Positions 1-64,000 of a stretch of DNA of 64,000 bases are shown in pieces. Each line of letters begins with the position of its first letter. The first letter of the stretch is position 1. The stretch is from a virus (lineage: Duplodnaviria > Caudoviricetes), in IMG/VR virus record IMGVR_UViG_3300012347_000469, positions 1 to 64,000 of that record; one strand, given 5' to 3'. The notes under the pieces are model-generated. The model saw only the letters and a list, made by a program, of their open reading frames with translations. It was not told the DNA's origin and ran no database searches. The translations under genes were made by a program, and so were the position numbers.

Positions 1-1
1 A

Positions 2-310
2 TCAGCATTTATCATTACGGAAGACTTAGTTCCATATATTGAAGAACAATTACAATTTATGGAATCAAACAGAGAGCCAACTTCAGGATCGTATATTCCG
101 TTTAATGGGTTTCATGATCACGAAATTTATAAATTAAAAAGAATATACAATATGGTAATCGATGAGCTACGTAACCCTGCAAATAAGTTGTTACTTCAAC
201 GAAAAGACTTTATTACGTTTGTTGACGAGCACGATCGTCGACGCAATACTAGTTTTTTAAAAACATTTCCAGAGTTAGCTAATATGTATAATAGTTGGAA
301 ATCATTGTAA
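2..310 (+). CDS. 5'-truncated protein, possibly the C-terminus of a phage radical-SAM protein
   Basis: Frame is open from base 2 (SAFIITEDLVPYIEEQLQF precedes the track's M at 59). The ending FVDEHDRRRNTSFLKTFPEL resembles C-termini I recall from large-phage radical-SAM proteins, but the CxxxCxxC motif is not in the window. Overlaps the convergent gene by 9 bp. Confidence 0.4.
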   Translation, partial: SAFIITEDLVPYIEEQLQFMESNREPTSGSYIPFNGFHDHEIYKLKRIYNMVIDELRNPANKLLLQRKDFITFVDEHDRRRNTSFLKTFPELANMYNSWKSL

Positions 311-1666
311 CTTTTGTATCATCCATTGATCATATAGCCACTTAAAATCATTTATTTTTTTTAACATATCGCTATTATTTTTATGCAATTCGCCGAACTG
401 CTTACCGCTTATAGCACCGGCAATTGCATATTTTCCGTATACAGTATCTTCCCCTGTTGTACACCAAGTATTTAATCTATGCTCAGTTTCGGCTGATACT
501 TGACCGTTAATAATTTTGCTACTTAATTTAACGCATTCACGAAATGCCGAGCGCCAAGTACTATATGGATCAGTATTAAATGCTGTTACATTTGACAACA
601 CTGGCATTGCTTTAAATTTAGAACTAATCGAAGTAGTCATATCTGTAGAATTAACATCCATTGACAATGTTAGCTTTCTTGGTAATAGTTTTACTCCGCC
701 ATACCCATAAGTTAATTGATTGATAGGGTTAACACTTTCCCATACATGCACTATATCAGTTTCATGTAGTGCAGGTACGTAACTAAAATCAAAATTGTCA
801 ACTAGCTGCGCATCGCCATCAATTACCCAAAACATATCAGTATCACATAGTTTTGCTGCTTCAATATGTGCATTATGAATGCCTGTTACCTTGTCAACAC
901 GAAGCGTACCTGGAAATTTTGACAAAATTGCAATAAAGTTCTCTTCAGCATTTGGCTCATTATAACTAATAAACACACGATCGTACGGTTTAGCCCTTGA
1001 TAACAGCTTATCATGATATTCTGCATCTAATAAAAACTTATGATTATATTCTCTCTCACTAATTATCTTTGTCTTTGAAAATAGCACAACATCAGTTGTA
1101 TGCAACTCAACACTGCCGTGCAGAGATTTAAAAACATGATTGCTAAATCGATTGCAGGCTGATTCTATATTGAAATAATCTGTAAAAATTGAATTATCTA
1201 AGATCTCAACGTCATTCCAGATAATCCAAAACATAGATCCGGCGGAGTTTTTGCACGTATTTAAATATTCCGAATATGTTAAATTTGCATATGTGTTAAA
1301 TGGTAATAGAGTAGATGCACTTATATCCACTAACTTAATGTTAGAAAACTGAAAATTGTCAAATTCTTCTTGAGAAATCTTGCTCGATCGTGGAAATAAG
1401 CATATACCTGGAAAATAGTTACCTGCTCGAAACATGTGAATGTACATATCGTCCCACTTTGTTGCAGAATATTCAGTTAAATCAAACGATTCATTAATTG
1501 CAAATTCATCCCAAATTATCCAAAATAATTTAGTAAACGATAAGGCTTTAATTTGGTCAAATGATTTGACATTTTCTACTTTTTGAGCAGTTGGGTACTT
1601 TGTTTTGAAACTATTCCATTTAAGATCAATTATTTCTCCTCGAGATGCATAAAATATATCATACAT
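302..1666 (-). CDS. GT-A fold glycosyltransferase-like protein (454 aa) with degenerate N-terminal module repeats
   Basis: C-terminal domain YDRVFISYNEPNAEENF...GIHNAHIEAAKLCDTDMFWVIDGDA carries a DxD motif; paralogous to 1659-2567. Confidence 0.7.
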   Translation of the reverse strand: MYDIFYASRGEIIDLKWNSFKTKYPTAQKVENVKSFDQIKALSFTKLFWIIWDEFAINESFDLTEYSATKWDDMYIHMFRAGNYFPGICLFPRSSKISQEEFDNFQFSNIKLVDISASTLLPFNTYANLTYSEYLNTCKNSAGSMFWIIWNDVEILDNSIFTDYFNIESACNRFSNHVFKSLHGSVELHTTDVVLFSKTKIISEREYNHKFLLDAEYHDKLLSRAKPYDRVFISYNEPNAEENFIAILSKFPGTLRVDKVTGIHNAHIEAAKLCDTDMFWVIDGDAQLVDNFDFSYVPALHETDIVHVWESVNPINQLTYGYGGVKLLPRKLTLSMDVNSTDMTTSISSKFKAMPVLSNVTAFNTDPYSTWRSAFRECVKLSSKIINGQVSAETEHRLNTWCTTGEDTVYGKYAIAGAISGKQFGELHKNNSDMLKKINDFKWLYDQWMIQKLQ

Positions 1667-2567
1667 CTGGAGTTATTTTATAGTAAGTATTATTCATTTT
1701 GATTGTTTCTGCATATAAATCTAACACATATTTACTATGTGTCGAATCTAAGTATGTCCAATCAATACCCAATTTAAGTTTAAGTATAGAACCCAATTCG
1801 TTAATTTTTTCAATTAATAACGGTTCGTTATTTTCCAAATGCTCTATTGTAGAACTGTAAAGAGATTCTAAGTATTCAAAATCTCTTACTTGTGTATAAT
1901 CCCAATCTGTGCAATTAGTCATATATGTACCTAGTCTTGCTCCATAAATTGCAAAAAGTCCATTGTGCTCATGTGTACCTACTGTAGACCACATCCGCAA
2001 TCTATGTAAATTATGCCACCAAATTTTTTCTTTAATTTCAGTAGGATCTACCCTAACTCCGTCTAATAGTGTCATTTTGACACCTTCTCTAAATCCTGCA
2101 CGCCATGCTTGTCTAGGGGAACCGGTAATTACTACATCGCTAAAGCATGTTTTAAACTGATAATATCCGTCTTCCCAACAAAAGTCGACTTGTGCTCTAT
2201 CACTATCGCTTGCTTCGTGAGTTTTCATATTTAAGATAAAATCTTTCCTCCAAATCTTTAAGCCGCCATTGCCGTACTGAAGTCCGTTTATTTTATTATT
2301 TCCTAGCCAGCTGTATACTTGTATTTTTGGATTAGTAGTATCGATGTCTAAATTAAAAAATGACGGATATACGATATTATCAGCATCAACAGTTATTAAC
2401 CATTCAGTTTCTGATAAATTCGCAGCTGCTTTATGTGCAGCATCGCTACCCTTAACTCCGTGTACTCGTTTTGCCCAAGGCACTTTATTGCACAAGTCAG
2501 CATAATGCAATTCTGCATTAGGTTCATCGTAGCTTAGAAAAATAATATCAAGTTCTGCTATTTTCAT
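1659..2567 (-). CDS. GT-A fold glycosyltransferase-like protein (302 aa)
   Basis: LDIIFLSYDEPNAE...GVKGSDAAHKAAANLSETEWLITVDADN: GT-A N-terminal strand plus DxD motif; clear paralog of the C-terminal domain of 302-1666. Confidence 0.75.
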   Translation of the reverse strand: MKIAELDIIFLSYDEPNAELHYADLCNKVPWAKRVHGVKGSDAAHKAAANLSETEWLITVDADNIVYPSFFNLDIDTTNPKIQVYSWLGNNKINGLQYGNGGLKIWRKDFILNMKTHEASDSDRAQVDFCWEDGYYQFKTCFSDVVITGSPRQAWRAGFREGVKMTLLDGVRVDPTEIKEKIWWHNLHRLRMWSTVGTHEHNGLFAIYGARLGTYMTNCTDWDYTQVRDFEYLESLYSSTIEHLENNEPLLIEKINELGSILKLKLGIDWTYLDSTHSKYVLDLYAETIKMNNTYYKITPDV

Positions 2568-3136
2568 TTTTTTTCAATTAAATATTTTTTAAAGATTTTA
2601 GATGTAAACATACTAAATGTATCATCGTAATAATTATATCGTACATACTTAGTTGCTTCTAGTAAGTCACTCAGTGGGAATTTGATTAACTGGTAAATTT
2701 TGTGTGGATCGTTATACGAGCAAACAATAAAAGATAATTCTATATTATTCCCTAGTTGAAGTACATTATTTTTTAATCGATCTGCAAGATTAAAAGCAAT
2801 ATATCTACTGTTGGAATCGTAGTGTATAATAACATCAGGGTCGACAATATCGGCATACTTAATATCCGCTATTCTTTGTAGTGGATCATACGATTTTTTT
2901 GCAGATGTCGGCTGAATAATTGTTACTGTTTTGTCAATCAAGTCAACAAAACAAGCAGTTAACGATAGCTTACTTTGTAACAGTAAGTCTGCTAGTTCAT
3001 CGTCAATTTTTACTTTGTAAACAATATCGATTGCTGCATGGTCTGGATATACTCCGGTTACTTGCCCAGTAAATTCATTATATATTGCATAAAATTCTAT
3101 TTTAGGAATTAGTGTAGACATAATTGTTATTTCCAT
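2564..3136 (-). CDS. hypothetical protein (190 aa) within the glycosyltransferase operon
   Basis: Overlaps both neighbours (ATGA overlap at 2564-2567); no recognisable motif. Confidence 0.6.
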   Translation of the reverse strand: MEITIMSTLIPKIEFYAIYNEFTGQVTGVYPDHAAIDIVYKVKIDDELADLLLQSKLSLTACFVDLIDKTVTIIQPTSAKKSYDPLQRIADIKYADIVDPDVIIHYDSNSRYIAFNLADRLKNNVLQLGNNIELSFIVCSYNDPHKIYQLIKFPLSDLLEATKYVRYNYYDDTFSMFTSKIFKKYLIEKK

Positions 3137-3963
3137 GCAATATTTTCTAAAATACTTATAACTTCGTCAGTTATTGTATTTTTTTCAACATAATGTACTA
3201 TTCCAGTTTGTTGATAGTTGCCAATTTTCATTTGTCCACTTAAGTCAAAAAATAATTTAACATAGTCAGTTACTAGATCTGCAGGCCATGGCCAATTTTG
3301 AAGCATTGGTTTTAAATGGATTACTTTCAAAAAATCAGCATTATACGTAATATTCTGCAGATCTAAAATTTTAGCAGCCAAACTAAATGCTTCGTCAGTT
3401 CCTACTATCTTAGGTACACAATTTGACAAAAATGTATTCTTAAATTCTATTGGATTTTTTACAATGTATCGATTTAATGTAAAAAACTCGTTGCATACTG
3501 CAGAATCTTTTTTAAAAAATGTATACAATGAATATAAATTTGGTAAATCGTTTGCTGTAAATGTTTTTCTGTAATAATCCGAAACAACTGCTTCTCCTCT
3601 ATATGTATATACCGTCGATGGTAAGAATAGTTGTGTGTCAGTTTCTATAAAATGTTCAATACAATGACTATGATCTCTGAAAAATAACATATCTACATCT
3701 AAACACACTGTATAATCCCATGGAGATAGTTGATCCATCCAGCTACGACCGTCCCAGAATGTCTCTTCACTCCATTCGATTATATGATCAAATACCCACG
3801 GCGATGTTAATTCATTGACTGCATCAACATTATTTGTAACTAATGCGACTTTATCATACCCTGGTTTTTGTGTATTTTTAATGCTTAACGCAAGTGCATA
3901 AGCTAGTTTCAAATAATTTGTATCCGGATGCTCGGAAATTATTAACAAGTACCCAAAATTCAT
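3127..3963 (-). CDS. GT8-like glycosyltransferase (278 aa)
   Basis: YLKLAYALALSIKNTQ...VALVT...SPWDYTVCLDVDMLF...GTDEAFSLA: GT-A layout with DxD motif. Confidence 0.7.
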   Translation of the reverse strand: MNFGYLLIISEHPDTNYLKLAYALALSIKNTQKPGYDKVALVTNNVDAVNELTSPWVFDHIIEWSEETFWDGRSWMDQLSPWDYTVCLDVDMLFFRDHSHCIEHFIETDTQLFLPSTVYTYRGEAVVSDYYRKTFTANDLPNLYSLYTFFKKDSAVCNEFFTLNRYIVKNPIEFKNTFLSNCVPKIVGTDEAFSLAAKILDLQNITYNADFLKVIHLKPMLQNWPWPADLVTDYVKLFFDLSGQMKIGNYQQTGIVHYVEKNTITDEVISILENIAWK

Positions 3964-4817
3964 ATTAATCCTAAAAATGTATCGGCATGTCGTATAATAG
4001 ATTGTTTATTCATTATGTGAATATCTCTATCATATATGTTGGAAAGCACAGTTGTGGCACGAGCATTATCATTAATTAATAATTTAACTCCCGATTCAGA
4101 TACTGAATAGATATTATCTTTATCAGACGAAGTTAAAACTAATGGTAAATTATTAAATTTATCAATTTCGTATCCATTTAGTATATGTTTTGCTATTCCA
4201 AATGCAATATCATTTCGAAAAATAGTAGGATTAAACTTAAAAATTTCCGAATACGTATGATAATTTTGTTTTATGAACGATACTAAATCAAAAAATAATT
4301 TACTTTCTTTATTTTTTGTAAACATAACAGTTGTTGCCCAATACATAGGAACTCCTTCGTCAACTACCCATTGATCTAAGATGCCTCCGCGATCCCCGGC
4401 GATACTAATCATTCCAGGAGATATCATTATATTCGAACTACAATTCCAGTAATTTGATAATACGTCTGTAAAAATCAAATAATCACTGTCTATAAGCAAT
4501 GTTCGATCATACGGTGTTACTGCCCATGCATCAGATCGGCTAGAATTAACAAAGGGAACTATTTTTGATTCGACTCCGTCATGCAATCTTCTGTGATTAG
4601 ACGTTACTGGAGGTGCAATTTCTATTATTTTATCAAATACTGACAGTGCTGTTTGATATTTTCCCGATTGCTTTAACCATGTTATCGTAGGAAGATCAGT
4701 AACTAACGATACCGGAACTTGCAAATGTTTCTTTGCTAATCCTCCTGCAATAATTGACATTAGTGCATAGTCTAAATCTTTACTATTATGCGCAAAAATA
4801 ATTATGCCAGTATTCAT
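3960..4817 (-). CDS. GT8-like glycosyltransferase (285 aa)
   Basis: GIIIFAHN...VPVSLVTD...TPYDRTLLIDSDYL...FRNDIAFGIA; DxD motif; paralog of 3127-3963. Confidence 0.7.
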   Translation of the reverse strand: MNTGIIIFAHNSKDLDYALMSIIAGGLAKKHLQVPVSLVTDLPTITWLKQSGKYQTALSVFDKIIEIAPPVTSNHRRLHDGVESKIVPFVNSSRSDAWAVTPYDRTLLIDSDYLIFTDVLSNYWNCSSNIMISPGMISIAGDRGGILDQWVVDEGVPMYWATTVMFTKNKESKLFFDLVSFIKQNYHTYSEIFKFNPTIFRNDIAFGIAKHILNGYEIDKFNNLPLVLTSSDKDNIYSVSESGVKLLINDNARATTVLSNIYDRDIHIMNKQSIIRHADTFLGLI

Positions 4818-5164
4818 AAATCTACCAATTTCTCAATTGTTCGACTTTTTTTAATTTTTTCATATTCGTGAAAATACTCAGCTGTAGCAGAGAAATATAA
4901 ATCTAAAATATCATCGCTAAACTTTTGTAAATCAGATATTAAAATAGGATTGTTATTGGAATCGATTAACGGAACATTACTAGATCGATTTTTATCCAAC
5001 ATCAATTGAACAAATGTAATTAATGATTGATCTATTTTAAAAATTCCGCCGGATGCACCGTATGTAAGTTTTAAGTCTAATTTTTCTTTAATTATTCGTC
5101 TCTGCAAGTTAAGAGTTTGCGAATAATTAGAAAAATCTAATGCTTTTTTTAAAATATCGTCCAT
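4814..5164 (-). CDS. hypothetical protein (116 aa), first gene of the glycosyltransferase operon
   Basis: GGAG RBS at 5170-5173, 5 nt before the ATG; ATGA overlap with the next gene. Confidence 0.65.
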   Translation of the reverse strand: MDDILKKALDFSNYSQTLNLQRRIIKEKLDLKLTYGASGGIFKIDQSLITFVQLMLDKNRSSNVPLIDSNNNPILISDLQKFSDDILDLYFSATAEYFHEYEKIKKSRTIEKLVDL

Positions 5165-5170
5165 TATTTC

Positions 5171-5215
5171 TCCAAATTAAGTATGCAGTTTATTTATTCT
5201 GCATACAAGTTTGGA
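5171..5215 (-). promoter_or_regulatory. hairpin containing a late promoter (AATAAATA, 5198-5191) in its loop; outer stem pairs with the RBS
   Basis: gtatgcag (5181-5188) / ctgcatac (5199-5206) plus tccaaa (5171-5176) / tttgga (5210-5215), read directly from the sequence. Confidence 0.7.
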
Positions 5216-5220
5216 AAAAA

Positions 5221-6195
5221 TTATGAACCGATAATTGCTCCGAACGAATAAGTAGGGCGTACTATGCTGAATGCACTTGACGGAACAGATACTCCAGGTG
5301 GTACAAGTATCGTACCAGTTGCTCGTTTTTCAGTTACTGAAATTGTAAATACTCCATCGACTGCATCTCCGGGTGCCGGGGATCCAGGATCATTATAGCC
5401 ATCTACAAATCTAATTCGGATAGTAACTATCCTTGCATTGCCTTGAGTTATATTATTAACATCGCACTTAGCTTCTAATATGTAAGTGTTCGATGCGTAA
5501 GGTGAAGAACTTGATAACGTATAAAAAGTTTGATACGAAGTGGTCATATTATAAAAATCTGGGCCAGTTAGTTGTGTACCAATATAGCCTGGAGGATAAT
5601 AGTAATACTGACCTTTAAATGCAGCAGTGCCTGCAGAATTAAGTAAATTTGTCCATGCAGTGTTCTGTGAATTATTTAAAGTTGTAGCAGATCGAGTACT
5701 TTGGACTCGAATTTCTCCGCCACTATTAAAAAAATATCTAGCATCGTTTGCTGTAGGAAATGTTACGGTAAGTTCGCAATTAATTTCAGTTCTCCACGAA
5801 GCACCACCGCTCCATGTCCTAGACTGCTGTATTAATACTCCATTAGAATCAGTAGTAGTGGTAAGAAAATACCCGTTTGATACTAAAAATCTATTAACTG
5901 ATGCTACCCCGACTCGATCTTCGTAAGTTGATGTACTTGCTGCAGAAACTAGTTGATGCTCATTAATATCAGTAATTGTGCCTGCAGACCCACTTTGATG
6001 TGTTAGTGCATTTACTAAATCGTACTTTAATAAATCCCAATCAGATTGACTTACTAAGTCAGTAATAGATTTAGCAGGACTGAATGCAAGTTGCCCGTAG
6101 CCGTATGATCCCGACCCTGTACCCATTATTGAGGTTACTAAATTTCTAATTGCAGAATAATTCCCCAATGTCACTAAATTGCCTAGAGCTGCCAT
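5221..6195 (-). CDS. putative virion structural protein (324 aa), YFFNSGG family
   Basis: Ser/Thr/Gly-rich and beta-rich; TVTFPTANDARYFFNSGGEIR shared with 6206-7102; lies in the tail module. Confidence 0.6.
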   Translation of the reverse strand: MAALGNLVTLGNYSAIRNLVTSIMGTGSGSYGYGQLAFSPAKSITDLVSQSDWDLLKYDLVNALTHQSGSAGTITDINEHQLVSAASTSTYEDRVGVASVNRFLVSNGYFLTTTTDSNGVLIQQSRTWSGGASWRTEINCELTVTFPTANDARYFFNSGGEIRVQSTRSATTLNNSQNTAWTNLLNSAGTAAFKGQYYYYPPGYIGTQLTGPDFYNMTTSYQTFYTLSSSSPYASNTYILEAKCDVNNITQGNARIVTIRIRFVDGYNDPGSPAPGDAVDGVFTISVTEKRATGTILVPPGVSVPSSAFSIVRPTYSFGAIIGS

Positions 6196-6205
6196 TGATT
6201 ATCCT

Positions 6206-7102
6206 TTATGTACCCGATATTGCAGTTGCCGTGCAGATCGGACTTGGTATAAAAAATGGATTGTTGCCACTTGGTAACATCACTCCTGCTGCTCTAACTT
6301 CGTTTATTACTAAATCAAGAGTACCGTTTATCACATCGTTTACATTAGAGTACAAGTCAGTCCAAGCAACAGTAAATGATAAAATGGTTGCTCCACCAGA
6401 AGTGTTATCTGCAACATTTGATTTCATAGTAATCCTATATGATGCACCGCTATATACTCCACTAAGCGATGCTGAGACTAACAACTTATCTGTTGTGTTG
6501 GATGAATAGAAATTAACAGCCGGCGACGGTGAATACCCGCCAAAATCAACAGATCCTACAGAATTTAACAATGAAGACCATGCAGTATTCTGTGGAGAAT
6601 TACTACCTCCCGATCGAGTACTTGTAAATCTAATTTTACCGCCACTATTAAAAAAATATCTAGCCGCATCAGCCGATGCAAATGTTACAGTAACTGTCGA
6701 TGTTAAGCTCGAAGTCCAACTTAAAATTCTAGGTGGAGCATATGTGCCCACAACTACAACGTATTGTCCTAACCCTATATTAAATTTATTTATAAGTGCT
6801 GTATCAGCCAAAGAATTATATAATGTATTTGGGACACTTGCTCCATATTTAATAGTTTCGCCTTTAATTACTTGATAAATGGTAGGAGCCGTAGCGGTTT
6901 GATGTGCTAATGCATTGTAAATATCGTATCGTAAGTTCCCCCATTGCTCAGTAGTAATAGTTTCTCCGGCTGCAACAGGTGAGCTCACGATAGAAGCCAT
7001 TTGCCCATATCCAGTTTGTCCACTGCCTGCTCCTAAGATGTTAATAATTTTATTTCGGATCGTGTTATAATCGACACTCGAGATATTTAAACCGACGCCC
7101 AT
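6206..7102 (-). CDS. putative virion structural protein (298 aa), YFFNSGG family
   Basis: TVTFASADAARYFFNSGGKIR and N-terminal ILGAGSGQTGYGQ parallel the 324-aa neighbour. Confidence 0.6.
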   Translation of the reverse strand: MGVGLNISSVDYNTIRNKIINILGAGSGQTGYGQMASIVSSPVAAGETITTEQWGNLRYDIYNALAHQTATAPTIYQVIKGETIKYGASVPNTLYNSLADTALINKFNIGLGQYVVVVGTYAPPRILSWTSSLTSTVTVTFASADAARYFFNSGGKIRFTSTRSGGSNSPQNTAWSSLLNSVGSVDFGGYSPSPAVNFYSSNTTDKLLVSASLSGVYSGASYRITMKSNVADNTSGGATILSFTVAWTDLYSNVNDVINGTLDLVINEVRAAGVMLPSGNNPFFIPSPICTATAISGT

Positions 7103-7111
7103 ATATAATCC

Positions 7112-8902
7112 TTATAAAACTAATGCTTCGACTAATTTAACTGCATCTATATCAATCGACTCTAATGCAATTGCAAAAACATCGTTTGAATGAGAATCAG
7201 CAGCCATTGCACAACCATTGTTTGCAGCGACTAGTTTGTCTCCTTTTTTAACTTTGCCCATTACTTTTACAGGAACTCGACCTTTTAGAGCAATGTATGT
7301 TCCGTCTTGAAGATCAGCATTCATCATTACTGCAGGGCTTCCTGATACAACACCTATAGCAAATTGTCCCAAACTACATGCAGTTACTTCTTTTTCGCCA
7401 CCGATAACAACTACTGTTCCTACTTCATAATCGGCGTCGGCTAAATATTTCTCTGCAAGGTCTGCATATTGCGCAGCAGTTGCTGTTCCTCTAAAAATAT
7501 TAGCAGTAATATCTCCAAGACTGTCTCTAGCAGCAATCGTATTTGCATCTTTAAGCAAAGAAGTTGATTGATATACTGCACCTACTAATAACTTGTCTGC
7601 GTTGTCTGCAATCCCTGTAAACCGTGTAGCTACTAAATTTCCAGCTGCAGTTCGCAATGCTACTGTTGATGCAGTAGCCGATGCTGACGGATAATTGCCT
7701 GCTATAGTTGAAGCATTGTCAGCTGTACCTATTAAACTACCAGTTAGAATCCCGTTAAAAATACCAGAAAATGTTCCGTTAAATGATGCGTCAGTTGCAT
7801 TAAATCTAACAGTGTTATTATTATCTACAACATTTCCTTTGAATATGCCTGTAAATGTATTTGTATCTACATTATATGCAAATACTGAATTACTAGACTT
7901 AAGGCTTCCTATAAATGCGTCAGCCCATACATTTGACCACTTACTAGTCTGGGTTCCTAATTCAAACGAGCTAGATGATCCCGGGTATACCGCAGTCCTT
8001 GATGCAATTAGCGGATCACGCTTACCGCTTATCTGGTCTGTTCGTAATCGCAGTGTAATAGTGTTGTTTACATCTGTGTAATTTTGATTTTCAAGAATAG
8101 GTTTATCGCCACCTTCAATCCATACTTTTAAATCTTGCGATTGCCCTATTGTTATACCTTCGTCACCGTACGTATTAATTTGAGATCGCAGGACAAAATT
8201 TGTATAATCAAGAACTGCACCAGCAGGTCCTATTAATCCAGATGCAGAACTAGCAGTTCCCCAGAAATAATAATCATCCCTTGAAGCACCGGTGCTAGCA
8301 GTTTTAATTAAGGTAAATCCTTTTTTAATTGTAATACCTGCATAGTCTGGCAAGTCTTCTTGTGCAATAGAGGCTGAAGAAATAATAAATGTGTCATCGC
8401 TAATAATTGCAACCGCTTTATTATTAACATTAACTTTTAAAATATTATGATTAGTTCCAAGATTATCTTTAACAATTACAGGAATTACTGCAGTAGATGT
8501 TAAATTAGGGGAATTTTCTGGGCCTACTAGAATAAATTCGTTACCCGACCACACCGATACTTGGTTTGTCGACGGGTCAAACCATAAATCGCCTGCAGTA
8601 AGTCCCGCTGGTGCAGAGTTCTGTACAGCAGTTCCGGTTGCAGCTTTCCATTGTGTACCGTCAAATACTTTTAATTTTTTAACAGTTGCCGAATTGTCGA
8701 ACCACAGTTGACCGGTAATTGCTTTAGGCGGAGCACTCGAATTAGCAAAATTTTCTAAAAGGTGTAAAAAGTTTTCATTTTGTACTTCGCCGTATCCTGC
8801 ATAATTTTTACCAATAAGTCGTAAATCTGTAGTAGTATCTATAGTACCGTCTGCAACATTTACTAGAAAAGTTCCGTTAAATTTATCTACTTTGTATGTC
8901 AT
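7112..8902 (-). CDS. tail/baseplate fibre (596 aa) with a C-terminal peptidase-G2-like intramolecular chaperone
   Basis: Shared N-terminal GKNYAGYGEVQNENFLHLLENF domain; C-terminus YADLAEKY...GTVVVIGG...IALKGRVPVKV..KVKKGDKLV. Confidence 0.7.
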   Translation of the reverse strand: MTYKVDKFNGTFLVNVADGTIDTTTDLRLIGKNYAGYGEVQNENFLHLLENFANSSAPPKAITGQLWFDNSATVKKLKVFDGTQWKAATGTAVQNSAPAGLTAGDLWFDPSTNQVSVWSGNEFILVGPENSPNLTSTAVIPVIVKDNLGTNHNILKVNVNNKAVAIISDDTFIISSASIAQEDLPDYAGITIKKGFTLIKTASTGASRDDYYFWGTASSASGLIGPAGAVLDYTNFVLRSQINTYGDEGITIGQSQDLKVWIEGGDKPILENQNYTDVNNTITLRLRTDQISGKRDPLIASRTAVYPGSSSSFELGTQTSKWSNVWADAFIGSLKSSNSVFAYNVDTNTFTGIFKGNVVDNNNTVRFNATDASFNGTFSGIFNGILTGSLIGTADNASTIAGNYPSASATASTVALRTAAGNLVATRFTGIADNADKLLVGAVYQSTSLLKDANTIAARDSLGDITANIFRGTATAAQYADLAEKYLADADYEVGTVVVIGGEKEVTACSLGQFAIGVVSGSPAVMMNADLQDGTYIALKGRVPVKVMGKVKKGDKLVAANNGCAMAADSHSNDVFAIALESIDIDAVKLVEALVL

Positions 8903-8924
8903 TATTATTATTTCCCCAATATTA

Positions 8925-8932
8925 TATTTATT
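8925..8932 (-). promoter_or_regulatory. T4-type late promoter AATAAATA
   Basis: Intergenic, just upstream of the GGGG RBS and ATG at 8902. Confidence 0.55.
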
Positions 8933-8960
8933 ACTTTTAAATTTAACTAACTACTGTATG

Positions 8961-9422
8961 TTAAACTATTTTCTTAGCATACTCGAGATCGTCATCAGCA
9001 ACTGATCGCCATATATATGCATCTGGTGTAGATGAAAATACTTGAACTTTTTCTGCATGTTCTGCTCTTGCAGCCGTGATAAATTCATGCATTGTTGTAA
9101 ATTCTTGAGTTTTTGGAAGCGATGTTGATTCTAATAAATCAATTATAATGCTTAATTGCGAATGTATTGGATACTCTTTTAAAATTTTTAAATTGGTGTT
9201 ATATTTTAATATAGATTCGTGTATAACTGGTTTATCTATTCTAGATTTAATTTCACCAGTGGTGTAATCTCCGTACCAAAATTCATTAGCAGGATCAATT
9301 GAAATTATTTTAGTGTTAAATTGTGTTAAATCTAATGCAGACTCATCAGTATCTGGTGTAATTTCTCCAATTAACACTCCGGTCGTTTTTAAAAATAATA
9401 ACTTTCTTGTTTCTTTTTCCAT
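8961..9422 (-). CDS. hypothetical protein (153 aa), possibly a fibre-associated accessory protein
   Basis: Abuts the oxygenase gene and sits between fibre genes; function inferred from context only. Confidence 0.5.
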   Translation of the reverse strand: MEKETRKLLFLKTTGVLIGEITPDTDESALDLTQFNTKIISIDPANEFWYGDYTTGEIKSRIDKPVIHESILKYNTNLKILKEYPIHSQLSIIIDLLESTSLPKTQEFTTMHEFITAARAEHAEKVQVFSSTPDAYIWRSVADDDLEYAKKIV

Positions 9423-9914
9423 TTATATTCCCCAACTTAATACAAGACTATACTTCGGTTGTTCATCTTGTTCTATTTTTGTAACCTCATGCTCTAACTG
9501 AATAGGCATTTCTAAGTAAGCACCCGGCTCTTCGTTTACTAAATGTCCGGTACCGTCTGCATCGTACCACTTAAAATGCGGGCGATCACTTCTTAAAAAT
9601 ATTAATTTAAATTTCCAATATTCGCCCACTGAATCTCGGTGTCTTAACAAAAAGTCTCCCGGATCGTACCTATTAAGAGTAATTGTTTGTGCTTTTTTGT
9701 CTTCATTACTAAGAGTTTTGAATATAGTCGATTTGAGATTATCGCTCATATTAAACATAAACAACGATTTTAAACAACTATCGCCGTACTGTGTTGAAAA
9801 ATTATACAAATTTCCCGGGGACCGATTTGAAAAATTATCTTTTTCTTTCTCAGCAAGCTGTATAATCTCATCAACATTTTTTATATAATTTTTAACAAGA
9901 TTAACTCGATACAT
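9423..9914 (-). CDS. 2OG-Fe(II) oxygenase superfamily protein (163 aa)
   Basis: TLNRYDPGDFLLRHRDS (HxD)...LEHEVTKI (distal His)...KYSLVLSW (K in the usual RxS position). Confidence 0.75.
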   Translation of the reverse strand: MYRVNLVKNYIKNVDEIIQLAEKEKDNFSNRSPGNLYNFSTQYGDSCLKSLFMFNMSDNLKSTIFKTLSNEDKKAQTITLNRYDPGDFLLRHRDSVGEYWKFKLIFLRSDRPHFKWYDADGTGHLVNEEPGAYLEMPIQLEHEVTKIEQDEQPKYSLVLSWGI

Positions 9915-11808
9915 ATACCCAAGTATCCTTTGTTGATCGATATACTAAATTGTTATTTCTAAATGGATTAAATACCGTAGGCGTTACTGTTACATTAGAT
10001 ACATAAGTAAGACTAATATATCGTCGTGTAGTCATAACGGCTGTTGTGGTAATATTTTGCATAGTCGATGCAATCCTACATATTGTGCCTACTGGTAAAT
10101 CATAAGGAGGAGATAACGCATTAATAATTGAAACTACTGAATTTGGGCCAGATCCGGTTATGTCAAGTCCGTTAGTATCTAAACTAAATGCTAACGGTCT
10201 TCCTAGTATAAAATTATCAACATAATCTTTATTTACTGCATGTGTGCCTATACTCGGAACCTGTGGAATTGTTAAATATCCATTAATTGTTACTTCACCT
10301 GATATTGTTCCGCCAGTTAATGGAACCTTTGACGGATCTGTAACAGTAATGTCACTGCTTCCGTCAAACGGAACTGAGTTAATTCTTCTTGCAGTCTTTA
10401 ATACTGTTGCAGAATCTGCATTACCAAATAGGTTTGCTGCATAAATATTTCCAAACTTTTTAGTAGGTGCACCGATATTAGATACATTATCACCTAGTAT
10501 AGCCGAGGCAAATAACCCGCCAGCTGTTAACCCATACGCTGATGTTGCAAATGTTATAGACGGTCCCGCTTCGAGTATCAACTGTAACGAATCTGCTTGC
10601 CCTCTAACTGTAGGCACCCCGGACTCTACTCGAATTTTTAATTTATCATTACTAATCGAAATACCTGCATCTGCAATCGATAAATCAGAAAGTGTTCCAA
10701 CTTTTTCTAAATTTGAAATTTTAACATTACTGTTAATAAATCCGCCACCTAAAAATTCAGCGTTAGTAGGGACAACAATGTTTTGTGTACCGTCAAATGC
10801 TACGCCGTTAATTAATCGAGGACTGGCTAATCTAGAAGCCGATCCTGCATTTCCAGAAAAAGTACTGCCAGTAATAGCATTGCATGAAATATCATTAAAT
10901 GAACTAGTTCCTGATACAGTAGTTACATTACCCAATAATGTTCCAGATATACTCGATGCTTTAATATTACCAGCTTCAAAATTTCCAGCTGCGTCTCTAG
11001 AAATAATCTTATTACCTTCGTTAAAAGGAGTAGCATTTACATCCCATATAACTTGCGAAGACCCGTTAAAATCTCCACCAATTATGAAATTACCTTGTAT
11101 AAGACTATTTGTAGTATTAGATGTAATAGTGATATCGGTTGTTCCGTCATACGTAATTCCGTTAATTTTACGTGAAGTTTCAAACTTAGTCGCAGTTTTT
11201 GCATTGCCATCTAATGTACTTTTAATAGTTGCTAGTGACGATACGGTTAGCCCTTTGCCTAACTTATAAAATCCAGCAATGCTATTTGAATCATTGATGA
11301 TAAATTCTTCAGCTGCCCAAATTGCATCTATAGAATTATTCACGTACATTTTAATTACTGCGTGTGCTACATTTACATTATCTATTATTTGCGATGATTC
11401 GGCACGAGTTGTACCAAATCCAGGAACCGCTTGAGGGCCAATTAGTTCCCAAACAATACCTGTAAATATATACAATTGGTTAGACGTAGACTTTAACCAA
11501 AATGCGCCAATTGCTTCTCCGGGAGGAGTATCCGAGATAGTCGGTGATCCAATTGGTGACCAACCAGAACCATTATATACAAACAACGCAGGAATTTTAG
11601 TGTCATACCATGTTTGTCCCGTTACTGGTTTCGATGGAGCAGACGGTCCTGAGAAATTTTCAAGTAGAAATACAAAATTTTCATTTTGTATTTCTCCGTA
11701 TCCTGTATAATTTCTGCCCACTAGTCCAAGACTAGTCGAAATATCAAGTGTTGCATCTTCTAAAGTAACTAGAACTGATCCATCCGATTTGTTAATTATG
11801 TACGCCAT
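9901..11808 (-). CDS. tail/baseplate fibre (635 aa)
   Basis: Shared N-terminal domain (GRNYTGYGEIQNENFVFLLENF); three internal repeats resembling (S/T)AxxLxxxRxINxxx(F/Y)DG at ~11130-11205, ~10775-10845 and ~10340-10415. Confidence 0.7.
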   Translation of the reverse strand: MAYIINKSDGSVLVTLEDATLDISTSLGLVGRNYTGYGEIQNENFVFLLENFSGPSAPSKPVTGQTWYDTKIPALFVYNGSGWSPIGSPTISDTPPGEAIGAFWLKSTSNQLYIFTGIVWELIGPQAVPGFGTTRAESSQIIDNVNVAHAVIKMYVNNSIDAIWAAEEFIINDSNSIAGFYKLGKGLTVSSLATIKSTLDGNAKTATKFETSRKINGITYDGTTDITITSNTTNSLIQGNFIIGGDFNGSSQVIWDVNATPFNEGNKIISRDAAGNFEAGNIKASSISGTLLGNVTTVSGTSSFNDISCNAITGSTFSGNAGSASRLASPRLINGVAFDGTQNIVVPTNAEFLGGGFINSNVKISNLEKVGTLSDLSIADAGISISNDKLKIRVESGVPTVRGQADSLQLILEAGPSITFATSAYGLTAGGLFASAILGDNVSNIGAPTKKFGNIYAANLFGNADSATVLKTARRINSVPFDGSSDITVTDPSKVPLTGGTISGEVTINGYLTIPQVPSIGTHAVNKDYVDNFILGRPLAFSLDTNGLDITGSGPNSVVSIINALSPPYDLPVGTICRIASTMQNITTTAVMTTRRYISLTYVSNVTVTPTVFNPFRNNNLVYRSTKDTWVYVSS

Positions 11809-11825
11809 TTATGATCCTTAAAATC

Positions 11826-13697
11826 TTATGCCTGGAATGCCCAAGCTCCTGCTGTTATTATGAATGTTTTTACTTCGCGAGTTACTTGAATTGTTTGAGC
11901 TGGAACAGTAACTGCACTAACTGACACATCCGATAATGGAAACCCAGTTCCAGTTGGCGTGTTATATTCAGTATTAAAACTCTTAACAACTTTCGAATTT
12001 ACATCTGCTACTGATGTTGAGTTAGTTATTATTGTACATAAAATTCTTGCGATAGTACCATTTTCGTGCTCGTTAGGCGGAGCAACTTGTGTTAGCAATT
12101 CTGCTACTTCTGCATTAGATGGTGAATCACTAATGTCCATACTTAACACTAATGATCTGCGACGTACAAAGTTTGTTACATATTTCTTAGTTGTAGCTTC
12201 GGATAACTCGTCTGCAGATAACGGAACTGCTGCTGTCGAGCTTGCTGTTTCTGCAACCTGCGACGGGTAGCTTTCATTTGTTGTAGTTAATCCATGTACT
12301 TTCTTTGCATCAACTACAACATTTCCTGTTCCGTCTGGAGATAATACAATATCAGCATTCGACGATCCAAGGGTAGAAATAATATTATTTTCAACATATA
12401 TATTTCCTATTGTAAAATTAACTTGGGGCCCGATTCCTGTTAAATTAGGAAATACAGATGCAAAACATGTAGTCGATGTTAGCATATCTACACCGTTAAT
12501 TTTATAAGATTTTGACGATGTTAAATTTATATTATCGTTTAAGTTCCACGAGCTATTGGCTTGGCCTGCTGTTGCTGTATTGTACAACCAAATAATTCCG
12601 TGATCTTCAGAACCATGTAACGTTATTCCGCCACCGTCGGCTTCCGAGTCAGATAATCTTGAACTATCAGATGATATACCCAATTCTATATTCTTACTTT
12701 CAACTCTTAAATCAGCAACATCAACATATACGCTTTGTCCCAGAACGGTTAGATCTCCGTTAACTAGCATATTACCACCAACAATAGTATTACTATCTAG
12801 TTTACCTTCATAGATCTTAACTTCTCGTGTACTGGTAGTAATGCTTATTGCTGTCTCTGCTTCGATATTTTTTCGAACTTTAATTTCAATATTTCTATTT
12901 GTTGCTGTGTTGCTAAGTCGAACTGTGCCAGAATCAACATCAAGAATACCTTGTCTTCCTGCTCCAAAAATTATGCCATCATCGGTTGATACAACCGTTT
13001 GTGCAGTAAATGTGTTAGGTTGATCTTTTCTAGCATAATTAGTAGCCAAAACGTTGTCAAGTCGATCAGAATTTGTAGTTGTTACGGCAAATTTAAGACC
13101 GCTTAATGTTCCTGAATTAAATCCCGGAACAATTAACTTGTCAACAACGTTGTCATTAAAACCTATAATTGTATTTTTAGGAATAAACTCATCTTTGGAA
13201 AATATACCAAGTAATGTACCACCTGTGTATAGATAAGTTACTACTCGAGTAATATTATTTTTATCTAAAATAGATACAACTTTTACACCACTAATACCTT
13301 GACTTGCAGAGTAATCAGGGCCAACTAATACCGTATTTGTTCCGTCGAAAAAGTATAATTGTTTATCTATATTATTATACCATAGATCACCTACTCCTAG
13401 TGCAGACGGTCTAGTATTCGATACTGATGCAGAGCTTACAGGAACAAAAGATGTTCCGTTGTAAACTTTTAATTTTGATTCTGTAGTATCGAACCATACT
13501 TGCCCTTTAATAGGGTGCGAAGGGCGTACAGAATTTGCAAAATTTTCTAATAATTTTACAAAATTTTCGTTTAATGCTTCGCCGAACCCGCTATAGTTTT
13601 TTCCAATTAATGTTATATCACTGGATAGTTGATCAACTTGTCCGTCTGCAACATTAGACAGAATAGTCCCATCTGTTTTGTTTATAAAATATGTCAT
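11826..13697 (-). CDS. tail/baseplate fibre (623 aa)
   Basis: Shared N-terminal domain (GKNYSGFGEALNENFVKLLENF); C-terminal domain similar to that of 9901-11808 (ATTKKYV...LVLSMD versus AVNKDYV...LAFSLD). Confidence 0.7.
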   Translation of the reverse strand: MTYFINKTDGTILSNVADGQVDQLSSDITLIGKNYSGFGEALNENFVKLLENFANSVRPSHPIKGQVWFDTTESKLKVYNGTSFVPVSSASVSNTRPSALGVGDLWYNNIDKQLYFFDGTNTVLVGPDYSASQGISGVKVVSILDKNNITRVVTYLYTGGTLLGIFSKDEFIPKNTIIGFNDNVVDKLIVPGFNSGTLSGLKFAVTTTNSDRLDNVLATNYARKDQPNTFTAQTVVSTDDGIIFGAGRQGILDVDSGTVRLSNTATNRNIEIKVRKNIEAETAISITTSTREVKIYEGKLDSNTIVGGNMLVNGDLTVLGQSVYVDVADLRVESKNIELGISSDSSRLSDSEADGGGITLHGSEDHGIIWLYNTATAGQANSSWNLNDNINLTSSKSYKINGVDMLTSTTCFASVFPNLTGIGPQVNFTIGNIYVENNIISTLGSSNADIVLSPDGTGNVVVDAKKVHGLTTTNESYPSQVAETASSTAAVPLSADELSEATTKKYVTNFVRRRSLVLSMDISDSPSNAEVAELLTQVAPPNEHENGTIARILCTIITNSTSVADVNSKVVKSFNTEYNTPTGTGFPLSDVSVSAVTVPAQTIQVTREVKTFIITAGAWAFQA

Positions 13698-13709
13698 GTA
13701 ATTGTTACC

Positions 13710-15830
13710 TTAAAATACAGGGGCTCCGCATCGAATAATATAATTTAGTGCTAAGTGCGGATTCATTACAGGATATGGTCGATTAGTTTCGCCTGTTGTT
13801 TTAATACCGCCTGATGTTGGTAGATACTGCACTTGATTAGTTGTCGTTCCGCCGGCACCCAATGATGCACCGGTATCGATAGGTACTCCAGTATCTAATC
13901 TCGATGCATAATACTGTTGACCAGTAGAACCTTTCATGCTATGTTCGTGATTAGGTAGACTAGAAATACTTAAAGTAAACTCTGAATTACCGCCAGTTCC
14001 CCCTAGCGTGCTTGCATCAATCCCTGGTACTCTGCCTGCAGGACCACCGCCAGCGTCATATGTAGCACTGCCATCTGATACTTGTATTCCGTTATCCATA
14101 TTATCTAATCCTAACGGAAATCTTCCACGTAAGTCAGGTAATCTAAAAGTTCCAGTGCCTACTAATGCAGATGTTCCATTATATACCGATCCTATGACTT
14201 GATATAATTTAGTATATTTTGCAATTAATACTTCTGACCCATCGCATAAAATATATCCAAACGGAACTGTATTACCTGCAAATGGCAATATTGTTCCAAT
14301 TGGAACTCCGAGATCTCCTACAAACGTATCTCGAGTTGCCTTTAATAAACCACTTACAGTAGGTCTATAAATTAATACATAATCATCTGGCAAGGAGTAA
14401 GATTTTTGTGGTATTGATAATGTTGTTACATCTTCTTTCGATGTAATTAACCCGGGACTAATACTAGTAACAAATGTTTTAGCTAATCCGCCAACAATAC
14501 CGTTGAATTGAAAACTAGGTGCTGTAATATCGCCGGAAATACTAAATGTTGTTTGCTGTTGTAATGATGTAGCCGTTAATGCATTGCCGTTAATACTACC
14601 TTCTAGTGCTCCCTGGATTGTTTCTGCAATAACTGTTTTAGTTACAATGCTATTCCAGCGTTGAGTTGGTGTTCCAAGATCGTATGTGTTAGATGATTGG
14701 GGGACAATATGCTGTAGGAAACTTTTAGAATTTACAGTTAGCTGATTATTTACTATTGCATTTTTTGCAACAAACATACCCCCAGCAATTACTGTTGATC
14801 CAGTTCCTGCATCAGATGCTAATGTGGTATCAGATACAAAAAGTTTACCGTTAAACTGGCTTGTACCAGTAACTACAAAATTTTCAGTAGGAGATAGGGT
14901 ATTAATACCCACATTGCCGTTCACTACTCGTAATATTGTTGCAGGACGTCCCGATACATTTGATTGCAGATCTATCGAACTGCCTGCAAAATTATTATAC
15001 AAATTTACAGAATTAGCAGAAGATGTGATACTAAATGTACTATCTAAACCAATAGTTATTCCGGTATCACTTTTAATATTAATTCCATTATCAACAACAT
15101 TAACAATATCCGATCTTAAAAATTTACTAGCATCGATTGTATTTCCCGCTATATGCAAGCCGTCTGCAGAAGTTGCAGACCCGTGCAACTTCGGTAAGAA
15201 TCCGCCGGCATAAATAGCTGTTTCGCTCAACACGTTTGAATCCGGAGAAACAACGTTAATACCTGCTCGTATAACAGAAAATTGCGGTATTACTTCTTTT
15301 GGAGTAAAACTATCTTTACTAATGATAATTATCGGATTATCTTCAACATCGACAATTAATACAACACGAGAAATATCGTTAGAATCAACAAGCTCTGCAA
15401 CCCGAAGACCGCTGCGCAATCCCGAACTAAAACTAGGCCCAACTAACACCCAATCAGATCCGCTAAAAACATTTAGTTGCTGATTAACTGTATCAACCCA
15501 TAATTCTCCTATTTTAGATTGATCAATTCCTGGCTGCACCGGACTCTTTTGTACGCCGCTTGCAGATTTCCAAGACGAACCATCCCATATAAGCAAAGAT
15601 GCAACTGCTGGATTTGAATTAAACCACACTTGCCCCTCAACTGGATTAACTGGTGCCGAAGTACTAGCGAAATTTTCCAACAGTGCTAAGAAATTCTCAG
15701 CAATTGCTTGGCCGTAACCAGTAACATTTCTGCCTGGAAATGTTAGACTAGTATCAGTATTCGATGTGTTATCAAATACAGTAATAGGTGTTTTTTGAGA
15801 ATTATCTGTATAATTTACGGTATATGGCAT
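13710..15830 (-). CDS. short-tail-fibre-like protein (706 aa) with a phage tail collar domain
   Basis: Shared N-terminal domain; VPIGTILPFAGNTVPFGYILCDGS...FRLPDLRGRFPLG and terminal NPHLALNYIIR match the tail-collar (T4 gp12-type) signature. Confidence 0.8.
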   Translation of the reverse strand: MPYTVNYTDNSQKTPITVFDNTSNTDTSLTFPGRNVTGYGQAIAENFLALLENFASTSAPVNPVEGQVWFNSNPAVASLLIWDGSSWKSASGVQKSPVQPGIDQSKIGELWVDTVNQQLNVFSGSDWVLVGPSFSSGLRSGLRVAELVDSNDISRVVLIVDVEDNPIIIISKDSFTPKEVIPQFSVIRAGINVVSPDSNVLSETAIYAGGFLPKLHGSATSADGLHIAGNTIDASKFLRSDIVNVVDNGINIKSDTGITIGLDSTFSITSSANSVNLYNNFAGSSIDLQSNVSGRPATILRVVNGNVGINTLSPTENFVVTGTSQFNGKLFVSDTTLASDAGTGSTVIAGGMFVAKNAIVNNQLTVNSKSFLQHIVPQSSNTYDLGTPTQRWNSIVTKTVIAETIQGALEGSINGNALTATSLQQQTTFSISGDITAPSFQFNGIVGGLAKTFVTSISPGLITSKEDVTTLSIPQKSYSLPDDYVLIYRPTVSGLLKATRDTFVGDLGVPIGTILPFAGNTVPFGYILCDGSEVLIAKYTKLYQVIGSVYNGTSALVGTGTFRLPDLRGRFPLGLDNMDNGIQVSDGSATYDAGGGPAGRVPGIDASTLGGTGGNSEFTLSISSLPNHEHSMKGSTGQQYYASRLDTGVPIDTGASLGAGGTTTNQVQYLPTSGGIKTTGETNRPYPVMNPHLALNYIIRCGAPVF

Positions 15831-15832
15831 AA

Positions 15833-16498
15833 TTAGACCTCGCTAAAACCAGTTAAACTCTGAATACGAATTGTGTAATCGATTTGTAATAACCGATTTA
15901 AACTTTTTTGAACTGGGTGAAAAATGACGTGGGTTAATAATTTACCGACTCCGTCTGGATTATACGATCGCAACCCTAATTCGTCAAAAACAAAATCACT
16001 TTGCATACTGACGCTGTTATCGAATGCTTCTTGACTAGCCGGCTCTCCGTAATCAAGAAAACACGAGACTACAATATCACTATAAGTAGCGCCACTAATG
16101 TGCCTCACTTCCATTTTATTTCGAACTGGATCTAAATTTTCTATAGAATTTTGATCTACTATTTTTTGATAAGTTTGATTATATAAGCCGGTATTCATTC
16201 CTACAGTATTCGGAGTTAAGTAACTAATCAACCCTGTCGGATCTACAATAGTACCCCCATTTCCGAACACCATTTGATAAATTGCCCCTTTACCCTGATT
16301 ACTTAAACTTTGCACCATTGCAACGCTTATGTTTTCATAATGTATCGCATTTCGTTTGTCAATAAAGACTTCGTTTGTCAATGGGTCAAATATTTTAATA
16401 TGCCCTTCAACATGAAACCCGCTATCTTCGTTTGGCGGAGTATCATTAGAAATTAATTTTTGTTCTTGCATCTCAGACTCTAACTGTTGTTGTTTCAT
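15833..16498 (-). CDS. putative baseplate/fibre-attachment protein (~221 aa)
   Basis: Start reassigned to MKQQQ at 16498 to remove the overlap with the giant ORF; motif FDELGL...LLTHVIFHPVQKSLNRLLQIDYTIRI; baseplate context. Confidence 0.55.
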   Translation of the reverse strand: MKQQQLESEMQEQKLISNDTPPNEDSGFHVEGHIKIFDPLTNEVFIDKRNAIHYENISVAMVQSLSNQGKGAIYQMVFGNGGTIVDPTGLISYLTPNTVGMNTGLYNQTYQKIVDQNSIENLDPVRNKMEVRHISGATYSDIVVSCFLDYGEPASQEAFDNSVSMQSDFVFDELGLRSYNPDGVGKLLTHVIFHPVQKSLNRLLQIDYTIRIQSLTGFSEV

Positions 16499-16502
16499 AA
16501 TG

Positions 16503-16510
16503 TATTTATT
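16503..16510 (-). promoter_or_regulatory. T4-type late promoter AATAAATA
   Basis: Overlaps the stop codon of the giant ORF, 4 nt before the ATG at 16498. Confidence 0.4.
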
Positions 16511-19500
16511 CAGGAATATCGGTTGTCTTTTGTAAAATAAAATTAACAATAGGATTATTATTTTTATGAAAAGTTACTCCTGCACTAGCTGTACTTTCTG
16601 CTTTATCATACCAAATTTTACCTACTCGTCTAATCATTGTAATTCGTGTACCGGCTGCAACTGGAGTAGTTAGTCGAATATAAGGAGTATCGCCGTCAAC
16701 GCTAAATTCTGCTTCGAGTATTTTAGAAGATAAATCACCTAACGGTCCTAAATCTTCACTATATACATCAAGTGGATCTTTTCTCAATCGAGTTCCGCCT
16801 GCAAAAATTTCTAATTGATCACATGCTCCGTAGTTGGCCGGAATGGTATCTCTATGCCACGCAGTTCTATTTGACATCAACGGAGTAAATTCCAACGGAC
16901 CTATTAATAAACTACTACCGTCGCTAACAAAATCGTATCGTTCTTGTTGATCTCTATAAGGAATTGTTTCAGGTATACTGCTGTCAGTAACAGCCATGCC
17001 AGCAGTATACACTTCGCCTATCGATGTACCTAAACTACCCCTGCGCAACTGCAATAACCTATTGCCTGTTTTTTGCAAATACTCAATTCTTTCCTTATTT
17101 ATTATTACAACACCTGGGATATTTCTTGAAGGAATAGGAGAAAATAGTAACGATGCATCATTAACTTCAATAAATTGATCGTAATAGTTTAAATCTTTAC
17201 TCAATACAACATTATGTTCAACAAATCTCTTAAAGTGATATACGTTTAGCATATCTTTAAAAATTTCGTAGGCACTTGTAGTAACTAAAATGTCATTGCC
17301 AAACTCAATAATTTTAATAATATCAGTTGTTGATGTTTCGATATTTAAATATAATTCTGCTCTAGAGATATTTACATCGTAGTCCTTATTATTAGATAAT
17401 CGAATACCATTGTTATATACCCATAAGTAATTTGAATCCACTGGTCTCTTCGACAACTTATACTTAACTTTACCGCCAACATATTGATCTGAAACAATAT
17501 CAAAACTTGGATAGTCACTAAACCAAATAATATCAAAAACGTCGCCTGCTGTCATTGTATCAGTTAGTCGACTTGATAATATTAGTGAATTGTTAGCTAC
17601 ATCGTAATCACTTAATATAGAAATAATTATTTTAATTTCGTCATTTAATGATAAGTAATCAGAATTTATTGTAACTTTTTTTGTTGTGCTATTAAATGTA
17701 TATACAATTATAGCCGGTTGCAATTCATTGTTAATATATAAAGAAATATCATTGAGTGTAATAGTACCAGGTTGTAACTGCGGGTCTTTTCCGATTTCTA
17801 CAACATTGTTTAATCCAGTATAAATTTGAATTACTGTGTCAGGTCCTACTAATTGTTTTCCGTTTAATTCCACAATCAACGACGAACTTGCAGACGACTT
17901 TTCTAAATTTACAAAGTTATCTAATTCTAATATAGAAGTACTACCGTCATACACTATAGTTTGATTGTTAACCCTGATTAAAGTAGGAGTTGTTGTTTGC
18001 GTACCTGCAGCCGATCCTACGCATACAATTTTAATTGTTGCTCCGAATTCCGGAGTATATCCTAATTGTACAATAGTACGATCTTGTACTGATGAGTATT
18101 CAGAACTATTATAATATACTGATGATACTTCATTGCCGTTTACTATAACTAACACTGAACTAGTTTGCATATATTTTGCATGAGTTAAATAAAAGTCAGT
18201 AGTTCCGTCACTTACAAATTCACGATAATCAAGTAAATTTGCACCTCCTATTCCAATTGAAATTAACTCAATTGATGATCCTGCACTAGGTATTTCATTA
18301 AAAATTACAGTATTTGATGAATAGTCAATTTGGTAGTTAGTAACTCGATTTTTGTCAACATACACTAATAGCGAGGTTGATTCTAAAATAACGAGCCCTA
18401 TATCGTATACCGCAGTTACTCCATTACTGTAATATAATCTGTTTTGCAGAGGTGCAGCTCCTTGTAAAGGTGTATGATATAATTTAATAGATACACTATC
18501 TAATACTTGGCCAGGGACGTTTTCTTCAGTAGCAGGAACATTATCTACATTTATGAATTTGTCACCGTCTACGATAATTTCATCAACAGTTCTTCCAGTA
18601 GCAGTGATATAGGCTCCTTCCATTACTGCAAGAGATCCGCCACTTAGTCGAGTATCAATAATATTCGGATCGTTAATAATTACAGAACCGTCGCTATCAA
18701 TTGGTCGGAATATTAAAGTATCGCCTTCATTTATAGCAAAATATAGTAAATTAGTAGCAGGGTCGATTAAATCTACAGTTGTTGTAACACCGTCTCCGAT
18801 AAAAGTCGGTATTAATGCGCTACCTGACGGATAATCATCACCGTCAACTCTTACTGGTCGCTGATCGTATACTGCAGGATTCGATACGTATAACGGTGCA
18901 CTTTCGGTACCGATATTATCGATATTTTGCATGGTAGTTATAGTTGCTCTCTTAATATAAATTGATATTAATTGTCCAGCAAGAGGAGCTGTCGGTAATT
19001 CAACATACGGTGTGATTCCGTCAGCAACATAGTAAAAATCTGAAAGAGTTTCTACACTATCCCAATTATCTGTAAACCATGGTAAAGCGTCCCATCCACC
19101 GGTTACATCAAATGTTGTACCTTGAATTTGTACACCGCCAAAGTCAACTCCAGTCATTAGCTGTGGGATTTCTTTTCCAATCATGCCTGCTAGAGGAGAA
19201 TAATATTTCTGAATTCTATTAGCAGCATCTAAATATTCGTCATTTCTATCGTATGTTATTGTAATAATATCACCAGCTGCCGGTGGTACTGCAAGTATTA
19301 ATTTTCCTTTTAATAAATTAAAACTATCTATGTTTGATTTATAAAATGTTATTGAATATTCGTTAGTTAATATTAATTGTGAATTAATTAATACCACAAT
19401 TTTACTCTTATCTCTGCTAGGTGCATATTTTAAATTAAATATCGATGTAAACCCGGGTGATATAAACTCTTCAACTTGTTCATATGTTTGCAAAATTCCA

Positions 19501-22500
19501 GATTTAGAAATTCTATCAAACTTTATACCAATTTTTAATGATCTAACAAGCCCATTGCCTAATACTGCCGAAGCAGTTGCAATATTAGTCGAAGACCCGT
19601 TACCGCCAACTAATCGAACAGTAGGAGCAGATGTGTATCCAGCACCAGTTGATAAGATTTCTATACCAGACACGCTGCCATTTGACAAGTATGCCTTGGC
19701 TACTGCACCTGTACCTGATCCATCAATTAATACCGACGGAGGGGAAGTATAGCCAGTTCCTGCATTAATTAGTGTAATTGCAATTACAGATTGCCCTAAG
19801 TTTTGATAGAATGATTGCCACGGATAGCTTTCTGATATTATATTTTCTGCAGTAATTGGTACTATTTTACCGTATTCAGTAGAGTATGCTGGTGGATTAT
19901 CAAAATCTAAAATTGCATTATTTGCATATTCAACTGCATCATATTTTGAAGTATATTCTCGAATAGTAGTTCTATACGGTTTAACTTCTTCGATATACTG
20001 TTGATAACTTTCTAGATTGTCATTTTTATAATTTAATCGTTGATCTAACATTCCTACTTTATGTATTGCATTAAGGAAACTAGTCTTAAATGCCCAATCG
20101 ACTGCAGGTAGCTGAACAAAAGAATATCGAATTGATGTAAAAAATAATTTATTCCATTCGACTCTTAAATCATCAATGAAAATATCTTCTTTAATTGCAG
20201 ATAAAATATTTCTAAGTTCAGCAGTAGGTTGTAAGTCGTAGAAATTACCGTCATACGTCGAAACAGTATCAATTCCGATACCCGATAGTTGTGAAAATTT
20301 CGACTTGATAATTTCTATTGTACCGTTTTCTCTAGCAACTAGATTATAGTTTTGAAGTATTGTTCCAGCACCAAACTCAGTTTTTTGTAATAATGCCCAT
20401 CCGCCATTTGCAAATTCAGTTATTCGAATAATATCCCCAGTGTTGGGTCTAATTGACGGTTCTTCAGTTAAACTAGAAATTTCAGTAACAATTCGTGATG
20501 TTGGTGTTACTCCAGCTGCATACCAGTCAACAAATTTCCAATAATTAGGTGTATTAAATGATTGAATTTTTCTCTTAAAAAATATACTGCGACGATCATC
20601 CCAACTATAAATAACCCAATAATTGTCAATTGTTTCGTCTTGTTCAACTAATACTGAGAATTGTCTAACAGATACTACTGCCGACAAATACTTTCGACCC
20701 CTAGATAATATAGTAACTGATGAAATTTTACCTTGTGAATCAATAGTAGCTACTGCCTTGGCTCCAATGCCAGATCCTTGAATTATAATCGGCGGTACTA
20801 CTCTATAACCTGCGCCCGGCTCAAGAATTGTAATTGATTCGATTTCTCCGTCGGTAATATTCGCAACAAGTACAGCTTGCTTTACTTTAACAACTCCGAC
20901 TGTTTCTAAGTCGATATATTGAGGAACTACTAAATCGTACTCGGCTAATTCTTGAATTGGTACACTATCTACTAATCCAAGATTAGAATAACTAATAGTA
21001 TCAGCAAATGGCTTAGATTGTAATAGTACATTAACATTTTCTAGTACTGCATCGAGTACCGAAAACCGATCAGCAAACATAGATTGTCTAGGTCTAAAAC
21101 TTAATCCATATCGCTGTTTTGGTGATAACTTAGTATCCGGAACTTTATTGCCGGATTGATCGTATCCTACTAAACTATCAATCCATTTAGCTTCTAAACT
21201 AGCAGTTGGTAAGCTATCAGCTACTCCTTCTGTTAAAAGTTGATATTCAGTATGTACTGGATTTATTTTATAAGCTGATTCTGCATACTCGATATTGATT
21301 GCCGAATTGTCACTTGTTAGTAATGAACGCATATTCCATAATAAAAATTTATCAGTGTCAATTAGTGCAATAAACGGTAGTCCGCTTGTTTCTGGCGAAG
21401 CAATTAAATTGCTTACCTGGCTAGCAGAAATCCTACGAGTCGGCATACCTTCGGGAGTGGCTGTTTTATTCTTAACCCAATAAAAATAAAGTGTATTTGA
21501 TAATTCTCCGGATACTGAATTATACAGCGGCTTAACAGAATAAACTGAATTATCTACAAATTTAGGAGTGCCAGAAATTCCTAATGAAACTCCTTCAGTG
21601 GTGATCGACAATGCGGCCCACTCTGATGGTGTGTAAATTGATTCTACCCATTCGTATATATCGATAGAGGATCCAGTAACTTGAGAATTCCACTGACCGA
21701 TTCTGTATGCAATATCGCCTTGTTCTGCGTATGTAAATTTTACAGTACTTAAATCCCACCAGAGTTTCCCTACATTATCAGAAAACCATGCCTGTGAATC
21801 GTCTACTTCGTGATCTGCTGTCCCTACAGAATATATAGCAGGATCATATACTGTTTTAAATGATAACTCTTGTTCAGCTACTCCGAGAATATTAAGCTTG
21901 TAATGATCTACGATGTCGAGACTACCTAAATTAATATTTGTTTCTAAATCATATACTGAAATATTTTTTATAAGATCTAAATTAACTAACTTGCTTTCTT
22001 GTGCAATTACTTGTAACGAGTTAGTAGTTTCATCTTTTGAAAATACCCTAACTTTACCAATTTTAGTAGTTGACAGTGCAGTGCCGGTGCCTGATCCAGC
22101 AGATAATGCTGTAAATCGTGTTCCTACTGTAGGAGTAATATTACGTGATACTCCTAATGAGTACCAGTCAGTTGTTCCAACATTAGTAATTGTATACGAT
22201 TGTCCTGCTATTAAATTCTCAGAAGCAGATTCGAGTTTATAGTCAGGAGATCCAACTACAATTACTGAATTTGTAGCATCTATTGCTGTACCGAACGATT
22301 CAAAATTTTGCAAATCTGCTTCTAATTTTTCAGCCAACAAATATACTTGGTCTTTATTTTCATAAACGTATACTTGCCCAGCACTTCCGATTGCATCGTA
22401 GAAGCTAGTTCGATTTTTATCAAAAGTAATCGATCCTGCATCAAATATCGAAGTCGACGCATTTTTTACATTTTTTGCACCGATTACAATACGTTCACTA

Positions 22501-25500
22501 CGTTGGCTAATTGACACACTAGTACCGAAAAACTCATTAGGAAATTCTTCATAGCTTAGCAGTTTCTGTACTAGTTTAAATGTAGTACTTGTCGAGGATA
22601 AGTCTTTTCTAAAAATGTAAACCGATCCTTGAGAATTAAAATTGATATCGGCATTAGGACTTGATATTACTAAAGTAGATCCTGCCCAATCGATGTCCAT
22701 CGATAGCCCGAACTGATCTCCACTAGCAATAATTTCGCTAGTACCTGTATCATTTATATCATCTAAAGTAGCAGCAGTAATAGTCTGATGGAGAATATAT
22801 GCGCCAGCTAACGATCGTTGATAAACAAATACCTTTCCTGTAGGCAATCTAGAACTGTCGCCTACAATTGCCCACGGATCTCGCTCTGGTGATTGATTAA
22901 TACTAGCATATACAACTGATGAGTCTGTCGATGGATCGTTATCTGATCTTGGATCATACAATTTTCTATAAGAACTAATACTAGTTAGCGGGTCTTCATA
23001 TCGTACTACATCGTTTGTGTAATAAACTTGATAAGGACTCCATACTCCTTTATAATTTTCAAAATATTGATTATCTGCGTTAGGAGCACTGACTACCAAA
23101 ATACTGCCATCTCGACTCATTGATATAGCATGCCCGAAGTTATCACCTTGCTTTACCATTTCAGAAAATTGTAAAGTATTAGATGTTGAATCTCCTAACA
23201 AACCAGTTGGTAATGTTAACACTTCTTCGTCGTATGCTGTTCTTGATGGTAAGAAACTACCAGAATTTTCAACTAACTCCCACATCTCATCATTAAATGC
23301 AGTGTTTTGCGTTTTAATAATGTCAACAGTGGCAGTCCATAACTTGTTATTGTACCAAACTACTGAACTGGCAGGGAATACAATATCATTAATTACATAT
23401 TCTGTAGAATCAATACTAATATATAATCCTCTATAATTTCGATCTTCAACTATACTCCATTTAGAGTTTTCATATACATATAAGTAAACCCGGCCGGTAC
23501 TGTTTACTGCACCAGTTGCCGAGACCGCCATATAATATTTGCCGTTTGATACAGATATCGAAATACTAGATCCAAAGTATTCATTAGCAAATACCCTAGG
23601 ACTAACAATTACATCTGATACCGTCCATTGATTAGACTGCCATTTATATAAGAATACCGCTCCTTGGTGGGTAGGGCCTGCATATCCAGATAAATCTCCC
23701 TTAACTAATGTCGCTGGTTTCCAGTCTTCGGTATATATGTCAATTGTACTACCATCGCCAATTCGAGTACCTACAGATTCCCAAAGTTGTCCTTTGTATA
23801 ATACAATATCACCAATTGAATATGCAGCCGCTGGATTAAATTCGCCTGCAAAGTTACTCTTAATTCCGCTAGCATTAGGTGCTCCTACTGCTAACCATTT
23901 ATCGTCCGGACTTAATGCAAGCACTGCACCGAAACTAAAATTTAATGCAGTAGCATATCCCGATGCCGGAATTATAATTTGACTAACTGCTAATGTATTA
24001 TTATAGTCCGCTAGCGAAATAACTTGACCCGAACCAGGAATACCGACTAGTGATCTGTTCAAACTAATAGCATGTGCTACCGCAGATCCGACGCGTAAAG
24101 GATTCGTAATTAAATAATTACTAACAGTAGACCCAACAAATTGTGTTTGCTTTTGCAAAACTTGCCATGCGGTTGATGCCGACTCATCTCCATATATATC
24201 ATCGATCCATATTCTAGAATTAGTCTTCAGTAATGTTAAAGATTCACGGTTAACATCTGCAAATGATTTATATCTTGCATTGGTTAGTAAATATAGATTG
24301 TATGAGATTGTGCTAGAATCAAACGGTATCAATAACGAAGTAGATTCAACTACAACTGTGAAAGATGTATCGGTTACTGCAACAATATTAAAAAATCCAG
24401 TTAGCTCGTCGATATCTCGAATACCTATGTAGTCATCAACATTTAATAAATGAGGGCGATTAACTGTTACTGTAACTAAGGTATCGACTTTAACAATACT
24501 CGTAATATATATAGAACTAGTAAAGTTGAATCGTAATACTGACCATGTGTAATTATCAAAAGTAATCCAAAAATGTGTATTTTCCGGAACTGTATTAATA
24601 TCAATTGTTTTTAAATCAGATTTTGTTCGTACTGTGTAATCTATTTGATTAAGTGCTACGTAACCTGCCGATCTAGTAATTCCTGTATACTGACTAGTCG
24701 GATTAACAGCGGTAGTAAAAGGAATCGGTGCATAACTGAACTTACTTTGATCTGTCCTAATATATAAATCAGTGTAGTTACCGGTTGTTGATGATATTAT
24801 AATTGGCTGAGGATTTAATTCAAAATCACCTTTATTAATTTCAAACTCAACATATGAAACTTGATCGGTACCTCCTAGCCTACCGACTTGAAACGCCCAT
24901 TCTTCGTTTAATACAATTCCGGCATCTATATCAGTGTTTGCTTTATCAAATAATTTAACCAATGCATTAGCAGTGCCTTTTTCTCGTATAAATCCTTGGT
25001 ACAGTTTAAATTGGGAAACTTGATCTTCTGCAATTTCTTGTAAATAATCTCTAGTTTGATAACCGATTGCGTGTCTTGCAAGATCTCGTTGACTAGATCC
25101 AATTCCGTCAGCATCTGAATTATAGTAATCACTGAATTGATTAATTTTGTAATCAAAATTAGATAATAGTTGACTTTCGGGTGTTACATCTAATTTGCTC
25201 CACTTAGATTCGTCAAATGTGTCAGTTCCTAATTGGAATTTTAAATTTGTCCAATTATAAGAACGATACGATACTATATCACCTAATTTATAATCAACAA
25301 ACGGAGACCACGGTGTAATATTAACATTGTCGTATATAAATCCTGGACTTGTGTAATCACCATCCCAATCTGTAGTTCTAAATCCTCTTGATTTCAATCT
25401 GTTTTGACGATACCCTGTAGTTTTATCATATATTACATCATTAAATACAGTTCTATCTGAAAAAATAGCAACGTGCTCTTTTAAAACTAAGTACGCTTTG

Positions 25501-28500
25501 AGTAGATATATGCTGTCTGATAAATTAACTGTCTCAACCGTTAATTGTTGGAACTCGCGGGTTACATTAATTGCACTAGGTAATAATACATTTCCGTCAT
25601 TCTTTAAGATTTGATAATCATAGAATCCATCTAAGAAATTTTCCGCCACGCCGACTGAAGTAGTAAACGTAAGTTTGTTTGCTGCCGGGCTTAATGATAG
25701 CAATGCTCCTTGTGCCCAGTTATGGCGAGTCCAAAATAAGAATTCCTTAATACTGGTTACCCAATTTCTAGTTTCTCGCAAAACAGTATCATACTCGTCA
25801 AATACAAAACCTTCAGATTTAAGATATTCCGAATATCCGCATAAAAAATCAACAACATCTTGTATAGATGTAAAAATTGTACCGTATTCAAGTTCTTCAG
25901 CTTTAGATTTATAAAATTGAGTTCTAACAAATACTGTAACTCCCCCAGTAAGAGGTAATGCGGGTATTTTTTTCCATAATGAAGCCTCGAACACTGTGCC
26001 ACTGTTGTGTGACTTAATTGCTCGATAAAAGCTATCGTAGTATTTAATTAGTGTTCCGTTAGAATATGTAACATTAGATTCCCATTCTACATAATTATCA
26101 GATACCCCGCCTACGCTTAGTAATTGACTCTCGACTAGTTGGGGACTATAATATTTAAATACTGGATTGAGATTGTCATACCCATAAATTTTGTATCCTC
26201 TTTCAGCTTTTTCAATTATTACTCCACTATAAGTAACTGTTTGCATAGGAATTCCAACATTGAAAATTATGTTATAATTTTCAATGGGTACAAAAATACT
26301 ACTAGTTTTTGCATTAGGATTTTTACTATCTAAAATGTATTTTTGTTGAGTTTTATCAACAAATCCCGATAATCGTGTAGAAAGATGTACATCAATACCG
26401 TATATCTTTTCAGATATAGTAGTTAGCGGCAAATTCACATACTTACCGTAGTCTGTTATATAATTTATCAATCCTGATGAGACGATTCCGCCAACTTCCG
26501 GTATTACTATATTTTCAAGTTTTAAAAATTGATTAGACTCTACACATACTGTTTGCCCTATCTTATTTAATTTTACTCTATTTTTATCTAAGTTTTCACC
26601 AATAAATTCAAACGGTCTCATTATGCATGATGCAATAATTAAAGAAAACGGCCAGTCGCTGCTACGTTTCCATGCAGTTTCTACCGGAGATCCATCGCCG
26701 AATTTAAAATCGTTGTTTTTATCAACTAGGGGGAGAGTACCAATTAAATTTGAATCTATTGGTGATAATAAATTACCGTCGGCATCTACTGGTAAATGAC
26801 TTAAAATGGTAGGACGCTTGTATCTGTCATGTGTCCCAGCTGTAGGTCCATTTCGAATTATACCGTCGCGAATATCTTCCCATAAAATTAAGTTATTGCT
26901 TGTGTATGGGAATTCTCCGTATTCGCTATCCCACCATGTTGGTTTTTCAGAAAAACCAAGCATTGCCCACGGTGTTAAATGAGGAGTATCAGTATCATAA
27001 AACCAATTGTATAATCCTCTCCACCATCCTGGTAAATTGCCTTCACCTGTTAAATCAGTTAAGTCGCTGTAAGTATAAGTGAACGGGTTGCTCGGAATGA
27101 AGAATTGATTTTCGACAAATTCAGTTCTAGAAAATTGTGCCCATTGTCTAAATTGTTTAGATATAACAGAATCTAATTGTGATTTTGAGTAAACTGCATT
27201 TCCGTACTTGCCGCCAAATATATAATCAATATCATATATTTCTGTGCTATATGTTTTTTTGATATTATTATAAATTCTCTTTTCTAATTCTAAAATAACA
27301 TCATCTCTATAATCGTTATACGCAACAGTAATGCTGCCGTCGTGACCACGAATAACATTAATCGGTTCGATATATGTATTATCTAAAAATTTTTCCGGCA
27401 AGTATCTTTTGTATAGCCCTAACTTAGTAGGAGTCGGAGGCATATAACTAAATGCCGTACTTACATATTCTTTAATAACAACAACATCATTTTCTGATAC
27501 GTCAACTAGTAATTCAACAAATCCAAAATTAGAATTGAAAATATAATCTCGAGATACAACTAATTGTAAGTTATTTAAATAAATGTAAACAGCACGGCGA
27601 CTCGATGTGTCGAGGTCAAATTTATTAGACAACGCAAATACTTTAATTTCTGGGTCTTCTACTACATAAACTTTTGCAGTATGTGCCCCTACTCCTAACA
27701 TATCAGAGTCTGCAAACGGAGTAGTTTGAGTCTTGACTTTGGTCATTTCGACAATAATGTCATCAACAAACTGAACTGGATCATTATCGTACTCAAGGGT
27801 CTCTGCTAGTCGAACAAAGTTATTTTTATAATTTCGATATGCATTATTTGCATACTCTACCGATTTAATTACATTTAATTGTTTGTCACATAATAATTCA
27901 ATTGCAACAGGAGTTATGCTAGAATGCTTAACAAAGCGTTTCGCTAGATGCTGATACCCAGTGATGTCTCTAAGATTACTATTTCCAGGATATATCCCAT
28001 TAAACTCACTAAAAATGTCGACCGCAGTAGATATATGATCTACTGCTTCTCCTAATGTAAATGTGGTAATATCTTGATTTAACGGATTTTTTTCTAAGCC
28101 AATAGGAATTTCATAATAGCCGTACTTGGGCTCTGCATTACAAAATACTTTAATAGATACTACTGTTCCGACAGGTAATAATACATTAAATATAAATTTG
28201 TTATCGACTCGTTCTACAGGTGCAGTGTATTTCTCTCCGTTAACATATATAATTGTTTTATAAATATTGTCTAAAGGAGTAGCTGCCCAATCGATAGCAT
28301 CAATAATTGCAATATTTGACTCAGTAGTAATTGTTACGGTATCGATAATTGGTTGATAAAAGCGTTTGTCGGATTTAATCCAGCAATTTCCGTACTCTCC
28401 AGTTTCTATGGATTCATAATACCCGGCCGAAATAGGTTTTACAATTTGTGTCCTATTTAATTCATATTGAAACGATTCGATATCCCAATCAAAATTAAAT

Positions 28501-30869
28501 GTTATATCACCAATATTGTTAATATTTAAATAACTAATACTAAATCCTAATTCAGTATCAATAATTGAATTTCCAAGTTTATAGCTTAAAATTTTAGAAC
28601 CTGAAAATGTGCTTGCCGGGTATCTCGATACATCACTGTAGCTAACTCCGTCATCGTCGACTACTTCGAATAACGGAGACTGGTTTGCTGACATTTTACG
28701 CTGGCTTAGATGCCATGCATCATTTACAAAATGATACATGCTTCCAATTTGTGTTCCTCTCTTTACTAATACACATTCACCGATATATGATTCAGAATCG
28801 TTAATATGTTTAAGAGTTATTTGTCTTAAGTCAGGACTAACTTTCCATATTGAAGATGTTGGATACATAGCGGTGCTAGCCAACATCAAATTACCTTCGG
28901 GTACTGCATTTGCTAAGTTAAGTACATCACCTTGTGGTATCAACGATATCGTAAATTCTGTCGAATTCGAATTTAAATTATTAACTGATACAATATAATA
29001 AGTTGTATCTAAACTCACATTACCCACCGAAGTACCAGAGAAAGAAATAGCCATTCCTGGTTTAATGTTAGTATTTTTTAAAACTTTTAATTGATTTGTT
29101 ATTCCAGAAGTAGACAAAATCGATAACTTAATCGAAGGGGAATTGCTTAGTGCAGTTAAGGATTGTCCATTAAATCGCACAGTTTCTCCAGTTCGATAAG
29201 AAATATTAATATCCCAATCACCTCTATATGACGATCCAGAGCTATGATTAATAAAATTTACTTCATAAATTTTATTATTAGCAAGCCTGTCAGTATCTGC
29301 AGTTACTAATAGTCTAGCACCATCAAATAAATATTCTCCGTCGACTATGTACCCTTGACTACCTTCGATTGTTGAAAATACATCTGTTGTAAAAGTATCT
29401 ACAAAATCAACTGGAGTTTTTGCAATAGTTCCATGATTAAATAATCGAATATTACTTAAAAATTCAATAATTGGGCGTTTTGCTCTAGCTGCGTCGCTTG
29501 CATCAAAATCTGTACCATTAAATTCATGAGAATATGTTAAGACTGATCGGTGGAACCATCTGTTATATCGACTCCACGGATTTGAATCTTGACTTGTACG
29601 ATTAATTGTTATATAGTCCTTAGAAGACGGATATAATGCTGCATCGTCAAACGGTTCAGCATCAAACCCTCTATTATCAAATAAAATTTCAGGAACATCA
29701 GCGGTAAAATTACTTGGGATTAAATCCTGAAATTTTACTAACTTAATTTTGTCACCAACACCTTCTACTAGCCAGCTATCTCGAGAATAGTTAGACGGTG
29801 TTACTTTTCCCGAAAATGAAACTATCATCCCGTTACTTAACACAACACCATTAGTGCTAGAGTAAGTTTGTTTTCCTAAAATTTCCTGTTCAACATTTAT
29901 AGTTGTGTTGGTTTCAACATTAGCAATGATAAATCTGCCAAACATGTTCGGATCAAGTACACTTTGATAAAACAATACATCAGGTGCATCTAGCGGAACT
30001 GAAAAAGTAATTGTTCCGTTTTCAGTTCCGCTATTTGTAACTCCTGTAGTGTAGTCAAAAATCGACGTTGATGTAGCAGTTTCGACAAAATCCCAGTCAG
30101 CCGACTCGATGCTAATTGAACTACCTTCAGTAAACGATATGTTTGTGTTAGCTTTCCATAACTTACCATCGTATATCGCGTATTGATTTTTTGAATACGA
30201 TAAATTAGGATTGTACAATAAAGATCCAATATCATACGATGTACGTATTACAAATCCGTTGTTAGGTGCATTAACTCGAAAATTATATGTCTGACCCCTG
30301 TAGAGAGTAATTGTTGGATTATTTGTTTTTCCATCTGGGGAGAAAATAAAAGTCGAACCAACACCTAACCCAACCTTATAAGTACTTACTATATTTTGAG
30401 ATTGACCTGTTATGTTAACAACTGGAGGTCCTTCTGGAACCCAAAAATATTCTCGATAGTTAACAAACTTGTCCCAGTCAATCGGAGGTGTCCACGAGTA
30501 ATGATCCTGCTCAGTAATTGAATCGTCTCTATCAATTTTATTTTCAAAAAATTGTAATTGATTTTTAAAATCAATATAATCATAAAAATTTAAAATTTTC
30601 TCGTCTTTTTTGACTACTACAGCAGGCTCTAATTGATATCTACTACGTAATGTCTGGTCGGTATCAAGGTATACATCTGTACTATTAAATGTTTTACCAT
30701 ATCTACGACCAATATATCCTACAGTTTTGTCTAGCTTTCCTGGCTGCACTAATGGATCAAGCACAGCTGCCATAAACTTATTATTTGCTGGAGTTTGAAA
30801 TACTGCAGGTAGTAAGTCTACAGTTCTACGAATTGGTACGCCACTTTGAGTATAAATTTTATCTGTCAT
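16506..30869 (-). CDS. giant baseplate wedge protein (4787 aa), gp7-like by position
   Basis: Uninterrupted 14.4-kb ORF immediately after gp6, as gene 7 follows gene 6 in T4; contains FG-GAP-like blades, CBM5/12-like motifs and GxGY...GxGA beta-repeats. Confidence 0.75.
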   Translation of the reverse strand: MTDKIYTQSGVPIRRTVDLLPAVFQTPANNKFMAAVLDPLVQPGKLDKTVGYIGRRYGKTFNSTDVYLDTDQTLRSRYQLEPAVVVKKDEKILNFYDYIDFKNQLQFFENKIDRDDSITEQDHYSWTPPIDWDKFVNYREYFWVPEGPPVVNITGQSQNIVSTYKVGLGVGSTFIFSPDGKTNNPTITLYRGQTYNFRVNAPNNGFVIRTSYDIGSLLYNPNLSYSKNQYAIYDGKLWKANTNISFTEGSSISIESADWDFVETATSTSIFDYTTGVTNSGTENGTITFSVPLDAPDVLFYQSVLDPNMFGRFIIANVETNTTINVEQEILGKQTYSSTNGVVLSNGMIVSFSGKVTPSNYSRDSWLVEGVGDKIKLVKFQDLIPSNFTADVPEILFDNRGFDAEPFDDAALYPSSKDYITINRTSQDSNPWSRYNRWFHRSVLTYSHEFNGTDFDASDAARAKRPIIEFLSNIRLFNHGTIAKTPVDFVDTFTTDVFSTIEGSQGYIVDGEYLFDGARLLVTADTDRLANNKIYEVNFINHSSGSSYRGDWDINISYRTGETVRFNGQSLTALSNSPSIKLSILSTSGITNQLKVLKNTNIKPGMAISFSGTSVGNVSLDTTYYIVSVNNLNSNSTEFTISLIPQGDVLNLANAVPEGNLMLASTAMYPTSSIWKVSPDLRQITLKHINDSESYIGECVLVKRGTQIGSMYHFVNDAWHLSQRKMSANQSPLFEVVDDDGVSYSDVSRYPASTFSGSKILSYKLGNSIIDTELGFSISYLNINNIGDITFNFDWDIESFQYELNRTQIVKPISAGYYESIETGEYGNCWIKSDKRFYQPIIDTVTITTESNIAIIDAIDWAATPLDNIYKTIIYVNGEKYTAPVERVDNKFIFNVLLPVGTVVSIKVFCNAEPKYGYYEIPIGLEKNPLNQDITTFTLGEAVDHISTAVDIFSEFNGIYPGNSNLRDITGYQHLAKRFVKHSSITPVAIELLCDKQLNVIKSVEYANNAYRNYKNNFVRLAETLEYDNDPVQFVDDIIVEMTKVKTQTTPFADSDMLGVGAHTAKVYVVEDPEIKVFALSNKFDLDTSSRRAVYIYLNNLQLVVSRDYIFNSNFGFVELLVDVSENDVVVIKEYVSTAFSYMPPTPTKLGLYKRYLPEKFLDNTYIEPINVIRGHDGSITVAYNDYRDDVILELEKRIYNNIKKTYSTEIYDIDYIFGGKYGNAVYSKSQLDSVISKQFRQWAQFSRTEFVENQFFIPSNPFTYTYSDLTDLTGEGNLPGWWRGLYNWFYDTDTPHLTPWAMLGFSEKPTWWDSEYGEFPYTSNNLILWEDIRDGIIRNGPTAGTHDRYKRPTILSHLPVDADGNLLSPIDSNLIGTLPLVDKNNDFKFGDGSPVETAWKRSSDWPFSLIIASCIMRPFEFIGENLDKNRVKLNKIGQTVCVESNQFLKLENIVIPEVGGIVSSGLINYITDYGKYVNLPLTTISEKIYGIDVHLSTRLSGFVDKTQQKYILDSKNPNAKTSSIFVPIENYNIIFNVGIPMQTVTYSGVIIEKAERGYKIYGYDNLNPVFKYYSPQLVESQLLSVGGVSDNYVEWESNVTYSNGTLIKYYDSFYRAIKSHNSGTVFEASLWKKIPALPLTGGVTVFVRTQFYKSKAEELEYGTIFTSIQDVVDFLCGYSEYLKSEGFVFDEYDTVLRETRNWVTSIKEFLFWTRHNWAQGALLSLSPAANKLTFTTSVGVAENFLDGFYDYQILKNDGNVLLPSAINVTREFQQLTVETVNLSDSIYLLKAYLVLKEHVAIFSDRTVFNDVIYDKTTGYRQNRLKSRGFRTTDWDGDYTSPGFIYDNVNITPWSPFVDYKLGDIVSYRSYNWTNLKFQLGTDTFDESKWSKLDVTPESQLLSNFDYKINQFSDYYNSDADGIGSSQRDLARHAIGYQTRDYLQEIAEDQVSQFKLYQGFIREKGTANALVKLFDKANTDIDAGIVLNEEWAFQVGRLGGTDQVSYVEFEINKGDFELNPQPIIISSTTGNYTDLYIRTDQSKFSYAPIPFTTAVNPTSQYTGITRSAGYVALNQIDYTVRTKSDLKTIDINTVPENTHFWITFDNYTWSVLRFNFTSSIYITSIVKVDTLVTVTVNRPHLLNVDDYIGIRDIDELTGFFNIVAVTDTSFTVVVESTSLLIPFDSSTISYNLYLLTNARYKSFADVNRESLTLLKTNSRIWIDDIYGDESASTAWQVLQKQTQFVGSTVSNYLITNPLRVGSAVAHAISLNRSLVGIPGSGQVISLADYNNTLAVSQIIIPASGYATALNFSFGAVLALSPDDKWLAVGAPNASGIKSNFAGEFNPAAAYSIGDIVLYKGQLWESVGTRIGDGSTIDIYTEDWKPATLVKGDLSGYAGPTHQGAVFLYKWQSNQWTVSDVIVSPRVFANEYFGSSISISVSNGKYYMAVSATGAVNSTGRVYLYVYENSKWSIVEDRNYRGLYISIDSTEYVINDIVFPASSVVWYNNKLWTATVDIIKTQNTAFNDEMWELVENSGSFLPSRTAYDEEVLTLPTGLLGDSTSNTLQFSEMVKQGDNFGHAISMSRDGSILVVSAPNADNQYFENYKGVWSPYQVYYTNDVVRYEDPLTSISSYRKLYDPRSDNDPSTDSSVVYASINQSPERDPWAIVGDSSRLPTGKVFVYQRSLAGAYILHQTITAATLDDINDTGTSEIIASGDQFGLSMDIDWAGSTLVISSPNADINFNSQGSVYIFRKDLSSTSTTFKLVQKLLSYEEFPNEFFGTSVSISQRSERIVIGAKNVKNASTSIFDAGSITFDKNRTSFYDAIGSAGQVYVYENKDQVYLLAEKLEADLQNFESFGTAIDATNSVIVVGSPDYKLESASENLIAGQSYTITNVGTTDWYSLGVSRNITPTVGTRFTALSAGSGTGTALSTTKIGKVRVFSKDETTNSLQVIAQESKLVNLDLIKNISVYDLETNINLGSLDIVDHYKLNILGVAEQELSFKTVYDPAIYSVGTADHEVDDSQAWFSDNVGKLWWDLSTVKFTYAEQGDIAYRIGQWNSQVTGSSIDIYEWVESIYTPSEWAALSITTEGVSLGISGTPKFVDNSVYSVKPLYNSVSGELSNTLYFYWVKNKTATPEGMPTRRISASQVSNLIASPETSGLPFIALIDTDKFLLWNMRSLLTSDNSAINIEYAESAYKINPVHTEYQLLTEGVADSLPTASLEAKWIDSLVGYDQSGNKVPDTKLSPKQRYGLSFRPRQSMFADRFSVLDAVLENVNVLLQSKPFADTISYSNLGLVDSVPIQELAEYDLVVPQYIDLETVGVVKVKQAVLVANITDGEIESITILEPGAGYRVVPPIIIQGSGIGAKAVATIDSQGKISSVTILSRGRKYLSAVVSVRQFSVLVEQDETIDNYWVIYSWDDRRSIFFKRKIQSFNTPNYWKFVDWYAAGVTPTSRIVTEISSLTEEPSIRPNTGDIIRITEFANGGWALLQKTEFGAGTILQNYNLVARENGTIEIIKSKFSQLSGIGIDTVSTYDGNFYDLQPTAELRNILSAIKEDIFIDDLRVEWNKLFFTSIRYSFVQLPAVDWAFKTSFLNAIHKVGMLDQRLNYKNDNLESYQQYIEEVKPYRTTIREYTSKYDAVEYANNAILDFDNPPAYSTEYGKIVPITAENIISESYPWQSFYQNLGQSVIAITLINAGTGYTSPPSVLIDGSGTGAVAKAYLSNGSVSGIEILSTGAGYTSAPTVRLVGGNGSSTNIATASAVLGNGLVRSLKIGIKFDRISKSGILQTYEQVEEFISPGFTSIFNLKYAPSRDKSKIVVLINSQLILTNEYSITFYKSNIDSFNLLKGKLILAVPPAAGDIITITYDRNDEYLDAANRIQKYYSPLAGMIGKEIPQLMTGVDFGGVQIQGTTFDVTGGWDALPWFTDNWDSVETLSDFYYVADGITPYVELPTAPLAGQLISIYIKRATITTMQNIDNIGTESAPLYVSNPAVYDQRPVRVDGDDYPSGSALIPTFIGDGVTTTVDLIDPATNLLYFAINEGDTLIFRPIDSDGSVIINDPNIIDTRLSGGSLAVMEGAYITATGRTVDEIIVDGDKFINVDNVPATEENVPGQVLDSVSIKLYHTPLQGAAPLQNRLYYSNGVTAVYDIGLVILESTSLLVYVDKNRVTNYQIDYSSNTVIFNEIPSAGSSIELISIGIGGANLLDYREFVSDGTTDFYLTHAKYMQTSSVLVIVNGNEVSSVYYNSSEYSSVQDRTIVQLGYTPEFGATIKIVCVGSAAGTQTTTPTLIRVNNQTIVYDGSTSILELDNFVNLEKSSASSSLIVELNGKQLVGPDTVIQIYTGLNNVVEIGKDPQLQPGTITLNDISLYINNELQPAIIVYTFNSTTKKVTINSDYLSLNDEIKIIISILSDYDVANNSLILSSRLTDTMTAGDVFDIIWFSDYPSFDIVSDQYVGGKVKYKLSKRPVDSNYLWVYNNGIRLSNNKDYDVNISRAELYLNIETSTTDIIKIIEFGNDILVTTSAYEIFKDMLNVYHFKRFVEHNVVLSKDLNYYDQFIEVNDASLLFSPIPSRNIPGVVIINKERIEYLQKTGNRLLQLRRGSLGTSIGEVYTAGMAVTDSSIPETIPYRDQQERYDFVSDGSSLLIGPLEFTPLMSNRTAWHRDTIPANYGACDQLEIFAGGTRLRKDPLDVYSEDLGPLGDLSSKILEAEFSVDGDTPYIRLTTPVAAGTRITMIRRVGKIWYDKAESTASAGVTFHKNNNPIVNFILQKTTDIPE

Positions 30870-30870
30870 A

Positions 30871-33800
30871 TTATCTTGTTGAGTTAACTATATTTTCTAC
30901 CGGAACACGAATTTCAGAAGCAGTTATAGCTGCTACTATTTCAATGTTATCGACTGTTGCCCCGCTAACAAAGAGTTCGTCAGGGTTACTTTGAATTTCA
31001 AATAAGCTGCCAAAAGATTGACTAGCTTGAGTTGGTACAATAACTAAATTACTAATATCAGGAGATACGCTGTTTGTAATGTAAGTTATTAGTTCACCAA
31101 CATAAAATCTATCTCCAAAATCCCAATTTGCAACATCGAAAAAAGAATTAATTGCACTTACAATTCTAACTTTAAGATCGTTATCATTAATTGATTTGGT
31201 AGAATTTTTTACTACTTTAAATTGTGCCTGTAAAGACGGGACTGCTGTTGATCCAAATAATACTTTATAATTTACCGGATAGTAAATAATTTCGTCGCTT
31301 ATTGTTTTAATAAGATTTAATGCTGATCCGTATGTAATTCTTAGACTTTCACTAGACGGAGCAGTCGGCAGTATGTCTACTGCTCCTTTGAGGTAGTTTC
31401 TAAATTCAGTGTCGTATGTTTTTGTTAGTAAGTATACATCGATGATATTACTAACACTAGGATCGATTCGCCTGTCAACATTTGCATTATGTATATACTG
31501 AAATTTTAATCCAGCTCTGCCAACAAATGCAAGATATGTAGGATCATACTCAAATGCCTTTGACAATCCAGCCTGAACAACTTTCATTACTTTATCTTCA
31601 GATTCTGCATAAAAATAAACAAGATCTCCAACTGAATAGTCTGCTGCATTTGTAGTGAGTTGTGTTAATGCGTACTGTATCGTCGAATTATTTAAATTAT
31701 TTATAAATTCAAATTTAATATTACCAGTTGTGTCGTCGATTTTTCTAAAAAATAAAAATTTTAAATCAGTATCTAATCCTACAATTTGTTCAAATGCTTC
31801 GGGATTATCAATGACTCCGTCATCGTCACTGTCAGAAAACGCAATTTTTATCTCGTTTGTACTTTGGTATCCATCTTCATATCTAATAGCATCACTAATT
31901 TCAAATATAAGATCTTGCATTAACGGAGTAATTAGAGAGTTGTCAGTATTGATTCCTAATACTTTTACTTGATCTTTAATAGTTTTACCAGTTCTGCTGT
32001 CGTATGTTTTTTGATTGGCATCAAAATAAAATCTGTTTTGTTTTAAGCTTCCAAACACATAATCTATACTCCGTATGCTAACAGTGTATCGGTCGATATC
32101 GTTAACAAATGAAACTATCCACGATGCATCAGCATTAGTATTAGATATGTCTCCAGCAGATCCATTATTAAAAAATGAGGATAAATTTAAATTAGCAGCA
32201 GTAATAATTTTCCAAGATAACGATACGTAATCGTATCTTAATCCAAAGTTTAACCCTGCTGTAATAATATTAATCATTTGCAATTCTAGTGCATCGGGCA
32301 AACTAGTCAAAAATCTAGGAACAATTCTACTAGCAATTGCACCAGTAGGAACTGCATCATTAAACATAACAGGGCCTAACCCCGTAGATAGTATACCTCG
32401 TCCTGCATTAGTACCGTCGCCTGTAATCTTAACAGCCTTTACCCAAATTTTATCAGTCTGTGTTGAATCTGTTGTATCGATATCTACAATAGACCCTAAT
32501 TTAAATGCTTTTCCAACTGGGGGTATAAATTTAATTAATGCGTTCGATGTAAGATGTTTTAACGTATTGCTAGTATACGCTCCCACTTTTAACAACGTAT
32601 CAAACTTGTCGACAAAATATCCAGTCGACAAGTTTACATCTGAAGTTACTTGTGTCCATGATATATTTAACTCTGAAAATGCGATTTTTTCGTACTTAGT
32701 TAAGTAAAAATTATAAATGTTATCCGCTGATAATGCCGACTCGAGTTGTCGTCTAATGAAATTTGTAATATCTGCTCTATTAGAAAACTTAAAAGCTAAT
32801 TCAATTTCAGAGTCGTTTTTAAAAATGTATCCGTCATCTGAGAATATATTAACGCTACTATACTTACCGCTAGCATCAACAATATCAAAATTCCTTGAAA
32901 TCCCGCTTGATGTTCTATTAATAGACTTCACTTTAAGAATATCTTGGCTACTTGATAACGGTGCTAACTGATAATCTTCCCCTGTTACCATCCTATTTTG
33001 CGTATAATATATAGCCGGTGCTCGATTTCTAATGCTGTCTATGTCTTCAGCTGCGGTAGCATTTGATATTGCAGATTTTAAACTCAAATTAATAGTGAGC
33101 TCGTGAATAACTCCGGATTTATTTTTATAAGGGATGCCGATAGTAATTCCTCGCATTTCAGAAGGAGTTATAACATAACTTTGCCCAACACTAATTCGAT
33201 AATATGCTCTAAATGCACCTTGAGGTAAATTGCCGTATACTCCGTCTGCAAAAACTAAATCTATTTTGTCATCGGCTTTGGTTACAACATTGTATATGTT
33301 TCGAATATTTGAAGCTATACTATTATATGCAATATTATTTCCAGTAATGGCAGAAACTTTTGTCCACTCGTTAGTTTGAGACTTGTTTCCATCTAATGAG
33401 TATAACCATACATCATCATTGTTAATATTTGGCATATTAACTGTTATAACTTCGTTAGTTGAGGGGATTGCAATTTCAAATTCAGTTGCTTCTAAACTAC
33501 CTTGCTTAAGCATTAAGAAGAATCCAGTGTTAGCACTTCCGGTGCCCTGGCCATCTTGTCGATAAACAAATCCCATTTCTCTTCCGGGCAACGGCGACTC
33601 TTCGTGAAAATCTTCATTACTACCAAATGCTGTGCTAACAATTTCGAATGCCATGCGTCGACTAGCGACTGCTTTATTAAAATTAAATAAAGGTACATCG
33701 GCGAATACTGATCTAAATCTATACTGCTCGGCAGGAATGCCGTGGATTGTCTGAGACCCTTGTCCTCTTCCAAATTCTGTATTGTCGCTCATTGTTGAAT

Positions 33801-34281
33801 TTAATACAGTAATAAATTGCTCAAACCAATTTGGATTAGTTGGATCGTTCCAAATTATATTTTGCCCTGATAAATTTTTTCCAGAACTATCTATGATATT
33901 TTCAGTTGTACTTATTGTATCAAATTTTAAAAGACCCTGAGCGGCTGTATTTCTTTTTGCATTATATGAAAGTAGTCTTGATAATCTAAGAACTGATTCC
34001 TTTGTTTCGGCTAATTCTATAAAATTTTCCCTACTAGCTAAATCAATTCGAAATGCAAGACTTTGGCCTAGAAATGCAACAGCATCAATAATAGCCATAT
34101 ATTCCGAGCTTTCGATATAGTCGTTGAAGTCTTCTGGGTAATTTTCTCGAAGATATGTAACTATAACACGACGCAAATTTTCAAAGTCATAGCTTTTGAA
34201 ATCGGCATTTTTAAAAGTCTGGTAAATTCTTTTCCAGTCTTGATTTAATAATAAATTATTTTGTCTACTAGTAGTTGTCAT
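30871..34281 (-). CDS. gp6: baseplate wedge protein gp6 (1136 aa)
   Basis: N-terminus DFKSYDFENLRRVIVTYLRENYPEDFNDYIESSE...ENFIELAETKESVLRLSRLLSYNAKR and AIYYTQNRMVTGEDY are gp6/baseplate-J signatures. Confidence 0.85.
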   Translation of the reverse strand: MTTTSRQNNLLLNQDWKRIYQTFKNADFKSYDFENLRRVIVTYLRENYPEDFNDYIESSEYMAIIDAVAFLGQSLAFRIDLASRENFIELAETKESVLRLSRLLSYNAKRNTAAQGLLKFDTISTTENIIDSSGKNLSGQNIIWNDPTNPNWFEQFITVLNSTMSDNTEFGRGQGSQTIHGIPAEQYRFRSVFADVPLFNFNKAVASRRMAFEIVSTAFGSNEDFHEESPLPGREMGFVYRQDGQGTGSANTGFFLMLKQGSLEATEFEIAIPSTNEVITVNMPNINNDDVWLYSLDGNKSQTNEWTKVSAITGNNIAYNSIASNIRNIYNVVTKADDKIDLVFADGVYGNLPQGAFRAYYRISVGQSYVITPSEMRGITIGIPYKNKSGVIHELTINLSLKSAISNATAAEDIDSIRNRAPAIYYTQNRMVTGEDYQLAPLSSSQDILKVKSINRTSSGISRNFDIVDASGKYSSVNIFSDDGYIFKNDSEIELAFKFSNRADITNFIRRQLESALSADNIYNFYLTKYEKIAFSELNISWTQVTSDVNLSTGYFVDKFDTLLKVGAYTSNTLKHLTSNALIKFIPPVGKAFKLGSIVDIDTTDSTQTDKIWVKAVKITGDGTNAGRGILSTGLGPVMFNDAVPTGAIASRIVPRFLTSLPDALELQMINIITAGLNFGLRYDYVSLSWKIITAANLNLSSFFNNGSAGDISNTNADASWIVSFVNDIDRYTVSIRSIDYVFGSLKQNRFYFDANQKTYDSRTGKTIKDQVKVLGINTDNSLITPLMQDLIFEISDAIRYEDGYQSTNEIKIAFSDSDDDGVIDNPEAFEQIVGLDTDLKFLFFRKIDDTTGNIKFEFINNLNNSTIQYALTQLTTNAADYSVGDLVYFYAESEDKVMKVVQAGLSKAFEYDPTYLAFVGRAGLKFQYIHNANVDRRIDPSVSNIIDVYLLTKTYDTEFRNYLKGAVDILPTAPSSESLRITYGSALNLIKTISDEIIYYPVNYKVLFGSTAVPSLQAQFKVVKNSTKSINDNDLKVRIVSAINSFFDVANWDFGDRFYVGELITYITNSVSPDISNLVIVPTQASQSFGSLFEIQSNPDELFVSGATVDNIEIVAAITASEIRVPVENIVNSTR

Positions 34282-34301
34282 TTATGTTGCACCCTATCTA
34301 G

Positions 34302-34309
34302 TATTTATC
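34302..34309 (-). promoter_or_regulatory. T4-type late promoter GATAAATA
   Basis: Intergenic between gp25 and gp6, 20 nt upstream of the gp6 ATG. Confidence 0.55.
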
Positions 34310-34336
34310 TATTAAAATTATCAGACTATTTAATAA

Positions 34337-34771
34337 TTATATTATTATACTGTTCCTGCGATCAAATACTAGAGTTAATGTATCTGTTAAATTTTCTGGA
34401 ACATATATCAAATCAGCTTGAATTCGAATACCTTGCTCTGTACTATCAACATTAAGAGAACTTACTTTTAGTCGAGAGTCATAATTAATAATTTTTTCAA
34501 CATCTTTAGCGATACTATCTCTAACAACACTAGTAAATTGTTCAAAGATAATATCCCAAATAATAGTGCCAAAGTCCGGGTTTTCAAGTTTCTCGCCTTT
34601 TCGAATATAAAAATGGTTAATTAAATCTTGTTTTACTAATTCAAAATCATACATTTTAAAATTTTGAGAAGGGACTCTAGAATTAAATCCTTTGTATCTA
34701 AATTCTGTATTATCGTCACCTACGCTAACTTTGTTTTGAGGAATTACTTTTGTGTTATATACAGTTGTCAT
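34337..34771 (-). CDS. gp25: baseplate wedge subunit gp25
   Basis: DFELVKQDLINHFYIRKGEKLENPDFGTIIWDIIFE...IINYDSRLKV is the gp25 family pattern. Confidence 0.9.
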   Translation of the reverse strand: MTTVYNTKVIPQNKVSVGDDNTEFRYKGFNSRVPSQNFKMYDFELVKQDLINHFYIRKGEKLENPDFGTIIWDIIFEQFTSVVRDSIAKDVEKIINYDSRLKVSSLNVDSTEQGIRIQADLIYVPENLTDTLTLVFDRRNSIII

Positions 34772-34783
34772 TATGTTGTCTCT

Positions 34784-36388
34784 TTAAAACGGACTATCGG
34801 CTGGTTTTTTATACTTTTTCCATTCCGTAGGTGGTTTTTCTAAGTCTGTTGTTTCAGACTCTGAAATTTCTTGAAATCTATTTTTTATATCTCTATCAGT
34901 TTTATCGGCTCCGTATGCTACTGGATCTAAATTTTCATGCTGAGGATATGGCTCAGGAGTCGGCACTCTGCGTAATATTGTTGACAATTTTACTGCTTCT
35001 TGAGCTGCTCCTGGTGCCGATAAATCAGGTAAAGAATGTGTTTTTAAAAATACTGGTAACTCTGCAATAGCCGCAGTCTTTGCATTCGGTCCATTCATGT
35101 GTATTAACGGTGCTGTCTCAATTATGTTGCCGCCGGCTTTAGTTTCATTTGTACCGCCGGATGTTTCTGCAATGCTACCTACCACATTAAGATTATAATC
35201 TGCTCCTACTTTACTAGTAAATGCCTTTTCTATCGTAGAATCAACTTTTCCTTTGATTTTAATTTTTTGATTACCGTCTATCATAATAACACTGTCGGTT
35301 TTAACTTCAGTATACATTTCGGCTCCAGCACGAAAATTTATGTTCCTGCCAGCGTCGATATTAAAATCTCTATCGCATCGAAAATTAAAATCTTGCTTTG
35401 TTCGTATACTAATACTATCATTTGAAAAAATGTCAATTTTGCCGTTAGATGTTAATTCTATCCATGCAGATCCACTGGAATTGCCTATATAAATCAAATC
35501 CTCGGCATTGCTTAATAATATTTGATGGCCTGTGCGTGTTCGAATTCTAAAATGTTCGTTGTACGGTATCGATGTATTACCGCCACCTTTAATATATTTA
35601 GGCGGGGCTACAGATGCATGTTTTTCTCTAAAATATCGATCGTCTCCATCGTCCATTACAAACTGTGTACCTCCCAATCGACTAACTGGCATTAGTGCAG
35701 AACTTTGCTTGTTTCCTATAAATGATTTTTTTCCATTTCTATCAAGAGGTCCAGGGCTACTCATTCCAAATACCATATTAGGAACATCTCTACGTGCAGT
35801 CGATGTTGATGTTCCTCTAAACTCGTCTCGAATTAATCCCTGTGTCTGAAATACTTTAGCAATTGGATGCACAGCTCGTGCAATTTTATCAATTTCAAGA
35901 CTTTTTTCCATTGCATTAGCTTTTCTATTATGCTCCGACACTGGTAACGGGTGTTCACCTTGATCGTAACTACCACCAGTATAATTCTTAGAACCGCCAA
36001 TTGCAGGAATCATGTGATTTACAAACTTATCTTGAACGCACGCTATCCAATATCCAGTTGCTGCATTTCCGTTAATAAAAATAACAAGACCGGTTACTCC
36101 TACATCAGGGGGCATTGCCCAAAATCCATAACTCTTTTGAGTATCATCGTGGGATATATTTTTACCCATAAATTCATAAGCAGTAGTACCGTAAAAAGGC
36201 GAAGCATACTTTACAATGTATGTTTGTGTCTCGTCAGCTATTTGATTTCCAGACTCTCTTAACAGTGTTACTTCAAATCCGCCTTGAAATGTCGGATCCA
36301 AAAAGCTCACAACTTTAGCTAAGTACGGGGCAGTTTTTAAACTACCCTGGCCAGTTTCTTGACTATCTGCTCTATTATCTAATACCAT
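34784..36388 (-). CDS. gp5: baseplate central spike gp5/VgrG-like, without a lysozyme domain (534 aa)
   Basis: OB-fold-like N-terminus (YLAKVVSFLDPTFQG...SYGFWAMPPDVGV), then RIRTRTGHQILLS and beta-helix repeats; no T4 lysozyme motif seen. Confidence 0.75.
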   Translation of the reverse strand: MVLDNRADSQETGQGSLKTAPYLAKVVSFLDPTFQGGFEVTLLRESGNQIADETQTYIVKYASPFYGTTAYEFMGKNISHDDTQKSYGFWAMPPDVGVTGLVIFINGNAATGYWIACVQDKFVNHMIPAIGGSKNYTGGSYDQGEHPLPVSEHNRKANAMEKSLEIDKIARAVHPIAKVFQTQGLIRDEFRGTSTSTARRDVPNMVFGMSSPGPLDRNGKKSFIGNKQSSALMPVSRLGGTQFVMDDGDDRYFREKHASVAPPKYIKGGGNTSIPYNEHFRIRTRTGHQILLSNAEDLIYIGNSSGSAWIELTSNGKIDIFSNDSISIRTKQDFNFRCDRDFNIDAGRNINFRAGAEMYTEVKTDSVIMIDGNQKIKIKGKVDSTIEKAFTSKVGADYNLNVVGSIAETSGGTNETKAGGNIIETAPLIHMNGPNAKTAAIAELPVFLKTHSLPDLSAPGAAQEAVKLSTILRRVPTPEPYPQHENLDPVAYGADKTDRDIKNRFQEISESETTDLEKPPTEWKKYKKPADSPF

Positions 36389-36399
36389 GTAGTTCCTTT

Positions 36400-38331
36400 T
36401 TAACCGTAATATGTTGACGAGAATAATGTCGATCTTTCGGCAATAGGCTTATCAAGGGTAGTTACTGCTACTTCGTCTGTTGGGGTTTCTTTTAGATCTT
36501 GTCCGTGTATTAACGATCCAGTAAGAGTTTGGGTAAAGTTTCCATCATTCCACTTTGATAACACCGAATTAATCCTGTAAACGCCACTAAATGGTCCAGA
36601 AATTCCAGCCTCTTGGAATTTATAAAACCCTTCTCCTCCTACTGTATCTTGTGGCGATTTAAAATCCATCTGGATACAGATTTCTCTATTTGTAAAATTC
36701 ATAGTAAAATCTTCATTCTCCATACCGCCGTCGCCCGGAGGGTTGTAGTTTGGATAATTGGCTACTGGGAGCCAGTAAGGATCGCCCATAATTTCCAAAT
36801 TTAAACTTATCATATCGCCGTTTAATCTAAGAATATTAGCATGAAATTGATTTGCTACCTGTTGTGCAGTATCTAATCTACCAGATCCGCCAGCTGCAAT
36901 AGTACCCGTAACAGCATTTGCTATCCTAACTCCGGGAGATACAGAAGCTGGTGATGACTCTACTCCAGCTCCAGCAGTTGTTGAACTACCATAAACAGGC
37001 GCAGAAATCGATGCGTTAATTCCGGCATTTGCATTTGATCCAGAATTCGACATAGGATTAGGTGCAACTCCTGTAACATGCATTGTTTTAAATAACAATT
37101 CCCATTTTAATACTTCAGTATTGAGGCCCGAATAAATGTAGTAATATTTTTTTGTTATTTCTCGCTTAAGTTTATCAATTGCTTGCGCTGCTACTTGTGC
37201 AGGTTTAAAGATACTGTGATGCACTTTGTATGGAACAATTTTATATATATATGTTTTTGCGCGAGCATTTTGAGATTTATCGTCGTCGCCTATTATGATG
37301 TCTGGTAAAATTTTCCACCATATAACATTTCCGTCTTCGATTTCTTTTTGTCCCATAGCTGACTCTCGAACATGTTTAGTGTTTATTATTACTAGATCTA
37401 TTGCATTTGTAATGCTAGTATCCTTTGATAACATTATTGATGTTTCTCTGGGGTCGATAATCATTCGATCTCTAACAACTTTAGAGCCGTCGATTACATC
37501 ACCGTTTCGTTTATAAATGCCAATTACTCCGGACGAATCTGCTTGGAATTCAAAGGATCCTGTATCGTTATCAACTTTAAAAGGATTTGGGCCTCCCCAG
37601 TCGCAGTCTGGGAACTCTATTTGATACTTGTCTGCTATTTGTTTTGTTCCTGCTTTTACTAACTCTTGTTCACGATTATTCAACATAACTAATAAACTAT
37701 TTGTTGGATGAGATACAAGTGCTTCGTACGCTCCTTTACCTATTAGTTTTACATCATTAAATAGTGTATTTGATGATTTATTAAATACTTGATCGTTATA
37801 CGGAAATAATTTAACTTGATATTTGCTGCCAGACTCGTCCGCAGTCCACTCAATTTCTTGAATACGTACACAAAAATACCAAGGTCCTATAGAACTAAAT
37901 GAATTTGTTGTACTTTGACCTTCTATATCTAATCTCAGTACATACGGTGCATCTTGCATGTAACTATTATAGTTTGCAAGTTTTGCCGCAGTTTGTAACG
38001 ATTGTAAAAATAAACCCATACTATAGGGTTCAAATAATTCAAACTTAATCGATTGCTGATTTGTATTACCTGCTGCTCCTGTAGGTTGAATAAATGCATT
38101 CATTTCTAAATTATTAACAAAGAATTCCGGTATGCCGTCAACTGTAGGGACCCTTGCATCTCCGTATCTTCCTGCCGAACTAAACACTACTTTGTCAAGA
38201 GAATTTGGACCACTTCGATATGACCCAGAATTAAACTCATCAGCAGATATTGCTGCAAGTGTCCACAAGCAGTTAAATGTTGCTAGTTTGTTTAGTATGT
38301 TTTGTTTTGACTTATCTTCGATATTCGACAT
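36400..38331 (-). CDS. putative baseplate hub protein (gp27-like, 643 aa)
   Basis: Lies between gp53 and gp5; C-terminal LNLEIMGDPYWL...FSGVYRINSVLSKWNDGNFTQTLTG resembles hub proteins. Confidence 0.6.
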   Translation of the reverse strand: MSNIEDKSKQNILNKLATFNCLWTLAAISADEFNSGSYRSGPNSLDKVVFSSAGRYGDARVPTVDGIPEFFVNNLEMNAFIQPTGAAGNTNQQSIKFELFEPYSMGLFLQSLQTAAKLANYNSYMQDAPYVLRLDIEGQSTTNSFSSIGPWYFCVRIQEIEWTADESGSKYQVKLFPYNDQVFNKSSNTLFNDVKLIGKGAYEALVSHPTNSLLVMLNNREQELVKAGTKQIADKYQIEFPDCDWGGPNPFKVDNDTGSFEFQADSSGVIGIYKRNGDVIDGSKVVRDRMIIDPRETSIMLSKDTSITNAIDLVIINTKHVRESAMGQKEIEDGNVIWWKILPDIIIGDDDKSQNARAKTYIYKIVPYKVHHSIFKPAQVAAQAIDKLKREITKKYYYIYSGLNTEVLKWELLFKTMHVTGVAPNPMSNSGSNANAGINASISAPVYGSSTTAGAGVESSPASVSPGVRIANAVTGTIAAGGSGRLDTAQQVANQFHANILRLNGDMISLNLEIMGDPYWLPVANYPNYNPPGDGGMENEDFTMNFTNREICIQMDFKSPQDTVGGEGFYKFQEAGISGPFSGVYRINSVLSKWNDGNFTQTLTGSLIHGQDLKETPTDEVAVTTLDKPIAERSTLFSSTYYG

Positions 38332-38333
38332 GC

Positions 38334-38636
38334 TTATTTTCCTATTGAACTTAATAATTTAGCTTTATTTGGACATTGAATGGTAATACCTGGTAAAAAA
38401 TCGTAAATTGGGTCTTTAAGAATATTTCTATTTCGATGCACAAAGACCCACCACAGTTTTGCAGATCCGTACATATCATATGCTAGTAAGTCAGGTCTAT
38501 GCTTGTATTGATTTTCTATAATATAAGATGCATCGTATTGATCCGATGGTATTTTTCTGTACACTAGTGTATCTAAATATAAAGAATTAATTGATGTCAA
38601 AAACCAAGGTGATGTGTTGTTATATTTTGTTGTCAT
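38334..38636 (-). CDS. gp53: baseplate wedge gp53-like LysM protein
   Basis: YKHRPDLLAYDMYGSAKLWWVFVHRN...DPIYDFLPGITIQCP. Confidence 0.85.
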   Translation of the reverse strand: MTTKYNNTSPWFLTSINSLYLDTLVYRKIPSDQYDASYIIENQYKHRPDLLAYDMYGSAKLWWVFVHRNRNILKDPIYDFLPGITIQCPNKAKLLSSIGK

Positions 38637-38642
38637 AAGCTT

Positions 38643-39716
38643 TTAATATTTAATAATTCCAGTACCGCTGCGATAGTCGTCGAAGTTAAATCCTCGCTGA
38701 GAATTTCTGTTGTATACCACTCCGACTGTTATAGATACATTACTTAATCTAGGAACATAATTTACACCAGCATGTGCAATATAATTAACGTCGTCTTTAA
38801 GGTCTACTGTGAATGATTTTACTACTACTGGTGTATCTGGTAAAAGAGTTGCCGGGTACCCTCCCGAATAACCTTTAAGTGTACAAATAAGTGGTGGATT
38901 TCCTAAATTAGTACTAGTGCCGTAAAACATCTTAGTAAGTGACCTACCTAGTTTTACCATATCTAACCATTCTTCTGCATCTTCGTGAGTTTCCACCGGC
39001 CACTCGCACGATATTGTAATATCGTCAACTGAACTATTTTTATATGACATAAAAGAATAATTACTATGAACTAAATTTGTCGAATTGTATTCTGCTTTGT
39101 GAGATAATGTCATATTTGGGAGAACTGGGAATATTATTTTTCCAAATACCGATGCATCAATTTGCACTCGCCAATCACCTGGATCCGTTGTTACTGCTCG
39201 TACAACAGTTGCCGGGCTACCCCAATCAAAGTTTGATGCCATTCCGGTGAGTAAGCTGTTAATATCAACTGATGGTAAATTAAGTGATCTAGTAGCTTGC
39301 ACGATATCTGCAGAAGCTTTAGCAAATGCTGCATTAATTTCTGAACCAGATAATGTCCCTGATGCAAGCTGCTGTGATATTGCTGACAACTTACTACCAA
39401 CTTCTGTTGTTAAAGAACTAAACAATGCAGTAGATTGTGCGGTTAAACTTGTTTGCACTGCATTGTTTAAATTTGAAACAGTTCGGGTCGATAATGCATT
39501 AATTGATGCTGTAGCATTGTTAATTGCGTTTGTGGCTCCGTTGAGCCCTGACCCAATTACTCCCGATAGATTATTGACACTAAGGGCTAATTTTGCTTTA
39601 TTTATATTAGCGGTTATAGATTCTGCTGTGGCTGCAACGTTAGAAGAAGCATTCACTGCCGACGATGTTGCGGCAGATGCAGTTATAATTGAAGCCGGAT
39701 TAGTAGATAATGCCAT
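38643..39716 (-). CDS. tail-tube initiator (gp48/gp54-like) with a low-complexity N-terminal extension (357 aa)
   Basis: C-terminal IIFPVLPNMTLSHKAEY...HSNYSFMSYKNSSVDDITISCEW...PPLICTLKGY...PVVVKSFTVDL is tube-fold-like; N-terminal ~160 aa are Ala/Ser/Asn-rich. Confidence 0.65.
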   Translation of the reverse strand: MALSTNPASIITASAATSSAVNASSNVAATAESITANINKAKLALSVNNLSGVIGSGLNGATNAINNATASINALSTRTVSNLNNAVQTSLTAQSTALFSSLTTEVGSKLSAISQQLASGTLSGSEINAAFAKASADIVQATRSLNLPSVDINSLLTGMASNFDWGSPATVVRAVTTDPGDWRVQIDASVFGKIIFPVLPNMTLSHKAEYNSTNLVHSNYSFMSYKNSSVDDITISCEWPVETHEDAEEWLDMVKLGRSLTKMFYGTSTNLGNPPLICTLKGYSGGYPATLLPDTPVVVKSFTVDLKDDVNYIAHAGVNYVPRLSNVSITVGVVYNRNSQRGFNFDDYRSGTGIIKY

Positions 39717-39734
39717 TTCATTTGTCCTTTTTCA

Positions 39735-39742
39735 TATTTATC
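39735..39742 (-). promoter_or_regulatory. T4-type late promoter GATAAATA heading the baseplate operon
   Basis: In the divergent intergenic gap, upstream of the AAGGA RBS and ATG at 39716. Confidence 0.6.
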
Positions 39743-39773
39743 TTTATCAAAATGTGCTAATATATACTATATC

Positions 39774-40616
39774 TTGGAGATACAAATGGCAATTACTGCA
39801 ATACCAAAAATAAAATATTTAACTAATAAAGATTTACTTAAAGAAATTCATAATAGTAAAACCACATTTTGTGAATTTACACAACCAGAATTTAGCGAAT
39901 ACGATCTTATAGTGCTCGATTTAGAAAAAATTAACGAAATAGCAATTGCAGATGCTAGGAAAATACGTGCAATTAAAATGGCAAAAGCTGCATACCAAAA
40001 AGCATTAGAGACCGATAAACGTGCTAGCTTAAAAAACTTTGAAGTAGACCCGGCATCTGTTCCAAAAGATCAATTAATATTTCGAGTAATGACATACGAC
40101 CATATTCCGCTTGCTCCGGGTCGTAAGAAGACACTCAAAAATGTAGCTGATAGCCATGACAAAGTTAATTTTCCACCATTTCAACATTGGAAATATTCAG
40201 AAGACGGACACTTAATATGTGTTGGTAAAAGTCACTGGGTTGGTTCGATCGATAATGGTAAATTTACTAAAGACAAAGGGCAAATGACTAATAATCTTGC
40301 AAGAATGTTTTTAAAATTATGCGACCGATACGCAACAAGAGGCAATGTTCGAGGATATACGTATAACGACGAAATGAAAGGGCAGGCTATTTTACAATTA
40401 ACTCAAATAGGTTTACAGTTCGATGAATCAAAATCCGATAATCCATTTGCTTATTACACTGCTGCTGTTACAAATTCATTCGTGCGAATCATCAACATTG
40501 AAAAAAGAAATCAAAACATACGAGACGATATACTGGAAATTAACGGAATGAATCCTAGTTGGACTAGACAAAATTCAGGAGGGGCAGGGGGAAGTTCCGA
40601 CGGTGATATAGATTGA
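39774..40616 (+). CDS. gp55: late-transcription sigma factor gp55
   Basis: YLTNKDLLKEI...RYATRGNVRGYTYNDEMKGQAILQL...FDESKSDNPFAYYTAAVTNSFVRIINIEKRNQNIRD; adjacent to 47/46 as in T4-like phages. The true start may be the ATG at 39786 (GGAG RBS). Confidence 0.85.
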   Translation: MEIQMAITAIPKIKYLTNKDLLKEIHNSKTTFCEFTQPEFSEYDLIVLDLEKINEIAIADARKIRAIKMAKAAYQKALETDKRASLKNFEVDPASVPKDQLIFRVMTYDHIPLAPGRKKTLKNVADSHDKVNFPPFQHWKYSEDGHLICVGKSHWVGSIDNGKFTKDKGQMTNNLARMFLKLCDRYATRGNVRGYTYNDEMKGQAILQLTQIGLQFDESKSDNPFAYYTAAVTNSFVRIINIEKRNQNIRDDILEINGMNPSWTRQNSGGAGGSSDGDID

Positions 40617-40641
40617 CTTTCACAACTTTCTATAGTATAAT
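40613..40641 (+). promoter_or_regulatory. sigma70-type promoter for gp47-gp46
   Basis: TTGACT (40613-40618), 17-bp spacer, TATAAT (40636-40641), upstream of the ATG at 40667. Confidence 0.65.
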
Positions 40642-40666
40642 AGTGTAGACTATAGAAAGGGTTTAA

Positions 40667-41680
40667 ATGAGCAATTTATTTAAAAAAGTAGCAGTAATGA
40701 CCGACATACATTTCGGTCTAAAATCTAATTCAGTAACACACAATCAAGATTGTGAGGATTTTGTAGATTGGTTTATTGCTACTGCTAAGGCTGAAAATTG
40801 CGATACTGGCATTTTTTGTGGAGATTATCAACATAATAGAAATACTATGAATATCTCCACAATGCATTACAGTTTAAGAGCACTAGAAAAATTAGGGAAA
40901 TCATTCGACCAATTTTTCTTTATAACCGGAAATCACGATTTATACTACAAAGATAAACGAGATATACATAGTGCAGCCTTTGGAAAATATATTCCAGGTA
41001 TAACAGTTGTAGATAGCATTATTACCCAAGGCGATGTTACAATAATGCCTTGGTTAGTGGGCGACGAATGGAAAAAAATTCCCAATATCAAAAGTAGATA
41101 TATGTTTGGCCATCTAGAATTGCCGAGCTTTTTCATGAATGCTATGGTACAGATGCCAGATCACGGACAATTACAAAGTACACACTTTCAACATCAAGAA
41201 CATGTGTTTACCGGACATTTTCACAAACGGCAGCATAATCGAAATATTTCCTATATAGGAAATGCATTCCCACATAATTATGCCGATGCTGGCGACGATG
41301 ATCGTGGAATGATGATACTCGAATGGGGTAATTCTCCTGTATACAAAGCATGGCCAAATCAACCACTATATCGGGTGTTTAAGCTTAGTGATTTAATTGA
41401 CAATGCCGATTCGCTATTACGTGAAAAAATGCACTGCAGAGTAACTATTGACTTGCCGATTAGTTTCGAAGAAGCTAATTTTATTAGAGAAACATTTTTA
41501 CCACAATATAATCTGCGAGAATTAATGTTAATTCCGGAAAAAGTTGAAGTAGAATCTTCAGCTACTTCTATCGATGTAACATTTGAATCAGTAGACACTA
41601 TTGTTATGGCGCAACTTGCTGCAATCGAAAGCGAAGCATATGATAACAAATTACTTTTAGAAATTTATAAAGACTTATGA
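40667..41680 (+). CDS. gp47: recombination endonuclease subunit gp47 (Mre11/SbcD-like)
   Basis: Metallophosphoesterase motifs DIHFG, GD, GNHD, GHLE, GHFH. Confidence 0.92.
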   Translation: MSNLFKKVAVMTDIHFGLKSNSVTHNQDCEDFVDWFIATAKAENCDTGIFCGDYQHNRNTMNISTMHYSLRALEKLGKSFDQFFFITGNHDLYYKDKRDIHSAAFGKYIPGITVVDSIITQGDVTIMPWLVGDEWKKIPNIKSRYMFGHLELPSFFMNAMVQMPDHGQLQSTHFQHQEHVFTGHFHKRQHNRNISYIGNAFPHNYADAGDDDRGMMILEWGNSPVYKAWPNQPLYRVFKLSDLIDNADSLLREKMHCRVTIDLPISFEEANFIRETFLPQYNLRELMLIPEKVEVESSATSIDVTFESVDTIVMAQLAAIESEAYDNKLLLEIYKDL

Positions 41681-43449
41681 TCAAAATTCAGAATTTAACT
41701 GTACGCAACTTCATGAGTGTTGGTAATCAAACTCAAGCAATTGATTTTGATAAAGGACATCTTACGTTGGTATTAGGTGAAAACTTAGACCTAGGAGGCG
41801 ACGACAGCGGTGCTCGTAATGGCACTGGTAAGACAACTATTGTTAATGGGTTGAGTTACGCAATTTATGGTAACGCACTCACCTCAATTAAAAAAGATAA
41901 CTTAGTCAACAAAATTAACAATAAAGGAATGTTAGTTACTGTAACATTTAGTGTTGGTGATACAAAATATCACATAGAAAGAGGACGTAAACCAAATGTG
42001 TTAAAATTTACAGTTAATGGTAAAGAACAAACTACCGATGTAGACGAAAGTCAAGGTGACAGTAGAGAGACCCAAAAAGCCATCGAAGATGTGTTTGGGA
42101 TGAGCCACGATATGTTTAAACACTTAGTAGCATTGAATACTTACACCGAACCGTTTCTTTCAATGAAAGTGGCCGATCAGCGAAATATTATTGAGCAATT
42201 ATTAGGTATTACTCAGTTAACTGAAAAAGCAGACGGCCTCAAAGATCAAATTCGACAAAGTAAAGATACAATAACTTCGGAAAATACTAAGATAGAAACT
42301 ATTAAAGCATCTAATGATAGAATTCAGCAAAGTATTCAAAGTTTAGAACGTAAGCAACGGTTATGGCTTGATAATAATAGCAAAAGTATTAACGAATTAC
42401 AGCAAAGTATTTCGGTATTATCCCATGTAGACATCGAAAGTGAGATTGTTAATCAACGAGCACTAGTTGAATGGTCTAAAAATAAAAAAGAACGAGACAG
42501 TATTAATAGTACAATTGCTAAACAAACTGCAACTATTGATAAAGAAGAAAAAACTTTAGAAAAATTTGAAAAAGAATTAATAGCATTGCTAGAACATCGA
42601 TGCCACTCTTGCGGACAAGAGTTACACGACGATAAGCATGAAGGGATGACCGCTTCTAAAAGTAGTCAAATTACAGAAAGTAAAAAGTTAATTCAAGAAT
42701 ATGCCGATGAACTCACAACATTAACTAATAACATTTTGTTGCTAGGCGAAGCATCAGCATGCCCAAATGTATTATATGATAGTTTAGAGGAAGCGTTAAA
42801 TCATAAAAATACAATCGACGGATTATCTAAAGATCTTGCATCAAAACAATCCGAAATAAATCCATATACTGATCAAATCGAAGAACTTAAAAATACCGCA
42901 TTACAAGAAATTGACTGGGCTAACATTAATAAAATTACCAGAATAAAAGATCATCAAGAATTTTTACTTAAATTATTAACAAGCAAAGATAGTTTTATTA
43001 GAAAACGAATCATCGATCAAAACTTAGCTGCGTTGAATCAACGATTAACATATTATCTAGACAAAATTGGGCTTCCGCATATTGTAGAATTTCAAAATGA
43101 CCTATCTGTATCTATTACTCAATTAGGTCAAGACTTAGACTTTGATAATCTAAGTAGAGGAGAAAGAAATAGATTAATCTTATCACTAAGTTGGGCATTT
43201 AGAGATGTATGGGAAAACTTATATCAGCCTATTAATTTGTTGTTTATTGACGAGTTAGTGGACTCCGGAATGGATGCAAGCGGGGTAGAGTCAAGTATAG
43301 GAGTATTAAAAAGAATGGCAAGAGAACGAGATAAAAACATTTTCTTAATTAGTCATCGAGACGATTTAGTAACACGAGTAAATCATGTACTCAAAGTAGT
43401 AAAAGAAGCCGGATTTACATCGTATTCTGCAGACGTGGAGATAGTATGA
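41677..43449 (+). CDS. gp46: recombination ATPase subunit gp46 (Rad50/SbcC-like)
   Basis: Walker A NGTGKTT, coiled coil with zinc hook CHSC, signature LSRGE, Walker B LFIDE, H-loop ISH. Confidence 0.95.
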   Translation: MIKIQNLTVRNFMSVGNQTQAIDFDKGHLTLVLGENLDLGGDDSGARNGTGKTTIVNGLSYAIYGNALTSIKKDNLVNKINNKGMLVTVTFSVGDTKYHIERGRKPNVLKFTVNGKEQTTDVDESQGDSRETQKAIEDVFGMSHDMFKHLVALNTYTEPFLSMKVADQRNIIEQLLGITQLTEKADGLKDQIRQSKDTITSENTKIETIKASNDRIQQSIQSLERKQRLWLDNNSKSINELQQSISVLSHVDIESEIVNQRALVEWSKNKKERDSINSTIAKQTATIDKEEKTLEKFEKELIALLEHRCHSCGQELHDDKHEGMTASKSSQITESKKLIQEYADELTTLTNNILLLGEASACPNVLYDSLEEALNHKNTIDGLSKDLASKQSEINPYTDQIEELKNTALQEIDWANINKITRIKDHQEFLLKLLTSKDSFIRKRIIDQNLAALNQRLTYYLDKIGLPHIVEFQNDLSVSITQLGQDLDFDNLSRGERNRLILSLSWAFRDVWENLYQPINLLFIDELVDSGMDASGVESSIGVLKRMARERDKNIFLISHRDDLVTRVNHVLKVVKEAGFTSYSADVEIV

Positions 43450-43694
43450 GTACAGATTCACACGATAAACTAATTAAAGCAATGCAAGAATATTGCGAGT
43501 GGCAAAACAAGTACGAATTTAGTGGCGGAGGAGATGAAAATGGCGTTAAAGCTAGGCTTGCATTAGCAGAAATTATGAAGTTAGCAAAAATTAGACGAAA
43601 AGAAATTATCGATAAACGTGTCGAACGTCGTAAACTCAGGAAAGGCATCGAAGGTCGACCTCGAAAGATAATTACAAGTATTAAAACATATTAA
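43446..43694 (+). CDS. small basic protein, possibly Hc1/histone-H1-like DNA-binding (82 aa)
   Basis: GVKARLALAEIMKLAKIRRKEI resembles the G-x-x-AR-x-A...RK pattern of bacterial Hc1-like proteins; very basic C-terminus. Confidence 0.45.
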   Translation: MSTDSHDKLIKAMQEYCEWQNKYEFSGGGDENGVKARLALAEIMKLAKIRRKEIIDKRVERRKLRKGIEGRPRKIITSIKTY

Positions 43695-43704
43695 TTATTA
43701 ATAT

Positions 43705-43732
43705 AACCCGAATTATTAGTTCGGGTTTATTT
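43705..43732 (+). terminator. probable intrinsic terminator after the gp47-gp46 operon
   Basis: aacccgaa (43705-43712) / ttcgggtt (43720-43727), followed by TATTT. Confidence 0.55.
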
Positions 43733-43816
43733 ATGACTATTAGATTATCACAATTTGCAGCAAATACTAGATAGTATGCGTTGTTCATTACATTTTATCA
43801 AAAGATTTACAATAAG

Positions 43817-43845
43817 TTGACAAACATATGACTTGGATTTATAAT
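43817..43845 (+). promoter_or_regulatory. perfect sigma70 consensus straddling the GIY-YIG start codon
   Basis: TTGACA (43817-43822), 17 bp, TATAAT (43840-43845); the ATG at 43828 lies in the spacer. Confidence 0.4.
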
Positions 43846-44289
43846 AATAATATAGTAGATGTTCCCCCTGATGATGCAATCGGGTTTGTTTATATCATAA
43901 CAAATTTAACAAATGATCGAAAGTATATAGGGAAAAAACTATTAACGTTTGCTAAGACTACTTATAAAACAGTTAAACTTAAAAACGGTAATAAGAAAAA
44001 AAAGAAAATTAGATCTAGAATTGATTCAGACTGGCAAGAGTATTATGGTTCTAGTATAGAATTATCAAAAGATATCGAACTATTAGGCAAAGAAAATTTT
44101 AGTAGAGAAATTTTATACTATTGTAAAACAAAGTCAGAATGTTCATATATTGAGGCTAGGGAACAGTTTACAAGAAAAGTGCTTGAAAGTAATGATTATT
44201 ACAATGGTCATATACAATTAAGATGTCATAAATCGCATATTTTAGGAAAGATAAATTTAGTTGCTGCCACAATTGCAGTAGGTGAGTAA
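43828..44289 (+). CDS. stand-alone GIY-YIG endonuclease (endonuclease II/Seg-like)
   Basis: GFVYIITNLTNDRKYIGKK...YYGSS...FSREIL...IEAREQ...YYN; nuclease domain only, with no long DNA-binding tail. Confidence 0.85.
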   Translation: MTWIYNNNIVDVPPDDAIGFVYIITNLTNDRKYIGKKLLTFAKTTYKTVKLKNGNKKKKKIRSRIDSDWQEYYGSSIELSKDIELLGKENFSREILYYCKTKSECSYIEAREQFTRKVLESNDYYNGHIQLRCHKSHILGKINLVAATIAVGE

Positions 44290-44297
44290 TATGCGTA

Positions 44298-44305
44298 TAT
44301 AAATA
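44298..44305 (+). promoter_or_regulatory. T4 late promoter TATAAATA
   Basis: Exact T4 consensus in the intergenic gap, followed by an AGGAG RBS and the ATG at 44327. Confidence 0.65.
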
Positions 44306-44326
44306 CTTCACATTAGGAGTTTTAGT

Positions 44327-44506
44327 ATGCGAGGATATTATAAAGAATATGCTTATACTCGAATGCCAAACGGTAAGTATAGGGGATATTTTTTAAAAGA
44401 TGTTCCGACATCTTACTTACAGTGGGCTGCAGCAACGTGGTCAGATCGAGCAACAGCAACAATGTTCCGAATTGAACTTACTCGAAGAGAGAGTTGTACA
44501 GCATAA
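44327..44506 (+). CDS. 59-aa protein, DUF3820-like (missed by the ORF track)
   Basis: Hand translation MRGYYKEYAYTRMPNGKYRGYFLKDVPTSYLQWAAATWSDRATATMFRIELTRRESCTA; the MPxGKY(R/K)G..L.DVP..YL.W motif; AGGAG RBS at 44315. Confidence 0.7.
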   Translation: MRGYYKEYAYTRMPNGKYRGYFLKDVPTSYLQWAAATWSDRATATMFRIELTRRESCTA

Positions 44507-44559
44507 AATTAGGCATTATAGGCAAATTAAAATAAAGTAACACAGTAACAAACAATATA

Positions 44560-44975
44560 GCGGTAACAAGCATGCGTCAGCAAATATCCGACGCCTAAGA
44601 CAACTGGACCTTTGGGTCGCAGGGACAGAAAATTCTCCAGCCGCCAGGAGTACTCAGCAACTATCCTTAACAGGACGATGATTGGACATGCCTTCCCATA
44701 CAACCAATTTTGCTGTTTAAATAGAATTAAAAAGGCCAAAGAGGGTTTGTAACCCACGGCTATGTATATGACAACGTATGTACATAGACCCGCCGTTGTA
44801 TTAAGACGGATTGAGCAGGTACCGGACAACCGCCTGCGCTAGTAGAAATACTTGTAGATCTAACGTTAGTGTGATAGAAAGCAACTCAGATGAGAATGCG
44901 TTTATTTTACTTAGCCCGCCAGGGCTAAGTGTGACTATGCAATCTAGATGAGTGTAAGACACTGCTTCGCAGCTA
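44560..44975 (+). ncRNA. candidate large structured non-coding RNA, family unassigned
   Basis: No credible ORF; ~45% GC over 44581-44940 by hand count against AT-rich flanks; at least ten hairpins. Strand and ends are inferred. Confidence 0.6.
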
Positions 44976-45122
44976 AAACAACAACTAAAAAAATTACTTA
45001 AAGAAAAAAGCTGCTTCAAGCAAAGCGCAGAAGCAGTTGAGCTTTAGCTCAACAACAAACTACAAAACAAAATCTAAAAAAATAATATATTATATAAAGT
45101 TGATTATGTCTTAAAGCAATAA

Positions 45123-45149
45123 CATAAATAAGTAAAACGTTTTACTTAT
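45123..45149 (+). promoter_or_regulatory. late promoter CATAAATA overlapping a 22-bp perfect palindrome
   Basis: CATAAATA at 45123-45130; ATAAGTAAAACGTTTTACTTAT at 45128-45149; ATG at 45161. Confidence 0.55.

Positions 45150-64000: not shown

What the first reader, a model, noticed from the sequence alone, without database searches (positions are those of the whole stretch)
44560..44975. Orphan large structured RNA candidate downstream of a late promoter
Seen: ~400 nt without a credible ORF in an otherwise gap-free genome, ~45% GC (hand count, 44581-44940), packed with stems. These include gcgtc/gacgc (44574-44594), ctggacc-tttg-ggtc(g)cag (44604-44622), ctcc/ggag (44635-44650), a three-way junction closed by cagcaa/ttgctg (44655-44715) holding tcct-taac-agga and attgg/ccaat, gggtt/aaccc (44743-44755), a ~14-bp stem with bulges and a G-U pair (44758-44790), ccgt/acgg (44793-44809), gcagg/cctgc capped by cgg-acaa-ccg (44815-44837), agta-GAAA-tact (44841-44852), a self-complementary ctaacgttag (44860-44869), a 9-bp acttagccc-gcca-gggctaagt (44909-44930) and agtgt/acact (44951-44963). 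GATGA recurs three times (44677, 44889, 44947), twice as (ctc/ct)agatgag. Established: phages carry large ornate RNAs such as GOLLD and ROOL, some forming multimers. Inference: this is a functional RNA of that scale, possibly an unclassified family, probably co-transcribed from TATAAATA at 44298. I cannot assign it to a known class.
Basis: partly seen in the sequence, partly recalled or inferred. Interest (0 to 1): 0.85.

Follow-up and report, generated by a model that had tools for sequence, protein, structure and literature searches.

The report
Full-length Polynucleobacter-1 phage RNA
The gene-free gap holds a real, heavily knotted non-coding RNA of about 400-490 bases found in hundreds of uncultured freshwater T4-like phages; only its first third is catalogued (Rfam Polynucleobacter-1, function unknown), and its tail carries one short word twice, always letter-for-letter identical, which suggests it is read by base pairing.

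Summary
Window 44560-45052 (+ strand) is a conserved, structured non-coding element with 45% GC, against 36% for the whole window. It is not an orphan. Its 5' 150 nt is Rfam RF01718 Polynucleobacter-1 (98 bits, cut-off 37).

The Rfam model stops too early. In more than 100 viral contigs conservation runs on for another ~250 nt that no Rfam family covers. Twelve helices, including four knot-forming pairings, covary strongly: 95.7% paired versus 77.8% in shuffles, 0 of 500 shuffles as high.

A sister class shares the 3' core but has an unrelated 5' domain. Both classes start at the stop codon of a 143-aa SegE-like GIY-YIG nuclease gene. Among 80 loci picked by the protein alone, 64 carry the RNA.

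The 3' core shows one 7-nt word twice, 47-79 nt apart. The two copies are identical in 119 of 120 loci fetched without reference to the word (12 variants). Divergent classes use wholly different words, still matched.

Function is unproven. I favour a reader that base-pairs with the word, most simply the element's own template DNA (an R-loop or primer-transfer role), at about 35-40%. A role as partner RNA of the nuclease is the main rival. This scan reached the same reading on other genomes.

The parts
43828..44289 (+). SegE-like GIY-YIG nuclease gene (153 aa, catalytic domain only), the conserved upstream neighbour of the RNA
   Evidence: Pfam PF19835, E 8e-33. It clusters with the upstream ORF of 66-69 related loci. 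The GIY..YIG, Arg, Glu and Asn motifs are conserved.
44327..44506 (+). 59-aa ORF inserted between the nuclease gene and the RNA in this window only; TATAAATA lies at 44298
44560..45052 (+). The whole conserved non-coding element: RNA core 44560-44953 plus hairpin tail
   Evidence: nhmmer, alignments and downstream flanks
44560..44563 (+). Leader GCGG, which pairs with the P3 loop CCGC at 44641-44644 (pseudoknot PK-0), upstream of the Rfam model start
   Evidence: Leader and loop change together in all 14 sequences inspected.
44569..44718 (+). Rfam RF01718 Polynucleobacter-1 domain: P1 44574-78/44590-94, P2 44604-10/44615-22, P3 44635-38/44647-50, junction 44655-60/44710-15, 44665-66/44673-74, 44680-85/44704-09
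   Evidence: 98 bits against a cut-off of 37, model positions 1-141; pair counts
44732..44755 (+). Conserved linker AAGGCCAAAGAG and variable hairpin H1 (44743-47/44751-55)
44760..44787 (+). Hairpin H2; its loop (44773-44777) pairs with 44863-44867 (pseudoknot PK-a)
   Evidence: All 10 H2 pairs and all 6 PK-a pairs show changes on both sides.
44790..44868 (+). Knotted core: S1 44795-99/44826-30, S2 44815-19/44833-37, PK-b 44809-12/44857-60, optional GAAA hairpin 44841-52
   Evidence: shared with the sister class
44885..44895 (+). Repeat R1: ctc + word AGATGAG (44888-44894) + a
   Evidence: The word is identical to R2 in 98/98 aligned and 119/120 unbiased elements.
44909..44930 (+). Hairpin H3 between the two words
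   Evidence: 97.4% paired, 4 pairs with changes on both sides, U.G pairs present
44943..44953 (+). Repeat R2: tct + word AGATGAG (44946-44952) + t
   Evidence: as for R1
44962..44972 (+). Hairpin T1 (ctgc-ttc-gcag); the GCTTCGC motif recurs 10-25 nt after R2 in most relatives
44975..45008 (+). A-rich spacer (15% GC)
45011..45052 (+). Hairpins T2 (45011-17/45030-36, loop of the conserved type GAGCGnnAGCGAA) and T3 (45037-42/45047-52)
   Evidence: Present in nearly all relatives of both classes.

Best explanation
SHOWN. Window 44560-45052 encodes, on the + strand, the full-length form of the Polynucleobacter-1 class of phage RNA. It has a 5' domain (the Rfam motif) and an uncatalogued 3' core. 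They are held together by four knot-forming pairings: leader with P3 loop; H2 loop with 44863-67; S1 across S2; PK-b across S1. A tail of three hairpins follows. The element is carried by hundreds of uncultured freshwater T4-like and jumbo phages. It sits directly behind a small GIY-YIG nuclease gene and is found in RNA libraries. Its 3' core displays one 7-nt word twice, as R1 and R2. The word drifts freely between lineages and is wholly different in divergent classes, yet the two copies stay identical.

INFERRED (about 35-40%). The words are read by Watson-Crick pairing to a single complementary strand. No third covarying segment exists in the RNA. The only strand sure to change in step is therefore the element's own template DNA, or a copy made from the RNA. 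Where the two copies differ next to the word, R1 has G and R2 has A, which fits R1 RNA pairing with the complement of R2 through a G.T wobble. The RNA would thus clamp itself onto its own DNA about 55 nt downstream, forming a stable R-loop or passing on a primer. This resembles ColE1 RNA II or the T4 oriF/oriG origins, followed by an A-rich unwinding stretch. The adjacent nuclease and the gp46/gp47 genes may act on that structure.
For: Identity: RF01718 at 98 bits. nhmmer gives full-length matches in more than 100 loci.

Structure: on a plain MAFFT alignment of 80 sequences, 55 pairs are 95.7% paired versus 77.8% in shuffles. There are 781 versus 212 cells with changes on both sides. Covariation is 0.541 versus 0.202 (0/500), with slid controls at 0.05-0.09. 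The model-fitted alignment of 98 sequences, both classes together, gives 93.4% versus 79.3%.

Strand: G.U pairs are invariant or dominant at several positions.

Not coding.

RNA libraries: contigs cover 44444-44872, 44371-44732 and 44540-44805, the last at depth 20-27 with nothing on the flanks.

Nuclease link; 64/80 loci found by the protein alone.

Words: MI equals the full entropy between R1 and R2, and no other column covaries. They are identical in 98/98, 50/50 unbiased and 119/120 unbiased. The word changes at least 36 times on the tree. Divergent classes carry AGUCAAG, GGUCAAGU, GUGUCAAG, AGGAUAAU or AGCUGA, each mirrored.

Direction: the base after the word is R1=G/R2=A in 94 of 119 and the reverse in 1. 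Four divergent classes also show R1=G/R2=A beside or inside the word.

Precedent: T4 oriF/oriG use transcripts that form persistent R-loops over an A+T-rich unwinding element (PMC3016281). ColE1 RNA II upstream-RNA to downstream-DNA pairing is from my own knowledge.
Against: No experiment bears on function. T4 R-loop origins need no folded RNA and no specific sequence, so the ornate fold remains unexplained. No conserved promoter was found. The cumulative GC-skew minimum lies at about 39.7 kb, not at the RNA. The G/A asymmetry fits any partner that carries U or T. Relatives of the nuclease in cultured phages (Melnitz, cyanophages) lack the RNA, so the element is not a universal T4-like origin. 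No intermediate with non-identical words was seen, whereas ordinary helices in the same RNA show 5-15% wobble or mismatch. The constraint may therefore be stricter than plain pairing.
Confidence: 0.45

Rival explanations
1. Partner RNA of the GIY-YIG nuclease. The 143-aa enzyme has only a catalytic domain, and the RNA would serve as its scaffold, guide, targeting device or inhibitor. This is by analogy with large RNAs next to IscB/TnpB nucleases, or with RNA antitoxins.
For: The RNA starts at the nuclease stop codon in 66-69 of about 72 loci. The sister class with a different 5' domain follows the same gene. 64/80 loci found by the protein alone carry the RNA, and the remaining 16 could not be assessed. 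The enzyme has no DNA-binding domain.
Against: Homologous nuclease genes in about 500 cultured phage records stand without the RNA. ORFs can be inserted between gene and RNA, as in this window. A few RNAs lack the gene upstream. The most variable word position is the RNA column least correlated with the protein sequence. No end-located variable guide was found.
Confidence: 0.22
2. Free-standing trans-acting RNA. The two words would bind two copies of a separate partner (a phage or host RNA, or a dimeric protein), for example as a decoy or regulator during takeover of the host.
For: The RNA is stable, folded and comparatively well covered in RNA libraries. Two single-stranded identical sites suit a bivalent partner. 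In cyanophage relatives the same genome position holds tRNA genes.
Against: The word changes at least 36 times on the tree and is wholly replaced in divergent classes. A separate partner would have to change in step each time. No enriched complementary sites occur in the loci or the window. A protein motif would not drift this freely.
Confidence: 0.15
3. Self-processing RNA (ribozyme). The RNA would cut or join itself at the two identical words, releasing or circularising the ~55-nt piece that contains hairpin H3.
For: Four pseudoknots and many invariant unpaired nucleotides are typical of ribozymes. Identical sites flanking a unit recall tandem self-cleaving motifs.
Against: No match to any Rfam ribozyme, even at E up to 10. 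No internal guide covaries with the words.
Confidence: 0.08
4. A DNA element rather than an RNA: protein-bound direct repeats of a replication origin, or recombination sites whose crossover cores must match.
For: Direct repeats with required identity but free sequence are typical of recombination core sites. The position between the gp46 module and the baseplate module is a module boundary.
Against: Covariation keeps G.U pairs on one strand only, and long-range pseudoknots covary. A spacing of 47-79 bp is too short for synapsis. No recombinase is nearby and no inverted arms flank the words. The region is present in RNA libraries.
Confidence: 0.04

Closest known systems
Polynucleobacter-1 RNA motif (Rfam RF01718; Weinberg et al. 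2010, PMC2864571)
   Same: The 5' 150 nt match the whole model at 98 bits. The location downstream of one gene family (GOS11034, PSSM2_218-like) was already noted in 2010, as was the freshwater origin.
   Different: The published motif is 141 nt with 16 examples. It was 'not detected in any sequenced purified phage' and was filed as a possible cis-regulator. Here it is the 5' third of a ~390-nt RNA plus tail, with four knot-forming pairings, hundreds of phage-borne copies, a sister class with another 5' domain, and the twin-word feature.
HEARO / IscB-IsrB omega RNA and TnpB omega RNA (large RNAs beside small nucleases)
   Same: A large, pseudoknotted RNA sits immediately beside the gene of a compact nuclease.
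   Different: The nuclease is GIY-YIG, not HNH or RuvC. No terminal guide matches flanking DNA. No transposon ends are present. The nuclease family also occurs widely without the RNA.
ColE1 RNA II primer and T4 oriF/oriG R-loop origins (PMC3016281)
   Same: A transcript could stay annealed to its own template and prime DNA synthesis. In ColE1 an upstream RNA stretch pairs with downstream template DNA, which requires a direct repeat. An A-rich stretch follows R2.
   Different: No origin activity is shown here. T4 origins need only a middle promoter and an unwinding element. No MotA-type promoter was found, and the skew minimum lies elsewhere.
Hepadnavirus DR1/DR2 and retroviral R repeats (primer or strand transfer between identical direct repeats); telomerase and DRT2 template-boundary repeats
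   Same: Short direct repeats whose only requirement is mutual identity, because a strand copied at one repeat must anneal at the other.
   Different: Those systems use a reverse transcriptase, and none is encoded near this element. This is an analogy only.
GOLLD and ROOL (large ornate phage-associated RNAs)
   Same: Phage-borne, large, ornate and of unknown function.
   Different: No sequence or structure match. This element is smaller, and no evidence of multimer formation was obtained.

Membership tests
Polynucleobacter-1 (RF01718) | Covariance-model score above the curated gathering score, over the whole model | tested here: met
   98 bits against 37, model positions 1-141 of 141, E 1e-21
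Polynucleobacter-1 (RF01718) | Model helices present and kept by compensatory change | tested here: met
   Helices 1-6 are 90-100% paired; 21 of their 26 pairs show changes on both sides.
Polynucleobacter-1 (RF01718) | Lies downstream of the GOS11034 / PSSM2_218-like gene family | tested here: inconclusive
   A conserved upstream gene exists, and its relatives occur in Prochlorococcus and Synechococcus T4-like phages. Homology to PSSM2_218 itself was not checked. In the window a 59-aa ORF intervenes.
GOLLD / ROOL / OLE / raiA and other large Rfam RNAs | Match to the family covariance model | tested here: not met
   No hit at gathering score in the window, nor at E up to 10 in 44300-45250.
Group I/II intron, RNase P RNA, tmRNA, known small ribozymes | Match to the Rfam model; for tmRNA and tRNA also ARAGORN | tested here: not met
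Omega-RNA-type nuclease guide RNAs | Variable guide at one RNA end matching flanking or target DNA; RuvC or HNH nuclease | tested here: not met
   The variable words are internal and duplicated. The nuclease is GIY-YIG.
T4-type R-loop origin (oriF/oriG) | [quoted passage not shown] | tested here: inconclusive
   An A-rich 34-nt stretch at 15% GC follows R2. No conserved promoter was found.
T4-type R-loop origin (oriF/oriG) | Position at a switch of transcription direction or compositional skew | tested here: not met
   The skew minimum and the divergent switch lie at about 39.7 kb, 5 kb upstream. In most relatives the RNA faces convergent genes.
T4-type R-loop origin (oriF/oriG) | Persistent RNA:DNA hybrid and autonomous replication of a clone during infection | not testable with these tools
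   Needs wet-lab assays.
Type III toxin-antitoxin (ToxIN-like) | Tandem RNA repeats upstream of an endoribonuclease toxin gene | tested here: not met
   The RNA lies downstream. There are only two short words, and the enzyme is a GIY-YIG DNA-nuclease type.

The most novel reading that the evidence does not exclude
The RNA and the nuclease together form a self-addressed device. The folded RNA pairs its first word with the DNA of the second word at its own locus, making a sequence-programmed R-loop. The domain-only GIY-YIG nuclease nicks that structure. The neighbouring gp46/gp47 recombination nuclease then turns the break into a start point for recombination-dependent replication or for homing. 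This would be an RNA-addressed GIY-YIG nuclease and a new kind of phage origin. An even stranger option that the data do not exclude is a parallel-stranded homo-pairing of the two words within the RNA.
Probability: 0.12. Interest if true: 0.92.

Novelty: new variant of a known kind. Interest (0 to 1): 0.72.

Why it matters
An orphan Rfam motif from 2010 turns out to be the head of one of the more intricate phage RNAs known: about 400-490 nt, four knot-forming pairings, at least two classes that share a core, and hundreds of copies in freshwater T4-like and jumbo phages. Two features give handles on function. The first is the near-obligate position behind a catalytic-domain-only GIY-YIG nuclease. 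The second is a pair of words that may be any sequence but must be the same, a signature otherwise seen where a nucleic-acid strand is transferred between two sites (ColE1 RNA II, hepadnavirus DR1/DR2, telomerase and DRT2 templates). That second feature turns a vague 'unknown ncRNA' into a testable mutate-one, mutate-both experiment. It could also reveal how these uncultured phages start replication or aim a nuclease.

Tried and rejected
- Rfam at E up to 10 on 44300-45250 gave nothing credible beyond RF01718. Rfam on 18 related loci found only RF01718 over the 5' part and nothing at all for the sister class.
- blastn of the gap against 50,697 cultured phage records found no match.
- My 3' core model R1 searched against the whole records of PA5oct, Melnitz and S-RIM14 gave a best E of 0.3. 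nhmmer on these also found nothing.
I could confirm this only as ORF-poor 1.1-1.5-kb gaps at the same map position in PA5oct, Atu_ph07 and E. coli phage EJP2, not as homology.
- Apparent pairing of both words with 44714-44719 UGUUUA is G.U-rich and does not covary: rejected.
- A third copy of the word, or its reverse complement, within the loci: no consistent site.
- Correlation of the words with nuclease residues: none for the most variable position.
- Reading the words as stop codons, -10 boxes, CsrA sites, k-turn boxes or a hammerhead core: each fails on some of the variants.
- No conserved promoter lies before the nuclease gene.
- GC skew does not mark the locus.
- A genome-contig scan gave only 8 hits, all metagenome bins, so the element is not cellular.
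- The RNA-library contigs do not cover 44873-44953 (R1 to R2). The tool warns that a hole proves nothing, so I draw no conclusion about a 3' end.
- A 14-nt loose end before 44540 in one RNA contig equals the reverse complement of 44873-44886. It is probably a library chimera and remains unexplained.
- The minus-strand 100-aa ORF is not conserved.

Full report
WHAT IS THERE

The window is part of an 83-kb IMG/VR virus record, estimated 24% complete. It is a T4-like jumbo phage. The genes gp55-like, gp47 (40667-41680) and gp46 (41677-43449) are nearest to those of PA5oct, Atu_ph07 and Rak2-like phages at about 48% amino-acid identity.

Between the 59-aa ORF that ends at 44506 and the 1047-aa ORF that starts at 45161 lies a 654-nt gap. 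GC there is 0.45, against 0.36 for the window. ARAGORN finds no tRNA or tmRNA anywhere in the window.

KNOWN PART

cmscan places Rfam RF01718, Polynucleobacter-1, at 44569-44718 on the + strand. The score is 98 bits against a gathering score of 37, and the match covers the whole model.

The only paper in the library that names this motif is Weinberg et al. 2010. It lists 16 examples from fresh water, estuaries and one Polynucleobacter genome, all downstream of one gene family. It notes that none was detected in a sequenced purified phage, and it assigns no function.

THE RNA IS MUCH LONGER THAN THE MODEL

Three pattern scans of IMG/VR fetched 236 loci. A profile built from the window's 44565-44955 and five relatives then matched 187 of them. 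More than 100 matches ran over the whole ~390 nt, with E values from 1e-30 to 1e-117.

Rfam finds only RF01718 in these loci, always over the 5' part. No ORF is conserved on either strand: the median longest open stretch is 52 aa on the + strand and 64 aa on the - strand.

STRUCTURE

I tested a structure of 55 pairs in 12 helices on a plain MAFFT alignment of 80 sequences under 90% identical (A1). I read the structure from RNAalifold and from a column-pair scan.

- 95.7% of cells are paired, against 77.8% in shuffles.
- 781 cells show changes on both sides, against 212 in shuffles.
- The covariation score is 0.541 against 0.202 (0 of 500 shuffles as high).
- Sliding the 3' partners by 1-3 columns gives 0.05-0.09.

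New helices, in window coordinates:
- H1: 44743-47 / 44751-55.
- H2: 44760-70 / 44777-87.
- PK-a: H2 loop 44773-77 with 44863-67.
- S1: 44795-99 / 44826-30.
- S2: 44815-19 / 44833-37.
- PK-b: 44809-12 / 44857-60.
- H3: 44909-17 / 44922-30.

In addition, the leader 44560-63 pairs with the P3 loop 44641-44, and this pairing covaries in every sequence inspected.

PK-0, PK-a, S1 crossing S2, and S1 crossing PK-b make the fold multiply knotted. G.U pairs that are invariant or dominant fix the strand as + (columns 146-176 in 80/80, 148-174 in 56, 357-379 in 58).

Downstream of the core, three more hairpins recur in nearly all relatives:
- T1 with GCTTCGC (44962-72).
- T2 with a GAGCGnnAGCGAA-type loop (45011-36).
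- T3 (45037-52).

A 34-nt A-rich stretch separates T1 from T2.

A SISTER CLASS

Thirty-nine loci share only the 3' core (S1/S2, PK-b, R1, H3, R2, T2/T3). Their 5' domain is unrelated and has no Rfam match.

A covariance model of the core (R1, 148 positions) recovers 98 of the 98 class A and B loci searched, at 69-148 bits. It finds nothing in the PA5oct, Melnitz or S-RIM14 genomes. On its alignment the core is 93.4% paired against 79.3% in shuffles.

GENE CONTEXT

In 66-69 of about 72 loci with upstream DNA, the RNA begins at the stop codon of a same-strand ~143-aa ORF. That ORF clusters with the window's 43828-44289. The protein is a SegE-type GIY-YIG catalytic domain (Pfam PF19835, E 8e-33). 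The GIY..YIG, Arg, Glu and Asn positions are conserved, and there is no DNA-binding extension.

The sister class follows the same gene in 21 of 30 loci.

I then ran the reverse test, starting from the protein alone. At least 592 viral contigs encode relatives. Of the best 80, 64 carry the RNA core downstream on the same strand. Five of the misses lack downstream DNA. The other 11 have a ~380-aa ORF inserted directly after the nuclease gene, which pushes anything further downstream past the fetched flank.

More distant homologues of the nuclease occur in about 500 cultured phage records: cyanophages, Methylophilales phage Melnitz, Erwinia and Stenotrophomonas phages. The two I inspected, Melnitz and S-RIM14, are not followed by the RNA. 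The blastn search of the gap also found no match in any cultured phage record.

In this window a 59-aa ORF with its own TATAAATA (44298) separates the nuclease gene from the RNA.

A scan of 185,579 species genomes gave 8 hits, all metagenome bins. The element is therefore phage-borne.

EXPRESSION

DNA runs from 12 freshwater, pond and wastewater studies hold the stretch.

Three metatranscriptome runs from two studies yield contigs over 44444-44872, 44371-44732 and 44540-44805. The last has depth 20-27 and nothing on 2 kb of flanks. These are assembled contigs, so they cannot show exact ends or the strand.

THE TWIN WORDS

R1 (ctc AGATGAG, 44885-94) and R2 (tct AGATGAG, 44943-52) lie 47-79 nt apart across the family, with H3 between them.

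- The variable positions of R1 and R2 share mutual information equal to their full entropy. No other column covaries with them.
- The 7-mers are identical in 98/98 aligned elements.
- They are identical in 50/50 loci fetched by 5'-domain patterns, which could not bias the result.
- They are identical in 119/120 distinct elements parsed from all unbiased loci, with 12 word variants.
- On a tree built without these columns, the word changes at least 36 times.
- Its most variable position is the RNA column least correlated with the nuclease sequence.
- Divergent classes have quite different words (AGUCAAG, GGUCAAGU, GUGUCAAG, AGGAUAAU, AGCUGA), each still mirrored.

A protein-binding motif, stop codons, promoter boxes or a ribozyme core cannot explain such free drift under strict identity. 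Reading by base pairing can.

The RNA holds no covarying complement, and the loci hold no consistent reverse-complement copy. The simplest complementary strand is therefore the template DNA of the locus itself, or a copy made from the RNA.

The differences next to the word are one-sided. The base after the word is G in R1 and A in R2 in 94 of 119 elements, and the reverse in 1. Four divergent classes show the same G/A orientation. R1 RNA pairing with the complement of R2 would give exactly this pattern, through a G.T wobble.

MECHANISM

The mechanism I commit to, at about 35-40%, is as follows. The folded RNA anchors its R1 segment on the template strand at R2. This stabilises an R-loop, or hands over a primer, next to an A-rich stretch.

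Precedents are T4 oriF/oriG (persistent R-loops over an unwinding element; PMC3016281) and ColE1 RNA II (from my own knowledge). Identical direct repeats serve strand transfer in hepadnaviruses, retroviruses, telomerase and DRT2 (also from my own knowledge).

Points against this mechanism:
- No conserved promoter was found.
- The skew minimum lies at 39.7 kb.
- T4 origins need no folded RNA.
- Natural intermediates with unequal words are entirely absent, which suggests a constraint stricter than ordinary pairing.

The main rival, at about 22%, is a working partnership with the GIY-YIG nuclease. The two ideas can be combined, as set out in the novel case.

COMPARISON AND NOVELTY

The element is a member of RF01718 by score and by its helices. 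The catalogued motif is only a third of it. The 3' core, the knots, the tail, the sister and divergent classes, the identification of the neighbouring gene as a GIY-YIG nuclease, the phage carriage and the twin-word rule are not in Rfam or in the paper that defined the motif.

Earlier reports of this scan on other genomes reached the same identification, and one proposed the replication-primer reading. I re-derived the structure, the context and the word statistics independently here. I could not confirm sequence homologues in cultured giant phages.

I rate the finding as a new variant of a known kind.

Noticed in passing
window 59601-59671 (+): Rfam RF02980 freshwater-2 RNA, 55.5 bits against a cut-off of 49.9, ending just where ORF 59669-60061 starts. 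This is a second orphan metagenome motif in the same phage.
   Followed up: no
window 43817-43845 (+): A perfect sigma-70 consensus (TTGACA, 17 nt, TATAAT; 12/12) overlaps the start codon (43828) of the GIY-YIG gene, so its transcript would start inside the ORF. It is not conserved in relatives. A terminator-like hairpin lies at 43705-43727.
   Followed up: partly
window 16506-30869 (-): A single 4787-aa ORF, followed by an 1136-aa ORF (30871-34281), in the structural region.
   Followed up: no
window 44327-44506 (+): The 59-aa ORF inserted before the RNA matches Pfam QSregVF_b (E 1.5e-7) and the C-terminal end of DNA polymerase III epsilon models (NCBIfam, below cut-off).
   Followed up: no
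L067, L125, L043, L031 and about 35 more loci: A sister RNA class: same 3' core and tail, unrelated ~230-nt 5' domain, no Rfam family, also behind the GIY-YIG gene.
   Followed up: partly
L279/L311, L313/L316, L317/L285, L286, L331, L332: Further divergent classes scoring 34-78 bits with the core model. Their repeated word is entirely different but still duplicated. In L332 the RNA lies on the strand opposite to the nuclease gene.
   Followed up: partly
L249 3668-5180 (PA5oct), L254 7777-8883 (Atu_ph07), L255 8651-9810 (E. coli phage EJP2): Cultured jumbo phages have 1.1-1.5-kb stretches holding only tiny annotated ORFs at the same map position (after gp55-gp47-gp46, before the baseplate hub gene). 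I found no sequence or model similarity to this RNA.
   Followed up: partly
window 44540 (RNA run X17): One metatranscriptome contig starts at 44540, preceded by 14 letters equal to the reverse complement of 44873-44886, the bases just before R1. It may be a library chimera or a hint of RNA ends at 44540 and about 44887.
   Followed up: no
L240 3612-3684 (cyanophage S-RIM14): In this T4-like cyanophage the homologous nuclease gene, annotated 'NAD synthetase', lies downstream of the nrd genes and is followed by a tRNA-Arg gene instead of the RNA.
   Followed up: no
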